Part shown: positions 1 through 64,000 of the stretch, in pieces | Layout of the letters: every line of letters starts with the position of its first letter | Position numbering within the stretch: position 1 is the first letter of the stretch | IMG/VR virus record: IMGVR_UViG_3300020202_000001 | Location: 62,001 to 126,000 of that record | DNA length: 64,000 bases | Reading direction: 5' to 3' (one strand) | Notes under the pieces: generated by a model | What the model was told of the DNA's origin: nothing | Seen by the model: only the letters and a program-made list of their open reading frames with translations | Database searches by the model: none | Made by a program: the position numbers and the translations under genes

Positions 1-13
1 GACGCCGCGGACC

Positions 14-1252
14 GTGAAGGTCGACGAGCGGTACGGGGACGTCAAATACTTCGCCCGCGTCGCCTACCACGCGATGCTGCCGGACGGCGGCCAGGTGTGG
101 GGCGACGGGTACGGGGCCGAGATCACGATGACCGGCGGCCGCATCCGCCTGTCCGCCCCGGGCGGCATCGACGTCACGCCGGGCACGGACTTCAACGTCC
201 TCGCCGGCCGCGACATCAACCTCCGCGCCCTCGAATCGTTCGACGCCTCGGCCGGCAAGAAGGACCTCCGGCTCAAGGGCCAGATGAACGTCCAGATCGT
301 CAGCAACAAGGCCGGCATCCTGCTGGAGAGCAAGGCCCCGACGTTCCTGGCCGAGTTCCGCGACAAGGTCGGCGAGGAGGTCGTCAGCGGCGGGATCGTC
401 CTGAAGGCGAAGGACTCGGCCGTCGTCGCGTACGGCGGCGACGTGTACCTCCGCACGGGCGGGTCCAACCTGCGGGCCGGGCAGATCGTGCTCGACGCCA
501 GCAAGGGCCGCGACACGGTGGCGATCAAGGGCACCACGGTCAACCACTACGCCCGGTCGAGCGTGAACCACTTCGTCGGCCCCGAGGGCGACAGCAGCAC
601 GGTGCGGGCCGCCTACTCGTTCAGCGAGAGCGGGGCCATCATCGACAAGCAGGTGTCGATCGGCGGGCAGCTCGGCGTGCTCGGCGGGGCCGTGTTCGAC
701 GGCGGCATCGTCAACCGCGACGGGTACGGGTCGGTCAACAACAACCCGTTCGTCGGCGACATCCCGGGCAGCGTGATCTCCGAGGCCGCCGGCGCGATCC
801 GCCAGGCGATCGAGGGGCTGAAGAAGGCCGGCAAGGAGTCCCACAAGGCGATGTTCCCGGACTGGCTCTACAAGGAGAAGCAGCCCGGGAACGACGACAC
901 GATCAAGGACCTGGAGTTCTCGTTCCGCGACAAGGAGGGCGGCCAGCAGTACCACGCGACCCAGTTCAAGTTCACCGAGAGCCGCTGGCAGATGATGGCC
1001 CGGCTCGGCGGCGGGTCCGGCGGCAAGGAGTGGGACGAGCCCAAGGTGACGTACCAGGGCCGCGAGCAGCTCCCGTACCCCGGCAAGCAGAAGTGGGAGG
1101 ACGAGCCGACCCTCCTGCAGCTCGACTCGTGGACGATGTTCGACGCGGCCAAGGGGCACGCGAAGGACCGCCCCGGGCCGTACGAGGACCCGAAGCTCGG
1201 CACCCTGACCCCCGTTCCGCCGAAGACCGGCTTCAAGGTCATCGGCGGCTGA
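14..1252 (+). CDS. Virion structural protein, probably 5'-truncated; possibly the C-terminal part of a baseplate hub/spike (VgrG/gp5-like) protein
   Basis: Frame is open from base 2, codon usage is GC3-rich, short alternating beta-strand repeats (IRLSAPGGIDVTPGTDFNVLAGRDINLRA), first gene of the tail cluster. Family call is weak. Confidence 0.4.
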   Translation: MKVDERYGDVKYFARVAYHAMLPDGGQVWGDGYGAEITMTGGRIRLSAPGGIDVTPGTDFNVLAGRDINLRALESFDASAGKKDLRLKGQMNVQIVSNKAGILLESKAPTFLAEFRDKVGEEVVSGGIVLKAKDSAVVAYGGDVYLRTGGSNLRAGQIVLDASKGRDTVAIKGTTVNHYARSSVNHFVGPEGDSSTVRAAYSFSESGAIIDKQVSIGGQLGVLGGAVFDGGIVNRDGYGSVNNNPFVGDIPGSVISEAAGAIRQAIEGLKKAGKESHKAMFPDWLYKEKQPGNDDTIKDLEFSFRDKEGGQQYHATQFKFTESRWQMMARLGGGSGGKEWDEPKVTYQGREQLPYPGKQKWEDEPTLLQLDSWTMFDAAKGHAKDRPGPYEDPKLGTLTPVPPKTGFKVIGG

Positions 1253-1272
1253 TCCAAAAACCGGTTTTGAGA
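1253..1272. promoter_or_regulatory. Dispersed palindrome, copy 1 (TCCAAAAACCGGTTTTGAGA)
   Basis: Starts immediately after the TGA of 14..1252 and ends 17 nt before the next start codon. Confidence 0.85.
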
Positions 1273-1289
1273 AGCAAGAGGAGACCCCC

Positions 1290-2525
1290 GTGGCAAAGAG
1301 CGTCCAACTGTCCCCCGGCCCGCGTCCCGGCGTCGCCCCCGTCGCCGCCCCGCCGCCCGTGTCCCAGCCCGTCAACCAGGGCGTGAAGCTGACCGGCCTC
1401 CCGCTGCCGACCGGCCGCGTGTTCGAGGCCCCGGCCGGCATGACGGAGCTGGAGCGAAACCAGCTGAAGCAGGTGGGCTGGGACGGCGGCAAGATCACGC
1501 CGGAGATGCAGGCGGCCGTGCAGGCGATGAACGCCGACGCCCGCGTCCGCCCGCCCGTGCCGATCGACCCGGCGACGCCGGCCGTCGACTTCCAGACCAA
1601 GGACATCAGCGAGCTGCCCCCGGAGGAGCAGCACCGGGCTCGCGCCCAGATCGCCGAGGCCCTGCAGTCCCAGCCGGCCACCGCCCACGTCGGCCAGCAG
1701 CCCCGGCTCCGCACCGGCGAGGTCCAGGCCGTGCAGCCCGGGCCGGCGCTGAACCCGCACGCCCAGAAGGTCGAGGAGGCGAAGATGATCCCGGTGGCGT
1801 ACGGGGAGCCGGCCCGCCCGGCCACCCGCCCGATCCCCGGGGCACCGACCGCCAAGGCCGTGAACCCCAAGGCCGCCAAGCCCGCCGCCCCGCAGTACCC
1901 GGTGGACCCGGCGGAGGCCGCCCGCTCGATCCGCACCGAGGACCCGATCGCCCCGATGGAGAACTGCCCGCACTGCGGGTGGGAGCTGGCCCGGCCGGAC
2001 ATCCCGGAGCCCGACTACACGGAGAAGATGGGCTTCCTGAGCACGCAGATGCTCGGCGACGGCAAGCCGTTCGTGAAGGTGTACGAGCTGCTCGGCGGCA
2101 ACCTGAAGCTGACGTTCCGCACGCTGACGATCCGCGAGGTCGACGCCTGCTACCGCCAGGCCAACCTCGACCGCGACCGGGGCGACGTCGAGAGCCAGTT
2201 CGACTGGACCGAGAAGGTGAACCGCTACCGGCTGTACCTGCAGCTGCAGCGGGTCCAGTCGGACAACTTCGACCACGACCTCCCGGACGGGCTGAGCAAG
2301 CTGACGAACCCGAACGCCGAGGCGTTCTGGGAGTTCCCCGAGGACGAGGAGCAGCCGCTCCGGCTGATCGAGAACTTCTACCTGGAGAACGTGCTGTCGA
2401 GCGAGTCGCTGTGCCGGATCGCCCAGCAGCACTGCGGCCGGTTCAACCGCCTGGTCGCCAAGCTGGAGGCGCAGGTCGACAACGATTCTTTCTGGAAGGC
2501 GACCGGGGAGCAGTCCTCGCAATAG
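1290..2525 (+). CDS. Tail assembly chaperone-like protein (Pro/Ala-rich N-terminus, CPHCG, LKLTFRTLT core)
   Basis: 411-aa ORF just upstream of the tape-measure-like gene; ends in ...NDSFW... where a start-poor -1 frame ORF takes over. Confidence 0.5.
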   Translation: MAKSVQLSPGPRPGVAPVAAPPPVSQPVNQGVKLTGLPLPTGRVFEAPAGMTELERNQLKQVGWDGGKITPEMQAAVQAMNADARVRPPVPIDPATPAVDFQTKDISELPPEEQHRARAQIAEALQSQPATAHVGQQPRLRTGEVQAVQPGPALNPHAQKVEEAKMIPVAYGEPARPATRPIPGAPTAKAVNPKAAKPAAPQYPVDPAEAARSIRTEDPIAPMENCPHCGWELARPDIPEPDYTEKMGFLSTQMLGDGKPFVKVYELLGGNLKLTFRTLTIREVDACYRQANLDRDRGDVESQFDWTEKVNRYRLYLQLQRVQSDNFDHDLPDGLSKLTNPNAEAFWEFPEDEEQPLRLIENFYLENVLSSESLCRIAQQHCGRFNRLVAKLEAQVDNDSFWKATGEQSSQ

Positions 2526-2995
2526 AGGCTGCGGTCGAGGGCGTGGTCGACTTCAGGGTCGCCCGCGTCCTCGACCCGAAGTGGTGGCGGTACCTCAGGG
2601 TGAAGCTCGAAACCCTGGAGCGCCGAGGAAAGGAGAAGGCGGTCAACGCCGCGTTCGCCTACCACCTGGCCCTGGTCGCCAACAGCGGACTGACCGAGGA
2701 GAGCTTCGAGAAGTGTCAGGCGGCGGCGAAGGAGCGGTACTTCGATCTGCTCGGCACGATCCGCCCGTGGGAGGGCAAGAGCTTCGTGGAACGCAAGGCC
2801 GCGGAGTTCAAGGACGCCCGGCAGATGTACATCGACGCGACCGGGTTCGACCCGCTGGACCCGGCGTTCAAGGCGTACGAGGCCCAGCAGATCGAACGGC
2901 TGCTGGCCGGCGAGTTCGACATCGTGGACGAGGACGCCGAGGCCGAAGCGGCCGTGGTCGATCGCCTGCGGGCGAAGATTATGAAGGGAGCGTAA
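2492..2995 (+). CDS. -1 frame extension of the chaperone (GT-like), or a separate 150-aa protein from GTG 2543
   Basis: Coding-like codon usage after 2525, no ATG, only a GTG at 2543 without a well-spaced SD; TAA 2993-2995 lies 3 nt before the tape-measure start. Confidence 0.6.
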   Translation: MEGDRGAVLAIEAAVEGVVDFRVARVLDPKWWRYLRVKLETLERRGKEKAVNAAFAYHLALVANSGLTEESFEKCQAAAKERYFDLLGTIRPWEGKSFVERKAAEFKDARQMYIDATGFDPLDPAFKAYEAQQIERLLAGEFDIVDEDAEAEAAVVDRLRAKIMKGA

Positions 2996-2998
2996 GAG

Positions 2999-5900
2999 GT
3001 GGCCGAACAACGCGGACAACGCCTGATGCAGATGGCCGGGCAGTACGCGCCGGTCGCCAGCGGCCACCCGTTCACGCCCGACTTCGGGTTCGAGGGCACG
3101 CCCCTCGCCGACAACCCGCTGCTCGGGATGATCCTGCAGCCCATCGTCGGCAACCTGATGGGCAAGATGGGCATGGCCCCGATGGGGCTGAACGACCGCA
3201 ACGTGTTCGACACGCTCTCGAACCAGCGGTTCTACCGCCAGCAGCAGGACGTCCAGCGGCGGATGGCCGCGACCGACCAGGCGAGCTGGATGATGACGCT
3301 GCGGGGGATGGCCCACGTCACCGGTGCCCCGTGGGGTGCCGACCAGATGCGGGCCGCCCGGGGCATGACGGACGCGGCGGTGCACCTCGCGCCGACGCTG
3401 AACATGCTCGCGCCGGAGATCATGGACGAGATGGGCGGGTACCGCGGGTCGGCCGCCGTCATGGCCGCGCGGATGATGATGGCTGGGCGGTACCGCCTCG
3501 ACCCGGTGACCGGCAAGATGGGCCAGGCCCCCGAGCAGGTGGCCGCGCAGGCGCAGAAGCTGTTCGCCGACCTGTACGAGAACGGGAAGTTCAGCGACAT
3601 GCAGGGCGTCTCCGCCGGCCAGCTCGGCACGCTGTACGAGCAGCTGAGCCAGCGGGGGCTGATCGGCGGCAGCACGAAGACCCCGTACGACGAGGTCCGC
3701 GGGCTGGCCCGGAGCGACAAGAAGCTGTTCGACGACGCGCTGGACCGGATCGGGGCCAAGGGCACCGACGCGTCCAAGCTGACCAGCGACCAGCTCGACA
3801 AGCTGACGCTGGACCCGGCCGTGGCGGACAAGCTCCGCGGGTTCGACACCGAGAAGACGAAGAAGAGCCTGCAGGGCTACCTGCACGCGGTCAACGCGAT
3901 CAAGGACATCTTCGGCGACCTCGGGCGGCCGAACGCCCCGATGTCCGAGCTGATCGGCGCGCTGGAGGCGATGACGAACGGGTCGATCGGGCAGATCCAG
4001 CCCGGCCAGCTGAACATGCTGGTGCGGCAGACGCACCAGATCGCCCAGGCCACGGGCGTCAGCAACGACAACGCGATGGCGATGCAGGAGCACCTGAGCG
4101 GCCGGGCGCGGCAGATGGGGCTGGAGCCCGTCTTCGCCGTCACGGCCAACCAGGGCGGCATGGCGTTCGGGGCCGCGTTCCGCCAGCAGGGGCTGGAGCC
4201 GGCGTGGGGCCGGATGAACCCGGACCAGATGACGATGCTCGACGGCCAGCTCCGGCTGAACGCCGCCGCGTCCAAGTCCGCCCAGCGGGCCGGGCTCGCC
4301 CTGCGCCTGAACGAGCGGCTCGGCGGGTTCGACCCGAACTCCGACGCCGGCCGGTACGTCGCCGGGCTGAAGTCGGCCCAGGACACCGGGTACGACTACT
4401 GGATCGACGCCAACGGCGAGAAGCAGTCGCTCAACCTCGACCAGGCGGCGTTCACCCGGATCATGACCGCGACGGGCAAGGTCGACGCCGGCCAGCTCGG
4501 CAGCATGATGGGCCAGAAGTTCGCGAACCGGGAGTACGTCCAGCGGTACGGGGTCGAGGACGTGATCCGCCGGAGCCAGGGCAAGAAGGACGTGCAGCCG
4601 TGGGTCGGCAGCCAGCTGCAGGGCTTCCTGCAGGGCCAGCTCCGGCAGGCGGGCGTCGGCGACAAGGAGGCCCGGGCGTCGGCCGCCGCGATCGCCCAGA
4701 CGGCGGCCGCCGAGATCATGAGCATGGACCCGGCGGACTTCGCCAACAACGAGCGGCGGACGGCGAAGATCGGGGAGATCCTCCAGCGGAACCTCGCCGG
4801 CACCGAGGCGGGCAAGGCGCTGGGCGGGAAGCTCGGCGGGTTCGCCACCTCGACCGGCGAGAGCTTCTACGGGTTCTGGAGCGAGGTCACGCGGCTGAGC
4901 CCCGACTTCAGCTACCTCGGCAACGCTCAGAACATGTTCAACGCGTTCCACGAGACGACGACGACCGCCGGCACCCGCATCCAGACGACCGAGCGGATGA
5001 ACGCCCAGATCAAGACGGCCCTCGCCCCGCTCAACCGGGGCAGCATGGTCCGCCGCGCGATGGGCTACCTGCAGAACGCGAAGGAGGGCGACGCGGACCT
5101 GGCCAAGCTGGTCGCGACGGCCCTCGGCGGCGTGGAGGAGAAGGACGTCCGGGAGGGCGTGCTCCCGCAGTTCGCCGCGATCAAGCGGGAGCAGGAGGCC
5201 CTGGAGCAGCTCCAGCGGCAGCTCGTCAACGAGACCGACCCGACCAAGAAGGCGGAGCTGCGGCGGCAGTTCGAGGGCCGCGTCGCGACGCTGACCAACC
5301 AGGTGAACACGGCGGTCGACAAGCTCGGCCGGATGGGCGTGGTCGAGGGCGGGCTGAGCGTCGCCGACACGACCCGGGCGCTGAACCTGAACGGCCGGTC
5401 GGCCGAGTTCTCGAAGGAGATCGCCGGGCTGTTCACCGCCCCGACGTTCGACGCCGCCGGCAAGCCGGTCGGGCCGCCGGACGCGGTCGAGGTCCGCCGG
5501 CGGTTCGGCGAGTTTTGGAAGACCGAGAGCGGCAAGCTGTTCGGCGAGACGGCCCGCAGCCAGGGGTCGGCCGCGAGCGACGTCGCGCTCAAGCTGCTGA
5601 GCAGCCCCGAGTCGGTCGACCGCCTCGGGCTCGCCGGCGTCAAGCACGCCAAGCAGATCACCGAGTCGAACCAGGAGCTGCTGCGGCTGGCGGCCGTCCA
5701 CACGGGCGGCGACATCGGCAAGCTGGTCGCCGGCGACTTCGCCGCCACGATGCCGGCCAAGGAGCGGGAGGAGGTCGCCGAGCGGGTCCGCCAGCAGGTG
5801 GCCGCCCGCGACAAGGCCGTCAAGGAGATCTACGACCTCCAGCACAGGTCGGGCCGGACGTGGGACGCAAAGGCGACGGCCGCCGAGCTGGGCGTGTCCG

Positions 5901-6706
5901 AGGCCGACGCCCAGCTGGCCCACTCGATGGACCCGACCCAGGTGCGGGCGGCGCTGGCCGCCAAGGACCTGACGGGCGAGGCCCGCGCCCGGGCGGTCGA
6001 GAAGCTCGGCCCGAACGGCGAGGACATGATCCGGGCGGCCGGCGTGTACGAGCGGATGCGGGGCAAGGCGGCGGACGCGATGGCGGCCGAGCACATGGCC
6101 CCGGACAAGATGGCCCGCACCTTCCTGGAGCGGTACGGCGTCACCCCGGGCGAGACGGACGCCGAGCGGGAGCGGCTGCACAGCCTCGGGCGGATGCTCA
6201 AGACCGAGGCCGGGCAGGCCCTCTACTACGGCCTCACCACCGGGCAGGACTACCTCGCCGGCGTCGCCGAGCGGGGCGGGATCAAGGGGGCGAAGGGCGT
6301 CGAGCGGGTCGACGGCCTGTACCGCGAGTACCAGAAGCTCCTGCAGACGCCGGAGGCCGAGAAGGAGGGGGCCGAGCGGGCGTTCCGCGAGAAGTTCAAG
6401 CTCGGGGACAAGGACGACTACGCCCAGTTCCAGCGGGCGATGCAGCTCCAGGTCGAGACGGGCTTCATCCGGTTCGGCGACTCCGGGCTCGGCCAGCGGA
6501 CGGACTTCAACCTGGCGAAGGCGGAGGAGATGCTCGGCCGGAAGCTGGCGACCGGCCAGCTGAACGGCGAGGACAAGAAGGTCAAGGTCGAGTTCCCGAA
6601 CGGGATGACGATCACCGGCCGGCTGAAGGTCGACGGCACGCTCGACGCCCGCACCGAGGGGGCGAACACCCCCGGCGCGAACCACGCGAACACCGGAGGT
6701 AACTGA
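2999..6706 (+). CDS. Tape-measure-like protein (1235 aa)
   Basis: Long Ala/Gly/Gln/Met-rich, predicted helical, Cys-free protein between chaperone-like and baseplate genes. Confidence 0.65.
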   Translation: MAEQRGQRLMQMAGQYAPVASGHPFTPDFGFEGTPLADNPLLGMILQPIVGNLMGKMGMAPMGLNDRNVFDTLSNQRFYRQQQDVQRRMAATDQASWMMTLRGMAHVTGAPWGADQMRAARGMTDAAVHLAPTLNMLAPEIMDEMGGYRGSAAVMAARMMMAGRYRLDPVTGKMGQAPEQVAAQAQKLFADLYENGKFSDMQGVSAGQLGTLYEQLSQRGLIGGSTKTPYDEVRGLARSDKKLFDDALDRIGAKGTDASKLTSDQLDKLTLDPAVADKLRGFDTEKTKKSLQGYLHAVNAIKDIFGDLGRPNAPMSELIGALEAMTNGSIGQIQPGQLNMLVRQTHQIAQATGVSNDNAMAMQEHLSGRARQMGLEPVFAVTANQGGMAFGAAFRQQGLEPAWGRMNPDQMTMLDGQLRLNAAASKSAQRAGLALRLNERLGGFDPNSDAGRYVAGLKSAQDTGYDYWIDANGEKQSLNLDQAAFTRIMTATGKVDAGQLGSMMGQKFANREYVQRYGVEDVIRRSQGKKDVQPWVGSQLQGFLQGQLRQAGVGDKEARASAAAIAQTAAAEIMSMDPADFANNERRTAKIGEILQRNLAGTEAGKALGGKLGGFATSTGESFYGFWSEVTRLSPDFSYLGNAQNMFNAFHETTTTAGTRIQTTERMNAQIKTALAPLNRGSMVRRAMGYLQNAKEGDADLAKLVATALGGVEEKDVREGVLPQFAAIKREQEALEQLQRQLVNETDPTKKAELRRQFEGRVATLTNQVNTAVDKLGRMGVVEGGLSVADTTRALNLNGRSAEFSKEIAGLFTAPTFDAAGKPVGPPDAVEVRRRFGEFWKTESGKLFGETARSQGSAASDVALKLLSSPESVDRLGLAGVKHAKQITESNQELLRLAAVHTGGDIGKLVAGDFAATMPAKEREEVAERVRQQVAARDKAVKEIYDLQHRSGRTWDAKATAAELGVSEADAQLAHSMDPTQVRAALAAKDLTGEARARAVEKLGPNGEDMIRAAGVYERMRGKAADAMAAEHMAPDKMARTFLERYGVTPGETDAERERLHSLGRMLKTEAGQALYYGLTTGQDYLAGVAERGGIKGAKGVERVDGLYREYQKLLQTPEAEKEGAERAFREKFKLGDKDDYAQFQRAMQLQVETGFIRFGDSGLGQRTDFNLAKAEEMLGRKLATGQLNGEDKKVKVEFPNGMTITGRLKVDGTLDARTEGANTPGANHANTGGN

Positions 6707-6708
6707 AC

Positions 6709-7179
6709 ATGCCGATCCTCTTCGACGGAGCCCCGGGCCGCGTGATCGCCCTGCAGGACCCGGCCCTGCAGGGCGTGGTCCCGCTCGTGAAGCCGAACCC
6801 GGCGATCACGTTCCAGGGGCAGAAGAGCCTCATCACCCGGCTGACGATCGCCCAGGAAACGAACCACCAGTTCCTGCACGCGCTCGGCGGCGACATCTTC
6901 ATCTACGTGTTCGGCGACCGCATCGGCCAGCTGACGATCTCCGGCCTGGCCGTCAGCAAGGACTGCGACGGCGGGGGCGACAGCGAGCACGGGTTCGAGA
7001 AGATGCTGAAGTATTACAAGGACAACAAGCTGTCCAAGCGCCGCGAGCCGATGACCGTGATGATCGGGCAGACGCCCGTCACCGGGTTCCTCGGCGGGAT
7101 GACGGGCGGCGTGTTCGACCACAAGCTGCTCCTGATGCAGTGGGACCTGACGCTCTTCCTGCTGCCGGAAAGGGACTGA
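6709..7179 (+). CDS. Tail/baseplate structural protein (tube-initiator-like, tentative)
   Basis: 156 aa, beta-rich (IFIYVFGDRIGQLTISG), directly after the tape measure. Confidence 0.4.
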   Translation: MPILFDGAPGRVIALQDPALQGVVPLVKPNPAITFQGQKSLITRLTIAQETNHQFLHALGGDIFIYVFGDRIGQLTISGLAVSKDCDGGGDSEHGFEKMLKYYKDNKLSKRREPMTVMIGQTPVTGFLGGMTGGVFDHKLLLMQWDLTLFLLPERD

Positions 7180-7180
7180 C

Positions 7181-7975
7181 GTGTACAACCACCTGCGCAC
7201 GCTGCTGCTGAACCAACACCCCGCCGCCCCCGACTGGGCGATCGGCGAGGAGGCCGTGCCGGCGACGTTCCGGCCGGTCAACCTGCCCGCGTACCTCGAC
7301 GAGGTGCGAGCCAGGCTGTTCGGCGTCGCCCCCGACCGGTCGATGCTGAACTACCGGCTCGCCCAGTACACCCGGCTGCTGCACGCGTCGGCGCTGGGCC
7401 AGTACGTCTACGACCTCGACCCCCGCGTGACGTACCTCGGCACCGACCGCACGGACCTGTTCGGCACGGCCGCGTTCGAGCCGGCCGTCACGCAGACCAA
7501 GGGCCGCCGCCCGCTGGTCGTGCAGGGCGACCCGGCCGCCCCGGACCCGACCGGGCAGTCCTACCACGCGTACCGGATCGAGCAGCTCGACGGCGACACG
7601 ATCTCGGTCGGCGAGGACCACCCGACTTCCAAAAACCGGCTTTTGGATCTCGCGTTCGCCGGCGGGCTGTCGGCCCCGGTGCCGCTCGGTGACAGCGGGT
7701 ACGTCGCCCTGGTCCCGCAGGAGGCGGCCGGCACGCGGTGGCAGGTTACGTTCCACGCCCGCCCGCAGTGGGACCTCGGGCAGATCGCGGCCGCCCTCCG
7801 CGTCAGCGGGGAGCCGACGCTGCTGCAGCTGTTCGGGGCCGCCCCGGCGGAGCCGTTCCTGACGTTCCGCGACCTGTTCTTCGACCACCCGGAGCTGCCG
7901 TACCGCCTCGGCGGCCTGCTGCTCGCGGTGGCCTACCGCTCGGACGCCGTCTGGAGGGCCAATGGCCAGGGATAA
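7181..7975 (+). CDS. Hypothetical virion protein
   Basis: 264-aa ORF tightly packed in the tail operon. Confidence 0.6.
   Translation: MYNHLRTLLLNQHPAAPDWAIGEEAVPATFRPVNLPAYLDEVRARLFGVAPDRSMLNYRLAQYTRLLHASALGQYVYDLDPRVTYLGTDRTDLFGTAAFEPAVTQTKGRRPLVVQGDPAAPDPTGQSYHAYRIEQLDGDTISVGEDHPTSKNRLLDLAFAGGLSAPVPLGDSGYVALVPQEAAGTRWQVTFHARPQWDLGQIAAALRVSGEPTLLQLFGAAPAEPFLTFRDLFFDHPELPYRLGGLLLAVAYRSDAVWRANGQG
7628..7647. promoter_or_regulatory. Dispersed palindrome, copy 2 (TCCAAAAACCGGCTTTTGGA), intragenic
   Basis: One mismatch from a perfect 20-bp palindrome; encodes SKNRLLD with atypical AT-rich codons. Confidence 0.75.
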
Positions 7976-9656
7976 GAACTACGCGTACACGACGCTGTCC
8001 GAGGAGGCGAGCGTCCGGCTGCGGATCGACGGCTCGGTCGGCGGCGTCGGCGGGGCGGTCGGCTTCGAGGTCGTCAGCGTCACCGGCAGCTTCGCGATCA
8101 ACCAGGTGCCCGAGTGCGTGTGCGTGCTCGCGGTCGGCCGCAACGCCGTCGACGGCCAGCAGCTCGCCAAGATCCACTCGGCCGCCCGGTCGATGAAGCA
8201 GATGGTGAAGGCGAAGGTCTACTTCCGGCCCCGCGGCGAGTTCAAGCCGGACGGGACGGAGTGGCCGCGGGGCGAACAGGTCGTGTTCGACGGGTACTTC
8301 GTCGGCATGAGCTACCAGAAGGTCGGCGGCAAGGTGAACGTCTGCGTGCACCTGATCCACTGGCTCAGCGACCTCGCGTTCAGCTCCAGCCTGTCGAGCG
8401 TCAGCCACGTCTCGAACCCGGGCAGCATGACGTTCCCGGCCGCCCTGGAGCCGATCACGCCCGGCGCGGGCGGCGGCGGGGAGGCCGTGTTCCTGAGCAA
8501 CCTCGTGCCGCACCAGGCGATCGAGCCGCTGATCCAGAGCGACCTGTGGGAGGCGATCAAGGTCCTGATGTGCGGGATGAGCACGTTCGAGGGGTTCAAC
8601 CCGATCTGCGGGGCCGGCGGCATCGGGCTGGAGCAGATCAAGAAGAACGACCGGGCCAAGGAGGCCCTGAAGAAGATCGAGGGGCCGGGCGGCGACTGCA
8701 CGCTGGAGTACAAGTACGGCAAGGCCCTGGCGCTGACGCTCGGGCTGGCCGGGCAGGGGTGGGCCGGCATCGCCCAGGCGATCGGCGAGATCCCGGTCAC
8801 CGGCCTGTGGAACATGACGCTCTGGGACGTGCTGGTCGGCGGGTACTGCCAGCAGTTCGGGCTGATGGTCTGCCCCGGCGTCGACCGGGCGGTCGTCGCC
8901 GCCGACTGCCCCGGGTTCCGCGGCCCGACGTGGCGGGAGATCCCGCCGAACGAGTACGAGTTCACCGACCAGTCGGCCATGCTCCCCCGCCCGCTCCGCG
9001 CCGTCGTGTCGCACGGGGCGTCGTACATGGAGGCCGGGGCGAACTTCTACGCGGCCGCCCAGGGGGTCAGCACCTGCGTCAGCGGCGTGTTCGCCTCGAA
9101 GAGCGTCGAGGACGCGGACGGCGTCGTGATGTACACCCAGGTGCCCCGGTGGGTCGCCGAGATCACGACGAGCGGGGTGAACGCCGGCACGGTGGTCGGG
9201 GCCAAGGACAACAAGCCGATCAAGACGGCCACGACGCCGGACGGCGGGCAGAAGGGGCCGGACAAGCCGCCGGTCGAGATGAAGGACGACGCCCAGAAGG
9301 TGCTGGACAAATACGCCCAGATGGTTTTCATCCGCGAACAGCTGCGCGGGCGTAACGGCACGATCAGTGGTAAACTACGGTTCGACGTCGCCCCGGGCTC
9401 CAAGCTGAAGCTCAAGGGGAGCCCGGAGGTGTTCATCGGCGGCGAGGACGAGCTGGCCGACGACCTGTACGTCGAGGTGAACCGCGTCACCTTCGAGATC
9501 AACTGCGAGGGCCGGCGGGCGGCCACCGCGTTCATGCTCTCGGCCGCGAGGAACGAGACGGAGAACCAAGAGGAGCGGACGAGCACCGCGGAGCACCCGT
9601 TCTACGGCGCGAACGTCCTCAAGGGGTTCCCGCTGCTGCCGGAGCACGACATCTAA
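7962..9656 (+). CDS. Baseplate hub-like protein (gp27/VgrG-N/late-control-D-like, tentative)
   Basis: 564 aa; typical position; GEQVVFDGYFVG and C-terminal GTISGKLRFDVAPGSKLKL..VNRVTFEI resemble hub folds. Confidence 0.5.
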   Translation: MARDKNYAYTTLSEEASVRLRIDGSVGGVGGAVGFEVVSVTGSFAINQVPECVCVLAVGRNAVDGQQLAKIHSAARSMKQMVKAKVYFRPRGEFKPDGTEWPRGEQVVFDGYFVGMSYQKVGGKVNVCVHLIHWLSDLAFSSSLSSVSHVSNPGSMTFPAALEPITPGAGGGGEAVFLSNLVPHQAIEPLIQSDLWEAIKVLMCGMSTFEGFNPICGAGGIGLEQIKKNDRAKEALKKIEGPGGDCTLEYKYGKALALTLGLAGQGWAGIAQAIGEIPVTGLWNMTLWDVLVGGYCQQFGLMVCPGVDRAVVAADCPGFRGPTWREIPPNEYEFTDQSAMLPRPLRAVVSHGASYMEAGANFYAAAQGVSTCVSGVFASKSVEDADGVVMYTQVPRWVAEITTSGVNAGTVVGAKDNKPIKTATTPDGGQKGPDKPPVEMKDDAQKVLDKYAQMVFIREQLRGRNGTISGKLRFDVAPGSKLKLKGSPEVFIGGEDELADDLYVEVNRVTFEINCEGRRAATAFMLSAARNETENQEERTSTAEHPFYGANVLKGFPLLPEHDI

Positions 9657-9671
9657 CGCACGGAGGCGTCG

Positions 9672-9908
9672 ATGTGTTTCGTGGACAAGGACGAGCCCGA
9701 GCGGAGCCGCTGGTTCTCGGACGTCGTCATCGTGCTGGCGTGTCTGCTCGTGTTGCCGTTTCTGGCCGTAGGAGGCAAGGATGCCCGGGACTCTGACGAC
9801 CCAAGTCGCCCTACCGAAGCCGCCGTCGTCCGCGACGGAGGAGCCGGACTACGACACGATCTGGAAGGACTGGAAGGCGGCCCCGCCCGACCCGGCGACG
9901 AACGCTAG
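9672..9908 (+). CDS. Possible small membrane protein (doubtful)
   Basis: One hydrophobic stretch (VVIVLACLLVLPFLAVGG) and an upstream GGAGG, but it overlaps the sigma gene by 128 nt. Confidence 0.25.
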   Translation: MCFVDKDEPERSRWFSDVVIVLACLLVLPFLAVGGKDARDSDDPSRPTEAAVVRDGGAGLRHDLEGLEGGPARPGDER

Positions 9909-10539
9909 GACGCTGCGGTCGCTCGACCCGCTGATCGACCGGGCCGCCAAGACCCACGTCGGCGACGTGAACCCGCTCGTGCGGAGCCGGGCTCGCAGCC
10001 TCGCGCTGCAGTCGCTGCAGACGTACGACCCGAACAAGGGCCGGTTCCAGAGCCACTTCTACAACCAGATGCAGGGGCTCAAGCGGTACAGCGCCCAGAC
10101 CGCGCAGGGCGTGCGGGTGCCGGAGCGGGTCGTGCTCGACCGGCGGGCGCTGGACATGGCCGAGGGCGAGCTGCGGGACCGCCTCGGCCGCGACCCGACC
10201 GACGACGAGCTGGCCGACCACAGCGGGTTCAACGTCCGCCGCATCCAGAAGGTCCGGGGGTACAGCCCGGCGATGAGCCAGGGGTACTTCTCGCAGCTCG
10301 GCGAGGACGGCGGCGGGTTCGAGCCGGGCGTGAACCGCAGCACGACGGCGGCGTGGGAGCAGCTGATCCTCGACGACCTGAACCCGGTCGACCGGAAGAT
10401 CTTCGACTACCACCGGCAGGGGATGTCGAACCAGCAGATCGCGGCGAAGCTGCGGCGGAGCGCGGGCCTCATCAGCCAGCGCAAGGCCGTGATCCAGAAG
10501 CTGCTGGACCAGGAGCAGGAACTCAGCCCGTTCCAGTGA
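9781..10539 (+). CDS. RNA polymerase sigma-70-family factor (SigB/F/FliA-like architecture)
   Basis: Region 2 YDPNKGRFQSHFYNQM, VRVPER, region 3 ELRDRLGRDPTDDELADHSG, region 4 HTH MSNQQIAAKLRRSAGLISQRK. Confidence 0.8.
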   Translation: MPGTLTTQVALPKPPSSATEEPDYDTIWKDWKAAPPDPATNARTLRSLDPLIDRAAKTHVGDVNPLVRSRARSLALQSLQTYDPNKGRFQSHFYNQMQGLKRYSAQTAQGVRVPERVVLDRRALDMAEGELRDRLGRDPTDDELADHSGFNVRRIQKVRGYSPAMSQGYFSQLGEDGGGFEPGVNRSTTAAWEQLILDDLNPVDRKIFDYHRQGMSNQQIAAKLRRSAGLISQRKAVIQKLLDQEQELSPFQ

Positions 10540-10543
10540 ACCC

Positions 10544-10996
10544 ATGGCACAAGCACAAGCGAAAGCCGACGTCGACCCGAACTTCGAGACCCAGGTCAAG
10601 GAGCTGCAGCAGCAGAACCAGCAGCTGGTGCCCGAGGCCCTGAAGGGCGCGCAGCCGAAGTGGCTGATGCCGAAGAAGGAGGGCTGGAGCGGCGACCTGT
10701 TCGACTGGGAGGGGATGCACAAGGCGTTCAACCGGGACAAGAGCAACGAGGACTTCAAGAAGGCGATCGAGGACGCGAAGAGCCCGGGCACGACCGGCGA
10801 CCTCGCGGTCACGACGACGCAGATCGACATCCTCGCCGTCATGGAGCGGGCGTTCCGCGCCCGGCACACGATGGGCCGCCCCCGGGCCTTCGCCCACGCG
10901 ATGGCACGCCGCAAGGGCCACGGCAACGACAAGGGGCCGCTCGTGCAGTGCCAGCTTGAGTACGTCCGCGGCCTGGTGAAGGAGAGCCGTTCATGA
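10544..10996 (+). CDS. Hypothetical protein in the baseplate cluster
   Basis: 150-aa ORF coupled to the next gene by ATGA. Confidence 0.6.
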   Translation: MAQAQAKADVDPNFETQVKELQQQNQQLVPEALKGAQPKWLMPKKEGWSGDLFDWEGMHKAFNRDKSNEDFKKAIEDAKSPGTTGDLAVTTTQIDILAVMERAFRARHTMGRPRAFAHAMARRKGHGNDKGPLVQCQLEYVRGLVKESRS

Positions 10997-11478
10997 CGAC
11001 GCAGCTCGGGAACGTCGCCGACTACCAGGGCCGCACGGTCGACCTCCTCGCCTTCCAGGGCGTGCGGGCCGCCGGCGAGGCCAAGCTCACGCACGCGCTG
11101 GTCCGGCCCGGCGAGGGCGGCGAGCTGTGCACCGGGCTGCAGAAGCTCGTGCAGCGGTGGCTGATCGAGTTCCTGACGACCCGTGGCACGATGCGGTACC
11201 TCCCGCGCCGGGGGTGCGACTTCGTCGGCCAGCTCCGCCGGAGCGAGCTGCGGACGACGGTGGACGCCACGCAGGCGTTCTACCTGTCCGCCCAGCAGAT
11301 CAAGCTGAACCTGCGGTCGGACGAGACGGCCGACACCCCGGACGACGAGGCGTTCGGGTCGGCGACGCTGGAGTCCCTGACCGTGCTGGCCGACTCGCTG
11401 ACCGTCCGCGTGAACATCACCAGCCTTGCGGGCCGGACCGCGAAGGCGATACTGCCGATCCAGGTGAGGACCGGCTGA
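10993..11478 (+). CDS. Baseplate wedge subunit, gp25/GpW-like
   Basis: 161 aa; TGLQKLVQRWLIEFLTTRGT..P..GCDF pattern; lies before baseplate J. Confidence 0.65.
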   Translation: MTTQLGNVADYQGRTVDLLAFQGVRAAGEAKLTHALVRPGEGGELCTGLQKLVQRWLIEFLTTRGTMRYLPRRGCDFVGQLRRSELRTTVDATQAFYLSAQQIKLNLRSDETADTPDDEAFGSATLESLTVLADSLTVRVNITSLAGRTAKAILPIQVRTG

Positions 11479-11509
11479 CACGACACACCGTAGCGACAAG
11501 GAGGTCGCG

Positions 11510-11617
11510 ATGACTGCCGCAACGAAGAAGAAGCTCAAGACCCTCAAGGCCAGGCAGGCGAAGCTCCGCAGGGAGATCGCCACGCTCGACCGCCAGATCG
11601 CCAAGATCAAGGGCTGA
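11510..11617 (+). CDS. 35-aa basic coiled-coil peptide (MTAATKKKLKTLKARQAKLRREIATLDRQIAKIKG)
   Basis: Not in the ORF track; AAGGAGGT SD upstream, GC3-rich codons, heptad pattern. Confidence 0.65.
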   Translation: MTAATKKKLKTLKARQAKLRREIATLDRQIAKIKG

Positions 11618-11651
11618 GCGTCCGTCCCCAACCGCCGACAAGGAGGTCCGC

Positions 11652-11774
11652 GTGTCCATGCTTTCCGCTTCCACCGCCCGCTCCGCGATGGCCGCCATGC
11701 TGGCGAAGCAGCAGGCGATCGTCCGCGCGCTCGCGGCCCAGCTCGCGAAGTCCCAGAAGGCCAAGGGCAAGTAA
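11652..11774 (+). CDS. 40-aa Ala-rich basic peptide (MSMLSASTARSAMAAMLAKQQAIVRALAAQLAKSQKAKGK)
   Basis: Not in the ORF track; AAGGAGGT SD upstream of GTG 11652; TAA 11772-11774. Confidence 0.6.
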   Translation: MSMLSASTARSAMAAMLAKQQAIVRALAAQLAKSQKAKGK

Positions 11775-11789
11775 CAAGGACGTTCACGC

Positions 11790-13442
11790 ATGCCGCTCGA
11801 AATCACCGAACTCGACGCCCTGGACCCCACGCTGGTCGAGCAGTCGCTCGCCCAGACGGCCCAGCGCGTGCAGGAGGCGAACCCGACCCTCGACCTGAAG
11901 CGGGGCGTGTTCCACGATCTGCTCGTCTACCTGCACGCGCTGCTCGACAGCCAGCTCCGGGGCGGGGTCATCAACCGCTACCTGTCGGCCCGGTCGCTGC
12001 TGGACATCCAGGCCGACCCGACGCTCGCGGACCCGCTGGTCGTCGAGCGGGTGCTGAGCAACTTCCGCCTCTCGCGGGGCGAGGGGGCGGCGGCGACCGG
12101 CGAGGTGACGATCGTCATCAACCGGCCGATCAGCGTGACGGTCGGCAGCGGGGCGGTGTTCGTCGCCAACGGCCGGCGGTTCAGCGCGAACTCCGCGTTC
12201 ACCGCCAAGCCCGAGGCGGCCCAGATCAACGGCCCGACCGACCGGCTGCTCACGCGGCTGAACGACGGGAACTACGCGTTCACGATCGACGTGACGGCGG
12301 CCGACGAGGGGACCGAGTCCCTGATCGCCAAGAACACGCTGGTCGTGCCGGTCGCCCAGCCGAACGGGTACGTCACCAGCTACGCGACCAGCGACTTCTC
12401 CGGCGGCCTGAACCCGGAGACGAACACCGAGCTGCTGGAGCGGCTGCAGCTCGGCGTCTCGTGCAAGGCCCCGAGCAACCGGCCGAACATGCAGGCCATG
12501 CTCCGCGACCAGGCGGAGTTCAGCCGCGTCGTCCACAGCTCGATCGTCGGGCACGGCGACGAGGAGATGCTCCGCGACCAGCACACGATCTTCCCGGTCA
12601 GCCTCGGCGGCCGGGCCGACTGGTACGTCCGCACGGTCGAGCGGGTCCAGCGGATGACGCTGAAGAAGACGGCGACGCTCGTGTCGGTCGGCGACGACGG
12701 CACGGGCGTGTGGGCGTTCGGCCTCACGCGGGACGACGCCCCCGGCTTCTACGAGGTCGCGTCCGTCCTGCGGCCCGAGGCGGAGAACGTCGCCGGCACG
12801 CTGCCGATCACGTCCGACGTGCGGGGCGTGGACCTGACCGGCGACGGGTTCGTCCCGGACGTCGAGACGGTGGCCGAGGGGGCGTACACGAGGTACCAGA
12901 CGGCCTCGGTCCGGTTCCACGACGTGGCGACCGACCACGGGGCGCTGACGCCCGGGGCGACGCGGGAGTACGACGTCACGGTCACCGCCCTGCCGCTCGT
13001 CGGCCTGATCCACGACTACGTCACCGACTTCGAGGTGCGGAGCTACGGGAGCGACCTGTTGGTCAAGGCCCCGATCCCGTGCTTCCTCAAGGTCCAGTTC
13101 CGCGTGGCGAAGAACCGCAAGCAGGCGGACCCCGACGTGCTGGCGATCGCCGACGCCGTCGCCCGCGCCGCCAACACGACCGGGTTCACCGGCCGGCTGT
13201 ACGCCGGGCACCTGCAGGACGTGATCGCCGGCTACCTGCAGGACGGGATGAGCGTCGGGTCGATCGACATGTTCGGCCGCATCCGCCACCCTGACGGGAC
13301 CAGCTCGTACGTCCGCGGCGACGAGGTGCTCGTGATCCCGTCCGTCGACGGGGCGATGGTCAGCCCCCGCACCGTGCAGTTCTTCCTGGACCCGGCCGAC
13401 GTCGAGATCCAGGTCAGCACCGAGATCCCCGTGCCCCAGTGA
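11790..13442 (+). CDS. Baseplate J-like (gp6-like) wedge protein
   Basis: 550 aa; GAAATGEVTIV..GSGAVFVANG, SDFSGGLNPETNTELLERL and related BplJ-type segments; follows gp25-like gene. Confidence 0.75.
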   Translation: MPLEITELDALDPTLVEQSLAQTAQRVQEANPTLDLKRGVFHDLLVYLHALLDSQLRGGVINRYLSARSLLDIQADPTLADPLVVERVLSNFRLSRGEGAAATGEVTIVINRPISVTVGSGAVFVANGRRFSANSAFTAKPEAAQINGPTDRLLTRLNDGNYAFTIDVTAADEGTESLIAKNTLVVPVAQPNGYVTSYATSDFSGGLNPETNTELLERLQLGVSCKAPSNRPNMQAMLRDQAEFSRVVHSSIVGHGDEEMLRDQHTIFPVSLGGRADWYVRTVERVQRMTLKKTATLVSVGDDGTGVWAFGLTRDDAPGFYEVASVLRPEAENVAGTLPITSDVRGVDLTGDGFVPDVETVAEGAYTRYQTASVRFHDVATDHGALTPGATREYDVTVTALPLVGLIHDYVTDFEVRSYGSDLLVKAPIPCFLKVQFRVAKNRKQADPDVLAIADAVARAANTTGFTGRLYAGHLQDVIAGYLQDGMSVGSIDMFGRIRHPDGTSSYVRGDEVLVIPSVDGAMVSPRTVQFFLDPADVEIQVSTEIPVPQ

Positions 13443-13453
13443 GGGAGGCCGCC

Positions 13454-13717
13454 GTGCTACGCATCAAGGTCAAGGAGGCGTGCGACTTCATCTCGTTCAC
13501 CGACACCTGTTGCGTCAGCGGCAGCAGCACGCGGACCGAGGGGCAGTTCCCGCTCGGGCACGAGATGGACGCGATGGGCATCAACCGCGACGTCCCCCAG
13601 CGGGGCGTGTCGACGATCTGGGTCGACAACGGCACGCTCCACATGGACCGGTGGCTGGTGCCGAGCGTCGCGGTCGAGGTGCTGGACTTCGTCGGAAACC
13701 CTAGCGAGCGACTCTGA
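13454..13717 (+). CDS. Small hypothetical protein (87 aa)
   Basis: GGGAGG SD before GTG 13454; TGATG coupling to the next gene. Confidence 0.5.
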   Translation: MLRIKVKEACDFISFTDTCCVSGSSTRTEGQFPLGHEMDAMGINRDVPQRGVSTIWVDNGTLHMDRWLVPSVAVEVLDFVGNPSERL

Positions 13718-15258
13718 TGGCAGACTTCAAGTTCCCAGCGTCCACGCTCGACCGGCCCGAGGAGCTGCTGGCCGCCCTCGGCTCCCTCTGGGACAACACG
13801 TACCTCGGGAACGACCTCGTGCTCGCCCTGTGCCGGGCCAAGCTCGCCCAGCAGCGGCAGGCGTACGCGGACGGCCGCGAGCTGGTCGACGCGTGCGGCC
13901 GGCTCGACGTGCCCGTCCACCACACCGAGGAGTGGGTCGAGCTGCGGCTGGAGGAGTCGAAGAAGAACGCCGGCGACTACTCGCTGCTGAAGTTCGGCGA
14001 CCCGGGCGAGTTCGAGCGGGGCGGGGCGGCCGCGTGGGGCGTCCCGACCGCCCGCCCGCTGCACGCCTGGCGGCTGCCGGACGGCGTCGTCGGCGTGCCC
14101 GCGATCTTCAACCGGATCGCCGACCCGTCCCGGTCCCTCGTCGAGGGCGTCGACTACGTCCTGCGGGACGGCCACGTCGTGTTCCGCGACGACCCGTTCG
14201 CCGACGAGCTGGTCCCCAAGGCCAGCGTGTTCGTGCAAAACGTCGAGACGGACCGGACCCTGAGCCTGTGGGGCTTCCGGTGCTCGGTCGACCGCCAGAA
14301 CGTGTACCGGCAGTTCGGGTACGTCCTCGGGCTTCAGCTCCCGAGCAGCGAGCACTACAAGCGGCTCGTCAACGCCCTGTTCGACGCCCTGGTCGAGGGG
14401 TCGACGGGCTCGGCCGTACACGCGGCGTGGTCGGCGATCACCGGCATCCCGCTCGCCGCCGGCGGCGAGACGGTGGAGGCCGTGGTCGCGGAGGCCACCA
14501 GGACCCTCGTCGTGACCGATCGTGCCGTATACGCGGTCCCAGGGGCCTCCACGGTCACCGTAGCGGCGGGGCAGGCCCTGCGAGCCGGCCAGCCGGTCTG
14601 CGACGCCCTCACGTTCCACGAGTTCAACCGAGGTCAGGTGCCGGCACAGATCAGGTCGCTTGCCCTCGGCCGGGGCTTCCTCGCCGCCGGCTACTTCGGC
14701 GACCTCGTGTTCGAGAACAAGGAGGTGCCGCTGGTCGTCGGGGCGGACGCCGAGGGCAACACCCGGCTGAGCTGGCGGCTGACCGGGTGGCCCGGCGACG
14801 TCGAGAAGTTCTTCGACGACCTGCACGAGCGGGGCCTCGCCCGCGGCCAGACGCTCGCCCACCTGCTCGACCGCCGCCCGGCCGGCGCGCGGGACACGGA
14901 GCCGACCGCCGGTGCCCTGCCGGCGACGATCAACCCGTTCGGGTTCCTCTGCCGGAACGTCCTGCGGAACAACGTCTTCGTCGTCCGGGTCCGCGTGGCG
15001 GCCACCACGGGCGGGGTCGGGACGGCGGCGGCCAAGTTCCTCCGCCGCGTCGTGCCGCCGCAGACGGCCATGATCGTCCTGGCCGAATTGGAGCTGGCCG
15101 ACGACGCGGTTATCATGGACGGACCGGCCACCGAGACCCGCCCCGGCTACGAAGAGGCCCTGAAGCTCTTCCTGGGCATGTCGTTGTCGGAGACGATCAG
15201 CCCGAACCTGGTCACGGAAGACCTGCAGTTCCGCCAGATCCGCGGACGCTGCCAGTGA
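13717..15258 (+). CDS. Baseplate wedge/tail protein (tentative)
   Basis: 513 aa directly after baseplate J; family not recognised. Confidence 0.5.
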   Translation: MADFKFPASTLDRPEELLAALGSLWDNTYLGNDLVLALCRAKLAQQRQAYADGRELVDACGRLDVPVHHTEEWVELRLEESKKNAGDYSLLKFGDPGEFERGGAAAWGVPTARPLHAWRLPDGVVGVPAIFNRIADPSRSLVEGVDYVLRDGHVVFRDDPFADELVPKASVFVQNVETDRTLSLWGFRCSVDRQNVYRQFGYVLGLQLPSSEHYKRLVNALFDALVEGSTGSAVHAAWSAITGIPLAAGGETVEAVVAEATRTLVVTDRAVYAVPGASTVTVAAGQALRAGQPVCDALTFHEFNRGQVPAQIRSLALGRGFLAAGYFGDLVFENKEVPLVVGADAEGNTRLSWRLTGWPGDVEKFFDDLHERGLARGQTLAHLLDRRPAGARDTEPTAGALPATINPFGFLCRNVLRNNVFVVRVRVAATTGGVGTAAAKFLRRVVPPQTAMIVLAELELADDAVIMDGPATETRPGYEEALKLFLGMSLSETISPNLVTEDLQFRQIRGRCQ

Positions 15259-15271
15259 AAGGACTCACGCG

Positions 15272-15940
15272 ATGCGAGATTTCATCCTCGGCCCCGCCGC
15301 CATCAAGGGCCGGGTCCGCCTCTACCAGGTCGCCGGCCACCCCGGCACGCAGACGCTCCACAAGGTGCAGGGCGAGAGCGTCGACCCGAACGCGCTCCCG
15401 TTCGTCCAGCTCCCCGGCGAGTGGAACGGCAACCCGGGCTGGAGCCACAACGACATCCTGTACGACTGGGCCTCGATCGTCAGCCGCCAGCTCGCGGACG
15501 GCGGCACCGCGTACCGCATCGGCGGCATGTACATCGAGTACAAGAACGTCGCCAGCCCGAACGACGCGGTGGCCGCCCCGGCGTTCGACCGCACGGGCGG
15601 CATCGGCTACTACAACGGGCTCGCCGGCAGCCCCGACGTGGACTACCTCCGCGTCCCGCTGATCGCGGCCGTGCGGTCCAGCTCCGACCCCGAGCTGTTC
15701 CCGGACGGCAACCGCGTCACGTTCTTCGCCCAGACGCAGGGCGTGGTCGGCGTGCACGGGCGGGCGTTCAGCGACGTCGTGAACTCGAAGGTGTACGGGG
15801 CCGCCCTGGTGGCGATCCCGGACGCCGCCGACCGCACGAAGGACCTCGTGCTGAGCCGCCTGTACGTCCCGGCGAACAAGCAGCAGGTGAAGCTCGCGAC
15901 CAGCCAGATCGGCCCCGAGTGGGAAATCACGCTGGGATAG
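15272..15940 (+). CDS. Hypothetical virion protein
   Basis: 222-aa ORF with GC3-rich codons in the structural operon. Confidence 0.6.
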   Translation: MRDFILGPAAIKGRVRLYQVAGHPGTQTLHKVQGESVDPNALPFVQLPGEWNGNPGWSHNDILYDWASIVSRQLADGGTAYRIGGMYIEYKNVASPNDAVAAPAFDRTGGIGYYNGLAGSPDVDYLRVPLIAAVRSSSDPELFPDGNRVTFFAQTQGVVGVHGRAFSDVVNSKVYGAALVAIPDAADRTKDLVLSRLYVPANKQQVKLATSQIGPEWEITLG

Positions 15941-15971
15941 GAACACCGATACTTCCGCGCAAGTGTCGGGA

Positions 15972-15991
15972 TCTAAAAACCAGTTTTGAGA
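15972..15991. promoter_or_regulatory. Dispersed palindrome, copy 3 (TCTAAAAACCAGTTTTGAGA, flanked GA..TC)
   Basis: Intergenic; the 24-mer GATCTAAAAACCAGTTTTGAGATC is nearly self-complementary. Confidence 0.85.
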
Positions 15992-16022
15992 TCGCCAAGG
16001 ACGGCGACAGGAAAGGTCAAGG

Positions 16023-17840
16023 ATGGCCACGCCGAACCCGCTCGACTTCAACGACTTCATCCAGCTGATCCGCAACGGGGAGCCGCTCGACGCCGGCGTC
16101 CCGAACCGGCCGCTGTCCGCCATCGACGCGCGGACCCGCTACCTGTGGGACGTGCTCAACGCGTCGTTCATCGGGTCGACGGTGTTCGCCCGGCAGGTGA
16201 CGACGGCCCCGGACGTGCTGGTCGGCGAGCCGGTCTACTACAACGCCGCGACCAGCCGGTTCGAGCGGGCGATCGCGGGCGTGGAGTTCGACGCCCAGAC
16301 GTCCGGCCTCGTCGCCAGCGCCGCCGGGCAGGCGTGGGGCGTGGTCTTCAAGAAGATCAACAGCACGCTCTGCGACCTCCTGCTGTTCGGGTACGCGAAG
16401 CTGGACATCACCCCGGCCCTGCAGGCGGGCGAGACGATCCGGCCGTCGACCTACTACCTGTCCCGGACCAGCGCCGGCAAGCTCGTCTCGGGCCGCCAGC
16501 CGATCGCGGTGCCGATCCTCCGCACGAGCGGCGACGGGTACGTGTTCGTCAACCCGCAGTGGGACGACCTGACGAAGCACACGCACCTGCGGTTCCGCCT
16601 CAAGCCCCGCCCGGCCGGCACGCACGTCCCGCCCGCCCCCGGGGCGCGGCACGTCGTCACGAACCCGAACCCGGCCGTCGAGGGGTGGCTGCCGGCGAAC
16701 CACGCGAGCTTCAACGGCAAGGCGTGCTTCAACGCCAAGTTCGGCTACAACATCGCCGCCAACCCCGCCCTCCGCCAGGCGTGGCCGCCGCTCCCGCCGG
16801 AGAACGCCGTGCTCGTCAAGAGCGGCGTGATGGTGCCGGACGGCGACCAGGGCCTCGTCGTGTTCGACCGCAACGGCATCTGGTGGCTCAGCGACTGCAA
16901 CGACACCGTCCCGTGGCCCGCCGACCTGTCGACGGAGTTCGAGGCCGTGTCCGAGTCGCTGGAGGTCAGCATCACGCCGGACGACTGCCCGTACGTCGAC
17001 CGGATGCGGCTCGACCTGTTCTTCAGCAAGTTCGAGTTCCTGACCGACCAGACCGTCGTCACCAGCCTGACGACCCGCGACGAGCGGATCTCGATCTTCT
17101 GCGAGGGCGGCGACCCGCTCGTGCCCAAGCACGTCGGCCCGCTGGAGATCAGGCTGAACCTGGAGTTCCTGTCGGACGACGCGGACCCGGGCGGCCACCT
17201 CGCGCTGAAGGAGTGGGACGCCGAGGCCGGCAAGTTCCACCGCGGCCCGGTCGCCACCGCCGTCTACGCGAAGAGCGCCGGCGTCACGCTGACCAGCGAC
17301 GCCCAGACCCAGGCCACGATCGGCGGGGTCGCCCGCACGCTGCACCACGGCCGCGTCGGCATCGACCTCGACACGGCGGACGACCGCGAGATCTTCCCGG
17401 ACCTGGTCCGCCTCGGCGGCGACGGGGCGACCGAGGAGTTCGTCAACAACGTCATGTACCTCGGGTTCGAGGCGGGCGAGCAGAAGTCGCTCCGCGCCCG
17501 GTTCCAGGTGCCGTCCACGCTCGCGCTGGTCAACCCGACGCTGACGCTCAAGCTCCGCGTCATGGGGCTGGCGGCCGGGGCGGTGCCGAACCTGACCGTG
17601 ACGTTCCGCCGGGTGCCGGCGGCGAACGCCCCGGCGAACCTGCCCACGGTCGACTCGCCGCTGACGATCGCGACCGGGTTCACGGCCGCCCAGGCCAAGC
17701 AGTACATCGACCGGGCCGGCACCGCCGTGGCGGTCGCGGCGGGCGACGAGGTGTTCGTCACCGTCCTCCGCGGCGCGGGCGACGGGTACCCGGGCGAGGT
17801 GGGCCTGCTGCGGATCTCCGGCGTGCTCGCCGCCGCCTAA
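16023..17840 (+). CDS. Hypothetical virion protein (605 aa)
   Basis: Beta-rich ORF in the structural operon. Confidence 0.6.
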   Translation: MATPNPLDFNDFIQLIRNGEPLDAGVPNRPLSAIDARTRYLWDVLNASFIGSTVFARQVTTAPDVLVGEPVYYNAATSRFERAIAGVEFDAQTSGLVASAAGQAWGVVFKKINSTLCDLLLFGYAKLDITPALQAGETIRPSTYYLSRTSAGKLVSGRQPIAVPILRTSGDGYVFVNPQWDDLTKHTHLRFRLKPRPAGTHVPPAPGARHVVTNPNPAVEGWLPANHASFNGKACFNAKFGYNIAANPALRQAWPPLPPENAVLVKSGVMVPDGDQGLVVFDRNGIWWLSDCNDTVPWPADLSTEFEAVSESLEVSITPDDCPYVDRMRLDLFFSKFEFLTDQTVVTSLTTRDERISIFCEGGDPLVPKHVGPLEIRLNLEFLSDDADPGGHLALKEWDAEAGKFHRGPVATAVYAKSAGVTLTSDAQTQATIGGVARTLHHGRVGIDLDTADDREIFPDLVRLGGDGATEEFVNNVMYLGFEAGEQKSLRARFQVPSTLALVNPTLTLKLRVMGLAAGAVPNLTVTFRRVPAANAPANLPTVDSPLTIATGFTAAQAKQYIDRAGTAVAVAAGDEVFVTVLRGAGDGYPGEVGLLRISGVLAAA

Positions 17841-17854
17841 CCGAGAGGGCAAGG

Positions 17855-18808
17855 ATGCCGACCGCGATTTGGAACCTGGAGTGGCTGAACGCCAACGCCC
17901 AGCGGCGTTACCCGCTGACCGAGGACTCGTCCGGCCGGGACGCCAGCGGGAGCTTCGCGCTCCCCGCGTCGTTCCTGCTGGAGCTGGACATGCCGATCCA
18001 CCAGGGGCTGAACGTCACCCCGGCCCGGTTCTTCCTCCGCCAGCTCAGCGTCGACTCGGCCGGCTTCCTGCTCGTGATCGGCTACCAGCCGACCAGCGGC
18101 AGCGCGGTGAACGTGGCGACGGCCCTCGTGCCCCGGGGGACGCACCAGCCGGGCAACGTGTACGCCCTCGGCGGGATCAACTCGTACGCGGACACGGTGG
18201 GCAAGGTCGTCGTCGGCCGGCTCGACGAGATGGAGGAGCAGCCCTCGGGCCTCTTCCAGTTCTCGTTCGAGGACGCCCGGATCGAGCCCGACTGCGTCCG
18301 CCCGATCGTCCGGGGCGTCAGCAGCCTCTCGGTCGTCAGCGGCACGAGCGTCGGCCCCCGGATGTACGGGGACATCGAGCTGGTCGCCGGCGACAACATC
18401 CAGCTCGTGCCGATCGTCGCGACCGGCCAGAACCCGCAGATCCGCATCAGCGCGATCAAGGGCGAGGGGCTGGCCGAGGAGTGCGTGTGCATCGGCGACG
18501 AGGACGCCCCCTGCATCAAGCGGATCAACGGCATCCCGCCCACGGCGGACGGCAACTTCACGTTCCTCGGCAACGCCTGCCTCACGGTCGAGGGCGTGAA
18601 GAACGGGATCAAGCTGAACGACGTGTGCTCCGAGCCGTGCTGCGGGTGCGAGGAGCTGGAGGCGATCACCCGCCAGCTCGAAGCGTTCGGGTCCAAGGCC
18701 GCCACGCTGGAGGGGTTCGTGAACCGCCTGCAGTCCGAGGTGACGGCGATGGACATGGTCGTGCTCGGGAGCAAGACCGGCGACCGGGGCTGCGTGCAGT
18801 GCGGGTGA
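17855..18808 (+). CDS. Cys-rich virion protein, paralogue 1
   Basis: True start ATG 17855; N-terminal WLNANAQRRYPL; CIKRINGIPP..GNF; DVCSEPCCGCEEL followed by a coiled coil. Confidence 0.7.
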   Translation: MPTAIWNLEWLNANAQRRYPLTEDSSGRDASGSFALPASFLLELDMPIHQGLNVTPARFFLRQLSVDSAGFLLVIGYQPTSGSAVNVATALVPRGTHQPGNVYALGGINSYADTVGKVVVGRLDEMEEQPSGLFQFSFEDARIEPDCVRPIVRGVSSLSVVSGTSVGPRMYGDIELVAGDNIQLVPIVATGQNPQIRISAIKGEGLAEECVCIGDEDAPCIKRINGIPPTADGNFTFLGNACLTVEGVKNGIKLNDVCSEPCCGCEELEAITRQLEAFGSKAATLEGFVNRLQSEVTAMDMVVLGSKTGDRGCVQCG

Positions 18809-18812
18809 CGGC

Positions 18813-20297
18813 ATGGCGAACGACTTTCAAACCCTCGCGGTCAACCAGCTCGCGGCCACCGGCTACGGGGCGGACTACCCGTTCGCCAAGGCACCGCCCG
18901 AGTGGAAGTACATGTTCGGCGACCTGTGGTTCAGCTACCCGGACGACGCGTGCGAGCTGGAGCTGCCGCTCCGCATCGGCGCGATCTCCGACGCCCTGAT
19001 CCCGGGCAACCTGAACCTGGAGATCCGCGACGCCGCCGGCACGACCGTGTTCAACACCGCCGCGGCGACGCGGACGTCCAACGCCTGGGGCAAGAACCTC
19101 GTCACGTACAGCTACAAGCAGGGCGAGTTCAGCCTCCGCCTGACCCAGCGGCTCCAGCCGCCGCCGTGGGAGCCCGACCTGCAGTGGCCCGCCGGCGGCG
19201 TCCTCGGCGAGGAGGGCACGCTCGACGCCCGGACGTACCAGCGGCTCCCGAAGCGGGTCCGCTCGATCGTCGTCGGGCTCACGACGTTCACCGGCAGCGA
19301 CCTCCGGCTCGTCGAGGGCTACAACATGAGCCTGACCACGCCGCCCGTCGCCAACGCGGACGGCGGCCGCCGCGTCAGCCGGGTCATGCTCCGCGCCCGC
19401 CCCGGCGACGGCCTCGGGCGGCCGGACGGGTGCGACGACGCCGAGATCGCCATCCAGCGGATCAACACGGTCCCGCCGACCAAGGGCGGGGACTTCGTCG
19501 TCGACACCGAGGGGTGCTACCGCATCCAGCGGCCGGTCACGGTCACCGGCACGGCCCCCCGCACGGTCGCGGTCGCCGTGCCGGCGGCCCTGCAGATCTT
19601 CAACGACTGCGGCCCGTGCTGCCCGTGCGACGACTTCGTCCGCACCTACGAGGGCATCCGCCGGCTGTTCTACCGCTACCAGACGATGGGCGAGAAGGCG
19701 GAGGCGACCCGCGACACGTTCCTCGACAACATCGAGCGGTGGGAGCTGCAGCGGGCGTGCCGGGAGCTGCAGACGGCCAAGCTCGTGCTCCAGGCCGAGC
19801 GGGGCGGCATCCTGTTCGTCGGCGGCGTCCACTGCAACATGACCAAGTGCTGCTCGGTCCCGCTCCTGCTGCGGACCACGTTCGAGTATTTCCAGAACGG
19901 GTCGCCGGCCGGCGTCCAGCCGACAGAGCTGAAGTGCAAGGAGACCAAGCGGTCCGGCACGGACACGAACTACGACGAGGTCGACTACCAGCCCGTCCAG
20001 AACTGGCCCGTGATCGACCACCCGTTCGGGCTCGCCGACCCGATGGCCCAGAGCCGGTTCCGCACGCGGCTGAAGTTCCCGGCCGGCGGGGCCGACAGCG
20101 TGCGGGTGACGTTCAGCGTCCACATGCCCGACATCTTCGAGGCGGTGTCCGGCGACCGGTGCGCGCTGCCCGTCGTCGAGCCGCCGGCCGAGGTGGCCGC
20201 GATCTGGGCGAGCAAGCCGCCCCCGTTCCCGGCCCGGGCGATCGTCCAGAAAGTGTCGCCGGTGTCGATGACCGCCGGGTGCGGAGCCTGCCCATGA
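18813..20297 (+). CDS. Cys-rich virion protein, paralogue 2
   Basis: YGADYPF near the N-terminus; IQRINTVPP..GDF; NDCGPCCPCDDF followed by a coiled coil. Confidence 0.7.
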   Translation: MANDFQTLAVNQLAATGYGADYPFAKAPPEWKYMFGDLWFSYPDDACELELPLRIGAISDALIPGNLNLEIRDAAGTTVFNTAAATRTSNAWGKNLVTYSYKQGEFSLRLTQRLQPPPWEPDLQWPAGGVLGEEGTLDARTYQRLPKRVRSIVVGLTTFTGSDLRLVEGYNMSLTTPPVANADGGRRVSRVMLRARPGDGLGRPDGCDDAEIAIQRINTVPPTKGGDFVVDTEGCYRIQRPVTVTGTAPRTVAVAVPAALQIFNDCGPCCPCDDFVRTYEGIRRLFYRYQTMGEKAEATRDTFLDNIERWELQRACRELQTAKLVLQAERGGILFVGGVHCNMTKCCSVPLLLRTTFEYFQNGSPAGVQPTELKCKETKRSGTDTNYDEVDYQPVQNWPVIDHPFGLADPMAQSRFRTRLKFPAGGADSVRVTFSVHMPDIFEAVSGDRCALPVVEPPAEVAAIWASKPPPFPARAIVQKVSPVSMTAGCGACP

Positions 20298-22408
20298 GCG
20301 TACGCAACCTCCACTGGTACAACGCCAACGCCACCCGCGGCTACCCGCTGGCCGACCAGGCCACGAGCGTCTCGGCCGGCGGCGTCGCCCTCCCGCCCGG
20401 CGTCCTCGTCGACCTGAACCTGCGGTACCCCCGCACGCTCGGGCCGTACGTCTTCGTCTCGGCCGTGGCCGTGACGCCGACGCTGGTCAGCGTGACGATC
20501 CAGGCCGCCACGGACCCGGACGACCCGAGCACGTACGCCCCGGTCGCCGCCTTCTCCGCCCGCCGCGAGACGGTCGAGGAGCGGCGGCAGTACGCCCTGC
20601 AGCCTCAGTACCCCGGCGTCGGCGGGTGGGTCGTGTTCGGCTCCGGGATCGACGAGCCCTACACCGGCCGGTTCGACGCCCGGGGCGGCCTGCTCGCGCC
20701 GCGAGCCGCACGCGGGTACCGCCCGCTGCCGGTGACGAGCCTCGGGCTGCTGCACGACGCGACCCCGCTGACCGGGATCGTGAACGTCCGGGGCGAGCAG
20801 CCGGTCGAGGTGTCGCGGGGCGAGCGGGAGATCGCCGGCATCCTGCGGGACGTGGTCGTGATCGGGCTCGTGCAGCCGACCGCCGACGCCACGCTGCTGA
20901 CCGAGCAGCAGAGCGTGTTCGAGCGGTTCGCCGGCCCGTGCGGCAAGCGGCCGGAGAGCGGCAACTGCGGCGACCGGGCTCCGGTCGAGTTCATCAACGC
21001 CGTCCCGCCGAACTGCGAGGGGAAGATCTTCATCGAGTTCCGCGGGTGCGCGAGGATCGCCCGGGTGACCGGGGAGTGCGGCATCGTCATCGACTGCGGC
21101 CTCGGGCTGATCGACGCGTGCGTGACCGACCAGCTCCCCGAGCCGACCGGCAAGCTGGAGAACGAGTACCCCGACGAGTGCATCGAGAGCGAGAGCGAGG
21201 ACCCGGTCGTGTCCGAGAGCGTCGGCCCCCAGCCGCCGTACATCTCCGAGGAGTCGGACTCGGCCCCGGTGCCCGGCGTCTACCCGTACGTCGACACGTT
21301 CGACGACGGCACGGCGTCCGGGTGGGAGACCGTCGCCGGCACGTTCTCGTTCGTCACGAACGACAGCCCCAGCCAGCCGGCGGACGGGGTGAAGTTCCTC
21401 GGGCAGGACAACGCCACGCAGGGCAACTGGGTCGGGACGTACGGGGCGGACGGCAACGTCATCGCCACGCACACGAACAGCCCGCCGGCCGGCACGACCG
21501 TGAGCGTGACCGGGAACTTCGTCTTCAACGGCTGGCCGGACGACGCCGGCGACCCCCGGCTCCTGCAGTTCGGCGTCGGCCGCGTCGCGGACGTCTGGTA
21601 CACCACGGGCGGCCCCGGCACGGCCTTCGACGTCAGCGTCACCGTGGCGGCCGGGCAGAAGAAGGCCGCGTCGCTCTACTTCTGCGACTACGACGCGTGC
21701 GCGACGTTCACGCCCCGGTCGCTCACCGTCGAGCTGCGGGACGCGGCGACCAACGCCGTCCTCGACACCCGGAGCGTCGCGAACTACCAGAACGGCGTGT
21801 GGCTGCGGTGGCAGATCTCCGGGGCGGTCAAGTTCCGCGTCATCTGCACCGCCGCGTGCAACGCCGTGATGAACGGCATCTTCTTCGACCCGGCCGTCCG
21901 CCGGAGCCGGAGCACGGCGGGCGGGGCGTCGGACCGGAACGTGACGCTATACCGCGGGTTCGAGTCGGCGGCGGTCGGCAAGAAGTACCGGACGGCCGTG
22001 CGGCTGCGGAGCGGCGGGTCGCGGCGGAACGCCGGCCTGGTCCTGAACTACCGGCCCGCACCGGACTTCAGCGGCCGGTCCGTCTACCACGTCGCCGAGA
22101 TCGACTACGACTCCCAGCAGTTCCGCATCAGCTACTTCAACGGGGCGAAGCTGCTGCCGACCGCCGCCGTCGCCCAGCTGACGAACCTGCAGCTCGACCG
22201 CTGGTACCAGCTCGACGTGGAGACGGCGACGTCGGGCGGCTTCGTGGAGATCTCCGCGACGCTGACGTCGCTGGAGGGCCTCGGAGCCGGCCTGATGGCG
22301 TCGCTGTCGCTGGAGACGTCCCAGTACACCCCGGACACGGGCAAGGTCGGGTTCCACGCGGACCGGGCGGTGTCCGAGTTCTCGTACCTCAAAATCGAAG
22401 AGGCGTAA
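20294..22408 (+). CDS. Cys-rich virion protein, paralogue 3, with C-terminal ConA/LamG-like beta-sandwich and an inserted domain
   Basis: True start ATG 20294 (ATGA overlap); WYNANATRGYPL; FINAVPPNCEG; C-terminal DTFDDGTASGW...NAGLVLNY...RWYQLDVE...GKVGF. Confidence 0.7.
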   Translation: MSVRNLHWYNANATRGYPLADQATSVSAGGVALPPGVLVDLNLRYPRTLGPYVFVSAVAVTPTLVSVTIQAATDPDDPSTYAPVAAFSARRETVEERRQYALQPQYPGVGGWVVFGSGIDEPYTGRFDARGGLLAPRAARGYRPLPVTSLGLLHDATPLTGIVNVRGEQPVEVSRGEREIAGILRDVVVIGLVQPTADATLLTEQQSVFERFAGPCGKRPESGNCGDRAPVEFINAVPPNCEGKIFIEFRGCARIARVTGECGIVIDCGLGLIDACVTDQLPEPTGKLENEYPDECIESESEDPVVSESVGPQPPYISEESDSAPVPGVYPYVDTFDDGTASGWETVAGTFSFVTNDSPSQPADGVKFLGQDNATQGNWVGTYGADGNVIATHTNSPPAGTTVSVTGNFVFNGWPDDAGDPRLLQFGVGRVADVWYTTGGPGTAFDVSVTVAAGQKKAASLYFCDYDACATFTPRSLTVELRDAATNAVLDTRSVANYQNGVWLRWQISGAVKFRVICTAACNAVMNGIFFDPAVRRSRSTAGGASDRNVTLYRGFESAAVGKKYRTAVRLRSGGSRRNAGLVLNYRPAPDFSGRSVYHVAEIDYDSQQFRISYFNGAKLLPTAAVAQLTNLQLDRWYQLDVETATSGGFVEISATLTSLEGLGAGLMASLSLETSQYTPDTGKVGFHADRAVSEFSYLKIEEA

Positions 22409-22409
22409 C

Positions 22410-23237
22410 GTGGCAGAACGCATCCAGTTCCCCCAGTGGCGGGCCGAGCACGAGCCGACGCGGTACCCGTTCGCCTCGGAGGCCACGCTGACCAACGGCG
22501 AGCAGTTCCTGCCCGCCGGCACGCTGCTGGACGCCTGCCTGTACCCGATCGGCGGCGGGGCGGACCTGTACCTGTCGGCCGTCGTCGTCGACCACGACCG
22601 GGTCACGGTCTTCTTCGGCGACGCGGCGGACGCCCGCCTGTGCTCCGGGTCGTTCGACCTGGTCTCGCCGCCGGACACGGTCCCGCTGGTCGACGCGTTC
22701 GGGCGGTCGGCCGGGCTGCTGGTCAGCGAGTCGTCCCGGCTCGGGCTGTTCGGGGCGTGGGGCCTCGGGACGTTCGCGTTCGAGGCCGAGCAGACGCCGC
22801 TGGCCGCGACCGTGTGCTTCCCACAGCCGGCGGTCGGCGTGCGGGGCATCCGCGTCCCGGACGGCACGGTCCTGACCGGCGACGTGTGGTTCGTCGGCGA
22901 GGACGGCGTCGTGCTCCGCAAGGAGACGGTCGAGGTCCCGCCCGAGAGGTGCGGCCCGGCCAGGGCGTACACGGTGATCCGCGTCGACGTCGTGGGCGAC
23001 CCGCTGTTCCGCCGCCGGCTGTGCACGCCGACCGACCTGTTCGAGACGCCGCGGTACGTCCAGTCGATCGTATTCAGCGACGGCCGCCAGGTGGTCGAGT
23101 GCGGCCCCGGCCCGTACGGCGACGTGAAGGTCACGGTGAACAACGACCTCGCGGCCGACACGGTGCTCCGCGTCCACCCGACCGAGGCGGGGACGAAGAT
23201 CGGCGTGGTCGGGTCGCTGATGAAGAGCGTGCGGTGA
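22410..23237 (+). CDS. Virion protein, paralogue 4
   Basis: QWRAEHEPTRYPF N-terminus; tight operon packing. Confidence 0.65.
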   Translation: MAERIQFPQWRAEHEPTRYPFASEATLTNGEQFLPAGTLLDACLYPIGGGADLYLSAVVVDHDRVTVFFGDAADARLCSGSFDLVSPPDTVPLVDAFGRSAGLLVSESSRLGLFGAWGLGTFAFEAEQTPLAATVCFPQPAVGVRGIRVPDGTVLTGDVWFVGEDGVVLRKETVEVPPERCGPARAYTVIRVDVVGDPLFRRRLCTPTDLFETPRYVQSIVFSDGRQVVECGPGPYGDVKVTVNNDLAADTVLRVHPTEAGTKIGVVGSLMKSVR

Positions 23238-23257
23238 TCTAAAAACCGGATTTTGAA
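23238..23257. promoter_or_regulatory. Dispersed palindrome, copy 4 (TCTAAAAACCGGATTTTGAA)
   Basis: Fills almost the whole 22-nt gap between TGA 23237 and ATG 23260. Confidence 0.8.
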
Positions 23258-23259
23258 TC

Positions 23260-24696
23260 ATGGCCAAGCCAGGCTTCTACAACGACAACCGCAACCGGGC
23301 CTTCCCGTTCGTGAAGGGCACGGTCGGGGACCTGTTGGCCGCCGCGGACACGGTTGCCGCCCTGCCGGCCGCCACGGTCGTCGACGCCGGGTTCGTCCTC
23401 GGCCTGCGGTCCGGGTTCATCGACGGCGTCCACAAGATCCGGCTGGAGAAGGTCCGCCGCGTCGGCGACGACGTGTACTTCGACTTCGCCTCCGACGCGC
23501 CGGCGCTGGTCGGCAAGCCGCTCACGTTCCACCGGTCGGCCGCGTCGGCCGAGGAGTACGAGACCGAGCACGTCGAGGTGCTGGACGAGGGGTACGTGAT
23601 CGTCAGCGCGGTGTCCCAGTCGGTCAGCGAGGGCGACCCGACGCCGGTCAACTGCGGGTGCATCCAGCTCGGCAAGAGCGGCAGCTTCGTCCCGAGCTGC
23701 ACGGGCACGATGCGGCTGTTCCTGAACGACGACAACTTCGCGGACAACAAGGGGTCGTTCACCGTCACGATCAACGGCGAGACGTTCGTCGTCCCGTCGA
23801 CCGAGCCGAACGGCGTGCCCGGCCCCGACGTCATCGCCGGCCAGACGTACGCCTACACGGCCAGCGGGCTCGTGGAGTTCGACGAGCGGCAGGGCGTGAA
23901 GCGGATGTGCGACCCGGACGGGCCGACGAGCGAGTCGATCAAGTACGGCATCCCCGGCGAGCACCCGTGCCCCGGGCTGGTCGAGTGGTCGCTGGTCGGG
24001 AAGCTGACCGGCAGCCCGGTCGTGACCCCGCCGCCGCCCACGACCACGCCGTCCGAGACGTGCGAGGGCGAGCCCCTGTGGGGCGGGTACCTCGTGACCG
24101 GCCGGCTGGCGGACCTCCTGACCGTGCTCCCGGGCGACGGGGAGGTGACCGGGGCGGTCGGGGCGGGCCTGGTCGAGCCCGCGCTGGTCCAGAACGACGC
24201 CAACTCGTACATCGGCAGCGTGAACGTCGGCAACGCGGACCGCACGCGGGTGGACGCTCCCGGCGACTGCCCGCCGTTGACCTGGCCCCACGACACCGGC
24301 GAAGATGTGATCTTCGTCAACGCGAGCTGCCTGCGGGGCGACATCCGGTTCAAGCCCGGGTACAACGCGATCGTCCGGCAGGAGTCGGACACGAACCTGC
24401 TGATCTTCGGTGCCGAGGTCGGGGCCGGCGAGGGCCAGCCGTGCGACCAGGTGCCGCTGTTCGACGGGGAGGTGCCGCCGGCCGGGAGCGCCCTGCTGGA
24501 GGGCGGCCCCCGGTGCAACGAGGTGATCCGCTCGATCAACGGCGTGGGCGGCAAGTTCGCCGCGCTGCTGGGCGGGACGGGCGTCACCGTGACGCAGCTG
24601 CCGGCGTCGAACAAGGTCGTCGTCGACGTGAACATGGGCGGGCTTGCGGCGTGCTTCGCGTCGAGCGAGTTCTCGGAAGTGTCGGAAACGCTGTAG
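23260..24696 (+). CDS. Virion protein, paralogue 5, with a lectin-like insert
   Basis: [13 protein letters not shown]-terminus; [20 protein letters not shown]; [14 protein letters not shown]. Confidence 0.65.
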
Positions 24697-24745
24697 TACC
24701 ACCGGCGGCCAAGGACGGCCGTCGCACCAGACACGGAGGTCTGTC

Positions 24746-27700
24746 ATGCCGGTCCCCTGCACGGGCTCCACGCCCGGCGTCTTCACGCCGAGCGGCACGG
24801 TCCACACGATCGAGACCGACATCACGAAGGGCACCCCCGTGTACTTCGCCGGGGGCATGTCGTTCCCCGCCGGCCGGTACCGGATCAAGTACCTCCGCGG
24901 CTGCCTGAAGTTCCGCCACGACTTCGACTGGGGCGTCGACACGACGTTCAAGGTCAGCGTCGACCCCGGCAGCGGGGCCACGGACATCGGCCAGGCCCCG
25001 GGCGTCGAGAACCGGCTGCCGAAGGTGAACCACCAGGGCGACGGGTCCAACCCGAACGCCAAGATCCGCGGCAAGGGCTGGCCGACGAAGGGCGAGGCCG
25101 AGGCGGCCAACCAGAACGCCCCGCCGTTCGAGTTCAACCACGGCGGCGGCAAGATCGGCGTGCGGCTGGCCGACAGCCCGTACTCGGACAACATCAGCGG
25201 CAAGCCGAGCCCGAAGTACACGCTCCAGCTCCTGGAGCCGTGCACGGTCCCGATCCCGCCCGGCGTCCCGCCCGAGACGCCCGAGGTCACGATCGTCACC
25301 TACCCGCCCACGCCGGAGGCGTTCCCCCGCGCCCGCGTGAAGTGCGGCGTGCCCGAGGTGCCGGGCATCCCCCAGCTGCCGATCATCAACGTCTGCATCG
25401 TGCCGCCCGCCCCGCAGCCGATCCTGGCGTGCCCGGAGCCGGTGGTGAACATCCCGCCGCCCGAGCAGGCGATCCCGTGCCCGCAGATCCAGGTCGGGGC
25501 GTCGTTCGAGGTGAAGGTCGGGCCGCCGTCCGTCACGCTGACCACGACCTCGACCAACACGACCGACGCGTGCGGCGACGCGACGTGCGGCACGCAGATG
25601 CACTTCGCGTTCCAGCTGCCGCCGACGCCGCAGATCCCCTGCCCGCAGATCACCGTGCAGTCCCAGACGACGGTGACGCCGGGCAACCCCGACGCCACGG
25701 TCACGGTGGAGACGCTCCCGGGCGGCCCGCCGGACCCGTGCCGGTTCAAGTTCAACTTCGCGTTCCAGCTCCCCCCGCCGCCGCCGTGCCCGCAGATCGA
25801 GGCGGAGTACACGTCGACGACGACCGAGGGCGACCCGTCCGCGAGCGTGACGGTCACGAAGACCGCGGACGACCCGTGCCGCTACCTGTTCAACTTCGCG
25901 TTCCAGATGCCGCCCGCCCCGCAGTGCCCGGAGATCGAGGCCGAGGCCACGACCACGGTCACCGAGGGCAGCCCGTCCGCGAGCGTCGAGGTCACGAAGG
26001 AGAGCGATGACCCGTGTAAGTACAAGTTCGCGTTCGCGTTCCAACTTCCACCGGCCCCTCAAGTTCCCTGCCCGCAAATCGAGGCTACATCTACCACGAC
26101 GGTCACCGAGGGCAGCCCCTCCGCCAGCGTCGAGGTGACCAAGGAGTCGGACAACCCGTGCTCCTACAAGTTCTCGTTCGCGTTCCAGCTTCCGCCCGCC
26201 CCGCAGGCACCGCAGTGCCCGACGATCACGGGCAGCGCGTCGGCGACCAGCACCGAGGGCGAGGCCAGCGCCAGCCTCGACGTGCAGAAGACGGGCGACG
26301 ACCCCTGCGCGTACAGCTTCACGTTCGCGTTCCAGGTCCCCAAGGGGCCGCAGGGGCCGTACGGCCCGACCGGGCCGTGCCCCCAGGTGACGGCGTCGGC
26401 GTCGGCGACCACCACGGAGGGCGACGCAGCCAGCGCCTCCGTCGAGGTCAGCGAGCAGTCCGGCTGCCACAAGGTGTTCACGTTCGCGTTCCAGCTCCCC
26501 AAGGGGCCGCAGGGTCCGCAGGGGCCGACCGGCCCGCAGGGGCCGCGCGGGTACCAGGGTCCGCAGGGTCCGACCGGCCCGCAGGGCAGCACCGGGCCGC
26601 AGGGGCCGACCGGCCCGCAAGGCATGACGGGGGCACAGGGTCCTCAGGGGCGTACCGGCCCGCAGGGTCCGACCGGCCCGCAGGGGGCGGACGGCGTCTG
26701 CCCGCAGTGCCCGCCCGGCGCTCAGGGTCCGACCGGGCCACAGGGTCCGACCGGCCCGATGGGTGCTCAGGGTGCCGTGGGCGCTCAAGGTGCCCCCGGC
26801 CCGCAGGGTGCCACGGGGGCGACCGGGGCGACCGGCCCGCAAGGCCCGACCGGGCCGACCGGCGCGACCGGTGCGACCGGCGACACGCCCGACGTCGGCT
26901 TCGCAACCACCGCCAACGCACTGCCGCACGGCTCGCCGCCGACCGCAGACGTCATCCCGTTCAGCGGCGGGCCGCAGAACCCGGTCTTCCTCATCACGTT
27001 CGGCATCCCCGAAGGTGCCCAAGGCGCGACCGGCCCCCAAGGCCCGACCGGCCCGCAAGGCACGACCGGGGCGACAGGGGCCACCGGCGACACGGGACCG
27101 CAGGGTCCGACCGGCCCGACCGGTGCGACCGGCGACGTCGGTCCCCAAGGGCCGACCGGCCCGCAAGGAGCTACCGGCGCGACGGGTGCTACGGGCGAAG
27201 TTGGGCCACAGGGTCCGACCGGCGCTACGGGTGCGACCGGTGATGTCGGTCCGCAGGGTCCGACCGGCCCGCAGGGAGCCACTGGCGCGACGGGTGCCAC
27301 GGGCGAGATCGGACCTCAAGGCTCGACGGGTGCCACCGGCCCGCAAGGCCCCACGGGTCCGACCGGCGCGACGGGTGCCACGCCCGAGATGGCCCTGACC
27401 TCGACGGCGAACACGCTGCCGGCCGGGTCGGCGGCGACGGCCACCGTCTCGCAGACGGCCGGCGGGCCGCAGAACCCGACGTTCGAGTTCACCTTCGGCA
27501 TCCCCGAGGGTGCCGCCGGGGCGACGGGCTCCCAAGGTTCCACCGGCCCGCAAGGTCCCACGGGTCCGACCGGCGGCACGGGCGACATGGGTCCGCAGGG
27601 ACCGACCGGTGCCACCGGCGCTCAAGGGGCGACGGGGCCACAGGGTCCGACCGGCCCGCAGGGTGCGACCGGGGCGACGGGTTCGATGGGTCCGCAGGGT

Positions 27701-29158
27701 CCGACCGGGCCGACCGGGCCGACCGGCGCGAACGGTGCTGACGGCGCTGTCGGACCGCAAGGCCCGACCGGCCCGCAAGGAGCGACCGGCGCAACGGGCG
27801 AGACGGGGCCAGCCGGCCCGGCTTCGGTCGGCGAGACCGGCCCGCAAGGCCCGGCAGGCGCGACGGGTGCCACCGGCGCTCAGGGCAGCGTGGGTGCAAC
27901 GGGTCCGCAGGGACCGACCGGTGCCACCGGCTCGACGGGCTCGCAAGGGCCGATCGGGCCGACCGGGTTCCAGGGCGGCACCGGCGCTTCCGGCCCGCAA
28001 GGCCCCACCGGTGCCACCGGTGCCACGGGTGCCCAAGGCCAGAACGGCTCGACCGGGCCGCAGGGTCCGACCGGAGCAACGGGCGCGACCGGGCTCCAGG
28101 GTCCGACCGGCCCGAGCGGGCAACAGGGCTCGCAGGGTTACCAGGGTCCGACCGGTCCGGTCGGCCCGCAGGGCAGCACGGGTGCCACCGGCGCGACCGG
28201 TGCCCAAGGCCAGAACGGCTCGACAGGTCCGCAAGGCCCCACCGGCCCGAGCGGCCAGCAGGGATCGCAAGGCGTCCAAGGTCCGGCGGGTCCGACCGGG
28301 CCGCAGGGTGCCACCGGTGCGACCGGCGCGACCGGACCGCAGGGTTCGCCGGGTGCCACCGGCCCACAGGGTCCGACCGGGGCGACCGGCCAGACGGGTC
28401 CCCAAGGCCCGATGGGTCCCACCGGTTACCAGGGCGGCATGGGGGCGACGGGTGCCACCGGCGCGCAGGGTCCGATGGGCTACACCGGAAGCACCGGCGC
28501 TCAGGGTCCGGTGGGGCCGAGCGGTGCTCAGGGTCCGATGGGCTACACCGGCAGCACCGGGGCTCAAGGCCCGATGGGGCCGAGCGGCTACAACGGCAGC
28601 GACGGGCCGCAGGGTCCGATGGGGCCGAGCGGCCAGCAAGGGCCGCAGGGCCAGCAGGGCATGATCGGGCCGCAGGGTCCGACCGGCTCGACCGGCAGCA
28701 ACGGCGCGGACGGCCCGCAGGGGCCGAGCGGTCCGACCGGCCCGCAGGGCGGCAAGACGGCGATCGTCGCGATCGACGGCAAGTACCGCGGCCTGTTCTG
28801 CACGGAAGGCCCGGAGGTCTGGTTCCAGGACTTCGTGGACGTCGAGGTCGAGATCGACGAGTGCGGGTGCGGCACGACGCGGCACCCGATCGACCCGCTG
28901 TTCATCAAGGCGTGCGAGCCGGGCTCGATCCGCGTCGCGTCCCACGCCGTCGACGCGCTCGGGCTGTCGTGCTCGTTCCTCGACGGCGGCGTGATCGTCG
29001 TCGCGGTGAACGAGGCGGTCGGTGCCAAGCGGGCGACGGCCGTCGTCGGCCTGGTCGGCGTCCGCAAGGGCTTCGCCAAGGTCCGGTTCCCCGAGTACAG
29101 CGAGGCCCAGTTCAAGGCGAACACCGCCTTCTACCAGTCGGCGTACACCCATGGCTAA
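24746..29158 (+). CDS. Collagen-like fibre protein (1470 aa)
   Basis: Start ATG 24746 with GGAGG SD; N-terminal globular domain, seven Cys-paired repeats, long Gly-X-Y region, C-terminal [14 protein letters not shown] domain. Confidence 0.85.
25472..26500 (+). repeat. Seven ~45-aa repeats CPxI...EGxxSASVxV...DPCxYxFxFAFQxP
   Basis: Counted directly in the translation. Confidence 0.85.
26504..28750 (+). repeat. Gly-X-Y collagen repeats (GPQ, GPT, GAT dominant), about 215-220 triplets with two ~44-aa interruptions
   Basis: Seen directly in the translation. Confidence 0.95.
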
Positions 29159-31157
29159 GCGTCGCCTCATCCTCGACCACCGGTTCGCGCTGGGCGACAC
29201 CGTCCTGATGACCGCCCTCGTGCGGGACATCCAGGCGGCGTACCCCGGCTACTTCGAGATCCTCGTCGACACGCACTGCCGGGAGGTGTGGACCAACAAC
29301 CCGCACGCCCGGCTGCTGCGCGGCGACCAGACCTCGACGATGCCGACGACGCGGGTGGACATCTCCTACGCCAACGGCATCCACGCCGCCGGCCGGGGGC
29401 AGCGGGTCCACATGCTGTCGTGGTTCCACCGCGACTTCGCGACGAAGACGGGGATGGAGCTGGAGCCGCTGCTGCCCAAGGGCGACCTCCACCTGACGGC
29501 CGAGGAGAGCAAGCCGCTGGTCGACGGCCGGTACTGGCTGGTGCTCGCCGGCGGCAAGCTGGACATCACCTGCAAGTGGTGGCTGCCCGAGCGGTGGCAG
29601 GAGGTCGTCGACAAGCTGGCGGCCGAGGGGATCTCGTGCGTCCAGGCGGGGGCGACGTTCCGCGAGCACCGCCACCCGAGCCTGTCGAACGTCCTGAACC
29701 TGCTCGGGCAGTACCCGGACGCCCGGCAGTTCATGAACCTCGTCATGCACGCCGAGGGCGTCATGTGCCCGGTCACCTCGGCCATGCACATCGCCGCCTG
29801 CTACGACAAGCCGTGCGTCGTCCTCTCGGGCGGCCGCGAGGAGCCGTGGTGGGAGAGCTACACGAACGCGTACAAGGCGTTCGGCCCGCGGTGCGCCCCG
29901 GTCGCGACCGAGCACCGCTTCCTTCACACGATGGGCCTGCTAGACTGCTGCAAGAAGAAGGGCTGCTGGAAGCACCGCACGGTGCCGCTGGGCAACCAGG
30001 ACCGTTGGGACGGCCCCGAGCGTCGGTGCCAGCTCCCGGTGATCCTCCCGCACGCCAGCACGCCGAAGTGCCTGGAGATGATCTCCAGCGACCACGTTGT
30101 CGAGGCAGTCATGAGCTACTACGAGAACGGGGAGATCCCGCCGATCGGCCAGGCGAAGGGCTTCACGCGAAAGCCGCTGCCGCCGATCGCAGTGAACACG
30201 GAAGACGAGTTGGACCGGGCGGTCGACACTGACCTACCGGTGCGGTCGTTCAAGATCCCGCACGTCCCGGGCCTGAGCCCCGCCGCGGTGCGGACGCAGG
30301 TGGCGGCCGAGCGGGAGTTCTACAACGCCGCCCTCGGCGAGCCGTTCGACCCGCAGATCCAAAAACCGGTTTTGAGAACCATCCCCCAGCCGTCGATGAT
30401 CGACCACCCGCTGATCGGCGGGAAGCTCACGGTCTGCGTGCTGTGCTTCGGCGACCACACCGAGCTGGCCAAGAGCTGCATCGGCTCGATCCTCGACACG
30501 CTGCCGGCGGAGAACCTCGACCTCCGCATCGGGCTGAACGCCGTGTCCCAGGCGACCATGGACTACGTCATGGGCCTCGACGTGCCGATCGGGCTGACGA
30601 TCCACGCCGAGAACGCCAAGAAGTACCCGGCCATGCGGGAGATGTTCAACGACGGCGCGAACCCGATCACGACGAAGTACGTCGTCTGGTTCGACGACGA
30701 CGCGAAGGTCGTGGACCCGTCGATGTGGTCGCAGCTCTGCCAGACGATCGTGGCGAACCACCCGCTCGGCAGCCGGCTCTACGGCCCGACGTTCATCCAC
30801 GACCTCCAGATGTACGCCAAGGGCGGCCGCGACCCGCTCGCGTGGTTCCGGTCCGCCCCGTGGTTCCGGGGGCGGGGGCTGAAGGTCCGCGGCCGCGGGC
30901 AGGAGGCCCCGAACGGCACGGTGATCGACTTCGCCGCCGGCTGGTTCTGGGCGATCGCGACCGAGACGATCAAGGCCGCCAACGTCCCGTGCCCCCGGCT
31001 GAACCACAACGGCGGCGACATCACGATCGGCGAGCAGGTGCACCAGGCCGGCTACAAGGTGAAGGGCTTCAACAAGGACAAGGCCCTGGTCTGGTGCCCC
31101 ACGAAGGAGGGCGGCGGCCGGCGGGGCTACTCGGAGGCGTTCCCGTGGGCGTCGTGA
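29151..31157 (+). CDS. Two-domain glycosyltransferase: GT9 (heptosyltransferase-like, GT-B) plus GT2-like (GT-A)
   Basis: Start ATG 29151; [20 protein letters not shown] and [18 protein letters not shown] (GT9-like); LTVCVLCF...SCIGSIL...YVVWFDDD (GT-A DxD). Confidence 0.75.
30358..30377. promoter_or_regulatory. Dispersed palindrome, copy 5 (TCCAAAAACCGGTTTTGAGA), intragenic
   Basis: Identical to copies 1, 7 and 8; sits in the inter-domain linker of the glycosyltransferase (IQKPVLR). Confidence 0.85.
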
Positions 31158-31171
31158 AGGACGGGCCGCCG

Positions 31172-31498
31172 ATGGCCCTCGACCACAACCTCCTGTACCA
31201 GATGGTGACCGACCCGGCGTTCTTCCGCCGGGTGCCGGTCCTGTTCTTCATGAAGGAGCAGGCGGAGGCGTGCGCGGCGGCGTTCGCGGCCGGCGAGTGC
31301 GGCGGGTGCGGGGCGACCGGGGCCATGGGGCCGGCGATGGCCACGTTCGTCCGCACGCTGATCTCGACCCAGCGGGACGCCCCGGAGATGCTCGACCCGC
31401 TGGTCGCGTACATCGCGGAGCGACGCGGCTACCGCCCGAGGCCCGTCCGCGTGTACTATAGAGTGGGCACGGATGCCCCGCAGCGAATCGAGTTCTGA
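31172..31498 (+). CDS. Small CxxC protein (108 aa)
   Basis: Start ATG 31172; ECGGCG; similar to 31968..32276. Confidence 0.6.
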   Translation: MALDHNLLYQMVTDPAFFRRVPVLFFMKEQAEACAAAFAAGECGGCGATGAMGPAMATFVRTLISTQRDAPEMLDPLVAYIAERRGYRPRPVRVYYRVGTDAPQRIEF

Positions 31499-31515
31499 CG
31501 CCGGGAGGGCCAAGG

Positions 31516-31947
31516 ATGGCCAGGTACATCAAGCTGACCCGCTCCGAGATCAAAGAGGTCAACCACTACCACATCCGGGGCTTCCGCATCCGCGTCGAGG
31601 CGAGCGACGCCGTGGGCATGCCGAACGAGGTGTTCGTGTACGCCCGGCACCCGCCCAACCCGCACACCGGCGAGGTCGTCGACGAGTTCCTGACCGTCGC
31701 GAGCTTCCCCGACCTGGCCGAGTACCCGGCGAACGACCCGGACCCGACCAAGGCGTTCCCGTTCCTGCGCAAGAGCTTCATCGAGTTGGACGTCCGCTCG
31801 ATGAAGGACGTCGAGAACATCTGGCGGCTCGTCGTCGAGCTGGTGTGCTTCCTGCGGGCAGCCCTGAACCGGGCCGACCAGCTGGTCGTCGCCGAGACGG
31901 TCGACTGCGGCCAGCCGCCCGAGTCCGAGTCCAGCGCGTCCGTCTAA
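31516..31947 (+). CDS. Hypothetical protein (143 aa)
   Basis: GC3-rich ORF with GGGAGG upstream. Confidence 0.6.
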   Translation: MARYIKLTRSEIKEVNHYHIRGFRIRVEASDAVGMPNEVFVYARHPPNPHTGEVVDEFLTVASFPDLAEYPANDPDPTKAFPFLRKSFIELDVRSMKDVENIWRLVVELVCFLRAALNRADQLVVAETVDCGQPPESESSASV

Positions 31948-31967
31948 TCGCAAGGAGGCGATTGAAC

Positions 31968-32276
31968 ATGGCCGACACCGAACCCCGACACAAGCTGTAC
32001 GTCCTGGAGGAGGGTGCCCTCACCGCCCTGGCGAGCGACGAGAAGTTCCTCAAGGAGTTCCCGTTCCTGCGGTCCCTGAAGTCCGTGCCGAAGGCCGGGT
32101 GCGGGACGTGCGGCGGGAGCAACAACCAGCGGGCGAGCGCGTACACCTCGGCCAAGGCGGCGATCGCCGGCATGGGCCAGGACAAGAAGCGGAAGCTCAA
32201 GCAGATGCTCAGCGCCAAGCACGTCCGGGTCGTGTACACGACCGGGAGCGGAAAACCGACCCAGCTGACGTTCTAA
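31968..32276 (+). CDS. Small CxxC protein (102 aa)
   Basis: Start ATG 31968 with AAGGAGG SD; GCGTCG; similar to 31172..31498. Confidence 0.65.
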   Translation: MADTEPRHKLYVLEEGALTALASDEKFLKEFPFLRSLKSVPKAGCGTCGGSNNQRASAYTSAKAAIAGMGQDKKRKLKQMLSAKHVRVVYTTGSGKPTQLTF

Positions 32277-32302
32277 AGAACCGCCGCAAACGCGTCAGAA
32301 TA

Positions 32303-32541
32303 GTTGAGCGGATCTTACTTACCGCTCGGCAGCAGGCCACGCGACGTCCGCCTCCCGAAAGGGATCGGACGCCGCACCCTCCCCGCCATCGACCCCGACG
32401 CGACAGCCACCCGGCGACCCCTCACGGGGCCGCGCGAGTTCCTGATCGACTGTCGGCGGACGATGAGCGGGGAGGGCGAGTAGGTATCGGTCGGCGTCGC
32501 CGGCCTTTTCCTTAGCGGTCGCGGCGGGTAGGATGCCCGCC
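32303..32541 (+). ncRNA. Candidate structured RNA or cis-element (strand assumed)
   Basis: 306-nt gap between genes with at least four stems, including TCCC-GAAA-GGGA and a 15-bp long-range stem. No known RNA family recognised. Confidence 0.45.
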
Positions 32542-32582
32542 TGGGTTCCCAACACAGTGTCCACGAACAGAAGGAGCTACCC

Positions 32583-33011
32583 GTGGCCAAGACCACAACC
32601 AAGCGTGCGCCGGTCCCCCTCCCCGAAGTCGACGAGGCCCCGGCCGCCGCGGACAACCCGTGGCGGTGCGAGGAGATGCCGGTCGTCGTGCTCGAAGCCG
32701 AGTGCGCGTTCTCGGCCGACAACGCCAAGGCGACGATCGTCGTCGAGCACGAGGGCACCGACTTCCCCCGGGCGATCGAGGAGCTGGGCTCGACCGCCAG
32801 CCGCAACCTCGCGATCTCGTACGCCAGCGCCGCCGGCGTCGGCGACGCCCGGCTGAACGGCAACATCGAGGGGCCGTACGCCGTCAACGAGGAGGGCACG
32901 CCGCTCGAAGAGGTCAAGGGTCCGGGCGGCAAGCCTTACCCGCCCCAGCACCCGAAGATGCAGCCGTACCGGTACCGGGCCAACGTGCCCGTGTGCCGCA
33001 AGCTCGTCTGA
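32583..33011 (+). CDS. Hypothetical protein (142 aa)
   Basis: AAGGAG SD before GTG; GC3-rich codons. Confidence 0.65.
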   Translation: MAKTTTKRAPVPLPEVDEAPAAADNPWRCEEMPVVVLEAECAFSADNAKATIVVEHEGTDFPRAIEELGSTASRNLAISYASAAGVGDARLNGNIEGPYAVNEEGTPLEEVKGPGGKPYPPQHPKMQPYRYRANVPVCRKLV

Positions 33012-33025
33012 CGCAACACCCGCCC

Positions 33026-33622
33026 ATGAACGAACCGACCAGCAGGCCGAGCCGCAAAGAGCTGCTCGGCCTGCTCCATTCGGTGGAGCCCAAGACGTTC
33101 TCGATCCTCTGCCGGTCCCTCGGGATCTCGACGGTGGACGAGTACGCCCCGCTTCCCACCGTAGCCGTGCTGCAAATCGCCGCCTACGACTGGATGACGT
33201 CGACCGACGTCCTCTCGTCCGACAACAAGCTGATCCTCCTGCTCTCGACGCCGGACCGGTTCGAGAGCGTGGCCCGGCTGTTCGAGCAGGAGGAGGCGGA
33301 CGGGCGGTACACGCCCCGCATCCTCGCGATCAACGACTACCGGTACGCCGTGTTCGGCCCGGTCCCGCAGGACCGCCTGCAGGGGTCGTTGAACATGTTC
33401 TTCGACGTGAAGGAAGAGCAGTGGCTGCCCGTGATGCCCCAGCAGGCCCTGACGACCGTCGCCTGCGACCTGAACGTGCTGTTGCTCCGACTCTTCGCTA
33501 GAATGGAGGCGTTCCGCCAACATCAACGCGAGGGCAAGGATGCCGCAACATCAGACGCAGTCGTACGGGGAGGTCAGCAAGCTGCCGCCGAAGGTGGCCC
33601 CGGGCCACGCGAAGGCCCGTGA
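33026..33622 (+). CDS. Hypothetical protein (198 aa)
   Basis: Start ATG 33026 within the tracked ORF 32660..33622. Confidence 0.6.
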   Translation: MNEPTSRPSRKELLGLLHSVEPKTFSILCRSLGISTVDEYAPLPTVAVLQIAAYDWMTSTDVLSSDNKLILLLSTPDRFESVARLFEQEEADGRYTPRILAINDYRYAVFGPVPQDRLQGSLNMFFDVKEEQWLPVMPQQALTTVACDLNVLLLRLFARMEAFRQHQREGKDAATSDAVVRGGQQAAAEGGPGPREGP

Positions 33623-34274
33623 GGTGTGGGCCAGCCCCGAGAGCTACGCCACGACCCTGCTGGTCCTGTTCGTGGACCGGTACGGGACCGAGGGGCTGGA
33701 GTGGCACCCCGAGACGATCGCCATGCAGGTCGGCCAGGACTTCGCGGTCGAGGTGCCGCGGGTCAACATGGACCGGCTGCTGGCGGCGATCACGCTGGTG
33801 ACGACGGACTACTTCTACAAGCGGCTGTCGGTCTTCAACGACACCTGCAACGTCCTGAGCGGCGACGACTTCAACCCGGGCGTGTACCAGCCGGCCGACG
33901 CGGCCGACTGCGCGTGGGGCACGACCGAGGCCCTGCTCATCTGCCCGCCGGACGAGGAGGAGCCGTTCACGGACGAGATCCGCCACTACGTCGGCCGCAT
34001 CCTGCGGGCCGAGGGCTACGTGCAGGCACCGGACATCCTCCGCATCGCCCTCGACGCCGACCTCTCCGACCAGGTGAGGGACACGTTCGCGGACGACCCG
34101 GAGATGTTCCAGGCCCTGCACGAGAGCCAGACCGCCAAGACGCAGGAGTGCGAGCAGCTGATCCGGGAGAACCTGGAGCGGCTGCTCACCCAGATCGAGC
34201 AGCTGCCGCTCGTCACGGGCAGCGCCGACCAGCTCCGCGACAAGCTCCGGCAGAACATCCGGCCCGGAGCTTGA
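33540..34274 (+). CDS. Hypothetical protein (244 aa)
   Basis: Coding-like codon usage; helical; family not named. Confidence 0.65.
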   Translation: MPQHQTQSYGEVSKLPPKVAPGHAKAREVWASPESYATTLLVLFVDRYGTEGLEWHPETIAMQVGQDFAVEVPRVNMDRLLAAITLVTTDYFYKRLSVFNDTCNVLSGDDFNPGVYQPADAADCAWGTTEALLICPPDEEEPFTDEIRHYVGRILRAEGYVQAPDILRIALDADLSDQVRDTFADDPEMFQALHESQTAKTQECEQLIRENLERLLTQIEQLPLVTGSADQLRDKLRQNIRPGA

Positions 34275-34299
34275 CACTTTCCCCCGTTCGGGTATTCCA
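34271..34299 (+). promoter_or_regulatory. Candidate promoter: perfect -35 TTGACA with a weak -10 (TATTCC), plus shared spacer motif
   Basis: AT-rich gap upstream of 34345, with a TAAGGAG SD. The 20-mer at 34280-34299 matches 60803-60822 at 18/20 positions. Confidence 0.45.
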
Positions 34300-34344
34300 C
34301 GCACCCAAGGTTTCCATTCAACGTACGATAAGGAGTAGCGACCC

Positions 34345-34800
34345 ATGACCATGACCGCCCGCGAGCCGAACCTCCAGAACGTCCCCGTCCCGCTCACCGA
34401 CGCCCAACGGGTCGAGAGCGGGCGGATTCGCCTGATGTTCGGCGACCCCAAGCCGGTGCTGCTGACGGCAGACTACTCGGCCGTCGAGCTGCGGCTGCTC
34501 GCCCACGCGTCCGTCCACGGCGTCGACGCCCTCGACCCGCAGGCCGCCAAGGCCCGCGACGACGAGGACGAGGACGAGGAGGACGACGAGGACGATGACG
34601 ACGGCGACCTCCTCGACGACGACGAGGAGGACGAGGACGAGGAGGACGACGAAGACGACGACCTCGACGACGACGAGGATGACGACCTCGACGACGACGA
34701 GGACGACGATCTCGATGACGACGACGAGGACGACGACGACTTCGACGACGACGAAGACGACGAGGACGACGAAGACGACCTCGACGATGACGACGAGTAG
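34345..34800 (+). CDS. Micro-protein: family-A DNA polymerase fragment (PNLQNVP through ADYSAVELRLLAHAS) fused to an 80-aa Asp/Glu tail
   Basis: Matches the PolA motifs PNLQNIP and ADYSQIELRxxAHLS in the correct order and spacing; own SD; intact stop. Confidence 0.75.
   Translation: MTMTAREPNLQNVPVPLTDAQRVESGRIRLMFGDPKPVLLTADYSAVELRLLAHASVHGVDALDPQAAKARDDEDEDEEDDEDDDDGDLLDDDEEDEDEEDDEDDDLDDDEDDDLDDDEDDDLDDDDEDDDDFDDDEDDEDDEDDLDDDDE
34558..34797 (+). repeat. Asp/Glu low-complexity tract (GAC/GAG/GAT/GAA repeats)
   Basis: 80 codons, almost all acidic, punctuated by L, F and G. Confidence 0.95.
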
Positions 34801-34815
34801 AGGAAGAGGAGAGCC

Positions 34816-35073
34816 TTGCTTCTAGTCGAAGGGACCATCCCCATCCACCCCGTGACCACGGCGGCCGCGACGGCCGACCCCAAGGAAGCGGCCCGACGCT
34901 TCCTCGCCGAACACCCGACCGCCCGGCTTGAGAGCATCGGCGGCAAGATCGTTCGGGGGGTGTGCCAGCGCTGCGGCACCCCGGTCATGGAAGACACGAA
35001 GGGCCACGCGTACGACCCCGAGACCGAGGCGTACACCTGCCCGAGCTGCAACCAAGGAGACAACCGGCCATGA
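34816..35073 (+). CDS. Zinc-ribbon protein
   Basis: CQRC...CPSC. Confidence 0.55.
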   Translation: MLLVEGTIPIHPVTTAAATADPKEAARRFLAEHPTARLESIGGKIVRGVCQRCGTPVMEDTKGHAYDPETEAYTCPSCNQGDNRP

Positions 35074-35591
35074 GCCATGTGACCAGCTTCGAGCCCGACG
35101 AGAAGGACCAGCAGATCCGGGACCTCCCGGCCCTGGCTCGCGCCGCCGAGCGGTGCGGCCTGGAGTTCCGCGAGGGCCAGACCAGCTTCCACACCTGGGC
35201 CACCGACCACGGCCGCCTCGTCGGCGACTGGCCGGTCCCGCAGGGGTACACCCAGGCCGACATCGTGGGCGGGCAGTGCCTGCACGCGATGGGCATCCCC
35301 GGCAAGAAGGGCGTCCGCGGGACCGAGGGCTACGAGATCGGCATCGTCGAGAGCAAGAAGAACCCCGGCACCTACAGCATGCTCTTCGACTTCTTCAGCA
35401 GCTCGCTCTCCAGCAAGGTGAGCAGCGGCGCGAAGGACGCGAAGGGGAACGTGAAGCCCGACAAGCTCCACATGTTCTACCAGATCGAGGCGGCCCGCAC
35501 GGTCGCCAAGGCCAAGGGGTTCTCGTTCCAGGAGATCCCGCAGCCGGACGGCTCGATCACGGTGAAGTGCGGCAAGTCCGCCACGTTCTGA
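35070..35591 (+). CDS. DUF1257/Ycf35-like protein
   Basis: Start ATG 35070 with AAGGAG SD; MSHVT..IRDLPALARAAERCGLEF...YEIGIV; context with DUF2997 and AAA+. Confidence 0.6.
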   Translation: MSHVTSFEPDEKDQQIRDLPALARAAERCGLEFREGQTSFHTWATDHGRLVGDWPVPQGYTQADIVGGQCLHAMGIPGKKGVRGTEGYEIGIVESKKNPGTYSMLFDFFSSSLSSKVSSGAKDAKGNVKPDKLHMFYQIEAARTVAKAKGFSFQEIPQPDGSITVKCGKSATF

Positions 35592-35619
35592 GCGGCCACG
35601 GCCGCGGCACCCCGGTAGA

Positions 35620-35639
35620 TCCCAAAACCGGTTTTTAGA
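35620..35639. promoter_or_regulatory. Dispersed palindrome, copy 6 (TCCCAAAACCGGTTTTTAGA), reverse pseudo-orientation
   Basis: Intergenic; perfect 12-bp core. Confidence 0.85.
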
Positions 35640-35652
35640 AGAGGAGCACCCC

Positions 35653-35865
35653 GTGGAAGGTCCCCACATCCTGATGAAGTTCGCGATCGGCAAGCCGGTC
35701 GAGGTCCGCGTGAACGGCGTGAAGGGCTCGGCGTGCCGGGCGTTCTCCAAGCCGTTCGAGGACGCGATCGGCGGCAAGGTCGTCGCCGACGTCCCCACCG
35801 CCGAGATGACTCAGCCCGCGACGGTCGGGGCCGAGGTCAAGGCCGGCGGCGGCAAGACGTTCTGA
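35653..35865 (+). CDS. DUF2997-like protein
   Basis: VEVRVNGVKGSACRAFSKPFEDAIG fits the family pattern as I recall it. Confidence 0.65.
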   Translation: MEGPHILMKFAIGKPVEVRVNGVKGSACRAFSKPFEDAIGGKVVADVPTAEMTQPATVGAEVKAGGGKTF

Positions 35866-35965
35866 CCCCACGACCCGCGCGAGACGTACCCGACGACGAC
35901 GACGACACCACGCCGGCCCCGGGCTCCACCTGGGGCCGGCTCGCTTCCCGAAGGTAAGTAAGCAC

Positions 35966-37549
35966 ATGGCTCGACTGAAAAAGGAAATCAAGGAGGCCAT
36001 CGCGGCCGCCTTCAGCGGAATCTGGATCAACAGCTACGAGCACGAGGACGCCCTCGCCGCCATCTCCGAGGCGTGCAAGGAGCACACCTGGCAGCTCATC
36101 ACCTGGGACCCGGAGTTCGGCGTCCGCAGCCCCGAGGACAAGAACCCGACCCCGAGCGACGACGAGCCGAACCCGGCGATCGCCCTCCACCAGCTGCTGA
36201 AGCTGGACACGGAGGAGAACCGGGCGATCCTCGTGCTTCGCAACGTGCTGCCGTACCTGGCCAGCGCCGAGGGCCGCGTCGGCAGCCCGCGGTTCCTGCA
36301 GGTCCTGCAGCGGACGATCGAGCAGGGAGCCCAGGACGGGCACCACGTCGTCATCCTCTCCTACGACAACCTCGCGGTGCCGCGCGAGCTGGAGAAGATG
36401 GTCTACATCATCGACCACGACCTCCCCGACGCCGAGGAGCTGCACGACCTGATGGCGTCGGTCGAGGACAACGAGGCCAAGCTCCCGGCCAAGGACAGCC
36501 CCGAGGCCAAGCTGCTGACCGACGCGGCGGCCGGGCTCACGCGGCTGGAGGCCCTCGGGGCGTTCAGCAAGAGCAAGGCGAAGCACCGCATGCTCAAGCC
36601 CGACGTGCTCTGGGAGCTGAAGGCGAAGATGCTCCAGAAGACCGGGCTGCTGGAGATGCTGACGAAGAAGACGGTCGCGGCGAACGACACGCCGATCGGC
36701 TTCTCGATGCTCGGCGGCCTGAACGTGCTCAAGGGCTTCTGCAAGAACATGTTCGACAGCCCGAACCGCAGCAAGAAGGTCCGGCCGCTCGGCGTCATGC
36801 TGGTCGGCCCGTCCGGCACGGGCAAGTCCGCGTTCGCCACCAGCCTCGGCGACGAGATCGGGTGGCCGACCGTGCGGCTCGACCCGGGCAAGCTGATGGG
36901 CAGCCTGGTCGGCGACACGGAGGCGAACACGCGGCGTGCCCTGAAGACGATCGACGCGATGAGCCCGTGCGTCCTGATGGTCGACGAGGTCGAGAAGGCC
37001 CTGGCCGGCAGCGGCGGCGGTGCCCACGACAGCGGCGTCGGTGCCCGCCTGCTCGGGTCGCTGCTGACGTGGATGAACGACCACACGAGCGAGGTCTTCA
37101 TCATCATGACCTCGAACGACATCACCGGGCTGCCGCCGGAGTTCACCCGGGCCGAGCGGTTCGACGGCATCTTCTTCCTCGACCTCCCGGGCAAGGAGCA
37201 GCGGGAGATGGTGTGGGACATCTACACCACCTACTACGCCAAGCACGGGCTGACGAAGGAGATGATCGCCGAGCGGCCGGACGACGAGAACTGGACGCCG
37301 GCGGAGATCAAGGCGAACTGCCGGCTGGCGACGCTGCACAACACGACGCTCAAGGAGGCGTCGAAGTTCATCGTCCCGGTGTACAAGACGAGCAAGGAGA
37401 AGATCGTCGCCCTGCAGCAGTGGGCGACGAACCGCACGCTCAGCTCCGACTACCCGGGGATGTACGACATCAACGGGCCGAAGAAGCTGGTCACGACGAT
37501 GGAGGAGGGTGCCCCCGCCCGCCCCCGCCGCCGCGTCACGCGGGCGTAA
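35966..37549 (+). CDS. AAA+ ATPase, Ycf46-like (degenerate first module, active second module)
   Basis: Walker A GPSGTGKS, Walker B VLMVDEVEK, sensor MTSND, LPPEFTRAERFD. Confidence 0.85.
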   Translation: MARLKKEIKEAIAAAFSGIWINSYEHEDALAAISEACKEHTWQLITWDPEFGVRSPEDKNPTPSDDEPNPAIALHQLLKLDTEENRAILVLRNVLPYLASAEGRVGSPRFLQVLQRTIEQGAQDGHHVVILSYDNLAVPRELEKMVYIIDHDLPDAEELHDLMASVEDNEAKLPAKDSPEAKLLTDAAAGLTRLEALGAFSKSKAKHRMLKPDVLWELKAKMLQKTGLLEMLTKKTVAANDTPIGFSMLGGLNVLKGFCKNMFDSPNRSKKVRPLGVMLVGPSGTGKSAFATSLGDEIGWPTVRLDPGKLMGSLVGDTEANTRRALKTIDAMSPCVLMVDEVEKALAGSGGGAHDSGVGARLLGSLLTWMNDHTSEVFIIMTSNDITGLPPEFTRAERFDGIFFLDLPGKEQREMVWDIYTTYYAKHGLTKEMIAERPDDENWTPAEIKANCRLATLHNTTLKEASKFIVPVYKTSKEKIVALQQWATNRTLSSDYPGMYDINGPKKLVTTMEEGAPARPRRRVTRA

Positions 37550-37565
37550 CCACACGCGACCGAAC

Positions 37566-37621
37566 GACAGGTAGCCCTGTCAAGGAAGACGGGCCACGGC
37601 GCACCACCGCGCCGTGGCCCG
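37566..37621 (+). terminator. Two hairpins: GACAGG-TAGC-CCTGTC and a 13-bp GC stem (37590-37621)
   Basis: Inverted repeats read directly; no U-tract, so function is uncertain. Confidence 0.45.
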
Positions 37622-37645
37622 CTGCGTTAGCAGACGGAGACCGTG

Positions 37646-39202
37646 ATGACGATGACGGCCAAGAAGCCGCTACCCAGGCTGGCCCCCGAGGGGCCAACCC
37701 AGAAACCACAACAGAGCGACGCGGACCGCCAGCGGAAGGCCCGCGTCGCCAAGCTCGCGAGCGAGGTGGCGACCACCACCGCCGAGAACGACGTGACCCT
37801 GACCCAGGCCGAGGTCAGCGAGGCGATCGAGATCTGCCGGGGCGTGTACAAGCTCCGCGGCGAGGACGGCCTGCAGCAGCTGAAGGGCGCGAAGATCACC
37901 GGCCGCGTCCTGATCGGGAAGCACCGGGAGCACGGCAACAGCGTCGAGGCGATGCTGCAGTCGCTGTTCCCGTCGTTGTTCGACAAGGTCGCCGGCGTCG
38001 ACGTGGACGCCGAGGCCAAGAAGCTGATGGCCGAGTGCGGGGCCGTGAAGATCACCTGGTCCTGGTTCCGCACCGGGATCAAGGTCGACAAGGCCTCGAA
38101 GGCGGCCATGGCGACGGCGGCCGGCACGACCGACAGCGGGTTCAGCGCGAACAAGCGGCTGATGGGCTCCACCCACCCGACGATCAAGGAGGCGAACGAG
38201 CTGCGGGGCCGGATCACCGGCTACGTCCGCGGGATCTCGCTCCCGGTCACGAAGCTCGGGGAGGCCGGCGGCAAGAAGAAGGAGGGCGGCGTCGTCCTGA
38301 TCCGCAAGAAGGACCTCGCCGACTTCGAGGAGCGGATGACCGCGTTCATCGCCGAGCTGAAGACGATGGAGCAGAAGGTCAACGACGCGATGCCCTCGAT
38401 CAAGGAGGCGGACCGCCAGCGGCTCGGCGAGCTGTTCAAGGAGGGCGACTACCCGCCGGCCGTGCAGCTCCGCATGGGGTACTACGCGGTCAACCTCGAA
38501 CCGCCGGCGTACCTGGAGAAGTTCGCCCCGAAGATGTTCGAGCGGGAGCGGCGGAAGGCCGAGGGCTGGTGGCAGGGCGTGTACGAGAACGCCGCCGCCG
38601 AGTTCATGGAGGAGTTCAAGGCGGTCATCGGCACCTGGGTCGAGGCCCTCGGCCCGATCGTCAAGATCTACCCGGACGAGGAGCACAAGCTCGCCCGGCT
38701 GAGCGGGGCGGAGGTCCGCCAGCGGATCACGAACAAGGAGGACCCCGACGTCCCGGTCGGCAAGGTGCAGCTCGTCGTCCGGTACAAGAAGCCGGGCGAC
38801 AAGAACATCACGGAGGAGACGCTCGCGCCGATGACGACGGCCGAGTACGCGGACCTGAAGCCGAACGAGACGGCCGACAAGTGCCGGACGTTCAAGAACA
38901 GCACGGTCGAGAACCTGCTCGACATGGTGACGAAGTTCCGCACGCTCGGGGCGACGATCTCCGCGAGCAAGGACTTCGCCGGGCTGGTGGACGAGATCGA
39001 GTCCCAGGTGAAGAAGGCCGGCAACAAGGCCGTCGACATCGGGGACGAGCTGCGGGTCAGCAAGAGCTTCCGCGGCACGATCCACGCCCTGATGCAGCAG
39101 GCGTCGGACAAGCTCGCCGGCGAGATCCAGACGTTCACCAAGCGGCGTCGCAAGGTGGACACGACCATCATGGCCGACGACCAGGTCGAGGCCGAGGAGT
39201 AG
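37646..39202 (+). CDS. DUF3150-like coiled-coil protein
   Basis: KRL...HP..K, RLGELFKEGDYP, FKNSTVENL segments; follows the Ycf46-like ATPase. Confidence 0.5.
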   Translation: MTMTAKKPLPRLAPEGPTQKPQQSDADRQRKARVAKLASEVATTTAENDVTLTQAEVSEAIEICRGVYKLRGEDGLQQLKGAKITGRVLIGKHREHGNSVEAMLQSLFPSLFDKVAGVDVDAEAKKLMAECGAVKITWSWFRTGIKVDKASKAAMATAAGTTDSGFSANKRLMGSTHPTIKEANELRGRITGYVRGISLPVTKLGEAGGKKKEGGVVLIRKKDLADFEERMTAFIAELKTMEQKVNDAMPSIKEADRQRLGELFKEGDYPPAVQLRMGYYAVNLEPPAYLEKFAPKMFERERRKAEGWWQGVYENAAAEFMEEFKAVIGTWVEALGPIVKIYPDEEHKLARLSGAEVRQRITNKEDPDVPVGKVQLVVRYKKPGDKNITEETLAPMTTAEYADLKPNETADKCRTFKNSTVENLLDMVTKFRTLGATISASKDFAGLVDEIESQVKKAGNKAVDIGDELRVSKSFRGTIHALMQQASDKLAGEIQTFTKRRRKVDTTIMADDQVEAEE

Positions 39203-39208
39203 CACGCG

Positions 39209-39877
39209 ATGTTCCCGACGCGAGGCAGCGACTGGCTGGACTACCCGCCCCAAGGGCTGGCGTGGGTGAAGCACGTCACCCGCCCATCGGACCTGAACCT
39301 GAACGAGTCGGGCGGGTACGCCTTCTCGTTGACGTTCAGCAACTTCGACAAGAAGGTCCTGATGGGGCCGGACGACTTCCTGCTGGTCGCCGCACAGGAG
39401 GACAACCCGGCCGCCGACACCGGCGCGCCGGGTGGTCCTCCGCGTCGGTACCGCTTCGTGCTCGTCAGCGGGAAGGTGACGCGGGACTTCGACGACAAGG
39501 ACGTGATCTCGCCCGTGCGGGACCACGACATCCGGGTCGCGTACCAGAAGGCCCTGCAGGCCGGGATCGTGCCCGAGCACAAGGTGCAGAGCGGGCGGCA
39601 CAACCAGATCTACCAGATGGCGGTGTACTGCTACATGCACTACCACGCCAACGGACACCCGGCGGCCGTGCCGGCGAAGGCGAAGAAGTTCGTCCCGCCC
39701 AAGGCCGTCGTCCCGTTCCCCGGCCTGGCCCGAAAGAAGCGACGCATCGACGTCGGCCTGCTGGCCGACGAGGACCGGGACGACCCGGCCGAGGAGACGA
39801 AGAAGGAGCGGCCGCGTGGCCAAGCGAAAGCCGGCAGGCGGAAGCCCCGCCGACCCCCGCCCGACTACCGACTGTGA
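39209..39877 (+). CDS. Hypothetical protein
   Basis: 222-aa ORF with basic C-terminus. Confidence 0.55.
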   Translation: MFPTRGSDWLDYPPQGLAWVKHVTRPSDLNLNESGGYAFSLTFSNFDKKVLMGPDDFLLVAAQEDNPAADTGAPGGPPRRYRFVLVSGKVTRDFDDKDVISPVRDHDIRVAYQKALQAGIVPEHKVQSGRHNQIYQMAVYCYMHYHANGHPAAVPAKAKKFVPPKAVVPFPGLARKKRRIDVGLLADEDRDDPAEETKKERPRGQAKAGRRKPRRPPPDYRL

Positions 39878-40430
39878 GAAGCCGGGGGCGTCGCCGTGCA
39901 AGCAGTGCCCGTTCAAGAAGACGAGCATGCGGGGCTACACCGGCCCGCACAAGCACTTCGTCGAGATCCTCCAGATCGTCCACAAGGACGGGAAGTTCCC
40001 CTGCCACATGCGGGTGAACGCGATCCTGGAGAAGGCCCGCGAGAAGCGGGGGCGGGCGGAGGGCGAGGAGACGAAGAAGGAGTTCGACAAGGCGTGGGAC
40101 AAGGCCCCGTTCTGCACGGGAGCCCTGGCCTACGCCAACAACACCTGCAAGCTCGTGCGGCACCCCTCCGGTGCCCCGCACGCCGACCGGATCGGCGAGC
40201 GTGACGACGTGTTCCAAGACGCCGTGGAGGCCCAGGTCTACCACCACGGCGAACGCGACGTCCGCGAGATCATGTTCGGCCACAAGCTCCCGGTGAAGAC
40301 CGTCCGGGACTGGGTCAAGCGAAAGGCGAAGACCGATGCAGAAGATCAGCGAGGACGACGCGGTCAACAAGCTGACCAACTGGGCACGAAACGTCGCGGA
40401 CCTCGACGACCTCGCACGCGAGGTCAGTGA
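39816..40430 (+). CDS. Cys-rich protein (PCxxCPF...FPCH...FCTGA; DUF6283-like, tentative)
   Basis: Cys/His motif spacing. Confidence 0.5.
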   Translation: MAKRKPAGGSPADPRPTTDCEKPGASPCKQCPFKKTSMRGYTGPHKHFVEILQIVHKDGKFPCHMRVNAILEKAREKRGRAEGEETKKEFDKAWDKAPFCTGALAYANNTCKLVRHPSGAPHADRIGERDDVFQDAVEAQVYHHGERDVREIMFGHKLPVKTVRDWVKRKAKTDAEDQRGRRGQQADQLGTKRRGPRRPRTRGQ

Positions 40431-40548
40431 GATCACGACGGACGGCCCGGTCGTGGTGGTCGGCGGCGACGGCACGGAGAGCGACGTCTTCAAGGACGGC
40501 GTCCGCGTCGAGGAGGACGAAGGGAAGAAGCCCGATGGCGGCGAGTAA
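40336..40548 (+). CDS. Small acidic hypothetical protein
   Basis: 70 aa, GC3-rich codons. Confidence 0.55.
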   Translation: MQKISEDDAVNKLTNWARNVADLDDLAREVSEITTDGPVVVVGGDGTESDVFKDGVRVEEDEGKKPDGGE

Positions 40549-40747
40549 GGCTCAGCTGCAGACGGCCGCGAGGCTGCGGAAAGAAGGGTTCAACAAGTCC
40601 CGGGTGTCCGACACGCCCAGGTACGTTCGCGTCGGCTGCGACCAGTGCCAAGCCATGGTCGTCAACAACGTCGCGATCCACGAGGCCGGCTGCCCGAACG
40701 AGCGGCGGTCGAGGAGGAACGACGACGATGAGTACGACACGGACTGA
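40535..40747 (+). CDS. Small CxxC-H-C metal-binding protein
   Basis: Start ATG 40535; GCDQCQAMVVNNVAIHEAGCPN. Confidence 0.6.
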   Translation: MAASKAQLQTAARLRKEGFNKSRVSDTPRYVRVGCDQCQAMVVNNVAIHEAGCPNERRSRRNDDDEYDTD

Positions 40748-41264
40748 GTTCGGCTTCGAGCGGACGAAGTGCGGGTGCCGCAAGTGCAGCATCAACTGCG
40801 AGCACATCCCCGGCTTCCTCGTGCCGGCCGACGTCCCGCGGATCGCGGCGAAGCTCGGGTACACCGACCTGGGCAAGTTCGCCGAGGAGAACCTGCGGGC
40901 GTCGCCGGGCTGGAAGATCGGGATGCGGGACAACCGCACCGGCGAGGTGACGGGGGCCATCCGGCTCCCGACGCTCGTGCCGGCCCGCCAGGAGAACGGG
41001 CACTGCAAGTTCCTCAAGGAGGGGCGGTGCCAGATCCACGACGTGGCCCCGTACGGGTGCGCGTTCTTCGACGAGCACATGACCGACCCCGAGGGCGACC
41101 GCCGATCGCAGGCGGCCCTGATGGCGGTGGCCGAGGACAACGACGCCGAGGGCGACTACCACCTGCTGGGGCACTACCTCCGCAGCAAGGGGCTCGACGC
41201 CCCGGGACCCGAGGTGACGCGGCCGAGGCTGTACCTGGCCCGGCTGCTGGAAGGCCTGACCTGA
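40728..41264 (+). CDS. YkgJ-like Cys-cluster (Fe-S/Zn) protein
   Basis: CGCRKCSINC...HCKFL..GRCQIHDVAPYGCAFF. Confidence 0.65.
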   Translation: MSTTRTEFGFERTKCGCRKCSINCEHIPGFLVPADVPRIAAKLGYTDLGKFAEENLRASPGWKIGMRDNRTGEVTGAIRLPTLVPARQENGHCKFLKEGRCQIHDVAPYGCAFFDEHMTDPEGDRRSQAALMAVAEDNDAEGDYHLLGHYLRSKGLDAPGPEVTRPRLYLARLLEGLT

Positions 41265-41626
41265 TGGCGAAGATCACCAACCACCACTTCACGGCCGAGG
41301 TCCGCGACGGCTGCATCCGCGTGAGCGACAGGGCCGGGGTGGAGTGCTTCACGGCCCGGGCGGTCATGCACCCCAACAGCTCGCACACCCGCCCGGGCTG
41401 GGCGGTGGTGGCGGGCAAGCTGACGTGGCCGAGCATCCCGCGGCACGAGCTGTACACGATGCTGGCGGCGTTCGGGTTCCTCGCCGGCCAGCGGAAGAAG
41501 CTGACCAACGCGGGAGCCCGGGCCGGCGGCTTCGACCTGGGCCAGCCGCTGGTGACGAACGGCAACGTCAAGGAGCCCGACGAGGACGACGACCATGAGC
41601 AAAGCGAAGAGGGGGCCGAGGGGTAA
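41264..41626 (+). CDS. Hypothetical protein (120 aa)
   Basis: Start ATG 41264 (TGATG coupling). Confidence 0.55.
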   Translation: MAKITNHHFTAEVRDGCIRVSDRAGVECFTARAVMHPNSSHTRPGWAVVAGKLTWPSIPRHELYTMLAAFGFLAGQRKKLTNAGARAGGFDLGQPLVTNGNVKEPDEDDDHEQSEEGAEG

Positions 41627-41996
41627 CGTCGGGACGGCACCGCCGCCCGCCGGCAAACCCGGCCCCAAGCCGCGGTACATCATCAACACGGGGAGCCAGC
41701 TGCCCGGCTGGTTCTCCGACAAGACCCCGGACAGCCCGGTCACGAACCCGGGCCTCGCGACGCAGTTCTTCCACAAGGAGGCCTGCGCCGCCGAGGGCCG
41801 GCTCCGCCGCATCGGGTTCAAGGGAGCCACGATCGAGCCGGTGCGGCCGTGGTACCACGTCATGTCCGCCCTCTCGAATCACTTCACGATCGAGGAGGCG
41901 GTCGAGGCAAGGAAGAAGTGCGACAACCCCGCCAGCGACATCCTGCTCTACGAGCCGGACGGCGAGGGCGGGTGGACGTACAGGAAGGTCGGCTGA
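41595..41996 (+). CDS. Hypothetical protein
   Basis: 133-aa ORF. Confidence 0.55.
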   Translation: MSKAKRGPRGNVGTAPPPAGKPGPKPRYIINTGSQLPGWFSDKTPDSPVTNPGLATQFFHKEACAAEGRLRRIGFKGATIEPVRPWYHVMSALSNHFTIEEAVEARKKCDNPASDILLYEPDGEGGWTYRKVG

Positions 41997-41997
41997 G

Positions 41998-42201
41998 ATG
42001 AGCATCCGCAGACGCGACCCACGCAGCTTCTACCAGGGCCTGTTCTTCTCGGCCCTCGGCATCAGCGTCGGGACGATCGCCGGCGTCAAGGTGGACCCGA
42101 ACTACAACTGGATGAACGTCGCCTTCGGCGTCGGCGTCTGGCTGGCGTTCGCCGGCCTGCTGTGGTTCCTGTTCATGAAACGAACCAGGCCCAATGGCTG
42201 A
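41998..42201 (+). CDS. Small two-helix membrane protein
   Basis: Two hydrophobic segments. Confidence 0.55.
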   Translation: MSIRRRDPRSFYQGLFFSALGISVGTIAGVKVDPNYNWMNVAFGVGVWLAFAGLLWFLFMKRTRPNG

Positions 42202-42550
42202 CGAGATCGTCATCAACTTCGGGCTGGGCGGCACCGTGCGTGCCGTCCACGACGACGACTACCCCTTCATGGAGGTGCACGGGTGTGCGCCTCCGCGGAG
42301 GGCGTCGCACGTCGAACCGATCCAGTCCGGCCCGCACGCGGGCTGGTGGCACGTCGACATGACCCCGCTCGGGGACGGCTTCGCGTACTGCCTGTGGCCC
42401 CCGCTGCGGACCCGCAAGGAAGCCCTCGCCGTCGAGGTCGAGCACGTACAAGCGAGGTGGGTCAATGGCCAAGGGAAAGAACCCCAAGGCGAAGCAGCCC
42501 AAGACGTTCGTCCAGCGGGTGACGGCGTGGACGCGGGGCAACCTGAGTAA
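42194..42550 (+). CDS. Hypothetical protein
   Basis: RRASHVEP...WWHVDMTPLG; 8-nt overlap with the previous gene. Confidence 0.55.
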   Translation: MADEIVINFGLGGTVRAVHDDDYPFMEVHGCAPPRRASHVEPIQSGPHAGWWHVDMTPLGDGFAYCLWPPLRTRKEALAVEVEHVQARWVNGQGKEPQGEAAQDVRPAGDGVDAGQPE

Positions 42551-43082
42551 GGGCCGGGCGGACGTCACGCGGGACAAGGACCTGGTGGCGGCCGCCCGGG
42601 CGTCGTGGCAGTCGTTCTCGAACGCCCGGCCCCGGACGGCGTCGCTGACGCTGTCCGGCGTCATCACGCTCCACCAGATCTACGAGCTGGGCGAGATCTT
42701 CAACGGGTCGAGCGGCAACCCCGCCCTCGACATCGTCGACACGCTGGCGCTGGAGGAGCACCTGAAGGTCGACCAGCTGGCGGACGGGATCGTCAAGGCC
42801 CTGCTCGGGCCGGCGATCGACAGCGACAAGGGCGTCACGCCGACCGGCGTGAAGGCCAAGGCGATCCTGAACGTCGTGTTCGGCGACGGCGACGACCCGA
42901 GGGAGACCGCCCTCAAGGCGATCGCCGGCGTCGGGCTCGACAACGCGACCGTGTGCCTCGGCATGGTGCTGATGCTCAACGGCGTCCGCGAGCACGGCCG
43001 TACGTTCGCGTACGGCGAGCTGGCGGACGTGCTCGGGGCGACGCGGTACCTGATCGAGAAGACCGGCAAGGAAACCACATGA
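42465..43082 (+). CDS. Hypothetical protein
   Basis: 205-aa GC3-rich ORF. Confidence 0.55.
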   Translation: MAKGKNPKAKQPKTFVQRVTAWTRGNLSKGRADVTRDKDLVAAARASWQSFSNARPRTASLTLSGVITLHQIYELGEIFNGSSGNPALDIVDTLALEEHLKVDQLADGIVKALLGPAIDSDKGVTPTGVKAKAILNVVFGDGDDPRETALKAIAGVGLDNATVCLGMVLMLNGVREHGRTFAYGELADVLGATRYLIEKTGKETT

Positions 43083-43729
43083 CCGACACCAACACCACCG
43101 CCGCGACGGCGGAACCGATGAAGACCAACAACGAGCAGACGACGATCGAGCCGCTGCCCGACCCGCTGGAGTTCGTGCGGCGGGCCGTCTACTCGTACCT
43201 GCCGGCCCACATCAACAAGCGGTGGGGCGAGGGCCTCCACGGCCTGCGGTTCACCGACACCGGCATGGCCCGCGCGTGCCAGATCTTCGGGTGGATCACG
43301 GGCATCGCGTCCGTGCCCGACGAGCCGGACTCGCTGGCGCTGAAGTTCGCCCGGCAGGCGGCGGCGGACATCTGCAAGCAGTTCGACTGGCTCGCCTGCT
43401 ACGGCGGGCACCTGGTCGACCCGTTCGTGGGCGAGGACCCGAACCCGCGGCGGTACGACGTCAAGACGCCCCGCTACATCGTAGAGCTGGGCGACGACGG
43501 CGGCATCAACGGGTTCAGCGTCCTCTGGCTGGTCGCGGTCCACCCGGACCACCAGAACGTCGCCGACCGGCAGTACGTGGCGAAGTACGACGAGCGGTTC
43601 CCCCGCGGGCCGGCGTACCGCTACACCCGCAGCATGAACGGCGGCCTCCTGTACCACGGCCCGGCGGCCGGGGAGCAGTGGGCCGTCAACCTGACCGGCG
43701 GCGGGGGCCTCTGGTCGATCCACACGTAG
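43079..43729 (+). CDS. Hypothetical protein (216 aa)
   Basis: Start ATG 43079 (ATGA overlap). Confidence 0.6.
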   Translation: MTDTNTTAATAEPMKTNNEQTTIEPLPDPLEFVRRAVYSYLPAHINKRWGEGLHGLRFTDTGMARACQIFGWITGIASVPDEPDSLALKFARQAAADICKQFDWLACYGGHLVDPFVGEDPNPRRYDVKTPRYIVELGDDGGINGFSVLWLVAVHPDHQNVADRQYVAKYDERFPRGPAYRYTRSMNGGLLYHGPAAGEQWAVNLTGGGGLWSIHT

Positions 43730-43735
43730 GCACCC

Positions 43736-44107
43736 ATGGCCGAAGCGTTGAGGTACTACAAGGACTGCGTCAACCACGACGACCGCGACGTCGAGCTGCT
43801 AAACGACTGCGTGGAGCGCGAGCGGGAGATCTCCCGCCGGACGTTCCTGAAGTACGTCGACTCGGCCAGCCTCCACGACGTCGAGCGGAAGCTCGGGTAC
43901 GAGAACGCGCCGGCGAAGGGCCTGATGATGGCGGGCGACTACCACGTCCGCTATCACCGGAGCACCTACGCCGGCCACCCGTGCGTGTACTTCGTGCACA
44001 GCGCGATCGAGCACCTGTTCCTCCCGCCGGCCGCGATCGCGGAACTGGAGAAGCGGTTCAGCAGGAAGAGCGGCCAGCTCGAACTGGCCAGGAGCTGTCA
44101 ACGATGA
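43736..44107 (+). CDS. Hypothetical protein
   Basis: 123 aa; PCVYFVHSAIEHLF. Confidence 0.6.
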   Translation: MAEALRYYKDCVNHDDRDVELLNDCVEREREISRRTFLKYVDSASLHDVERKLGYENAPAKGLMMAGDYHVRYHRSTYAGHPCVYFVHSAIEHLFLPPAAIAELEKRFSRKSGQLELARSCQR

Positions 44108-45180
44108 CCGAGCTGACCATCAGCGGGCAACGACCCAAGCGCGTCAACGACTTCAACAAGAACCTCACGGTCGAGACGTCGACCGACCCGGACCCCGAGG
44201 CCGGGTGCGGGTGCGGGGAGAACTGCAACCGCAGCCCCGGCGACGCGTGCCCGATCGCGGAGATGCCCGTCTGGGAGGTCCTCTTCCCGGGCTTCGACGG
44301 CGGCACGGACGCGACCGACAACCTCGTGAAGTGGGTGAAGGCGGCGACGGCCCGACAGGTCGGCCTGTACCTCGCCCGCCACCACCCGACGAAGGCCCTC
44401 GACTGCAAGGTCCTGCCCACGGACCTGAACGTCGGGTTCGGCGAGGGGCTCGACCTGGTGATCGACCAGGAGGGCGACGAGTGGGTCGGCGGGCTGCTGC
44501 AGGACGTGGACCCGCGGCCCGGGGCCGGCGGCACGCTGTGGAAGCTCGGCGACCAGATGCGGGACCGGCGGATGGAGAACCTCGACGAGCAGATCGTCGC
44601 CCGGTTCCTCGACCCCGAGCCGATCTCGCTGAAGGAGTACAACGAGCTGCGGACGAACAGCTACGGGTACAAGCTGCTCTACCCGAAGCTGGACGACGAG
44701 GCGCTGGCCGCCGCCGTCGAGAACACGCTGAAGAACTGCGAGCCCGGCCACCCGTACACGCCGGCCGGCAGCTACGACAAGGCAATGGTGCAGGACTTCG
44801 GGCCGATCCTGCTCAAGCGGCTCAAGGCCGACCTGGAGCGGACGAAGAGCGTGGCGACGACCGGCGACCGCATCCGGGTCGGGTTCCGCAACGACACCGT
44901 CCACGAGGTCACGGTCACGCTCGACCTCGGGCTCAGCCTCCTGTTCAGCGTCTCGCTCGACCGCGGCGAGGTGCTATCGGGGCCGAGGCTCGTCCACGCG
45001 ATGATGTCCAACGCGCACGACTACCTGGGCGTGCTGCTGTCATCGGGCGAGTACACGGCCGAGAAGTTCCCCAGCGACGAGGAAGGCGTGCCCGACCACA
45101 TGATCGACTTCGAGATCGTGGACGCGTACGCCGAGACCAAGGGTGCCCCGAAGGTGAACGTGGTGCCCAAGGAAGGATGA
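44104..45180 (+). CDS. Hypothetical protein (358 aa)
   Basis: Start ATG 44104 (ATGA overlap); CGCGENC..C near the N-terminus. Confidence 0.6.
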   Translation: MTELTISGQRPKRVNDFNKNLTVETSTDPDPEAGCGCGENCNRSPGDACPIAEMPVWEVLFPGFDGGTDATDNLVKWVKAATARQVGLYLARHHPTKALDCKVLPTDLNVGFGEGLDLVIDQEGDEWVGGLLQDVDPRPGAGGTLWKLGDQMRDRRMENLDEQIVARFLDPEPISLKEYNELRTNSYGYKLLYPKLDDEALAAAVENTLKNCEPGHPYTPAGSYDKAMVQDFGPILLKRLKADLERTKSVATTGDRIRVGFRNDTVHEVTVTLDLGLSLLFSVSLDRGEVLSGPRLVHAMMSNAHDYLGVLLSSGEYTAEKFPSDEEGVPDHMIDFEIVDAYAETKGAPKVNVVPKEG

Positions 45181-45437
45181 CCGTGCGGTTCTGCAACCAC
45201 TGCGAGGAGCCGGTCCTCGACTTCGAGGAGGCGCGGACCATCAACAACATCCCACGCGGCATCCACCTGGAGTGCCTGATCCGCGGCGTGTCCGGTTCCG
45301 TGGGCCACCAGCGCGGCCAGTGCGAGTGCCACGGGATCACGGACACGAGCGAGGAGGGCATGACCCGCCGCGAGGCGGCCAAGGCCGCGTACGAGGAGTG
45401 GAAGCAACGCAACCCGCCCGCCGAGCAGTGGGCGTGA
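45177..45437 (+). CDS. Small Cys/His metal-binding protein (86 aa)
   Basis: CNHC...HLEC...GSVGHQRGQCECHG. Confidence 0.6.
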   Translation: MTVRFCNHCEEPVLDFEEARTINNIPRGIHLECLIRGVSGSVGHQRGQCECHGITDTSEEGMTRREAAKAAYEEWKQRNPPAEQWA

Positions 45438-45438
45438 A

Positions 45439-45458
45439 TCCAAAAACCGGTTTTGAGA
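45439..45458. promoter_or_regulatory. Dispersed palindrome, copy 7 (TCCAAAAACCGGTTTTGAGA)
   Basis: 1 nt after TGA 45437, directly upstream of the AAGGAGG SD of 45469. Confidence 0.85.
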
Positions 45459-45468
45459 AGGAGGCACC

Positions 45469-45888
45469 GTGACCGAGTCGGAGTTCCACGCCCAGCGGCG
45501 GATGTTCGCGATCGTCCACCACGAGGTTAAGATCGCGGCGGCCGGCGACAGGCGTTCCCACCGCGAGTGGTTCATGGCCGAGGGGTGGATCTCCGCACAG
45601 CCGGGCTGCACCGGCATGCAGGACCACGTCCGCGGCTACTACCTCGACGGCCAGCTGGTGATGTACAAGCGGACGGACGGCGACGACTTCAGCCACTTCG
45701 GGGTCGCCCACCTGCTGACGGTGGAGCACCTCCGGGAGCTGAAGGAGAAGCTCGCGATCCCCGACGACGCCGAGGTCTGGGTCGGCGCGAAGCCGGACCA
45801 GGCCGGCAAGGTCTGGCGGGGTCACGCCCGGCTGGGCCGCGACTTCGCCCACGCGGTCCAGACGCTCGAACGATTCAAGAAGGAGTGA
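45469..45888 (+). CDS. Hypothetical protein
   Basis: AAGGAGG SD and GTG start. Confidence 0.6.
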   Translation: MTESEFHAQRRMFAIVHHEVKIAAAGDRRSHREWFMAEGWISAQPGCTGMQDHVRGYYLDGQLVMYKRTDGDDFSHFGVAHLLTVEHLRELKEKLAIPDDAEVWVGAKPDQAGKVWRGHARLGRDFAHAVQTLERFKKE

Positions 45889-45890
45889 CC

Positions 45891-47054
45891 TTGGCCGAGA
45901 AGAAGGAGAACAAGCCCCGCATCTGGGTGCCGGAGGTGGAGGGGCAGCTCGTCTGCTGCCACCACAACGGCTTCCGGGTCGGCCGGCTGACGCAGCTGAA
46001 GTACGACCCCAACACGAAGCAGGTGATCGAGATCCGCATCGCCACCTACGGCGGCGACGAGCACGTCAACCAGGGCTACAACGGCCCCGAGGCGACGCTC
46101 ACCGACCGCCGGCACTTCGTCTCGACCGGCCAGCACATCGTGTGCGGCATGCTCCTCGGGAAGACCGACATCCAGCACCTCGACGACGTGGTGACGGAGG
46201 TGGTCGAGGGGACCCGGGAGCTGCGCAAGCCCGAGATCATCCACATGCCCAAACCGGACAAAACGACGCGGTCAGCACCCGCGAAGCAGGCTCAACAGGA
46301 GAAACCCGACAAAACGGAAGCCGCCCCACCCAAGCGGCAGCCGCGCCAGGCCCCGCCAGACGCCCCAGGAGCGACGAAGAAGGCCCGGGAGGTGTCCACG
46401 GAGCCCCCGAAGGCCGGAAAGGCCCAGAGGCAGCCCCGCAAGCCCGTCCCGGAGGCACCGGTGGACCTCGAAGCGGAGGTCGAGGGCTGGGACACGGACG
46501 CGGACGCCGAGGTGGCGGCCGAGGCCGACGCCCAGGAGGACCAAGGCCCCGGGGCGGACGACCTCGACTTCGAGGAGGACCCCGCCCCGCAGCGGCTCGT
46601 GCCGGCCGACGACGTCGACCCGAAGGCGATCCCGCCGCTCGTGAAGATCCAGACGACCGTGCAGGACGAGCTGCTGACCGAGCGGCTGGCGGCCGTGCTG
46701 AAGGCGAACCCGAAGCTGATGAAGGAGTCGAGCGCCCCGGGCGAGCCCCGGTGGGACGTGAAGTGCCCGGACGGGGCGACGCTCGACATCGGCGGGTACG
46801 GGCCGGAGCCGCGCGAGAAGCACAAGCCGGTGAAGGCGACCGTGCTCCACGTCGTCGGGTACACCCCGCCGCCGAAGGAGGGCCGGGCACCGGGCGGCGG
46901 GTTCATGGGCTCGACCATGCCGGCCGCGCTGGTGCACGGGTCCGTCCGCCAGCTCTGCAAGAAATACGAGACCGAGGCCCCCAAGGCCCCGGCCAAGCCG
47001 CTGCCCAAGCTCGACCTGAGCGGCGACGACGACGACTACTTCAAGGAGACGTGA
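45891..47054 (+). CDS. Hypothetical two-domain protein with a Lys/Pro-rich then acidic disordered linker (387 aa)
   Basis: TTG 45891 with AAGGAG SD. Confidence 0.6.
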   Translation: MAEKKENKPRIWVPEVEGQLVCCHHNGFRVGRLTQLKYDPNTKQVIEIRIATYGGDEHVNQGYNGPEATLTDRRHFVSTGQHIVCGMLLGKTDIQHLDDVVTEVVEGTRELRKPEIIHMPKPDKTTRSAPAKQAQQEKPDKTEAAPPKRQPRQAPPDAPGATKKAREVSTEPPKAGKAQRQPRKPVPEAPVDLEAEVEGWDTDADAEVAAEADAQEDQGPGADDLDFEEDPAPQRLVPADDVDPKAIPPLVKIQTTVQDELLTERLAAVLKANPKLMKESSAPGEPRWDVKCPDGATLDIGGYGPEPREKHKPVKATVLHVVGYTPPPKEGRAPGGGFMGSTMPAALVHGSVRQLCKKYETEAPKAPAKPLPKLDLSGDDDDYFKET

Positions 47055-47057
47055 GCC

Positions 47058-48209
47058 TTGGCGACGAAGACCATGCCCGAAACCGGGCTCCCCGTGCTGT
47101 ACAGCCGGCGGAGCGACAAGAAGATCCAGACCTGGCGCATCGAGGTCGACCCCGCCGGCCGGTTCCGCGTCCACAGCGGGATCGAGGACGGCAAGACCGT
47201 CACCAGCGAGTGGACCCAGTGCGTCGGGAAGAACCCTGGCAAGAAGAACGCGACGACGCCCCAGCAGCAGGCGGAGCTGGAGGCCCGCGCCCTGTGGAAG
47301 AAGAAGCAGGACGAGGGCTACAAGGTGAACGTCGCCGACGTGGACGTCCAGACGGCCTTCTGGCCGATGCTGGCCGAGCACTACGACGACTTCCCCGAGC
47401 TGGTGAAGGCCGCGTTCGCGGCGGGCGAGACCGTGATGTGCCAGCCGAAGCTGGACGGCATGCGGTGCGTGACCCGCCTCGACGGGATGTGGAGCCGCAA
47501 CGGCAAGCCGGTGCCGTCCGCCCCGCACGTCTACGAGGCCCTGTCCAAGCAGCTCCGGCACTACGCCCAGGTGACGTTCGACGGGGAGCTGTACGCGGAC
47601 AAGTTCGCGGACGACTTCAACAAGATCATCTCGCTGGCGAAGAAGGGCAAGCCGAAGCCGGCCGACCTGGCCGAGTCGGCCGAGCACCTGCAGTACCACG
47701 TCTACGACGCCCACTCGGCGGCCCTGCCCGACCGGCCGTTCTCGAAGCGGCACGCGTTCCTCCGCGACGTGGTCGAGCTGGTGAACCACCCCGCGATCGT
47801 GCTCGTCGAGACGGTCGTCGCCCAGGACATGGAGCACATCGAGACGCTCTTCGGGCAGTGGCGGGCGAAGGGGTACGAGGGGGCGATGATCCGCCTCGAC
47901 CGGCCGTACGAGAACAAGCGGTCCCGGAGCCTGCTGAAGTTCAAGCAGTTCGTCGAGGAGGAGTTCAAGGTCGTCGACGTGATCGAGGGCGTCGGCAACA
48001 AGTCCGGGATGGCGGGCGCGCTGGAGTTCAAGACCGCGGCGGGGCGTAAGTTCACCGCCGCGATCATGGGCAACCGCGCGTTCTTCCGAAAGCTCCTCGC
48101 CGACAAGAAGAACGTGAAGGGCAAGGTCGCCACGGTGCAGTTCCAGAACTACACCCCGGACGGGAGCCCCCGGTTCCCGTGCGTCAAGGCGATCCGCGAC
48201 TACGAGTAG
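47058..48209 (+). CDS. lig: ATP-dependent DNA ligase with an N-terminal WGR-like domain
   Basis: Motif I QPKLDGMR, motif III FDGELY, YHVYDA, motif IV GYEGAMIR, motif V LLKFK, OB-fold TVQFQNYTPDGSPRFP. Confidence 0.9.
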   Translation: MATKTMPETGLPVLYSRRSDKKIQTWRIEVDPAGRFRVHSGIEDGKTVTSEWTQCVGKNPGKKNATTPQQQAELEARALWKKKQDEGYKVNVADVDVQTAFWPMLAEHYDDFPELVKAAFAAGETVMCQPKLDGMRCVTRLDGMWSRNGKPVPSAPHVYEALSKQLRHYAQVTFDGELYADKFADDFNKIISLAKKGKPKPADLAESAEHLQYHVYDAHSAALPDRPFSKRHAFLRDVVELVNHPAIVLVETVVAQDMEHIETLFGQWRAKGYEGAMIRLDRPYENKRSRSLLKFKQFVEEEFKVVDVIEGVGNKSGMAGALEFKTAAGRKFTAAIMGNRAFFRKLLADKKNVKGKVATVQFQNYTPDGSPRFPCVKAIRDYE

Positions 48210-48216
48210 GGACGCC

Positions 48217-48828
48217 ATGGCGAAGACGATGATGTGGCAGGGCGGCCTGAAGCCCGTGCCGCCGGAGGTGCGCGACAAGCCTCCGGCGGTGCGGGCCGCC
48301 GCCATGCAGCAGAAGTTCGGACACAACAACCCGCCGTACCCGCCGCCCGGCTTCGGCCGGGAGATGATGGAGCGGCGGAAGCGGAACGTCTGGCCCAAGC
48401 TCGACAAGCTCCCGAGCCCGCCGCCCGGCGTGGCCGAGGGCAAGTACAAGGGCCTGAAGGTCTACACGGGCGACGGCACGCAGTACGGCCGGGCCAACGG
48501 CACCACCTTCCCCTGTTCGATGGAGGGGTGTCGGGGCAGCCGGGTCGTCGTCGTGTGGTCGGACGGCAAGATGAGCTACCCCTGCGGGAAGGGGCTCGTC
48601 GAGTACAAGGACGGCTGGAGGATCAACGATGGCACGGTCAGCAGTGGCGAGCCTGCTACGCCGGAAGGAGCTGTACAAGCTGCTCCCGAGCAAGCTGCAG
48701 GAGATCTACCGGCGGCTGACGGGGGAGACGCTGGAGATCGCGAAGGCGTCGCTGATCGAGAAGATCCTGGAGGCGGAGGCGAAGAACCCGCTGCAGGACC
48801 GGCCGGTCAGGTTCCAGGCGATCGCTGA
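48217..48828 (+). CDS. Hypothetical protein
   Basis: CSMEGC...YPCGKG; last 200 nt overlap the next gene. Confidence 0.5.
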   Translation: MAKTMMWQGGLKPVPPEVRDKPPAVRAAAMQQKFGHNNPPYPPPGFGREMMERRKRNVWPKLDKLPSPPPGVAEGKYKGLKVYTGDGTQYGRANGTTFPCSMEGCRGSRVVVVWSDGKMSYPCGKGLVEYKDGWRINDGTVSSGEPATPEGAVQAAPEQAAGDLPAADGGDAGDREGVADREDPGGGGEEPAAGPAGQVPGDR

Positions 48829-49039
48829 CGCCGTCCGCGACGCGCTGTGCGAGTGCGACAAGGAGGACACCCGCGACCTCGCGGACGTCCTCCGGTCGGT
48901 GCTCGAACCGATCCGCGCCAGCGGGAAGGCGCTGGAGGTCGCGACGTTCGGCGGCGACGGCTACCACCTGACGCTCAGCAGCACGGCGGAACGCCTCGGC
49001 GAGATCGCCGAGAACCTCGCCGAGAACGGGATGCCCTGA
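48629..49039 (+). CDS. Hypothetical helical protein
   Basis: 136-aa GC3-rich ORF. Confidence 0.55.
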   Translation: MARSAVASLLRRKELYKLLPSKLQEIYRRLTGETLEIAKASLIEKILEAEAKNPLQDRPVRFQAIADAVRDALCECDKEDTRDLADVLRSVLEPIRASGKALEVATFGGDGYHLTLSSTAERLGEIAENLAENGMP

Positions 49040-49042
49040 CAC

Positions 49043-49522
49043 ATGGAACTGAACACCGCTATCATCACCTGGTGCGATCGCACGCTGAACCCGCGGCCCG
49101 GCTACTACGCCGGACGCGGACCCAAGCGGGGCGACCTGAACGACAAGCACCTCCAGCAGCTGTGGGCCGGCATCAAGAAGGACTTCGGCGACGAGCAGGC
49201 GGCCGAGTTCGTGAAGATGGTCGCGGACCTGAAGGACATGAGCGCCACGGCGTTCCTCGTGTCCATGGAGCACTTCTGGGCTCACGGCCTGAAGTGGACC
49301 GGCCGCGAGCAGGAGCCGGGCGACGGCAACACGATGTCCGCCCGGGGCGACGATCGGTTCACCGAGGGCATGTGCGTCATCGCCTCCGTCCTCGGCCGGC
49401 AGAACTCGTCGCCCGAGCAAGAGGCGTTCGAGTCCTACAACATCAAGGCCCCGTTCCTGCGACGGCACGGAGTCGAGATCGAGCCGCCAGCCCTCGGCGG
49501 CGAAGTCTTCGGGTACCGATGA
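49043..49522 (+). CDS. Hypothetical protein
   Basis: 159 aa; ATGA coupling to the kinase-like gene. Confidence 0.6.
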   Translation: MELNTAIITWCDRTLNPRPGYYAGRGPKRGDLNDKHLQQLWAGIKKDFGDEQAAEFVKMVADLKDMSATAFLVSMEHFWAHGLKWTGREQEPGDGNTMSARGDDRFTEGMCVIASVLGRQNSSPEQEAFESYNIKAPFLRRHGVEIEPPALGGEVFGYR

Positions 49523-50454
49523 AGAAACCCAGGCCGAAGCGACGCCTCGACATCCCCACGGTCTCCGGCAAGTTCGGGACCGGGGCGACGGTGTGGGGCG
49601 CGAAGCACGAGTACACGGTCGGGAAGCTGGTCGGACAGACCACGACGAGCGACCTGTACCTCGCGACCCCCGGCGTCGGCGACCCCGCCTTCATCAAGAT
49701 CGTCCGCGACCCGGACGACAACGACCTCGCCGAGCGTGAGGTCGAGATCCTGAGCCACGTCTACCCCCGCGTCTGGGCGGAGGGCAAGAAGTACCTGCCC
49801 CAGCTCGTCGAGGTCGTCGACGTGTCGGACGAGGACGGCAAGCGGAAGGCGCTCGTCTTCCCGTACGACCCGCGGTTCTACTCGCTGGCCGAGGTGCTGG
49901 CCGAGTACCCGCAGGGCGTCGAGCCGAAGCACGCGGCGTGGATGATTAACCGGATGCTGGAGGCGATCCACTTCGCCAACTACACGGCCGGCGTCGTCCA
50001 CGGGGCGCTGCTGCCCCACAACTTCCACGTCCACGCCGACACGCACGCCGGGCTGATGACCGAGTGGTCGTTCGCGGCCCGCGACGCGTACGAGGTTCAC
50101 GACGGCTCGGGCACGAACCTGAAGCCGGGCGAGGACGTCGTCGCGGTCGACGACGCGTACCAGGCGTGGTACCCGCCGGAGGTGCTGAAGAAGGAGCCGC
50201 ACAACTTCTCGGTCGACCTGTGGATGATGAGCAAGTGTGCGATCCAGCTGTTGGGCGGTGACCCCCTTTCGGGTAAGCTGCCCGCGTCGGTGCCGAAGCC
50301 GATCGCCGGGTTCCTGCGGTACATCACGCTCCAGCAGGACCCGTCGAAGCGGCCGCAGGAGGCCCTCAAGCTCCACGACGAGTTCGGCGACATCTGCAAG
50401 CAGGTGTTTGGCCCCAAGAAGTTCCACAAGTTCCACATGCCGCCGCGGGCGTAA
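49519..50454 (+). CDS. Hanks-type protein-kinase-fold protein with degenerate catalytic motifs (pseudokinase-like)
   Basis: Start ATG 49519; FIKI..alphaC REVEIL, VHGALLPHN, LMTEWS, WYPPEVL, SVDLWMMSKC. Confidence 0.7.
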   Translation: MKKPRPKRRLDIPTVSGKFGTGATVWGAKHEYTVGKLVGQTTTSDLYLATPGVGDPAFIKIVRDPDDNDLAEREVEILSHVYPRVWAEGKKYLPQLVEVVDVSDEDGKRKALVFPYDPRFYSLAEVLAEYPQGVEPKHAAWMINRMLEAIHFANYTAGVVHGALLPHNFHVHADTHAGLMTEWSFAARDAYEVHDGSGTNLKPGEDVVAVDDAYQAWYPPEVLKKEPHNFSVDLWMMSKCAIQLLGGDPLSGKLPASVPKPIAGFLRYITLQQDPSKRPQEALKLHDEFGDICKQVFGPKKFHKFHMPPRA

Positions 50455-50466
50455 CCGCGGGGCAGT

Positions 50467-50486
50467 TCCAAAAACCGGTTTTGAGA
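50467..50486. promoter_or_regulatory. Dispersed palindrome, copy 8 (TCCAAAAACCGGTTTTGAGA)
   Basis: Intergenic between the kinase-like and vWA genes. Confidence 0.85.
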
Positions 50487-50518
50487 TCCGGTAGTGTCCG
50501 TCAGAAGGAGTCCCACCC

Positions 50519-51493
50519 ATGGGCGGTAGCAACTTTTCCTCCGAAGCGTACGCCACGAAGTCCGTCCTCCGCGCCAGCGCCGGCGTCGCGGGCCGGTCCA
50601 CGATGCACACCAAGGCCGTCAGCGAGGGCAAGGCCCCGGCGCTGCACGACAAGATGAGCCCGATGGGCGTGAAGGTCCGCGAGAGCCGCGACAGCGCCGT
50701 GCACCCGAACAGCACGGGCGTGATCTTCCTGCTCGACGTCACGGGCAGCATGGGCCAGGTGCCCGTGCAGATCCAGAAGCACCTGCCGGTCCTGCCCGAG
50801 ACGCTCGTCAAGGGCGGGCACCTGCCCGACGCCGCGATCATGATGATGGCGGTCGGCGACGCCTACTGCGACACGGTCCCGCTCCAGGTCGGGCAGTTCG
50901 AGTCCGGCAACGAGATGGACGAGGACCTCGACCGCCTCTACATCGAGGGCGGCGGGAGCCCCGGCCACATGGGCGGCCACGAGAGCTACGAGCTGGGCAT
51001 GTACTTCGCCGCCCGGCACACCGCGATGGACTGCCTGGAGAAGCGGAACCGCAAGGGCTACCTCTTCATCGCGTGCGACGAGATGCCGTACGACGTCGTC
51101 AAGCGCGACCAGGTCAAGCGGATCATGGGGCCGACCGCCGAGATCGAGGCGGACATCCCGCTCGACGAGATCGTCGCGGAGCTGAAGAAGAAGTTCCACG
51201 TCTACGTCCTGATCGCGCCGACCGCGTCCGGCCAGCAGCCCGCCGTCCGCCAGCGGTGGCAACAGCTGTTCGGCGAGAACGTCATCATGCTCCCCAGCGC
51301 CGAGCAGACGGCGAAGCTCGTGGCCGACTGCATCGCGGCCAACGAGGAGGCGATCGGCAAGGGCCAGGTCTTCGCGACGGCGGACGACGACGCCGGCGGC
51401 GACGACGCGGACGCCGACGACCACGGCAGCGGTGGCACGGCCACCGCCACCAAGCCCGCCGTGAAGAAGCCCGGCAAGGCCAAGCGGCTGTAA
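50519..51493 (+). CDS. von Willebrand factor A domain protein
   Basis: MIDAS motif FLLDVTGSM, GGGS..HESYE, LFIACDE; acidic then basic C-terminal tail. Confidence 0.8.
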   Translation: MGGSNFSSEAYATKSVLRASAGVAGRSTMHTKAVSEGKAPALHDKMSPMGVKVRESRDSAVHPNSTGVIFLLDVTGSMGQVPVQIQKHLPVLPETLVKGGHLPDAAIMMMAVGDAYCDTVPLQVGQFESGNEMDEDLDRLYIEGGGSPGHMGGHESYELGMYFAARHTAMDCLEKRNRKGYLFIACDEMPYDVVKRDQVKRIMGPTAEIEADIPLDEIVAELKKKFHVYVLIAPTASGQQPAVRQRWQQLFGENVIMLPSAEQTAKLVADCIAANEEAIGKGQVFATADDDAGGDDADADDHGSGGTATATKPAVKKPGKAKRL

Positions 51494-51526
51494 CCGCGAC
51501 CCGCACCGTAACCCCGTAACCACAGG

Positions 51527-51552
51527 AGGCCCCGGCGGAGACGCCGGGGCCT
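51527..51552 (+). terminator. Perfect 11-bp hairpin with GAGA tetraloop just before the AdSS-like start
   Basis: AGGCCCCGGCG-GAGA-CGCCGGGGCCT followed by ACCCTTT-ATG. Confidence 0.55.
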
Positions 51553-51559
51553 ACCCTTT

Positions 51560-53056
51560 ATGCAGCAGACGAAGGTTTACGTCGTTGTCGATCTGGGCTT
51601 CGGTGACGCCGGCAAGGGCACGGTCGTGGACTACCTGGTCCGCACGCGCAAGGCCGGCACCGTGGTCCGATTCAACGGCGGGGCACAGGCGGCCCACAAC
51701 GTGACGCTCCCGGACGGCCGGCGGCACCCGTTCAGCCAGTTCGGCAGCGGGACGTTCGTGCCGGGCGTGAAGACGTACCTCACCGAGGACGTCCTGTTCG
51801 ACCCCAACTCCCTGCTCGGCGAGGAGGCCGCCCTGCAGGCGCTGGGCGTGACCGACGCGTTCGAGCGGTTCGCGGTGCACGAGGAGTGCCTCGTCGTCAC
51901 CCCGTTCCACCGGACGGCCAACCGGCTGCGGGAGGTGGCCCGCGGCGACAAGCCGCACGGGAGCTGCGGGATGGGCATCGGCGAGGCGATGTCCGACGCC
52001 ACCGGCCGCGACAAGGTCGCGATCCGCGTCAAGGACCTACTGCTGCCCGCCGACGAGCTGCGGCGGAAGCTGGAGTGGGTGCGGCAGTACAACGAGGGCA
52101 AGGCGCTCGTCTACTACCCGAAGTACAAGGAGCACCAGCTGGGGCAGGGCCTCGACCCATCGGCCGTCGAGTGGTTCCTCGACCAGTGCCGCCGCGTGGC
52201 GGACCTGGTGACGATCGCCGATGACGCGTACGAGGACAAGCACGTCTTCAACTGCGACAGCGACCAAGTCGTCGTGTGCGAGGGAGCACAGGGCGTCCTG
52301 CTCGACGAGCACTACGGGTTCCACCCCTACACGACGTGGAGCACGGTGACCCCGCACCGGGTGCTGGAGAAGATCCGCGAGGCGAACTACATCACCGGCA
52401 CGGTCGGCGGCGAGGTCGAGCGGGTCGGCGTGACGCGGGCGTACCAGACGCGGCACGGGGCCGGGCCGTTCCCGACGTGGGAGCGGGGCGGCAAGGCGTG
52501 GGAGCACCTCGGTGCCCCCGACGCCAACAAGGAGCACGAGTGGCAGGGCAAGTTCCGCGTGGGCTGGCTCGACACCGTGCTCCTGCGGTACGCGATCGAG
52601 GCGTGCAGCGTGCCGTGGTCGACGCAGACGATCGACTGGCTGGCCGTGACGTGCCTCGACCGGCTGCACGGGGCGTTCCCGCAGGTGCCGGTCTGCACGC
52701 ACTACGTCCAGTACCGGGCGGACGCGAAGAAGGTCAGGCACCTGCCGGTCGCCCGCCGGCCCACGCTCGGCGGGCAGGAGATCCTCACGGAGTTCCTGAT
52801 GGGTGCCCAGCCGAGCCAGTTCCCCCGGTTCGACGTGAGCTACCAGGCGGTCGACTACGACCACCTGCTGCCGTACATCGAGCAGCAGGTGGGCGTCCCG
52901 GTGGGGCTCTCCAGCCGGGGGCCGACGTGGCAGGACAAGCTCGAACACGAGGCGTGGGTCGTGCACGGGATTTACGGCAAGACGAAGGTGAAACATGGGC
53001 CTGAAGAAGTCGGTCGAAATCCTGGCGAAACTCAACTTCAGTTCCGAACGCCTTAG
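51560..53056 (+). CDS. Adenylosuccinate-synthetase-family protein (divergent paralogue)
   Basis: GFGDAGKG, RFNGGAQAAHN, EGAQGVLLD..YGFHPYTTWS, VTRAYQTRHGAGPF, RVGWLD, LAVTCLD. Confidence 0.85.
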   Translation: MQQTKVYVVVDLGFGDAGKGTVVDYLVRTRKAGTVVRFNGGAQAAHNVTLPDGRRHPFSQFGSGTFVPGVKTYLTEDVLFDPNSLLGEEAALQALGVTDAFERFAVHEECLVVTPFHRTANRLREVARGDKPHGSCGMGIGEAMSDATGRDKVAIRVKDLLLPADELRRKLEWVRQYNEGKALVYYPKYKEHQLGQGLDPSAVEWFLDQCRRVADLVTIADDAYEDKHVFNCDSDQVVVCEGAQGVLLDEHYGFHPYTTWSTVTPHRVLEKIREANYITGTVGGEVERVGVTRAYQTRHGAGPFPTWERGGKAWEHLGAPDANKEHEWQGKFRVGWLDTVLLRYAIEACSVPWSTQTIDWLAVTCLDRLHGAFPQVPVCTHYVQYRADAKKVRHLPVARRPTLGGQEILTEFLMGAQPSQFPRFDVSYQAVDYDHLLPYIEQQVGVPVGLSSRGPTWQDKLEHEAWVVHGIYGKTKVKHGPEEVGRNPGETQLQFRTP

Positions 53057-53444
53057 GCGGGCCGTGTGCCACGCCCTGGCGACGGACTACTACAGCGAGG
53101 CCGGCATCGTCGACCGGTTCGAGCTGTACCACATCGCGGTCTGGTACGTCGAGGACAGCCACCAGCCGACCCTCGACGAGTTCGACGAAGAGTTGCAACA
53201 GAAGGCCGCACGCATCGTGCGGCGATTGGTCCCGGAGCTACGACATGGCAAAGGAAACGCGAAACTTTCGGATGCACCCCAAGCTGCTGATGGACGTCAT
53301 CAAGCGGCAGGCCGGCACGCTGTCCAAGGCCATCCTCGAAGGCGTGATGAACGCCGAGGACGCAAGGGCGAAGAAGGTCAGCATCTCGCTGACAGAGGAC
53401 AGCCTCGTGATCGAGGACGACGGCGAAGGGTTCAAAAGCCGTGA
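52995..53444 (+). CDS. Small hypothetical protein (coding-like part ends near 53250; run-on tail overlaps the next gene)
   Basis: GC3-rich codons fill the gap between the AdSS-like and GHKL genes. Confidence 0.5.
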   Translation: MGLKKSVEILAKLNFSSERLRRAVCHALATDYYSEAGIVDRFELYHIAVWYVEDSHQPTLDEFDEELQQKAARIVRRLVPELRHGKGNAKLSDAPQAADGRHQAAGRHAVQGHPRRRDERRGRKGEEGQHLADRGQPRDRGRRRRVQKP

Positions 53445-54948
53445 CACGATCGTGAAGTTCTTCGAGGTGTTCGGGCAGCCGCACGACGCCTCGGAGGGCA
53501 AGAAGTTCGGGACGTTCCGCATGGGCCGCGGCCAGCTGTTCGCCTTCGGGTCGAACGAGTGGCAGACCGGCACCTACCGGATGCACGTCGACATCAACGA
53601 GAAGGGCCTCGACTACGACCTGGAGACGGACGCCAAGAAGGTGCCCGGCTGCCGGATCGAGATCAAGCTGTACGAGCCGATCGGCCTGTCGGGCGTCGCC
53701 GACGTACGGCGGGACCTGGAGCTGTGGTGCAAGTGGGTGTACCCGTGCCGGGTGTACTTCAACGGCGACATGATCTCCAACAACCCCGAGCTGGGGAAGT
53801 GGACGGACCGCACGCCCGAGGCGTTCGTCAACCTGAAGGAGAAGGGGTCGCTCGTCGTCTACAACCTCGGCGTGTACGTCTGCGAGTTCCCGGCCCACAA
53901 GTTCGGCACCGGCGGCGAGGTCGTCTCGAAGCAGCAGCTGCGGGTGAACTTCGCCCGCAACGACATCCAATCGGACTGCCCGGTCTGGCGGAAGGTCAAG
54001 CCGTTCATCGACCAGCGGGCGAGCGAGCGGGTGAAGGACAAGAAGAGCCTCAACGACGACGAGCGCCAGCGGCTCGCCGACAAGCTCCGCCGGGGAGAGA
54101 TGGAGGGCGACGAGGCGAGCCGGCAGCTCCGGCTGTTCACCGCCGTCACCGGCCGGCACTTCGCGGCCGACGACCTGATCGACGCCCACGGGTACAAGGC
54201 GTTCTCGGTGGCCCCGAAGGGCGACCGCACCGGGGAGCTGGTCATGAACCGCGGGCTGGCGTTCGTCTTCGCGACGCAGACGCTGGAGCGGTTCGAGTGC
54301 ACCGGCGTGCCCGAGCTGCTGGAGTGGGTCGCCAAGACGTTCGCCCGCGACTACGAGACGCAGTGGGCGTGCAAGAAGCCCTACAAGCCGTTCGAGGAGC
54401 TGCGGAAGGGCCTGAGCGACGACTACACGATCCTCGACGAGAACGAGCTGACGCCGAAGGAGCTGCTCTGGCTCCGGCTGCTCGAAGCCAAGGCCGACCT
54501 CCTCTGCACCGAGGGCCGCGGGTGCTACTCCAGTTGGCGGGGCGCGAGCGCCCGCAAGCTGATGATCGGGCTGACCGACGCGGCCCACGGGTGGACCGAC
54601 GCGTCGACGTACGTCGCGATCAACCGGAAGTGGCTGCTGAAGCGCGAGCCCGACGTGGCGGGCATCACGGACGTCGGCATGCTGCTGATCCACGAGGCGT
54701 GCCACCACACGCCCGACCTCGAAGAGCACGACCACGACCAGGAGTTCTTCGAGGAGTACCACGACATGACGCACCTCTGCCTGTCGAAGTTCGTGTCGTC
54801 CGCGTTGGCGTACGTCCCGAAGGTCGCGGAGCAGACGGGCCAGAAGCTGGCGAAGAAGCAACTGAAGGCGATCGACAAGGCCGCCGAGGCCGGACGGTCC
54901 GCCGGGAAACTTGAGCGGTCGGTCGCCGCTCGGCAAGGCAAGAGCTGA
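53245..54948 (+). CDS. GHKL (Hsp90/MORC-like) ATPase fused to a C-terminal HExxH zincin-like domain
   Basis: AILEGVMNAEDA, IEDDGEGF, GTFRMGRG; LLIHEACHHTPDLEEHDHDQEFF at 54691. Confidence 0.75.
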   Translation: MAKETRNFRMHPKLLMDVIKRQAGTLSKAILEGVMNAEDARAKKVSISLTEDSLVIEDDGEGFKSRDTIVKFFEVFGQPHDASEGKKFGTFRMGRGQLFAFGSNEWQTGTYRMHVDINEKGLDYDLETDAKKVPGCRIEIKLYEPIGLSGVADVRRDLELWCKWVYPCRVYFNGDMISNNPELGKWTDRTPEAFVNLKEKGSLVVYNLGVYVCEFPAHKFGTGGEVVSKQQLRVNFARNDIQSDCPVWRKVKPFIDQRASERVKDKKSLNDDERQRLADKLRRGEMEGDEASRQLRLFTAVTGRHFAADDLIDAHGYKAFSVAPKGDRTGELVMNRGLAFVFATQTLERFECTGVPELLEWVAKTFARDYETQWACKKPYKPFEELRKGLSDDYTILDENELTPKELLWLRLLEAKADLLCTEGRGCYSSWRGASARKLMIGLTDAAHGWTDASTYVAINRKWLLKREPDVAGITDVGMLLIHEACHHTPDLEEHDHDQEFFEEYHDMTHLCLSKFVSSALAYVPKVAEQTGQKLAKKQLKAIDKAAEAGRSAGKLERSVAARQGKS

Positions 54949-55499
54949 TGGAACCCTGGCAGGGGCTCACGCCCAAGCACCGCCCGTACCAGGGCGGCAA
55001 GGTACTGGTGGACCTACTCAACGCGATCCGGCCGCCCGAGGGGCCGACGCACGAGCCGGACCGGTACTGGTCGTCGAGGATCGCCAAGCAGGACCCGCCC
55101 GCCCACGGGCTGCGGAATTGGACCGTGCTGAAGTACGCGAAGTCGGACCCGAAGAAGCCGTTCCACGTCGGCCGCTGGGACAGCTTCCGGCTGGCCCAGT
55201 ACGACTTCGTGCACGAGGACTGCGTCGAGGACAAGTACCACGTCACCGTCCACGACGACACCGGGCGGAAGTGGGGCGGCGGCGTCCGCATGGAGGTCAC
55301 GGACCGCAAGCTCCGCGGCCGGTTCACCGTCACCGTGGAGCTGAAGCACCACGAGAACGGCCAGTGGTCGCAGCCGACGTACAACTTCGGCGGCCGCAGC
55401 GCCTGGAAGGACGAGGACGTCGCGCGGCTGACGAAGCTGCTCGACTACGCCCGCGAGCTGGGCGACCGCGAGCTGCGGTTCCAGCGCAAGAAGAAGTGA
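54948..55499 (+). CDS. Hypothetical protein
   Basis: 183 aa; TGATG coupling. Confidence 0.55.
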   Translation: MEPWQGLTPKHRPYQGGKVLVDLLNAIRPPEGPTHEPDRYWSSRIAKQDPPAHGLRNWTVLKYAKSDPKKPFHVGRWDSFRLAQYDFVHEDCVEDKYHVTVHDDTGRKWGGGVRMEVTDRKLRGRFTVTVELKHHENGQWSQPTYNFGGRSAWKDEDVARLTKLLDYARELGDRELRFQRKKK

Positions 55500-55518
55500 G
55501 ACGCTCCACGGTACGCAC

Positions 55519-55548
55519 AGGCCCGCCGTCCCCCGAGGCGGCGGGCCT
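55519..55548 (+). terminator. GC-rich hairpin, possible terminator
   Basis: AGGCCCGCCG...CGGCGGGCCT; only a short T run follows. Confidence 0.45.
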
Positions 55549-55604
55549 TGCGTGGTGGGGCCGGGCCGGTAAACTGAGGCCTCATCGGTCAAGGAGGACC
55601 TCAC

Positions 55605-55856
55605 ATGAACGCACTGCTGTTACCGGCTCTCGGGCTCACCGGGGCGATCGCGTTGTTCGCGGTGGCCTCGAAAGGAGGGACGGCGGCGGCACCTGTCGTC
55701 CCGTTCGACGACCGCAAGGCTAACCCGGCGTGGCTCCGCAGGGAGGACGACCTGGAGTACCTGAACCCGCTCTTCGGCACGGGCAAGAAGGCCAAGGGCA
55801 AGCACCGGTCCCCTCCCGCCGGCGTCCGCCATTCGCAACGTCGCCGCCGGCGATAA
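55605..55856 (+). CDS. Small protein with an N-terminal hydrophobic anchor or signal
   Basis: AAGGAGG SD; LLLPALGLTGAIALFAVAS. Confidence 0.55.
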   Translation: MNALLLPALGLTGAIALFAVASKGGTAAAPVVPFDDRKANPAWLRREDDLEYLNPLFGTGKKAKGKHRSPPAGVRHSQRRRRR

Positions 55857-55919
55857 CCCCACGTCCCCCGCCGTACCGCCCGGGCCTGCCCAGCCCGGGC
55901 GTTTTCATGGAGGGCACGG

Positions 55920-56348
55920 ATGCCACCGCCACTGACGAAGAAGCAGCGGAGCCGCAAGCAGGAGATCAGCGCCGAGTACGCCGAGCTGCTGCTCGCGATG
56001 CAGGAGGCCTGCGAGGCGACGGGCCGCGACTTCAAGACCGAGATGAAACAACTGGTCCGGGTGTGGATGAAGTTCTACTCGCCGGACACGCTACCACCGG
56101 AGGTACCGCAGGATGTCGGATACGGACCCGCCGCCCGGACTGGCGGCGCTGGAGGCCGAGCGGGACGGCTACTCGCCCTGGTACAGGGAGCTGGACTGGC
56201 CGGCGAAGCGGCAGGTGCAGTCGATCCAGTGGGACCTGATCCAGGCCGGCTGGGCGACGCTGACCTTCCCCTACCGGAACGCGATGGCGTGCTGGGTGGA
56301 GGCGTGCCGCCGGTTCCGCACGGGCAACGCGACGAACAAGCCGCCTGA
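55920..56348 (+). CDS. Small helical protein (coding-like part ends near 56115)
   Basis: ATG with upstream GGAGGG; run-on overlap with the next gene. Confidence 0.45.
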   Translation: MPPPLTKKQRSRKQEISAEYAELLLAMQEACEATGRDFKTEMKQLVRVWMKFYSPDTLPPEVPQDVGYGPAARTGGAGGRAGRLLALVQGAGLAGEAAGAVDPVGPDPGRLGDADLPLPERDGVLGGGVPPVPHGQRDEQAA

Positions 56349-56409
56349 GCCGACCGCAGTGGTCGTCTCCGCGCGGCGACTCAACCGCCTGACGAAGTGG
56401 GACGCATAA
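56113..56409 (+). CDS. Hypothetical protein
   Basis: 98 aa; TAATG coupling to the next gene. Confidence 0.5.
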   Translation: MSDTDPPPGLAALEAERDGYSPWYRELDWPAKRQVQSIQWDLIQAGWATLTFPYRNAMACWVEACRRFRTGNATNKPPEPTAVVVSARRLNRLTKWDA

Positions 56410-57890
56410 TGGGCGCTGTCAAGACGAAGGACCTGACCCGCGAGGTGCTGCTCCGGCAGCTGACGAAGATCTCCAAGCTGCGGAAGCGGGACCCGCTCGT
56501 GATCCTGAGCCACGGGCTCGGCGTCGAGACGGCCGCGATCTGGAAGCGGTGGGTCGAGGAGCCCGAGACCCGCCCGTTCAAGAGCTGGGACCGGCTGATC
56601 GTGGTGACCGCCCAGGTCGGCCACGAGCACGCCGAGACCGTGAAGCTGATGGAGGAGCACCAGCTCCCCGAGATGAAGCGGCTGGGCGTGCGGTTCGTCG
56701 AGGTGGCCCGCCGCGGGCACCTGGAGGCGGACGGGATCGTCGTGCTGCAGGACACGCGGGCACCGGAGAAGCTCCACCCCGAGGGGTACTACAAGCTCGG
56801 CGACGAGCTGAAGCACGCCGGCACGGTCCCGCAGTACAGCGGCGAGCACCGCTGCGCGTTGAAGTTCAAAGCCTTCGTCATCGAGACGTGGATGGCGTAC
56901 GAGTTCCGGGGCGACGAGTCCCGGCCGGTCGTCCACGTCTGGGGCTACAACGCCGGGGAGCTGGGCCGCACGGCCAAGAGCGAGAAGTACGTCAGGCAGC
57001 ACAACAAGGACCGCGAGAAGCCGGCCGGCAAGGGGCAGGCCCCGCTCGTCGTGTTCGGGTTCAACAGCGAGGAGCTGGGCCGCGTCGAGCGGTCGCGGAA
57101 GTACGACGGCCCGACCCGCACCGGGCACTACCCGCTGATCGAGTGGGGCTGGGGCCGCCCGGAGTGCCTGGCGTACCTGACCGGGCACTACAAGGTGCTG
57201 TGGATCAAGAGCGCGTGCGGGTTCTGCCCGTTCAACGAGGAGGCGTACAAGGTCACGCAGATCGGCATCGACCGGTTCCGTCGCGACCCCGACGCCACGG
57301 TGGACGGGCTGTTCGTCGAGTTCGTGTCGCTCAGCCTCAACCCCAAGGGCCAGCTCTACCGGGACCGGACGATGGCGTCGGTCGTGGAGGGCGACCCGAA
57401 GCTCGCCCACGTCTGGCGGGCGTTCCAGGCCCGGCTCGACGCCGAGAAGTGGGGCCTGTACCTCGTGCAGCGGATCTTCACGCTCGACCCCCGGCAGACG
57501 CACGTCCGCATGCTGGCGGGCAAGCCGCCCAAGGCCGGCGTCGCGCGGGCGGTGAAGCTGCTGGACGGGAACCTGACCCGGGCGCAGGCGATCGAGGCCC
57601 TCGAACAGTGCGAGATCGAGAGCCTGGCCCACGGGATGCCGGGCGAGGTCGTGACCCGGGAGAAGGGCCTCCACGGCATCGAGTACGTGTACCTGCACAA
57701 GCGGCGGGACTACTACCCGGCCGTCGAGTGCTTCTACGTCGTCTGCCCGGCCGTCGTCGCCGACAAGGTGCGGGGGCCGTGGGAGACGTTCGAGCGGCGG
57801 TTCAAGTCAGCGCTGGCCGCCAAGCGGCCTAAGGCTAAGGTCCTGCCCAAGCTGGTGATCGAGGCCGACGACGACATCTACTTCCGCTGA
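56409..57890 (+). CDS. PP-loop / PAPS-reductase-like protein (DndC-like motif layout)
   Basis: Start ATG 56409; VILSHGLGVETAAI, HRCALKFK, GYNAGE..R, YPLIEWGWGRPEC, IKSACGFCPF. Confidence 0.65.
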   Translation: MGAVKTKDLTREVLLRQLTKISKLRKRDPLVILSHGLGVETAAIWKRWVEEPETRPFKSWDRLIVVTAQVGHEHAETVKLMEEHQLPEMKRLGVRFVEVARRGHLEADGIVVLQDTRAPEKLHPEGYYKLGDELKHAGTVPQYSGEHRCALKFKAFVIETWMAYEFRGDESRPVVHVWGYNAGELGRTAKSEKYVRQHNKDREKPAGKGQAPLVVFGFNSEELGRVERSRKYDGPTRTGHYPLIEWGWGRPECLAYLTGHYKVLWIKSACGFCPFNEEAYKVTQIGIDRFRRDPDATVDGLFVEFVSLSLNPKGQLYRDRTMASVVEGDPKLAHVWRAFQARLDAEKWGLYLVQRIFTLDPRQTHVRMLAGKPPKAGVARAVKLLDGNLTRAQAIEALEQCEIESLAHGMPGEVVTREKGLHGIEYVYLHKRRDYYPAVECFYVVCPAVVADKVRGPWETFERRFKSALAAKRPKAKVLPKLVIEADDDIYFR

Positions 57891-58270
57891 TGGCACTACC
57901 CTTCAGGACGACCGTCCCGGTCGCCAACGTGAACCGCGACGGCTTCAGGGGCGAGCGCCCGCTCCACATCGTCGGCCTGTCCGGCGGCGGGGAGCTGGTG
58001 ATCTGGCTCGGCGACAAGGACGGGCCGGACTGCGGCCGCCTGTTCGTCGAAGCCACGCCGCGCGGGTACCGGGTCGAGTTCTACAAGCCCAACGAGGACG
58101 GCGGCAACGCGATCCTGTCGATCGAGTCCGACGCCGCCCACTGCACGATCTCGGCCGACACCGACGAGCTGCGTGACATCGACGTCGTCACGACCGCCCC
58201 GCCGGTGCGGCTGCGATCGGGGAAGCGGCGGATCGAGACGCTGCCGCCGGACGCACCCGAGGTCAAATGA
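57890..58270 (+). CDS. Hypothetical protein
   Basis: 126 aa; TGATG coupling. Confidence 0.55.
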   Translation: MALPFRTTVPVANVNRDGFRGERPLHIVGLSGGGELVIWLGDKDGPDCGRLFVEATPRGYRVEFYKPNEDGGNAILSIESDAAHCTISADTDELRDIDVVTTAPPVRLRSGKRRIETLPPDAPEVK

Positions 58271-58494
58271 AGCAAGGCACGCTCCCCTTCCCCAAGCCCA
58301 AGCGGGAGAAGCGGGTCAACCTGAACCTCAACGAGCGGCACGTCCTGATCCACGTCATGTCCAACACGGGCACGATGTTGACGGCGAGCGTGCTGGCACG
58401 GACCGTCGCGCGGCTGATCCAGAAGAAGCTGCTCGACGCCGAAGGCAAGATCACGGAGGCCGGGCGTCAGTGGTACGCCCGGCGGAGAGTCTGA
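58267..58494 (+). CDS. Small basic protein, possibly winged-helix
   Basis: ARLIQKKLLDAEGKITEAG resembles a wHTH wing. Confidence 0.45.
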   Translation: MKQGTLPFPKPKREKRVNLNLNERHVLIHVMSNTGTMLTASVLARTVARLIQKKLLDAEGKITEAGRQWYARRRV

Positions 58495-58496
58495 AC

Positions 58497-58859
58497 ATGG
58501 AGCACCCGAACACGGTCGACCTGACCGGCCCGTCCAAGTCTTACATCCACGGCACGATCGAGGGGGACCTGTGGATGGGCGGCAAGGGCACGATGAGTTT
58601 CAACGTCACGCTCGACGAGGGCGACGACATCGCCGACGTCGCCGAGGCGCTGAAGAAGCAGCGGTTCGGCGACTTCCAATCGGGCAGCGTGCAGATCCGC
58701 TTCGCTGCCGTCACGACGGTGTGGCGGCCGGACCCGCAGACGGAGGTGAAGCGGACGGTGGAGCTGACGCCCGGCATGCCCGAGGTGGCCGACCTCTTCA
58801 CCGACGAGCGTCGTGAAGAGTGGGCGGAGGCCCACCCGGAGGAGGCGACCCCCGCGTGA
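58497..58859 (+). CDS. Hypothetical protein (120 aa)
   Basis: Start ATG 58497. Confidence 0.55.
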   Translation: MEHPNTVDLTGPSKSYIHGTIEGDLWMGGKGTMSFNVTLDEGDDIADVAEALKKQRFGDFQSGSVQIRFAAVTTVWRPDPQTEVKRTVELTPGMPEVADLFTDERREEWAEAHPEEATPA

Positions 58860-59026
58860 AGCACCTCATCGTCTTCCTGTGGATCATCAACCCGCGGCGT
58901 GCCGCGGGCTGGCGTGACTTCTACGACAGGTGCGTCGACTGGTGGGCCGGGACCCGCTGGGCCGACTCCATGACGTGGCCCGAACTCGTGCGGGCCGTCG
59001 AGGCGTGGGACGGGTGGCCGCTATGA
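58856..59026 (+). CDS. Trp-rich small protein (56 aa)
   Basis: GTGA overlap with the previous stop. Confidence 0.45.
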   Translation: MKHLIVFLWIINPRRAAGWRDFYDRCVDWWAGTRWADSMTWPELVRAVEAWDGWPL

Positions 59027-59148
59027 CGTTCTTCGCGTTCTGCGACAAACACAAAACGACGGCGGCGGAGCGGAAGGAGTTGGCCTGGTACCTGGCCTTC
59101 CTTCGGCTCCGCCGCACGATCGAGGCGTTGGCCCTGATCCGGGTCTAG
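59023..59148 (+). CDS. 41-aa peptide
   Basis: ATGA overlap; its TAG shares the CTAG at 59145-59148 with the stop of the convergent gene. Confidence 0.45.
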   Translation: MTFFAFCDKHKTTAAERKELAWYLAFLRLRRTIEALALIRV

Positions 59149-60746
59149 TCGTGCCCGGTGCACCGCTCGTAGCGGATCTTCGCGGGGGTGCCGTCCCGCT
59201 TCATCGGGTTGACGATCTTGACCGCGTTCTTCTTGATGTCGACCCGCGGGCCGGCACCGCCGCCCTGGAAGACGAACGTGTCGCCGTCGTCCAGGATGGT
59301 GAAGTTGCTGATGACGAGGTTGTGCAGCCGCCAGTTGTCACGCTCGTCGCCGGCGTCGTCGCGCTCGTAGTTGCGGGCACCGACGTGACCACCCTCGTCC
59401 TTGGCCGGGGCGAGGTGGCCGCTGCACCAGTCGATGAGCGTGTCCTTCGTCTCGTTGACGTCCCACGGGTACGAGTAGCAGTGGAGCCCTTGGCAGCTCT
59501 TGTAGATGAAGTTGAACTCCCGCAGCTCGGCCTCGGTGACGACGGCCTTGCCGTAGGTGTCCGACAGCACGCCGGCCTCGCGGCACAGGGCGATCTTGTC
59601 GTCCATCCCGTTGCTCTTGTCGGTGGAGATCTCGATCTTGTCCCCGGCGGCCGTCCACAGCCGCTTGGGGTCGGCCAGCGTCATGCGGTCGGTGACGCAG
59701 AGGATCATCACCCAGTTCGAGTTGTTGATGTCGCCCCAGCGGGAGGCGTTCTTGCCGTTGCGGATGATGCAGCGGATGTAGAGGGCCGCGTTCGTGCGGG
59801 TCGACTTGCCCTCGCCCGCCCCGTCGCGGTGCCCCTCGTAGTTGCACCCCTCCGTCTCGCAGTCCCAGAAGATCGAGCGGTCGTGCTTGCCGCCGATGCC
59901 CGCAGCCCCGCCGCGCAGGCTCTTCACGCGACGCATGCGGCCGTCGCTCCCGTCCCAGGCGATGTTCACGCCGGCCCCGTCGATCACCAGGCCGTCCGTG
60001 AGGTGCCAGCCGGTGCCGGGCTGGAACATGCCGTTCTTGTTGTCCGGCCCCTTCTTGCCGCCGGTCTTCTTGCCGTCGATCTTGAAGCCGGCCAGGCGGA
60101 CGTTCTTCGCGCCGCGGTGGGCGAAGATCTTCCCGCCCGTGACCTCGAACACCATCTCGCCGTCCTTGCACAGGATGTCGACGTCGTGCTCGGGGTCGAA
60201 GACCGGGTAGTGCCCGGGCTTCGCGAGGAACTTGCCCTTCTTGCCGGTGAAGTTATACCCCGGCTCCACCGTGGTACGATCCCCGGTGTCCGGCGGCGGG
60301 ACCTCGACCTTGAACTCCTCGGGGTCGGCGACGTTGGAGAACTCGGAGTAGCGGGTCACCCCGTCGAGCCCGACCTTCACGCCGCGGACCTTGTACGCGT
60401 ACGGCACGTCCTTCTGAATGGGGAGGCGTTCTTCCCAGAGCGACGCGCCGGCGGGGGCGGTTCCCACGAGCTGCCAGCGTTCGACGCCGTCCGTGACGTC
60501 GTCGTCCCGCCAGACCTCGAACGTCGTGGGCAGCCGGCCGGAGTTGGCCGGGGCCGTGAAGACCAGCTCGACCAGCAGCCCGGTGCCCTCGGCTTCGAGG
60601 CGTGCCTGGAGGTCGGTCGGCTGGACGGGCAGCTCGGGCTGGGGCAGATCGGTCCCCAGCTCGGCGGCCACCTGGTTGATCGCCAGCAGCTGCTGGCCGA
60701 TCGCCTGCGTTGCGGTGTGCAACATCGCGACGTGTGCTCTGCTCAT
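59145..60746 (-). CDS. Fn3-like domain plus right-handed beta-helix (pectate-lyase-like) protein, 533 aa
   Basis: Likely start MSRAHV at 60746; YAYKVRGV..YSEFSN (Fn3-like); Asn/Gly/Cys-ladder repeats; GC3-rich on the minus strand. Confidence 0.6.
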   Translation of the reverse strand: MSRAHVAMLHTATQAIGQQLLAINQVAAELGTDLPQPELPVQPTDLQARLEAEGTGLLVELVFTAPANSGRLPTTFEVWRDDDVTDGVERWQLVGTAPAGASLWEERLPIQKDVPYAYKVRGVKVGLDGVTRYSEFSNVADPEEFKVEVPPPDTGDRTTVEPGYNFTGKKGKFLAKPGHYPVFDPEHDVDILCKDGEMVFEVTGGKIFAHRGAKNVRLAGFKIDGKKTGGKKGPDNKNGMFQPGTGWHLTDGLVIDGAGVNIAWDGSDGRMRRVKSLRGGAAGIGGKHDRSIFWDCETEGCNYEGHRDGAGEGKSTRTNAALYIRCIIRNGKNASRWGDINNSNWVMILCVTDRMTLADPKRLWTAAGDKIEISTDKSNGMDDKIALCREAGVLSDTYGKAVVTEAELREFNFIYKSCQGLHCYSYPWDVNETKDTLIDWCSGHLAPAKDEGGHVGARNYERDDAGDERDNWRLHNLVISNFTILDDGDTFVFQGGGAGPRVDIKKNAVKIVNPMKRDGTPAKIRYERCTGHD

Positions 60747-60793
60747 TCGCGTCCTCTCGTTGTGAACCCACACTCGTACTTTACGTTGCGCTG

Positions 60794-60823
60794 AGGATAC
60801 CGTCCCCCGTTCGGGTGTTGCAA
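60794..60823 (-). promoter_or_regulatory. Candidate sigma-70 promoter TTGCAA-N18-TATCCT for the antisense gene
   Basis: Read on the minus strand about 50 nt upstream of the start; the spacer holds the motif shared with 34280-34299. Confidence 0.5.
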
Positions 60824-60837
60824 GCCCGGGGCCGAGA

Positions 60838-60857
60838 TCCAAAAACCAGTTTTGAGA
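60838..60857. promoter_or_regulatory. Dispersed palindrome, copy 9 (TCCAAAAACCAGTTTTGAGA)
   Basis: In the divergent intergenic region, 12 nt before ATG 60870. Confidence 0.85.
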
Positions 60858-60869
60858 TCGGAGACCACC

Positions 60870-61499
60870 ATGAAGACCAAAACCCTCGCCCTCTGCGTCG
60901 CCCTCCTCGCCCTCGCCGCCGTCGCCCTCGCCCAGGAGACGAAGCCGGCCGCCCCGCCGCACTACGGGATCAAGAGCCCGGACGCCCTGAACGCCTTCCG
61001 GGCGTTCGAGACGGCGGAGCGGGTCGCCCGCAGCGACTACTTCCGGGCCACCGACGAGGGCCGCACCAAGCTCGTCGCCGCCCTGACCGCGTCGATGGAC
61101 CGGGCCACCAAGGCCGGCAACCTCGACGAGGCCGTGCGGCTCCGCGACGCGATCGCCGACCTGAAGGCGGGCAACGCCCCGGCCAAGGGCGAGGCGAACG
61201 GCGGCGGCAAGAAGGAGAAGGGCCGCACGGCCGAGCAGCTGACGAAGACGCTGATCGGCACGAAGTGGGAGAAGTCGGCCCCGGGCGAGCGGCCGTTCGT
61301 CGTCACGCTCCACGAGGACATGACGGCGACGACCTCGCACCACAACTTCCAAGGCACCTGGGTGGCCGTGAACGGCAACACGGTCCGCTTCTCCGTCTCG
61401 ATGAACGGGTGCGGCGGACAGACGATGACGGTCTCGCCGGACGGCAAGCAGCTGTTGCTTCCCGGCGGCAAGGCCGACTTCAAGTTCAAGGACAAGTGA
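60870..61499 (+). CDS. Exported protein with a Sec-type signal peptide (209 aa)
   Basis: MKTKTLALCVALLALAAVALA|QE; helical N-domain and beta C-domain. Confidence 0.7.
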   Translation: MKTKTLALCVALLALAAVALAQETKPAAPPHYGIKSPDALNAFRAFETAERVARSDYFRATDEGRTKLVAALTASMDRATKAGNLDEAVRLRDAIADLKAGNAPAKGEANGGGKKEKGRTAEQLTKTLIGTKWEKSAPGERPFVVTLHEDMTATTSHHNFQGTWVAVNGNTVRFSVSMNGCGGQTMTVSPDGKQLLLPGGKADFKFKDK

Positions 61500-61506
61500 C
61501 AGACCT

Positions 61507-62010
61507 ATGCCCAAGCTGACGAAAGAGATGATCGAGCACGTCGAGGCCGAGTGCCTCATGCTGCTCTCGGCGGAACGCGACTGCTACCACACCTGGCGGA
61601 CCTCGGGCCGGATCGACGCCTACCCGGTCTCCGGGTGGGAGACGGCCGCCGGCCGCACCGGCGGCTACTACAGCGAGGCGTTCGGCATCATGCGGGCGCT
61701 CGTGTCGCTGGGGTACTGCTACTTCGGCCCGAACGCCGGCGGCGACCAGATCGACCAGACGGACCTGAACGCCAACCGGTGGTTCGACCGGCTGAAGGAC
61801 GTGGTGATCGCCAAGGAGATCGAGCTGGCTCCGAAGCCGGGGGAGCCCGGGATCAAGGAGGCGTACGCGTTCTACAACGAGGCGTTCATCCGGCGGACCA
61901 GCAAGCTGTTCCCGGCCCAGCGCCAGGCCCTGCGGCGGGCGGCCGAACGGGCGGCCCGCATGGGTCCCCACGACATCCACGACCCGGGCGACGAGCTTGG
62001 GCTGAAGTGA
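61507..62010 (+). CDS. Hypothetical protein
   Basis: 167-aa ORF. Confidence 0.55.
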   Translation: MPKLTKEMIEHVEAECLMLLSAERDCYHTWRTSGRIDAYPVSGWETAAGRTGGYYSEAFGIMRALVSLGYCYFGPNAGGDQIDQTDLNANRWFDRLKDVVIAKEIELAPKPGEPGIKEAYAFYNEAFIRRTSKLFPAQRQALRRAAERAARMGPHDIHDPGDELGLK

Positions 62011-62017
62011 GGGCCGC

Positions 62018-62776
62018 ATGCCCCTGCCCGCACTGGACGCCGTCGACCGCGAGTTCCGCCGCCCACTACACTCGTTCTTCGCGAGGCGGGTGGGCGGCGG
62101 CAACGCGGACGACGCGGTGCAAGACACGCTCCTGCAGCTCCACCGGATCGCAGACCGGTACGACCCCGCGGTCCCGCTGAGCAAGTGGGTCTTCGGGGTC
62201 GCCAAGAACATCGCGAAGCGGGTCAACCGCTCGCGCGGAAGGCACTACATGGCCAGCATCAACGGAAACGGAAACCCCAACAGCGACAGGACCGGCGTCA
62301 TCGACCCGGTCGACGAGAAGGTGCGGTCGCCGCACGACAACACGATCGCCGAGGAGCTGAAGGCGAAGATCCGCGCCGTCATCCACCAGCTGCCCGACGA
62401 CATGCAGAACGTGGTGAACCTCCACCTGCTGCAGGGGTTCTCGCAGAAGGAGACGGCGAAGCGGCTGAAGTGGGGCGACACGAAGGTCTACAACACGATG
62501 AAGAAGGCCCGGCCGCTGCTCGCCGAGCGGTTCCAGGTCGAGCTGCCCGAGACGTGGCAGGCCCGGGTCCGGGCGGGGGCCAAGGCGCGGCGAGGTCGGG
62601 CGGCGGCGACGCCCCCGCCGAGGTCGCACAAGAAGGGCGGCCGCGTCGCGGCCCTGCTCGCGAGCGTGCCGCCACCGCCGCTCCCCGCCGCCGGCCCGCT
62701 CCCGGTGCCGACGATGGTGAGCACCCTGAAGGAGATCGCCCACCACGCCGCGGCGCTGGCGAGGCTGTTGGAGTAG
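62018..62776 (+). CDS. ECF-type sigma factor with a C-terminal extension
   Basis: ADDAVQDTLL...YDP...LSKWVFGVAKN (region 2); IHQLPDDMQNVVNLHLLQGFSQKETAKRL (region 4). Confidence 0.8.
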   Translation: MPLPALDAVDREFRRPLHSFFARRVGGGNADDAVQDTLLQLHRIADRYDPAVPLSKWVFGVAKNIAKRVNRSRGRHYMASINGNGNPNSDRTGVIDPVDEKVRSPHDNTIAEELKAKIRAVIHQLPDDMQNVVNLHLLQGFSQKETAKRLKWGDTKVYNTMKKARPLLAERFQVELPETWQARVRAGAKARRGRAAATPPPRSHKKGGRVAALLASVPPPPLPAAGPLPVPTMVSTLKEIAHHAAALARLLE

Positions 62777-62780
62777 CCGC

Positions 62781-63320
62781 ATGCCCGACCTCCCCGCCAT
62801 CGACAGCTGGGTGCGCGTCCAGACGCCCTACCGGGGCATCTGGGAGGGTCGCGTCACGCGGCACGCACGCGCGCCCGGCTGTTTCTTCTTCATGCCGAAG
62901 CGGATCAACAACCAAGACCTACCGGCGGGGCACTACGAGAGCCTGAACGAAGCCAGGGCCTTCGCCGTCGACATCGTCGAGGAGAAGGACCTCCCGTGGC
63001 TCCAGCCGGCCCCGCCGCCGGAGGAGGACGAGCCGGTCCCGCCGATCGAGGTGCCGGAGCCGGCGAGGCTGTGGAACGCCCAGAGCCACACGAAGAGCAC
63101 GCCCAGCCCGAAGCGGAAGGTCGTGCCCCGGCACCCGGTCGTCGTGGACGCCGGCGAGGACCCGCCCAAGCCAGTCGAGGCGGTGATCCCGCCGGAACTC
63201 AAGGCTGAAGAGCCGCCGCCGGCACCGCAGAAGCGGGCGAGGCGTCGGATCGACGACCTGCACGAAGGCCCAACCGATGGCCAAGACGAAACAGGGCCAC
63301 AAGGCCCGTCCAATCCGTAA
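62781..63320 (+). CDS. Hypothetical protein with a Pro-rich tail
   Basis: 179-aa ORF. Confidence 0.5.
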   Translation: MPDLPAIDSWVRVQTPYRGIWEGRVTRHARAPGCFFFMPKRINNQDLPAGHYESLNEARAFAVDIVEEKDLPWLQPAPPPEEDEPVPPIEVPEPARLWNAQSHTKSTPSPKRKVVPRHPVVVDAGEDPPKPVEAVIPPELKAEEPPPAPQKRARRRIDDLHEGPTDGQDETGPQGPSNP

Positions 63321-64000
63321 ACCCAGCAAGCCCCTCCCGATCCCCAAGGTCAACGCGCTGCGTCAGGCCCTGGCGACGCCGGCGTGGGGCAAGTACCGCA
63401 ACGTGACGTTCCGCGACGTGGTCAAGGTCGACCTGGCGTGGATTCACTGGCTGTACCGCCAGAAGCGGACGCTCGGCGAGATCCGCGACCCGAGCTTCCT
63501 GACGCTCGCGCTGATCTGCAAGCACTACCCGCTCGGCGTCGACGACGAGGCGGAGCGGGAGCTGGCCAAGGGCAAGCTGCTGGCCGAGGAGCCGGGCGAC
63601 GAGTCCCGCGACGAGGACGACGTCGACGAGGGCAGCCTGCCCGGCGAGAACGGCGACGACGACGAGGAGGATGACGACGACTTCGACGAGTCCGAGGACG
63701 ACGACGAAGACGACGACGACGAGGACGACGTGCCGATCACGACGGCCGCCTCGCCGGGCCGCCGCCCGCCCCCGCCGCACGACCCGGTCGCCGAAGCGAT
63801 GCAGGCGAAGATCGCCCTGGTGCAGGGCTGCTTCATGTACGGCGTCGACTCCGACCTCCGCGACGAGCTGGACGTGCTGCGGGAGTTCACCAAGCTCCGG
63901 CTCGTGTTCCTCCGGCCCGGCAACGACCCGCCCGGCGTGGTGCGGGGGACGAAGACGCGGGTGGCCGTGCTCGACATGCCCGGGTACCTGTGCTTCCTGC
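63277..64000 (+). CDS. 3'-truncated protein with a WGKY..DxxWIxWL motif and a long acidic tract
   Basis: Absent from the ORF track because it has no stop in the window; ATG 63277; WGKYRNVTFRDVVKVDLAWIHWL; D/E tract at about 63600-63730. Confidence 0.6.
   Translation, partial: MAKTKQGHKARPIRKPSKPLPIPKVNALRQALATPAWGKYRNVTFRDVVKVDLAWIHWLYRQKRTLGEIRDPSFLTLALICKHYPLGVDDEAERELAKGKLLAEEPGDESRDEDDVDEGSLPGENGDDDEEDDDDFDESEDDDEDDDDEDDVPITTAASPGRRPPPPHDPVAEAMQAKIALVQGCFMYGVDSDLRDELDVLREFTKLRLVFLRPGNDPPGVVRGTKTRVAVLDMPGYLCFL

What the first reader, a model, noticed from the sequence alone, without database searches (positions are those of the whole stretch)
34345..34800. Micro-protein: the catalytic-motif core of a family-A DNA polymerase fused to an 80-residue acidic tail
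Seen: EPNLQNVPV...GRIRLMF...LLTADYSAVELRLLAHAS, then a near-pure D/E tract and a stop. The gene has its own TAAGGAG SD, a TTGACA upstream, intact codon usage, and no other polymerase sequence on either side. Known: PolA has PNLQNIP...RIRxAF...xADYSQIELRxxAHLS in this order, and the motif A Asp is catalytic; polyanionic phage proteins such as Ocr act as DNA mimics. Inference: about 50 residues cannot polymerise alone. Options are a decoy for host anti-phage sensors that detect replication proteins, a dominant-negative or complementing piece of a split polymerase, or an exapted remnant.
Basis: partly seen in the sequence, partly recalled or inferred. Interest (0 to 1): 0.78.

Follow-up and report, generated by a model that had tools for sequence, protein, structure and literature searches.

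The report
Polymerase-fragment head on a polyacidic tail
A soil jumbo phage carries a small, well-formed gene whose first 60-75 residues are a leftover piece of a bacterial-type DNA polymerase I and whose last 80 residues are almost pure Asp/Glu. It cannot be a polymerase, and it most likely acts, if at all, through the polyanionic tail, because related phages have acid-tailed genes with unrelated heads at the same spot.

Summary
ORF 34345-34800 (+, 151 aa) matches Pfam DNA_pol_A above the curated cut-off (aa 4-56 = profile 122-171 of 381). An 81-residue tail follows that is 89% D/E. The ORF has an AAGGAG 9 nt before the ATG, an in-frame stop just upstream, and phage-typical codon statistics. 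Two soil-metagenome assemblies reproduce it without a difference, so it is not a chimera.

The window lies in a complete 224-kb jumbo phage. That phage has its own full UDG-PolA gene with its own, very different motif A, so the "split polymerase" reading is refuted. The head resembles cellular Pol I (40-61% identity; the named or titled matches are Planctomycetota) and barely resembles the phage lineage's PolA. That weakens the "decoy for sensors of phage replication proteins" reading.

No protein with the same architecture was found in any collection searched, so this is a singleton. However, three related phage lineages carry a small acid-tailed gene with an unrelated head in the same slot, directly after the conserved 244-aa gene.

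Best reading: a chimeric accessory gene made by capture of a polA fragment onto, or seeding, a polyacidic tail. The tail would be a disordered polyanion (nucleic-acid mimic) effector and the head a non-catalytic relic. Function and expression are untested.

The parts
33540..34274 (+). Conserved 244-aa gene of unknown function, used as the anchor for synteny with related jumbo phages
   Evidence: Homologues at 25-50% identity in 58 IMG/VR loci. No Pfam or PHROG hit.
34271..34276 (+). It overlaps the stop codon of the upstream gene and is not supported as a promoter.
   Evidence: Sequence. The sigma-70 scan finds no site in 33400-36000.
34282..34293 (+). CCCCGTTCGGGT, a phage-specific intergenic motif and probably a regulatory element
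   Evidence: Five exact copies in the 224-kb genome plus 1-mismatch copies. By my reading of the flanks they are intergenic, and the copies with a visible start lie about 45-85 nt upstream of it. My own estimate of the chance expectation is about 0.1 copies.
34330..34335 (+). Shine-Dalgarno AAGGAG, 9 nt before the ATG. An in-frame TAG at 34336-34338 closes the frame upstream.
   Evidence: Sequence
34345..34800 (+). The micro-protein gene (151 codons plus TAG)
   Evidence: GC3 is 0.93. Identical in the Logan contigs of two soil runs.
34354..34512 (+). PolA-derived head (aa 4-56), covering motif 2 (PNLQNVP), RIRLMF and motif A (TADYSAVELRLLAH)
   Evidence: Pfam PF00476 at 38.7 bits. PDB Pol I chains. 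Best identity is 40-57% against 1.84 billion representatives and 61% among 401 Planctomycetota genomes.
34513..34554 (+). Linker (aa 57-70, VHGVDALDPQAAKA), possibly still PolA-derived. Gapped alignments run on to aa 75-77, where Tepidisphaerales-type Pol I has (E/N/S)DEDIH.
   Evidence: tblastn alignments. A few HMMER hits extend to aa 63-67. This is weak evidence.
34555..34797 (+). Polyacidic tail (aa 71-151): 72 of 81 residues are D/E, punctuated by L and F
   Evidence: TRF array at 34557-34796. AF2 predicts no fold.
34816..35073 (+). Small Cys-rich (zinc-ribbon-like) gene starting 15 nt after the micro-protein's stop
   Evidence: only sub-threshold zinc-finger hits. A small Cys-rich ORF lies at the same place in L011 and L017.
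35070..35591 (+). Gene conserved with L011 and L017. The ORF is listed from 34962, but the likely start is the ATG at 35070, which overlaps the previous stop.
   Evidence: blastp gives 32-33% identity with E of 1e-11 to 3e-13 to L011:6661-7380 and L017:6491-7120.
35966..37549 (+). AAA ATPase, the downstream boundary of the variable slot
   Evidence: PF00004 at E = 3.9e-24 and phrog_8638 at E = 5e-83. Homologous to L011:7636-9645.

Best explanation
The gene is a chimeric accessory gene sitting in a hypervariable slot of a soil jumbo phage whose host is probably a planctomycete.

Origin (inferred): a roughly 60-75-codon piece of a cellular-type polA gene, running from motif 2 through motif A to about the '...AF..DEDIH' position, was captured. 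It now supplies the N-terminus of a small protein. The rest of that protein is an 80-residue, intrinsically disordered poly-Asp/Glu tract punctuated by Leu and Phe. The fusion point coincides with an acidic D-E-D triplet of the donor type. The tail therefore either grew from that seed by slippage of GAC/GAG repeats, or the fragment recombined by microhomology into an acid-tail gene that was already in the slot. Relatives do have such a gene there.

Mechanism (inferred, not shown): the working part is the polyanionic tail. It would act as a flexible nucleic-acid charge mimic that occupies the DNA- or RNA-binding surface of a basic host or phage protein. The flexible acidic domain of SPO1 Gp44 works this way on RNA polymerase, and folded mimics such as Ocr do so in principle. 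The PolA-derived head is catalytically dead. At most it serves as a spacer or docking module, and it is not a functioning piece of a polymerase.
For: Shown:
- The ORF is real and the PolA homology is significant.
- Only 50 of 381 profile positions are present.
- The phage's own PolA is complete.
- The head is close to cellular Pol I and far from the phage-lineage PolA.
- No assembly break occurs at the head junctions, at depths of 101x and 363x in two runs.
- The gene has an SD, a fixed start and phage-like GC3 in both head and tail.
- A recurring phage intergenic motif lies upstream.
- Acid-tailed small ORFs with unrelated heads sit 23-86 nt after the orthologous 244-aa gene in L011, L017 and L018/L019, with the downstream 209-aa and AAA genes also conserved.
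- These four lineages are neighbours at the base of the main clade of the 244-aa protein tree.
- Other acidic small proteins of this phage group (L020 and L021) are conserved at their aromatic positions. This shows that such proteins can be under selection.
- The tail is an imperfect repeat (74-76% matches), so it is not a fresh slippage product.
- AF2 predicts no fold.

Precedent: SPO1 Gp44 has a small head plus a flexible domain that is 57% D/E with no basic residues. That domain alone interacts with the RNAP beta and beta' subunits (PMC8208478).
Against: - No homologue with this architecture was found anywhere, so neither conservation nor dN/dS can be measured.
- There is no transcript or protein evidence; no RNA run was listed.
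- The common ancestry of the acid tails in the four phages cannot be demonstrated for low-complexity sequence. The tree allows one origin but does not prove it.
- In DNA of 69% GC, a 151-codon open frame is not in itself evidence of selection.
- No target of the tail is known.
- The link between the tail's start and the donor's DED triplet rests on weak gapped alignments.
Confidence: 0.5

Rival explanations
1. Non-functional debris. An illegitimately recombined scrap of polA lies next to a GAC/GAG microsatellite-like expansion. The frame is open only because stop codons are rare in 69% GC DNA. Whether or not it is transcribed, it has no role.
For: It is a singleton with no homologue of the same architecture. 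The head is predicted to be unfolded. It has lost near-invariant Pol I residues: R682 to P, Q708 to A, and no TGRLSS/R668 segment. It also has indels in the palm core. The slot is hypervariable.
Against: The gene has a good SD at the correct spacing, tight operon packing (15 nt to the next gene) and a recurring upstream motif. GC1/2/3 of the head (0.76/0.44/0.96) is that of a bona fide phage gene. Acid-tailed ORFs sit in the same slot in three other deeply diverged lineages. The repeat is diversified rather than a recent slippage product.
Confidence: 0.25
2. The head is the functional part. The Pol I-like peptide would mimic a segment of host or phage polymerase, either to bait a defence sensor or a Pol I partner, or to poison Pol I. 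The acidic tail would serve as a solubiliser or DNA mimic.
For: Nineteen of 26 near-invariant Pol I positions between PNLQN and LAH are kept, by my manual recount of the alignment. Retention is higher at conserved columns than at variable ones (19/33 against 2/9). The heads in relatives differ, as would be expected for specificity modules.
Against: The head resembles cellular Pol I, not the phage's own PolA, so it is a poor decoy for sensors of phage replication proteins. The segment is a palm strand and helix that are buried in solved Pol I structures (mapping; burial is from established knowledge). No fold is predicted. The complex prediction with the phage PolA gave no answer. Retention of conserved positions is equally expected if most of the divergence happened in a functional donor before capture.
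Confidence: 0.12
3. A piece of a split family-A polymerase that complements a PolA lacking motif A.
For: None beyond the presence of the motif A Asp.
Against: The phage's PolA open frame (genome 170674-174174) matches profile positions 95-352 continuously and has its own PNLQN...EADFIGAELY, K..YG and HD motifs. Five relatives each have one full PolA and no extra fragment.
Confidence: 0.01
4. An assembly chimera joining a bacterial polA read to phage sequence.
For: The genome is a metagenome assembly, and the acid repeat breaks one assembly.
Against: A 137-kb Logan contig in run X1 spans 33200-36200 with no differences at depth 101. In run X2 a contig covers 33200-34586 (upstream gene, head and the start of the tail) and another covers 34557-36200, both with no differences at depth 363. 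The head also has the phage's codon statistics. Caveat: the two runs may include the source sample.
Confidence: 0.02

Closest known systems
Family A DNA polymerase (bacterial Pol I), motif 2 to motif A segment (about E. coli Pol I 670-718)
   Same: Same order and spelling of PNLQN(I/V)P, RIR..F and ADYS..ELR.LAH, including the catalytic Asp (D705 equivalent) and the steric-gate Glu. The match is significant to Pfam PF00476 and to solved Pol I chains.
   Different: Only about 50 of roughly 400 polymerase-domain residues are present. There are no fingers or thumb, no motif B or C and no exonuclease. R682 is replaced by P and Q708 by A, and there are indels in the core. No fold is predicted. It is not a polymerase.
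SPO1 Gp44 (small head plus flexible acidic DNA-mimic domain that inhibits bacterial RNA polymerase; PMC8208478)
   Same: A phage-encoded small protein with a short N-terminal head followed by a disordered, strongly acidic stretch almost free of basic residues. This is the best mechanistic analogy for the tail.
   Different: No sequence relationship was detected: the PHROGs scan returned only a polymerase family. The Gp44 head is a folded dsDNA-binding domain and its acidic region is 57% D/E, followed by a further C-terminal coil. Here the head is a polymerase fragment, the tail is 89% D/E and it ends the protein. The target is unknown.
Folded DNA-mimic proteins of phages and plasmids (T7 Ocr, ArdA)
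   Same: Polyanionic surface. The proposed action is competition with DNA for a DNA-binding protein.
   Different: Those proteins are folded, with acid side chains arranged on a rigid scaffold. There is no Pfam match to them here, and the tail is low-complexity and predicted to be disordered.
D/E-repeat regions of eukaryotic DNA-binding proteins and histone chaperones (PMC10250230, PMC10987829)
   Same: Long consecutive Asp/Glu runs that act electrostatically on basic nucleic-acid-binding surfaces.
   Different: Those are eukaryotic and sit as parts of larger folded proteins. No homology is implied.
Acidic C-terminal tails of phage and bacterial SSBs (T7 gp2.5, T4 gp32, E. coli SSB); recalled from established knowledge, not tested here
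   Same: Acidic tails with hydrophobic or aromatic residues that dock on replication proteins.
   Different: Those tails are short (about 10-25 residues) and attached to an OB-fold. No OB-fold is present here.

Membership tests
Family A DNA polymerase (PF00476) | Significant sequence match to the family profile | tested here: met
   38.7 bits against a gathering cut-off of 34.3, E = 7.9e-10. Matches to PDB Pol I chains at E down to 6e-6.
Family A DNA polymerase (PF00476) | A complete polymerase domain with motifs A, B (O-helix) and C, plus fingers and thumb | tested here: not met
   Only profile positions 122-171 of 381 are present, and the remaining 95 residues are linker and D/E tract. It is therefore a fragment derived from the family, not a functional member.
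Split or trans-complementing PolA | A partner PolA gene in the same genome that lacks this segment | tested here: not met
   The phage's own PolA covers profile positions 95-352 in one stretch and has its own motif A.
Ocr / ArdA-type folded DNA mimics | Sequence or profile membership and a folded scaffold displaying the acidic residues | tested here: not met
   No Pfam or PHROG hit other than the polymerase. AF2 gives mean pLDDT 53, with no confidently folded domain.
Flexible acidic DNA/RNA mimics (SPO1 Gp44-like; a functional class, not a sequence family) | A long disordered region dominated by D/E and essentially lacking K/R/H | tested here: met
   The tail is 72/81 D/E with a single Arg (its first residue) and no Lys or His, and it is predicted to be unstructured. 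The Gp44 region is 57% D/E.
Flexible acidic DNA/RNA mimics (SPO1 Gp44-like; a functional class, not a sequence family) | Binds a nucleic-acid-binding protein and competes with nucleic acid | not testable with these tools
   This needs pull-downs or EMSA competition. The one complex prediction run (against the phage's own PolA) returned 'no answer'.
Positional family of acid-tailed small proteins in this jumbo-phage group | A small ORF with a poly-D/E tail immediately downstream of the 244-aa gene orthologue | tested here: met
   Window gene at +71 nt; L011 at +43 nt; L017 at +23 or +59 nt; L018/L019 at +86 nt. The carriers are neighbours at the base of the tree.
Positional family of acid-tailed small proteins in this jumbo-phage group | Demonstrable homology of the proteins themselves | tested here: inconclusive
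   The heads are unrelated: there were no blastp hits between them and no shared Pfam family. The tails are low-complexity, so similarity cannot prove common descent.

The most novel reading that the evidence does not exclude
The slot encodes a family of modular 'head-swappable' polyanion effectors, in which a short head gives target specificity and the poly-D/E tail is the warhead. In this phage the head has been recruited from host-type Pol I. The protein would then dock where that Pol I segment is recognised (a Pol I partner, a chaperone or a defence sensor) and deliver a DNA-mimicking tail there. That would make it a polymerase-derived decoy or inhibitor.
Probability: 0.1. Interest if true: 0.8.

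Novelty: new variant of a known kind. Interest (0 to 1): 0.42.

Why it matters
If the tail is active, this is an unusually clean example of gene birth in a phage. A scrap of an essential cellular enzyme has been reused as the N-terminus of a disordered polyanionic effector. It sits in a genomic slot where related phages keep acid-tailed proteins with other heads. That would extend the class of flexible (non-folded) nucleic-acid mimics, known so far mainly from SPO1 Gp44, to jumbo phages of soil bacteria. It would also offer a tractable system (head swaps, tail truncations) for asking what such tails bind. If the gene is inert, it still documents capture of cellular polA sequence by a phage that has its own, different PolA.

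Tried and rejected
1. Homologues with the same boundaries. I ran four searches:
- a word-indexed search of 5.8 billion proteins with the head and with the whole protein (one weak hit to a 131-aa protein);
- IMG/VR and JGI metagenome scans (only ordinary 959-aa Pol I genes);
- exhaustive HMMER against 1.84 billion representatives. Of 45 hits at E <= 1e-3, 44 align on aa 3-67, like the six PolA pieces I inspected. The top hit, P0001, is an unrelated repeat protein. None of those inspected has a polyacidic tail. About half are shorter than 300 aa; the six I read are Pol I pieces;
- 401 Planctomycetota genomes (matches listed lie in large Pol I-sized frames, best identity 61%).
Nothing with this architecture was found.

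2. Donor identification. The named or titled matches are Planctomycetota Pol I (Isosphaera cluster, Tepidisphaeraceae). At 47-61% identity this is barely better than other phyla (43-53%). The donor is therefore 'cellular-type, possibly planctomycete', and nothing more precise.

3. The phage lineage's own PolA as donor. Rejected: about 20 bits over 19-24 aa.

4. Heads of the other acid-tailed proteins as fragments of known enzymes. No Pfam hits.

5. AF2 on the single sequence. No fold: mean pLDDT 53.

6. Complex prediction with the phage PolA exonuclease and polymerase domains. The verdict was 'no answer', which is evidence neither way.

7. ESM Atlas. The whole protein scores 0.90 to unnamed small proteins, most commonly from Planctomycetota. 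This is probably driven by the tail, and the head alone scores 0.69. I treat it as a lead only.

8. Sigma-70 promoter or terminator around the gene. None found.

9. RNA evidence. No RNA run was listed.

10. Homing-endonuclease remnant next to the fragment. No nuclease domain was found in the neighbouring genes, although a relative's polA is split by an HNH ORF.

Full report
**What is there.** The window is positions 62001-126000 of a 224,418-bp IMG/VR virus record with direct terminal repeats, rated complete. It is about 69% GC.

On the + strand, ATG 34345 to TAG 34800 encodes 151 residues. Residues 4-56 match Pfam DNA_pol_A at E = 7.9e-10 and 38.7 bits, above the curated cut-off of 34.3. They cover profile positions 122-171 of 381. 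PHROGs returns only phrog_17, DNA polymerase.

Against solved structures, the stretch aligns to Klenow chain residues 347-395 and to the equivalent residues of the Bst, Taq and other Pol I chains. By my renumbering this is about E. coli Pol I 670-718: motif 2 (PNLQNIP), RIRxAF, and motif A with the catalytic Asp and the following helix.

Residues 71-151 are 54 Asp, 18 Glu, 6 Leu, 1 Phe, 1 Gly and 1 Arg. They are encoded by an imperfect GAC/GAG array with periods of 9 and 24 nt and 74-76% matches.

**Is it a real gene and real DNA?**
- AAGGAG lies 9 nt upstream of the ATG.
- An in-frame TAG sits inside that spacer, so the N-terminus is fixed.
- The next gene starts 15 nt after the stop.
- GC at codon positions 1/2/3 is 0.76/0.44/0.96 for the head and 0.99/0.02/0.90 for the tail. 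This matches the GC3 of 0.91-0.99 in neighbouring genes.
- Instead, CCCCGTTCGGGT (34282-34293) is a phage-specific motif. It has five exact copies in the genome plus near-copies. By my reading of the flanks they are intergenic, and those with a visible start lie about 45-85 nt upstream of it. This suggests the gene has its own regulatory element.
- Logan contigs from two soil-metagenome runs reproduce the locus with no differences. One 137-kb contig spans 33200-36200 at depth 101. In the other run, two contigs at depth 363 meet only inside the acid repeat. A chimera at the head junctions is thus very unlikely, although the runs may include the source sample.
- No RNA run could be listed, so expression is untested.

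**Not a split polymerase.** The genome has a second PF00476 locus about 76 kb away. It is an 1166-codon open frame carrying a UDG domain and a PolA domain that matches profile positions 95-352 in one stretch. That frame has its own RPNLQNMS...EADFIGAELY (motif A), K..YG (motif B) and IHDA (motif C). Nothing is missing that the micro-protein could supply. Five related phage genomes each have one full PolA and no extra fragment.

**Where the head came from.**
- Against the PolA of this phage and of five relatives, the head gives only about 20 bits over 19-24 residues.
- Against cellular Pol I it gives 46-55 bits and 47-53% identity over 52-57 residues.
- An exhaustive HMMER search of 1.84 billion representatives found 45 hits at E <= 1e-3. 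Forty-four align on aa 3-67 like the PolA pieces I inspected. The top hit, P0001, is an unrelated repeat protein. Best identity was 40-57%, and none of those inspected has this architecture.
- The matches that could be named are Pol I of Isosphaera pallida's cluster and of Tepidisphaeraceae/Phycisphaerales.
- In 401 Planctomycetota genomes the best identity is 61%, and the matches listed lie in large Pol I-sized frames.
- Other bacteria and phages reach 43-53%. The donor can therefore only be called cellular-type, possibly planctomycete, and either old or unsampled.
- Between PNLQN and LAH the head keeps 19 of 26 near-invariant Pol I positions, by my manual recount of the alignment.
- It has lost the TGRLSS/R668 segment and has Pro at the R682 position and Ala at the Q708 position. 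It also has indels in the palm core. This is compatible with release from polymerase constraints.
- Gapped alignments continue to residues 75-77. There, Tepidisphaerales-type Pol I reads (E/N/S)DEDIH and the micro-protein reads RDDEDEDEE. The acid tract thus begins exactly at an acidic triplet of the donor type. This is weak evidence. It suggests either in-situ expansion of GAC-GAG-GAC or microhomology-mediated fusion to an existing acid tract.

**The context changes the picture.**
- The window's left half is tail and baseplate genes, including a collagen-like fibre. From about 31 kb there follow small unknown genes, an AAA ATPase, an ATP-dependent DNA ligase, adenylosuccinate synthetase and a GHKL ATPase.
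- The 244-aa gene just upstream (33540-34274) has homologues in 58 IMG/VR loci, many on contigs of 100-235 kb with 39-66% GC.
- The interval between that gene and the AAA ATPase is hypervariable. It ranges from 22 nt to more than 2 kb. In L037, L039 and L041 it holds a Lys/Ala/Pro-rich basic small protein. In L020 and L021 it holds a CsrA homologue.
- In three other lineages the first gene of the slot is again a small protein ending in a long D/E tract punctuated by F, L, I or Y, but the heads are unrelated. L011 has a 52-aa Cys/His head, L017 a head of about 100 aa, and L018/L019 a head of about 30 aa, truncated by the contig end. None of these heads has a Pfam hit.
- The downstream 209-aa gene and the ATPase are homologous between the window, L011 and L017, so these are positional counterparts.
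- In a maximum-likelihood tree of the 244-aa protein, the four carriers are each other's near neighbours at the base of the main clade. This is compatible with one ancestral acid-tail gene whose 5' part has been replaced repeatedly, but it does not prove that.
- Elsewhere in this phage group, acidic small proteins (L020 and L021) are clearly conserved at their aromatic positions. Such proteins can therefore be under selection.

**Mechanism.**
- Shown: the protein cannot polymerise. It is not needed to complete the phage polymerase. Its head is cellular-type. It is predicted to be unfolded (AF2 mean pLDDT 53, head below 50).
- Inferred: the active part is the tail, acting as a flexible polyanion that competes with nucleic acid for a basic binding surface.
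- The best-documented precedent is SPO1 Gp44. Its residues 56-122 are 57% D/E, have no basic residues, are disordered, and alone interact with the RNAP beta and beta' subunits. Its small N-terminal head anchors the protein (PMC8208478).
- Ocr-type mimics are only a functional analogy, because they are folded and gave no profile match.
- The complex prediction of the micro-protein with the phage PolA returned 'no answer' and is evidence for nothing.

**Rivals.**
- Neutral debris is the main alternative (0.25). It fits the singleton status and the variable slot. It fits poorly with the SD, the packing, the codon statistics, the diversified repeat and the positional counterparts.
- A functional head acting as decoy or dominant-negative (0.12) is not excluded but lacks support. 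The head does not resemble the phage's own polymerase, and it corresponds to a palm element that is buried in the native enzyme.
- The split polymerase and the assembly chimera are effectively refuted.

**Verdict.** This is a genuine and curious chimeric orphan gene: a polA-derived head on a polyacidic tail, in a slot where relatives keep acid-tailed proteins. The polymerase motifs are most likely a relic, and any function most likely resides in the tail. Interest is moderate. The architecture is new as far as these searches reach, but there is no evidence yet of expression, conservation or target.

Noticed in passing
window 34280-34294; also genome positions +5224, +122805 (window 60805), +187468, -19458, with 1-mismatch copies at +47552, -11808, -4102: An intergenic motif, tcCCCCGTTCGGGTa, recurs upstream of several genes. 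It is probably a phage promoter or operator element. Some copies are followed by a second palindrome, caaaaaccggttttgagatc.
   Followed up: partly
own genome 170674-174174 (outside the window; L162): The phage's own DNA polymerase is a fusion of a uracil-DNA-glycosylase-superfamily domain (aa 140-295) with a divergent PolA (aa 797-1095). It has a long insertion between PNLQN and motif A.
   Followed up: yes
L155:1205-1843 (-), in the record that holds L017: A relative's polA is interrupted between profile positions of about 300 and 287 by a 213-aa HNH endonuclease ORF. polA genes of this phage group are therefore targets of homing elements.
   Followed up: partly
L037:5687-6175, L039:5700-6065, L041:5730-6113: In three relatives the same slot holds a Lys/Ala/Pro-rich (histone-H1-like composition) basic small protein instead of an acidic one.
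   Followed up: no
L020:5668-5889 (also L021:6250-6474 and L049): A CsrA (global regulator) homologue lies in the slot after the 244-aa gene: directly after it in L020 and L049, and after two further small ORFs in L021. Pfam PF02599, E = 2e-19, tested on the L020 copy only.
   Followed up: partly
L020:9960-10274 and L021:10330-10665: These are homologous acidic small proteins (104-111 aa) with conserved aromatic motifs (DDDFIDE.WQFV, SDFS.P.V.W). They follow an 881-885-aa gene.
   Followed up: partly
window 24644-29158: A 1504-aa ORF with 13 collagen triple-helix repeat stretches (PF01391, E = 4e-90), presumably a tail fibre. It is followed by a 711-aa protein with a glycosyltransferase-9-like domain (29022-31157).
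   Followed up: no
window 47058-48209, 51560-53056, 53245-54948: An ATP-dependent DNA ligase, an adenylosuccinate synthetase (an auxiliary purine-metabolism gene) and a GHKL-type ATPase lie downstream of the finding.
   Followed up: no
window 63277-64000 (the ORF runs on to genome 127079); genome 175018-177171; genome 182369-182956: Other proteins of this phage also carry long D/E tracts (23-24 of 30 residues). One of them, at 175018-177171, combines the acid tract with a KKPAG-type basic repeat.
   Followed up: no
whole micro-protein (ESM Atlas): The nearest feature-space clusters (score 0.90) are unnamed 118-152-aa proteins, most commonly from Planctomycetota. This hints that small acid-tailed proteins are frequent in the presumed host phylum or its phages.
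   Followed up: no

Follow-up and report, generated by a model that had tools for sequence, protein, structure and literature searches.

A conserved cassette of a predicted pseudokinase, a predicted vWA-fold protein and an AdSS-like protein in bacteria and large phages, with NAD-related genes beside many copies

Do three adjacent genes of a 224,418-bp phage genome, which encode a kinase-fold protein, a vWA-fold protein and a relative of adenylosuccinate synthetase (AdSS), form a functional unit, and if so what could this unit do? The genes lie in the window, the 64,000-nucleotide stretch of this genome that was analysed, and are here called K, V and A. An earlier note, made from the sequence alone, described them as co-oriented, separated only by a palindrome copy and a hairpin, and with altered active sites in both enzyme-fold proteins. 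GC3 frame plot and ORF listing gave three genes matching exactly the span given in the note, and its observation is confirmed. The features are listed in the table.

Features of the K-V-A locus, with positions counted from the first nucleotide of the window.
Feature	Position	Strand	Length	Description
K	49519..50454	+	311 aa	Kinase-fold protein, predicted pseudokinase; start ATG overlaps the stop of the upstream 159-aa gene (ATGA); lacks the N-terminal J-domain of most homologues
Repeated element	50460..50494			Near-palindromic intergenic element directly upstream of V, in the 64-nt gap between K and V; core AAAACCGGTTTT at 50471-50482; probably a phage regulatory site
V	50519..51493	+	324 aa	vWA-fold protein (predicted); MIDAS-type D73-x-T75-G-S77 motif; conserved Met-Gly N-terminus; disordered tail (286-324) ending in Arg-Leu; AGGAG ribosome-binding site 8 nt upstream
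Hairpin	51525..51555	+		G+C-rich, in the 66-nt gap between V and A; ends 4 nt before the start codon of A; no U-tract
A	51560..53056	+	498 aa	Divergent AdSS-fold protein; GTP-site and catalytic residues retained, IMP-phosphate and aspartate pockets rebuilt

The core of the intergenic element has nine copies with at most one mismatch in the window, against zero expected, and is part of a ~24-nt element with the alignment consensus GATCCAAAAACCGGTTTTGAGATC; most copies lie 5-40 nt before a start codon. The hairpin folds at -31.9 kcal/mol with a z-score of -3.85, and none of 200 shuffles folds as well. It was not called by a terminator scan and is not a typical terminator, but could affect translation or RNA stability of A.

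The first question is whether the three genes belong together, and their linkage in other genomes had been named beforehand as a test. A lies directly downstream of V in 70/73 bacterial and 66/76 viral loci, and K lies upstream of V in 67/76 and 51/79, respectively; in some phages the order is V-A-K or V-A only. The triad recurs as a unit in 62/70 evaluable genome loci and in 5/5 contexts looked up individually, which have unrelated flanks, and the flanking genes of the window are not conserved neighbours elsewhere. The linkage is far beyond chance and is conserved across phyla and phages. The cassette occurs in about 200 cluster C mycobacteriophages (Bxz1 gp247-250), in Rhizobium and Vibrio phages, in many jumbo phages and in at least 586 bacterial species genomes. 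No description of it was found in the literature searched.

K has a predicted kinase fold (AF2 pLDDT 90), with AAK1, Aurora A and PknB as best PDB matches in Foldseek at about 1e-11. Pfam Pkinase scores 23.2 bits, below the gathering score of 31.7, while a homologue scores 38.2, and phrog_3043 "kinase" scores 79 bits. In the window protein the HRD Asp is replaced by Ala. Among 119 homologues the VAIK Lys is kept in 114 and the alpha-C Glu in 115, whereas the HRD Asp position is Ala in 112 and never Asp, the catalytic-loop Asn position is His in 113, and DFG is replaced by D (97) or G (17) followed by W-C/S, with E-W-S in the window protein. K is for these reasons a predicted pseudokinase. A J-motif (..HPD) is present in 50/72 bacterial and 31-38/57 viral K proteins, although the DnaJ Pfam model scores 23.8 bits on a viral K, below its gathering score of 27.8.

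V has a predicted vWA fold (AF2 pLDDT 83, pTM 0.81), and Foldseek gives a probability of 1.00 to integrin beta-I/alpha-I domains, SpaC vWFA and TFIIH p44. The nearest named clusters in the Atlas are VWA, but no Pfam VWA model matches; phrog_2971, of unknown function, scores 175 bits. A word search found 2729 homologues. The motif in the table, a DxTxS variant of the DxSxS motif of MIDAS sites, and D187 are invariant in 63 aligned sequences. The C-terminus is ...RL in most loci.

A matches PF00709 with 216 bits over residues 8-457, and the PDB search gave PurA chains down to 1e-37 (E. coli PurA 1e-36). By sequence it is nevertheless neither PurA nor PurZ. The NCBIfam purA equivalogs NF002223 and TIGR00184 score 185.9 against a cut-off of 402 and 172.1 against 395.55, and the PurZ model NF038379 scores 57.7 against 300. 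In 120 homologues (E. coli numbering) the GTP-site and catalytic residues are kept, as in the window protein: D13, K16, H41 and Q224 in 120 and D333 in 118. T239 is also kept, in 120, and S414 in 119. In contrast, N38Q is found in 120, I126H in 120, T129C in 117, P135E in 119, S240W in 118, V273H in 119, T301W in 119, G302Q in 120 and R305F in 106, while R143 and R303 are not conserved. In PurA, Val273, Thr300/301, Arg303 and Arg305 are L-aspartate ligands and Asn38, Thr129 and Arg143 are IMP 5'-phosphate ligands. Canonical PurA from Kitasatospora and Oscillochloris, as well as phiVC8 PurZ, keep N38, T129, R143, V273, T301 and R305.

These data bear on two simple readings. The first is that A is an ordinary auxiliary metabolic gene, a working adenylosuccinate synthetase which boosts AMP supply during infection, perhaps insensitive to host feedback, with V and K as unrelated neighbours. 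The database annotation as adenylosuccinate synthase or PurA-like, the full AdSS fold and the retained catalytic residues would favour it. It is however improbable, given the family-wide replacement of aspartate and IMP-phosphate ligands, a score less than half the equivalog cut-off and the absence of any match to Lyase_1 (PurB) in the complete phage genome. In addition, 5/5 bacterial genomes examined hold a canonical PurA (566-612 bits) elsewhere besides the cassette copy (171-210 bits), and the tight V-A linkage would go unexplained. The second reading, a PurZ-type enzyme for 2-aminoadenine (Z) DNA, rests on PHROG 1211, which carries the PurZ label and matches at 258 bits. It is very unlikely, and refuted as far as sequence can show: Asp13 is kept in the window protein and in 120/120 homologues, whereas all 147 phage PurZ sequences have Ser (PMC12884076), as phiVC8 PurZ does in our alignment; PDB PurZ chains match at 6e-7 or worse; no match to HD (DatZ) or MazG (MazZ) is found in the complete genome; and the aspartate pocket needed by PurZ is lost.

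New in this analysis are the genes found around the cassette. A NUDIX+NrtR_WHD gene lies directly upstream of K in 53/80 bacterial loci, and 26 of those keep an intact Nudix box. Some A proteins are fused to a NudC-like Nudix domain; in Kitasatospora the fusion is to a Zn-ribbon+Nudix domain. The phage loci L129, L115/L118 and L122 (labels of viral loci in the compared set) place NrtR, NAMPT and (NadM-)Nudix beside or between V and A, and Rhizobium phage RHph_TM2_3B has a NadM/Nudix gene 2.7 kb upstream of V. The link is however absent from the window and from most phage copies, with NrtR in 4/80 and NAMPT in 5/80 viral loci. The window phage has no NrtR_WHD, NAPRTase or NAMPT match and its only Nudix gene lies 35 kb away; Bxz1 also lacks NAMPT. 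The 53 NrtR-bearing loci are mostly related Actinomycetota and are not independent, and NrtR-family proteins can also sense non-NAD ligands, for example arabinose in the case of AraR (PMC4666351). NAMPT is present in 11/50 V-A-bearing viral records, against about 1.1% of phages with NARP2 (bioRxiv 10.1101/2024.02.11.579819), but this comparison of 22% with 1.1% is loose, since jumbo phages carry NAD genes more often than phages in general.

The explanation we prefer, with moderate confidence, is that the three genes are one copy of a conserved, mobile cassette with the pair V and A as its core, K (usually with an N-terminal J-domain) as the usual third gene and the NrtR-type Nudix/winged-helix protein as a frequent fourth gene in bacteria. 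A is predicted to be a GTP-dependent ligase using AdSS chemistry, in which a carbonyl oxygen of a 6-oxopurine-type nucleotide would be phosphorylated and the phosphate then displaced by an amine. As both pockets differ from PurA and PurZ, the acceptor is probably not plain IMP and the amine would not be L-aspartate, and in this view A would not make adenylosuccinate for AMP or Z-base synthesis. The substrates are guesses from residue changes, without any biochemical datum, and the retained Asp13, His41 and Gln224 would also fit a still IMP-like acceptor. V and K would be non-enzymatic partners: MIDAS would bind a carboxylate ligand, K would bind a nucleotide without transferring phosphate, and the J-domain, where present, would recruit DnaK, so that together they would gate or target A. 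From the recurrent neighbours we infer that the module is switched by, or acts on, NAD-derived nucleotides; in phages it would then hold or reshape the adenine-nucleotide/NAD pool during infection, plausibly against NAD-depleting host immunity. While gene structure, folds (as predicted from models), residue patterns, linkage and paralogy were demonstrated by the analysis, the chemistry of A, including what it does or does not synthesise, the roles of the partners and NAD as the functional context are inferences.

The interpretation given in the earlier note is partly supported. It had proposed that similar triads exist in bacterial genomes, that both active sites are altered, that A does not serve purine salvage and that it may ligate a nucleotide to a non-aspartate amine. 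These four points are supported, the active-site changes being family-wide and A being also distinct from PurZ by sequence, while a non-aspartate amine is the natural reading of the rebuilt aspartate pocket. Two further proposals are not shown: there is no evidence that the amine sits on a protein presented by the vWA domain, and the nucleotide-binding switch suggested for the kinase fold remains an inference from the retained Lys/Glu and the lost Asp. The note missed the J-domain of most K homologues, the NrtR/Nudix gene and the links to NAMPT and NadM, which together point to NAD or ADP-ribose metabolism as the context.

A sharper form of the protein-directed idea is that A attaches a purine nucleotide through C6 to an amine on V itself, the best candidate being the alpha-amine of the conserved N-terminal Gly exposed after Met removal, with K and DnaK presenting the substrate. 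Met-Gly is the N-terminus of V in 156/160 loci and the first possible start codon in 110 of them, the residues binding the aspartate carboxylates are replaced by Trp, Gln, Phe and His, which fits a non-acidic amine, and V and A are the inseparable core. This reading is possible but unlikely: the one complex prediction of V with A gave no verdict, the Nudix fusions of A and the NAD-salvage neighbours point to small-molecule dinucleotide substrates, and in Bxz1 the annotated V start lies 12 codons upstream of the Met-Gly.

The note had also considered a signalling or counter-defence module. A conflict system of the TerY-P type, with V and K as sensor/switch and A as effector, which once triggered drains GTP and IMP or makes a toxic or signalling N6-modified nucleotide, would act in bacteria as defence or abortive infection and in phages in superinfection exclusion or host takeover. 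The vWA plus kinase-fold pairing matches TerY-P as reportedly described by Gao et al. 2020, K has weak PADLOC/NCBIfam matches to the defence kinases PglW, mad6 and PD-T4-6, and the mobile cassette, with its unrelated flanks, lies next to AbiE or PIN genes in two contexts. Against this, V and A have no PADLOC hit, no PP2C gene is present in the cassette, the kinase is predicted to be dead, most contexts are ordinary metabolic neighbourhoods rather than defence islands, and about 200 lytic mycobacteriophages keep the cassette. We regard this alternative as equally doubtful.

Among known systems, adenylosuccinate synthetase (PurA, EC 6.3.4.4) shares with A the fold over the whole length, the P-loop Asp13/Lys16, His41, Gln224 and the guanine-specific Asp333/Ser414, so that GTP-driven carbonyl-O phosphorylation is expected. 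A differs by a residue set of its own in the aspartate and IMP 5'-phosphate/ribose pockets (Q38, H126, C129, E135, W240, H273, W-Q at 300-302, F305), by being a second copy beside the housekeeping purA and by its pairing with a vWA gene. PurZ/PurZ0, the 2-aminoadenylosuccinate synthetase of Z-genome phages, is likewise a phage-borne AdSS-family paralogue with an altered acceptor site, but has Ser at position 13, keeps the aspartate ligands and travels with DatZ/MazZ or DutZ/DmtZ and DpoZ (PMC12884076). The TerY-P triad (vWA TerY, active Ser/Thr kinase and PP2C phosphatase) is also a three-gene unit built on a vWA protein with a MIDAS-type motif next to a kinase-fold protein and is present in bacteria as a mobile cassette; in the present cassette the third gene encodes an AdSS-fold protein, a predicted ligase, rather than a phosphatase, the kinase lacks its catalytic Asp and often carries a J-domain, and no PADLOC TerY-P model matches V or K at E<0.01. 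Compared with NrtR-regulated NAD salvage operons and phage NARP2 (NAMPT plus NMNAT/Nudix), K, V and A are not part of any described NAD pathway (PMC2330246; bioRxiv 10.1101/2024.02.11.579819; PMC13464706), and the window phage and Bxz1 carry the cassette without NAMPT or NrtR; what is shared is the position of the cassette behind an NrtR-type gene in many bacterial loci and its interleaving with NrtR, NAMPT and NadM-Nudix in at least four jumbo-phage loci.

The window covers bases 62001-126000 of the virus record that holds the cassette. This record is 224,418 bp long, has direct terminal repeats, is rated 100% complete by CheckV and is about 69% G+C, with all confidently called genes on the + strand. 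Few of the large proteins match PHROGs, the exceptions being a baseplate wedge protein and an ATPase, and the record looks like a novel jumbo myovirus-like phage of unknown host. A megablast search of the region against the phage collection gave no match, and only protein-level relatives exist. The GC3 frame plot and the ORF lists give three genes, here named K, V and A. The earlier note described three adjacent co-oriented genes separated only by a palindrome copy and a hairpin, with altered active sites in both enzymes, and this description is correct.

Coordinates of the cassette genes and of the other features (window positions unless a locus is named)
Feature	Position	Strand	Description
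K	49519-50454	+	kinase-fold protein, predicted pseudokinase
V	50519-51493	+	vWA-fold protein
A	51560-53056	+	divergent AdSS paralogue
Near-palindromic element, nine copies	1257, 7632, 15976, 23242, 30362, 35624, 45443, 50471, 60842		about 24 nt, consensus GATCCAAAAACCGGTTTTGAGATC
Collagen-repeat ORF	24644-29158	+	1504 aa, probably tail-fibre-like
DNA ligase	47058-48209		ATP-dependent, upstream of the cassette
Stretch between A and the next gene	53057-53244		190 nt, GC3 signal in a third frame
Stem-loop	53205-53223		within the preceding stretch
GHKL gene	53245/53272-54948	+	558 aa, directly downstream of A
PP-loop gene	56409-57890		PAPS-reductase-like protein, downstream of the cassette
Nudix-containing gene	G000:C1:149749-151278 on the phage genome (L170:718-2247)		509 aa, 35 kb downstream of the cassette
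PNPOx-like gene	L018:8528-8953 (a Nocardiopsis locus)		pyridoxamine-phosphate-oxidase fold
K-less phage protein	L131:5576-6001 (a viral locus)		about 120 aa, immediately upstream of V

The start of K overlaps the stop of an upstream 159-aa gene which has no family match. The gap between K and V carries one copy of the near-palindromic element, whose core AAAACCGGTTTT occurs 9 times in the window against 0 expected. Most copies lie 5-40 nt upstream of start codons and the element is probably a phage-specific promoter or operator; as one copy precedes V, V-A may be controlled separately from K. The gap between V and A carries a strong hairpin (-31.9 kcal/mol, z -3.85) that ends 4 nt before the ATG of A, has no U-tract and is not called by the terminator scan. 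The stretch which follows A may hold a small unannotated gene. The next gene encodes a protein with an N-terminal GHKL (HATPase_c_3, sacsin/MORC-like) ATP-binding region and weak matches to restriction-enzyme models, and it does not recur beside the cassette elsewhere. The giant ORF at some distance upstream, which the GC3-based gene caller missed, has 13 matched stretches of the collagen triple-helix repeat (Pfam Collagen, 296 bits).

K is predicted with high confidence (pLDDT 90) to fold as a eukaryotic-like protein kinase, its best PDB matches being AAK1, Aurora A and PknB. In an alignment of 119 family members the ATP-anchoring Lys is kept in 114 and the alpha-C Glu in 115, while the catalytic Asp of HRD is Ala in 112 and never Asp, the catalytic-loop Asn is His in 113 and DFG is replaced by D/G-W-C/S. 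This is a family-wide pseudokinase signature and not decay in one copy. Most homologues carry an N-terminal J-domain motif (Y-R-x-L-...-H-P-D), which is present in 50/72 bacterial and 31-38/57 viral K proteins, although on one viral member Pfam DnaJ scores 23.8 bits, below its 27.8-bit gathering score. The K of the window is the short form without this motif, and as a search of the whole phage found no J-domain or Hsp70 match, DnaK recruitment cannot be argued for this particular copy.

V has no Pfam hit, but is predicted to fold as a vWA/integrin I-domain (AF2 pLDDT 83), with Foldseek giving a probability of 1.00 to integrin I-domains, SpaC vWFA and TFIIH p44. The MIDAS-type D73-x-T75-G-S77 motif and D187 are invariant in 63 sequences. 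Two unusual features are conserved: a Met-Gly N-terminus, present in 156/160 loci and the first possible start codon in 110 of them, and a disordered tail which ends in Arg-Leu in most copies. That the amine used by A is the N-terminal glycine of V cannot be excluded. The one complex prediction, of A (residues 1-465) with V, returned no answer with an ipSAE of 0.00, which counts neither for nor against binding.

A is a full-length AdSS-fold protein (PF00709, 216 bits), which scores less than half the NCBIfam purA cut-offs and about a fifth of the PurZ cut-off. To examine its active site we aligned A to E. coli PurA together with 120 homologues, and also with canonical PurA of two cassette-bearing bacteria and with phiVC8 PurZ; rows taken as the longest ORF from three high-G+C genomes (Nocardiopsis, Gemmataceae and Actinomadura) were wrong-frame ORFs and were left out. 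The GTP site and the catalytic set, Asp13, Lys16, His41, Gln224, Thr239, Asp333 and Ser414, are kept in 118-120 of 120. The residues that hold the IMP phosphate and ribose in PurA, and those that hold L-aspartate, are replaced by a different and equally invariant set: Asn38 to Gln (120), Ile126 to His (120), Thr129 to Cys (117), Pro135 to Glu (119), Ser240 to Trp (118), Val273 to His (119), Thr301-Gly302 to Trp-Gln (119-120) and Arg305 to Phe (106), while Arg143 and Arg303 are not conserved. The roles of these residues are transferred from E. coli PurA. PurZ, which also uses aspartate, keeps Asn38, Thr129, Arg143, Val273, Thr301 and Arg305, its change being Asp13 to Ser, which holds in 100% of phage PurZ (PMC12884076). 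The natural reading is that the phosphoryl-transfer chemistry is preserved while both substrates differ. That A is after all a feedback-resistant PurA cannot be excluded, but we judge this unlikely; in five of five cassette-bearing bacterial genomes a canonical purA (566-612 bits) is present elsewhere in addition to the cassette copy (171-210 bits).

Protein searches place all three genes at 29-37% identity in about 200 cluster C mycobacteriophages. In Bxz1 they are annotated as gp247 (serine/threonine kinase), gp248 (hypothetical protein), gp249 (small hypothetical protein) and gp250 (PurA-like adenylosuccinate synthetase). In a subset of Bxz1-like phages the V gene matches in two pieces about 0.8 kb apart, or only over residues 1-181, with an HNH endonuclease annotated under the match, and V appears to be interrupted by a homing endonuclease in those phages. 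The V-A pair is also adjacent in Rhizobium and Vibrio phages. A word-index search found 7673 relatives of A and 2729 relatives of V, the latter grouped at 90% identity, many of them on bacterial chromosomes, and five of five contexts looked up show K-V-A with unrelated flanks. Pattern scans seeded with V returned at least 586 confirmed loci in bacterial species genomes and 277 viral contigs, many of the latter of 130-437 kb. The bacterial hosts include cultured Nocardiopsis, Actinomadura, Streptomyces, Kitasatospora, Actinoplanes, Streptosporangium and Oscillochloris trichoides and many Chloroflexota and Planctomycetota MAGs.

Gene order was examined over the 80 best-scoring loci of each collection, a choice biased towards V proteins most like that of the window, and with neighbour calls resting on tblastn thresholds. 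A lies directly downstream of V in 70/73 bacterial and 66/76 viral loci, K directly upstream of V in 67/76 and 51/79, and both hold in 62/70 and 45/75, respectively. The other arrangements in viral loci are V-A-K, V-A only, or V and A separated by inserted genes, one such insert being a GIY-YIG homing endonuclease in viral locus L131. In 14 viral loci (among L126-L168) of phages with only V-A and no K, a conserved protein without any Pfam match sits immediately upstream of V and may stand in for K. The flanking genes of the window do not recur beside the cassette elsewhere, apart from a DNA ligase in three viral loci.

Clustering of the flanking ORFs followed by Pfam searches revealed a fourth partner. 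In 53 of 80 bacterial loci a gene with NUDIX plus NrtR winged-helix domains lies immediately upstream of K on the same strand, often overlapping the start of K, as was confirmed by local HMMs for Nudix, NAMPT and NrtR_WHD; in 26 of these loci the Nudix box is intact. Many of the actinomycete loci are related and are not independent. In one MAG the NrtR-like gene lies just downstream of A, and in Kitasatospora A is fused to a C-terminal zinc-ribbon plus Nudix domain of NudC type. In locus L018 and three other Nocardiopsis loci the PNPOx-like gene overlaps the stop of A, extending the operon to five genes there. In jumbo-phage locus L129 the order is NrtR, V, Nudix, NAMPT, A, K; in phage loci L115 and L118 it is NrtR, NAMPT, V, (Nudix), A, K; and in L122 it is NrtR, NadM-Nudix, NAMPT, two small genes, K, V, A. 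Rhizobium phage RHph_TM2_3B has an annotated NMN adenylyltransferase/Nudix gene 2.7 kb upstream of V. NAMPT is present in 11 of 50 V-A-bearing viral records, about six of these copies lying within about 10 kb of the module, while for comparison NARP2 occurs in about 1.1% of sequenced phages (bioRxiv 10.1101/2024.02.11.579819). NARP3 is PnuC plus NadR and is unrelated. NrtR proteins are ADP-ribose-responsive regulators of NAD metabolism (PMC2330246), though family members can sense other ligands (PMC4666351). The phage of the window has none of these genes next to the cassette: it has no NrtR_WHD and no NAPRTase, and its only Nudix domain is the distant one listed in the table, inside a protein with long unmatched N- and C-terminal parts. 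Bxz1 lacks NAMPT.

From these data it is secure that this is a real, ancient and mobile cassette, whose enzyme is, by its sequence, neither PurA nor PurZ and whose other two members are a vWA protein with a MIDAS-type motif and a predicted pseudokinase. It is likely, though inferred from sequence alone, that A is an active GTP-dependent ligase for a different acceptor and amine pair and that V, with K, is its obligate partner. It is plausible but unproven that the module is tied to NAD or ADP-ribose status and that in phages it helps against NAD-directed immunity. The interpretation offered in the earlier note, a nucleotide ligated to a non-aspartate amine, possibly on a protein presented by the vWA domain, is partly supported. 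A more far-reaching and doubtful possibility, not excluded by the evidence, is that the cassette encodes an undescribed nucleotide-modifying step in NAD/adenylate metabolism. In this view the AdSS-fold enzyme would use GTP to aminate a hypoxanthine-type, NAD-derived nucleotide with a non-aspartate amine, the acceptor being for example deamino-NAD, IDP-ribose, or the IMP released by the fused NudC-like Nudix, and the product would be an N6-substituted adenine nucleotide that repairs, marks or signals NAD breakdown. A MIDAS/pseudokinase/J-domain (DnaK-recruiting) pair would gate the enzyme, an ADP-ribose-sensing NrtR would switch it on, and phages would have captured the module to counter NAD-depleting immunity.

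A TerY-P-like conflict system cannot be excluded either; PADLOC gave no hit for V or A, and the eLife 2020 survey of vWA conflict systems does not mention adenylosuccinate or PurA. Full-text literature searches on PurA-like and adenylosuccinate synthetase-like proteins, in connection with phages, kinases, von Willebrand domains, NrtR and NAD-related anti-defence, found no description of the cassette. The nrtX-nrtY genes of the NrtR paper also occur in Proteus and Hahella and form a two-gene unit, and for this reason were not equated with it. Databases call A adenylosuccinate synthase, K serine/threonine kinase and V hypothetical.

The family is large, and it is present in tractable organisms, including Bxz1-type phages of Mycobacterium smegmatis, Rhizobium and Vibrio phages, Streptomyces, Nocardiopsis and Oscillochloris, so that the question is directly testable. 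The cassette also offers a conserved bacterial pseudokinase with a J-domain and a vWA partner, a rare case where the partners of such non-enzymatic modules are fixed by gene order, and if the NAD link holds it adds a component to the phage-host contest over NAD. AdSS-family enzymes are known for only two reactions, those of PurA and of PurZ, the latter having led to the discovery of Z-genomes. Compared with these, A represents a new, third subfamily with both substrate pockets rebuilt, which would imply a new nucleotide product, embedded in a gene set that has not been described, and there is a real chance that its chemistry is new.

What the first reader, a model, noticed from the sequence alone, without database searches (positions are those of the whole stretch)
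51560..53056. AdSS-family enzyme that is neither standard PurA nor PurZ
Seen: GDAGKG keeps the Asp of PurA D13, where PurZ has Ser. However GGHNAGHT becomes GGAQAAHN, GTTGRGIG becomes GSCGMGIG, and the aspartate-binding loop GATTGRRR (T300/T301/R303 in E. coli) becomes EHEWQGKFR (52532-52558). Inference: the GTP and phosphoryl-transfer machinery is retained while the amino-acid pocket is rebuilt, so the nucleophile is probably not aspartate. The product could be a modified purine for DNA or for signalling.
Basis: partly seen in the sequence, partly recalled or inferred. Interest (0 to 1): 0.6.

Follow-up and report, generated by a model that had tools for sequence, protein, structure and literature searches.

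The report
AdSS paralogue in vWA–pseudokinase cassette
This jumbo-phage gene belongs to a large, unstudied branch of the adenylosuccinate synthetase family that keeps the GTP-driven catalytic core but has lost the aspartate pocket; it always travels with a vWA protein and usually a pseudokinase, and in other genomes it is tied to NAD/ADP-ribose regulation.

Summary
ORF 51560-53056 (+, 498 aa) is a full-length PF00709 protein. It keeps D13, K16, H41, Q224 and D333 (E. coli PurA numbering). The aspartate loop GATTGRRR is replaced by EHEWQGKFR, and three of the four IMP 5'-phosphate ligands are changed.

These changes are not decay. They are near-invariant signatures of a large monophyletic clade, separate from PurA and from PurZ/PurZ0. 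The clade occurs in at least 577 bacterial species genomes, about 195 viral contigs and about 200 cluster C mycobacteriophages.

Bacteria that carry it also keep a canonical PurA. Two Saccharibacteria that have only this paralogue lack PurB.

The gene is almost always preceded by a MIDAS-vWA protein with an invariant N-terminal Met-Gly, and usually by a protein-kinase-fold protein that lacks the catalytic Asp. The window has all three genes (49519-53056).

In other genomes the cassette sits next to NrtR regulators, carries NrtR-box-like palindromes upstream, or lies inside phage Nampt-Nmnat clusters. This phage has no PurB, DatZ, Nampt or NrtR.

I found no paper on the cassette. The best reading is a GTP-dependent ligase with a non-aspartate nucleophile, linked to NAD/ADP-ribose metabolism. 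Its substrates are unknown.

The parts
49519..50454 (+). Protein-kinase-fold partner (311 aa, P0265), predicted pseudokinase. The VAIK Lys and the alpha-C Glu are kept. The catalytic loop reads V-H-G-A-L-L-P-H-N in place of H-R-D-L-K-P-x-N, and the DFG Asp is Glu here. The ATG overlaps the stop codon of the upstream gene (ATGA).
   Evidence: Weak Pfam Pkinase hit; PglW and MAD6 kinase hits; AF2 pLDDT 92.7 with best Foldseek matches to Hanks-type kinases at TM 0.65-0.70; catalytic-loop columns; start codon; present in 126 of 160 related loci.
50519..51493 (+). vWA-domain partner (324 aa). It has an invariant MIDAS D73-x-T75-x-S77, an invariant N-terminal Met-Gly, and a disordered C-terminal tail ending in -KRL. 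An AAGGAG lies 8 nt upstream of the ATG.
   Evidence: No Pfam, NCBIfam or PADLOC hit; AF2 pLDDT 85 with Foldseek matches to integrin I-domain and vWF-A1; conservation; adjacent to the AdSS paralogue in 145 of 160 loci, about 145 of 148 where the flank exists.
51527..51552 (+). GC-rich hairpin with an 11-bp stem, in the 66-nt spacer between the vWA stop and the AdSS start. It lies between an AGGAGG (51524-51529) and ATG 51560.
   Evidence: Sequence; RNA fold -30.5 kcal/mol with z -3.68. Its function is not tested.
51560..53056 (+). AdSS-family paralogue (498 aa, P0001), the finding itself. The AdSS domain is residues 4-460, followed by a C-terminal tail of about 38 aa without homology.
   Evidence: PF00709 E 8e-64; PHROG 1211 E 2e-76; PDB PurA E about 1e-37; clade placement.
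51602..51619 (+). P-loop GDAGKG. The equivalents of D13 and K16 are retained.
51677..51700 (+). GGAQAAHN, with H41 retained and N38 changed to Q.
51956..51985 (+). HGSCGMGIGE, the clade signature that replaces xIGTTGRGIGP (T128->S, T129->C, R131->M, P135->E).
   Evidence: This motif was used as the search pattern.
52280..52345 (+). EGAQG (Q224 retained), then GFHPYTTWST (T239 retained; Y235->H, S240->W).
52448..52471 (+). TRHGAGPF (V273->H, invariant in the clade).
52532..52558 (+). EHEWQGKFR, the rebuilt loop at the position of the aspartate-binding loop ATTGRRRR (T301->W, G302->Q, R303->G, R305->F).
   Evidence: The role of R303 and of the Thr loop in aspartate binding is from PMC8342488.
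52649..52660 (+). TCLD, in place of TKLD. The guanine-specifying Asp (D333) is retained.
   Evidence: D in 118 of 120.
52913..52924 (+). SRGP, the S414-x-G416-P417 guanine-binding motif, retained.

Best explanation
The gene encodes an intact enzyme of a distinct, unstudied paralogue clade of the adenylosuccinate synthetase superfamily. It is not PurA, PurZ or PurZ0.

Shown: it keeps the GTP-binding and phosphoryl-transfer residues of PurA. It has lost every aspartate-contacting residue and three of the four IMP 5'-phosphate ligands. It belongs to a monophyletic clade with its own invariant motifs. Carrier genomes keep a canonical PurA. It is encoded immediately after a MIDAS-vWA protein, and usually alongside a Hanks-type kinase-fold protein that lacks the catalytic Asp.

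Inferred mechanism: like PurA, it uses GTP to phosphorylate an oxygen of a bound nucleotide-like substrate, and a nucleophile then displaces the phosphate. The nucleophile is not aspartate. The pocket is uncharged and aromatic (W, Q, F, M, W, H), which would suit ammonia, a heteroaromatic amine such as nicotinamide, or a peptide N-terminus.

Inferred role: the three proteins act as one module linked to NAD/ADP-ribose metabolism. In Actinomycetota and Saccharibacteria the module is in or beside an nrtR gene (NrtR is the ADP-ribose-sensing repressor). NrtR-box-like palindromes precede it in candidate-phyla-radiation (CPR) bacteria and Chloroflexota. In some jumbo phages it lies between Nampt and Nmnat. 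In this phage, which lacks those genes, it would be an auxiliary module that adjusts the host nucleotide or NAD pool during infection.
For: Family and motifs. Size of the clade. Monophyly with SH-aLRT 100 on a stem of 1.02, apart from PurA (99) and PurZ/PurZ0 (97). Paralogy: 8 of 10 carrier genomes also have a canonical PurA at 457-617 bits. In 201 Chloroflexota genomes, the same 5 have the vWA partner and a paralogue-class hit at 571-592 bits, against 234 bits or less elsewhere, and the two genes are adjacent in all 5. No PurB in the two genomes that have only the paralogue. Cassette. vWA fold and conserved termini. Pseudokinase. NAD link: an NrtR-type regulator in 24 of 160 loci from at least four lineages, 23 of 24 without a Nudix box, and the same next to P0014. 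Nampt in 10 loci, and in L115 it sits between vWA and AdSS. An Nmnat-type gene lies about 0.6 kb downstream in two phages, and no Prs-like Adps in five. NADAR in 5-6 loci. A 21-bp palindrome TAAGTGTA-N5-TACACTTA with a GT-N7-AC core, as published for NrtR boxes: 8 of 16 near-matches in 2.33 Mb fall within 135 bp upstream of the cassette's first gene or in the nrtR spacer.
Against: No substrate, product or activity has been measured for any member. The NAD link rests on neighbourhoods in about a fifth of loci; most loci, including this window and its whole phage, have no NAD gene nearby. D13 and Q224, which handle the 6-oxopurine in PurA, are retained, so a purine substrate is still likely, and its relation to NAD is unclear. 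The complex prediction for the AdSS-like and vWA proteins gave no verdict. The residue roles of N38, T129, T239, R143, R131 and R305 are taken from my knowledge of the E. coli PurA structural literature; only R303 and the Thr loop were checked in a paper here. MAG incompleteness could explain the missing PurB.
Confidence: 0.55

Rival explanations
1. Protein-directed ligase. The nucleophile is the free alpha-amine of the vWA partner's N-terminal glycine (after Met removal), so the enzyme would attach a purine nucleotide covalently to the vWA protein through N6.
For: The vWA partner begins Met-Gly in 103 of 104 members, in the curated Tonenili gp105, and in the most divergent pairs from Rhizobium phage TM40 and Vibrio phage pv27. 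The two genes are adjacent in about 145 of 148 assessable loci. Loss of all carboxylate-binding Arg and Thr residues and gain of W, F and M fits a nucleophile without carboxylates.
Against: There is no direct evidence. The complex prediction scored ipSAE 0.00, which is no verdict. No natural fusions were found. An invariant N-terminal Gly could serve other purposes. This idea does not explain the NrtR/Nampt linkage.
Confidence: 0.1
2. A signalling or conflict module. The pseudokinase and vWA protein sense a cue and switch on the AdSS-like enzyme, which makes or destroys a modified nucleotide signal. The module would act as a bacterial defence or a phage counter-defence unrelated to NAD salvage.
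For: It is a self-contained three-gene unit with variable flanks, beside AbiE in one genome and a PIN toxin in another. It has been captured by many large phages, and phage and bacterial members are intermixed in the tree. The kinase partner resembles the PglW, MAD6 and PD-T4-6 defence kinases.
Against: PADLOC has no model for the AdSS-like or vWA proteins. There is no consistent defence-island context. The kinase partner lacks the catalytic Asp. The recurrent neighbours are NAD genes, not defence genes.
Confidence: 0.15
3. A genuine adenylosuccinate synthetase (IMP + Asp + GTP) with an unusual aspartate loop, carried by the phage to boost AMP synthesis.
For: Full-length PF00709 match with the catalytic D13, H41 and Q224 retained. 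Databases name it adenylosuccinate synthase. Two Saccharibacteria have no other AdSS homologue.
Against: All aspartate contacts are replaced clade-wide, including the R303 and Thr-loop positions that PurZ retains. Scores are less than half of the PurA equivalog cut-offs. It coexists with canonical PurA in 8 of 10 genomes and in 5 of 5 Chloroflexota carriers. The two genomes that have only the paralogue have no PurB. It is obligatorily linked to vWA, not to purine genes.
Confidence: 0.04
4. A PurZ-like enzyme that makes a modified purine (2-aminoadenine or another base) for the phage DNA.
For: It is an AdSS homologue in a phage. PHROG 1211, which it matches, is labelled 2-aminooxy adenylosuccinate synthetase.
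Against: It keeps Asp13, where all 147 phage PurZ/PurZ0 have Ser. It scores 58 bits against a cut-off of 300 on the PurZ model. It is in a separate clade. It has the long bacterial-type architecture. The complete 224-kb phage has no PurB or DatZ. The same cassette sits in bacterial chromosomes.
Confidence: 0.04
5. A GTP-binding regulatory subunit that has lost ligase activity. It would be a nucleotide-gated switch for the vWA and pseudokinase pair, not an enzyme with a second substrate.
For: Both substrate pockets are remodelled while the GTP site is kept. Its partners are a scaffold-type vWA protein and a pseudokinase.
Against: The catalytic base D13, the acid H41 and Q224 are invariant in 120 of 120, and the remodelled pocket residues are themselves near-invariant. 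That argues for a specific ligand pocket under selection, not a relic.
Confidence: 0.07

Closest known systems
Canonical adenylosuccinate synthetase PurA (EC 6.3.4.4; E. coli PDB 1ADE/1CG0)
   Same: Same fold over the full length (about 28-30% identity). Same P-loop with Asp13 and Lys16, His41, Gln224, the guanine-specifying Asp333 and the S-x-G-P motif. It therefore probably shares the GTP-dependent O-phosphorylation step.
   Different: The aspartate loop (T300, T301, R303, R305), R131, N38, T129, R143 and V273 are all replaced by clade-specific residues. It scores less than half of the equivalog cut-offs. It forms a separate clade and coexists with a true PurA. It is always linked to a vWA gene.
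PurZ / PurZ0 (2-aminoadenine pathway of Z-genome phages; PDB 6FM1, 7ODX, 7VF6)
   Same: A phage-borne AdSS homologue with altered substrate choice.
   Different: PurZ has Ser at position 13, a short archaeal-type architecture (343-409 aa in the four I aligned), keeps the aspartate-contacting Thr loop, still uses aspartate, and travels with DatZ, MazZ, DutZ or DpoZ. None of this applies here.
Cluster C mycobacteriophage 'PurA-like adenylosuccinate synthetase' (for example Tonenili gp104; about 200 sequenced phages)
   Same: Same clade (36-37% identity), same signature motifs and the same cassette: gp106 annotated kinase, gp105 hypothetical (the vWA protein, MGSGAW...DRL), gp104.
   Different: A different phage lineage and host. 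No function has been published for these genes either. RefSeq copies carry the probably wrong label '2-aminooxy adenylosuccinate synthetase'.
Phage NAD+ reconstitution pathways NARP1, NARP2 and NARP3
   Same: In some jumbo phages the cassette lies between Nampt and an Nmnat-type gene, the two NARP2 enzymes, behind an NrtR-type regulator.
   Different: No AdSS-like, vWA or pseudokinase component is described in the NARP papers read here. The window's phage has no Nampt or NrtR.
Kinase plus vWA triads described by comparative genomics (TerY-P triad; PrkA-YeaH-SpoVR). Recalled from memory, not tested here.
   Same: A kinase-fold protein and a vWA protein encoded together with a third component.
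   Different: Those kinases are predicted to be active, and the third component is a PP2C phosphatase or SpoVR, not an AdSS-fold enzyme. No sequence relationship was found (there are no Pfam hits for the vWA partner).

Membership tests
PurA (canonical adenylosuccinate synthetase) | Full-length PF00709 fold | tested here: met
   PF00709 E 8.2e-64 over residues 8-457 and profile positions 1-412 of 416. The Atlas model has TM 0.78-0.82 to an AdSS cluster.
PurA (canonical adenylosuccinate synthetase) | Catalytic and GTP residues D13, K16, H41, Q224, D333, S414-x-G-P | tested here: met
   All are retained in the window protein and in 118-120 of 120 relatives. K331 is replaced by C.
PurA (canonical adenylosuccinate synthetase) | Aspartate-binding residues (loop T300-T301-G-R303, R305, R131) | tested here: not met
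   E-W-Q-G..F at the loop and M at R131. All 10 canonical PurA have [AVT]-T-T-G-R. The role of R303 and the loop is from PMC8342488.
PurA (canonical adenylosuccinate synthetase) | IMP 5'-phosphate ligands N38, T129, T239, R143 | tested here: not met
   Q, C, T and K in the window, so only T239 is kept. The R143 column is not conserved in the clade. The residue roles are from my knowledge of E. coli PurA structures.
PurA (canonical adenylosuccinate synthetase) | Reaches the curated equivalog score | tested here: not met
   NF002223 scores 185.9 against 402, and TIGR00184 scores 172.1 against 395.55.
PurA (canonical adenylosuccinate synthetase) | Groups with PurA in a tree and is the genome's AMP-pathway enzyme together with PurB | tested here: not met
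   It is in a separate clade with SH-aLRT 100. It coexists with canonical PurA. There is no PurB in the phage or in the two genomes that have only the paralogue.
PurZ / PurZ0 | Ser in place of Asp13 | tested here: not met
   GDAGKG here, against GSTGKG and GSEAKG in PurZ and PurZ0. PMC12884076 reports Ser in 147 of 147 phage PurZ.
PurZ / PurZ0 | Reaches the NCBIfam PurZ model cut-off and groups with PurZ | tested here: not met
   NF038379 scores 57.7 against 300. The PurZ+PurZ0 clade is separate at SH-aLRT 97.
PurZ / PurZ0 | Accompanied by the Z-cluster genes (DatZ; MazZ/DUF550) and reliant on PurB | tested here: not met
   PF12917 and PF00206 are absent from the complete 224-kb record. The PF04447 search is inconclusive because its control rang nowhere.
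vWA-linked AdSS paralogue clade (unnamed; includes the cluster C mycobacteriophage PurA-like proteins) | Signature motifs N-G-G-x-Q-A-x-H, H-G-S-C-G-x-G-[IV]-G-E, G-F-H-P-Y-T-T-W-S, T-R-H-G and W-Q-x-x-F-R-x-G | tested here: met
   All are present in the window protein.
vWA-linked AdSS paralogue clade (unnamed; includes the cluster C mycobacteriophage PurA-like proteins) | Encoded directly downstream of a MIDAS-vWA gene whose product starts Met-Gly | tested here: met
   Window 50519-51493, which begins MGGSNF and has MIDAS DVTGSMG, with a 66-nt gap to the AdSS start.
vWA-linked AdSS paralogue clade (unnamed; includes the cluster C mycobacteriophage PurA-like proteins) | Accompanied by a kinase-fold gene with an H-G-A catalytic loop | tested here: met
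   Window 49519-50454, with catalytic loop VHGALLPHN.
NrtR-regulated or NARP2-embedded form of the cassette | An adjacent nrtR, Nampt, Nmnat or NADAR gene, or an upstream NrtR-box palindrome | tested here: not met
   There is no tblastn hit for any of these in the whole phage and no palindrome in the window at up to 2 mismatches.

The most novel reading that the evidence does not exclude
The AdSS-fold enzyme, its vWA partner and the pseudokinase form a previously unrecognised NAD/ADP-ribose pathway. GTP would be used to activate a breakdown product (a purine or ADP-ribose-type nucleotide), which is then coupled to an uncharged nucleophile such as nicotinamide or ammonia, or to the partner's N-terminal glycine. 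In bacteria, NrtR would switch the pathway on when ADP-ribose rises. In large phages it would be a fourth kind of NAD-restoring counter-defence, alongside NARP1 to NARP3.
Probability: 0.2. Interest if true: 0.9.

Novelty: new variant of a known kind. Interest (0 to 1): 0.7.

Why it matters
Hundreds of bacterial genomes and hundreds of phage genomes carry this gene under the name adenylosuccinate synthetase. In phage annotation pipelines it is labelled '2-aminooxy adenylosuccinate synthetase', which wrongly implies purine or Z-base synthesis.

The evidence here says it is a separate enzyme family with rebuilt substrate pockets. It is locked to a vWA protein and a pseudokinase, and in several lineages it is wired to the ADP-ribose-sensing regulator NrtR or to phage Nampt-Nmnat clusters.

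That gives a concrete, testable entry point to a possibly new reaction in NAD and nucleotide metabolism, and to phage-host conflicts over NAD. The cluster C mycobacteriophages carry the same cassette and grow on Mycobacterium smegmatis, so genetics and biochemistry are immediately feasible.

Tried and rejected
1. Complex prediction on the AdSS-like and vWA proteins, with both alignments: ipSAE 0.00 and 0.00, which is no verdict. It is not evidence either way.
2. Natural gene fusions between cassette members: none. The long ORFs are upstream read-through artefacts of high-GC DNA.
3. PADLOC: no model matches the AdSS-like or vWA proteins. The kinase partner gives only generic kinase-domain hits.
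4. Pfam and NCBIfam on the vWA partner: no hits, even at E 0.1. A PDB profile search also found nothing. Only the fold search identified it.
5. Literature searches for the cassette (adenylosuccinate, vWA, kinase, phage; PurA-like; AdSS-like; pseudokinase): nothing relevant. NARP3 turned out to be PnuC plus NadR-like and is unrelated.
6. Rodionov's NrtR-regulated unknowns, nrtX-nrtY, could be related. Their identity is not given in the text and the supplement is not held, so this is untested.
7. NAD genes in the window's own phage: none. NrtR-box in the window: none.
8. The other window neighbours (ligase, HATPase_c_3 protein, small ORFs) are not conserved next to the cassette elsewhere, so I excluded them from the system.
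9. I did not fold the AdSS-like protein myself. The tools return no coordinates, so a model could not be used to measure the pocket. The Atlas model (pTM 0.87) already confirms the fold.
10. The search for homologous proteins sees only proteins of 0.55-1.75 times the query length. The exhaustive representative search has no such limit, and its top 150 hits are 376-516 aa. Shorter or fused kin were not searched for separately.
Full report
**Observation.** The ORF at 51560-53056 (+) is open and encodes 498 aa. It matches PF00709 over its full length (E 8e-64). HMMER alignments to solved PurA structures and two MAFFT alignments that include E. coli PurA fetched from MG1655 give one consistent mapping. 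D13, K16, H41, Q224, T239, D333, S414, G416 and P417 are kept. PMC8342488 states that R303 of E. coli PurA contacts both O2' of IMP and the aspartate substrate, and that the Thr-rich loop tip contacts aspartate and is strictly conserved in PurZ. The roles I give to N38, T129, T239, R143, R131 and R305 come from my knowledge of the E. coli PurA structural literature and were not re-checked here.

**What the window is.** The window is bases 62001-126000 of a complete 224,418-bp viral record with direct terminal repeats. It has about 69% G+C, and its genes are tightly packed on the + strand. It carries a baseplate wedge gene, an ATP-dependent DNA ligase and a collagen-like fibre gene. It is a divergent jumbo phage. 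Most of its large proteins match no PHROG.

**A distinct, large clade.** The protein falls far short of the curated PurA cut-offs (186 against 402 bits; 172 against 395.55) and the PurZ cut-off (58 against 300). Word-indexed and exhaustive HMMER searches return hundreds of relatives at 40-50% identity. At least 150 clusters at 50% identity score 270 bits or more. In 120 relatives the replaced residues are themselves near-invariant: Q38 in 120/120, C129 in 117/120, H273 in 119/120, W301 in 119/120, Q302 in 120/120, F305 in 106/120. This is a selected pocket, not decay.

The motif HGSCGxG[IV]GE picked up at least 577 species genomes in GTDB, from Chloroflexota, Patescibacteria, Myxococcota, Actinomycetota, Planctomycetota, Abditibacteriota and some Proteobacteria. 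It also picked up 195 IMG/VR contigs, mostly phages of 100-500 kb. In GenBank phages the nearest relatives are about 200 cluster C mycobacteriophages annotated 'PurA-like'.

A maximum-likelihood tree of 65 sequences puts all of these in one clade (SH-aLRT 100, stem 1.02 substitutions per site). That clade is apart from canonical PurA (99) and from PurZ+PurZ0 (97). Phage and bacterial members are interleaved, and the AdSS homologues of Rhizobium phage TM40 and Vibrio phage pv27 nest inside the clade. The tree used the quick LG+G4 setting and flagged some long branches, so only the three-group separation should be relied on. PMC12884076 built a tree of 481 phage PF00709 proteins and characterised only the PurZ group, using the 'other PurA homologs' as the root.

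**It is a paralogue, not the cell's PurA.** Eight of ten carrier genomes examined also encode a canonical PurA (457-617 bits on PF00709, against 190-250 bits for the paralogue). In an even sample of 201 Chloroflexota genomes, exactly five have the vWA partner. The same five, and no others, have a paralogue-class hit (571-592 bits with the clade profile, against 234 bits or less for every canonical PurA). The two genes are adjacent in all five, and each of those genomes also has a canonical PurA. Two Saccharibacteria genomes have only the paralogue, and neither has a PurB, while the control genomes do. MAG incompleteness is a caveat here. The phage itself has no PurB or DatZ-type gene. The DUF550 search was uninformative because its control did not ring.

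**A conserved three-gene cassette.** I clustered ORFs from 160 related loci.
- A protein of about 325 aa lies immediately upstream in 145 loci. Only three loci with full flanks lack it.
- A protein of about 350 aa lies upstream of that in 126 loci.
- The commonest order is kinase-like, then vWA, then AdSS-like.
- The window has this order, and so does mycobacteriophage Tonenili (gp106 'kinase', gp105 hypothetical, gp104).
- In bacterial chromosomes the trio sits among unrelated, variable genes and is not in a prophage.

**The middle protein.** It has no Pfam, NCBIfam, PADLOC or PDB-sequence match. It folds confidently (pLDDT 85) into a vWA / integrin I-domain. It has an invariant MIDAS D-x-T-x-S and an N-terminal Met-Gly in 103 of 104 members. 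A disordered tail ends in -RL in 55 of 104 members.

**The first protein.** It has a Hanks-type protein-kinase fold (pLDDT 92.7; TM 0.65-0.70 to Aurora A, CaMKII and PknB). It keeps the VAIK Lys and the alpha-C Glu. Its catalytic loop reads H-G-A-V-L-P-x-[HN] instead of H-R-D-L-K-P-x-N, so the catalytic Asp is a near-invariant Ala. By the usual criteria it is a pseudokinase or an atypical enzyme. Some members add an N-terminal J domain or a zinc ribbon; the window's copy has neither.

**In the window.** The kinase-like gene starts at 49519 with an ATGA overlap onto the upstream gene. The vWA gene has a good Shine-Dalgarno sequence. An 11-bp GC hairpin lies between an AGGAGG and the AdSS start codon.

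**A link to NAD and ADP-ribose in relatives.** The only other recurrent neighbours are NAD-related.
- A NUDIX + NrtR winged-helix protein is present in 24 of 160 loci, and the same architecture sits beside P0014. Twenty-three of the 24 lack the Nudix catalytic box, so they are regulators.
- Nampt is present in 10 loci.
- NADAR is present in 5-6 loci.

In seven Actinomycetota loci nrtR is the first gene of the operon. In Saccharibacteria it is usually divergent, immediately upstream. In one phage group the order is NrtR-Nampt-vWA-AdSS-kinase, and in L115 Nampt lies between vWA and AdSS. In two of those phages an Nmnat-type gene follows about 0.6 kb after the kinase-like gene. None of the five has the Prs-like Adps of NARP1.

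The divergent spacers share a 21-bp palindrome, TAAGTGTA-N5-TACACTTA. This has the published NrtR-box architecture of a 21-bp palindrome with a GT-N7-AC core (PMC2330246). Of 16 near-matches in 2.33 Mb of loci, eight lie within 135 bp upstream of the cassette's first gene or in the nrtR spacer. These include Chloroflexota loci with no adjacent nrtR. NrtR releases DNA on binding ADP-ribose, the product of NAD cleavage.

None of this is present in the window or its phage. The NAD link is therefore a property of the family and an inference for this gene.

**Mechanism.** Retention of the whole GTP and phosphoryl-transfer apparatus, together with D13 and Q224, argues that the first half-reaction is kept. 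In PurA that step is GTP-dependent phosphorylation of a lactam oxygen on a purine-like ring. Loss of R131, T300, T301, R303 and R305, and their replacement by M, W, Q and F, with W at S240 and H at V273, removes every carboxylate contact. The result is an uncharged, aromatic pocket, so the displacing nucleophile is not aspartate. Candidates are ammonia, a heteroaromatic amine such as nicotinamide, or the partner's N-terminal glycine amine. Loss of N38, T129 and R143 suggests that the phosphate end of the first substrate also differs from IMP. The vWA protein and pseudokinase are presumably a co-factor or substrate and a regulator. I could not show binding: the complex prediction gave no verdict, and there are no natural fusions.

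**Comparison and novelty.** The protein works like PurA in its first step, but it fails four of PurA's defining features and all of PurZ's. It is a member of an unnamed clade that already includes the mycobacteriophage 'PurA-like' genes. I found no paper that describes the clade's distinct pockets, the cassette, or the NrtR/Nampt linkage. I rate it a new variant of a known kind, with real potential to be a new reaction.

Noticed in passing
window 24644-29158 (+): A very long ORF (about 1,500 aa) rich in G, P, T and A, with long collagen-like G-X-Y repeats ([13 protein letters not shown]...). GC3 is 0.88 on the + strand. It is probably a collagen-like tail fibre. An equally long antisense ORF is a compositional artefact.
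   Followed up: partly
window 53245-54948 (+): A 567-aa protein with an N-terminal GHKL/HATPase_c_3 ATPase domain lies directly downstream of the AdSS-like gene. It gives weak PADLOC hits to type II REase and TmtA models. It is not conserved next to the cassette elsewhere.
   Followed up: partly
window 51524-51560: An AGGAGG lies 30 nt upstream of the AdSS-like start codon, separated from it by an 11-bp GC hairpin (51527-51552; the whole fold is -30.5 kcal/mol, z -3.7). Folding would bring the Shine-Dalgarno sequence close to the ATG. Alternatively the hairpin is a processing or attenuation element between the vWA and AdSS genes.
   Followed up: partly
window 47058-48209 (+) and 11790-13442 (+): An ATP-dependent DNA ligase (DNA_ligase_A_M + OB_2) and a baseplate wedge homologue (phrog_6). 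Most other large proteins of the window match no PHROG, so the phage is very divergent. There are no tRNAs in the window.
   Followed up: no
RefSeq phage records, e.g. NC_031080.1 (Tonenili gp104), NC_067270.1: RefSeq copies of cluster C mycobacteriophages, and PHROG 1211, label this clade '2-aminooxy adenylosuccinate synthetase' (a PurZ-type name). GenBank originals say 'PurA-like'. The proteins keep Asp13 and lie outside the PurZ clade, so the label looks like a propagated misannotation.
   Followed up: yes
L187:1971-4245 (Rhizobium phage RHph_TM40) and L188:2025-4107 (Vibrio phage pv27): The most divergent members keep the vWA (MGGG.../MGGA...) plus AdSS pair but have no kinase-like gene. 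Instead, both are preceded by a Met/Gly-rich low-complexity protein. Their AdSS loop reads H/F-Q-G-x-x-R/K.
   Followed up: partly
L115:3889-9392; L088:4505-11522; L122:3037-11568: Jumbo-phage clusters of NrtR-like regulator, Nampt, vWA, AdSS-like, pseudokinase and Nmnat-type gene. In L115 Nampt is inserted between vWA and AdSS-like, and a NADAR gene follows. L086, L088, L111 and L112 also carry a nucleoside 2-deoxyribosyltransferase-like gene and a dNMP-kinase-like gene upstream.
   Followed up: partly
PMC2330246, Table 1: Rodionov et al. (2008) predicted NrtR-regulated operons of unknown function, 'nrtX-nrtY', in Streptomyces, Frankia, Kineococcus, Proteus and Hahella. Whether these are cassette genes could not be checked, because the supplement is not held.
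   Followed up: partly
L034:1819-1904; L044:3565-3649; L024:2157-2177; L004:3849-3869: Further copies of the NrtR-box-like palindrome in candidate-phyla-radiation (CPR) loci, away from the cassette and often in pairs about 65 bp apart. They presumably lie in front of other NrtR targets; L034 and L044 also carry Nampt.
   Followed up: no
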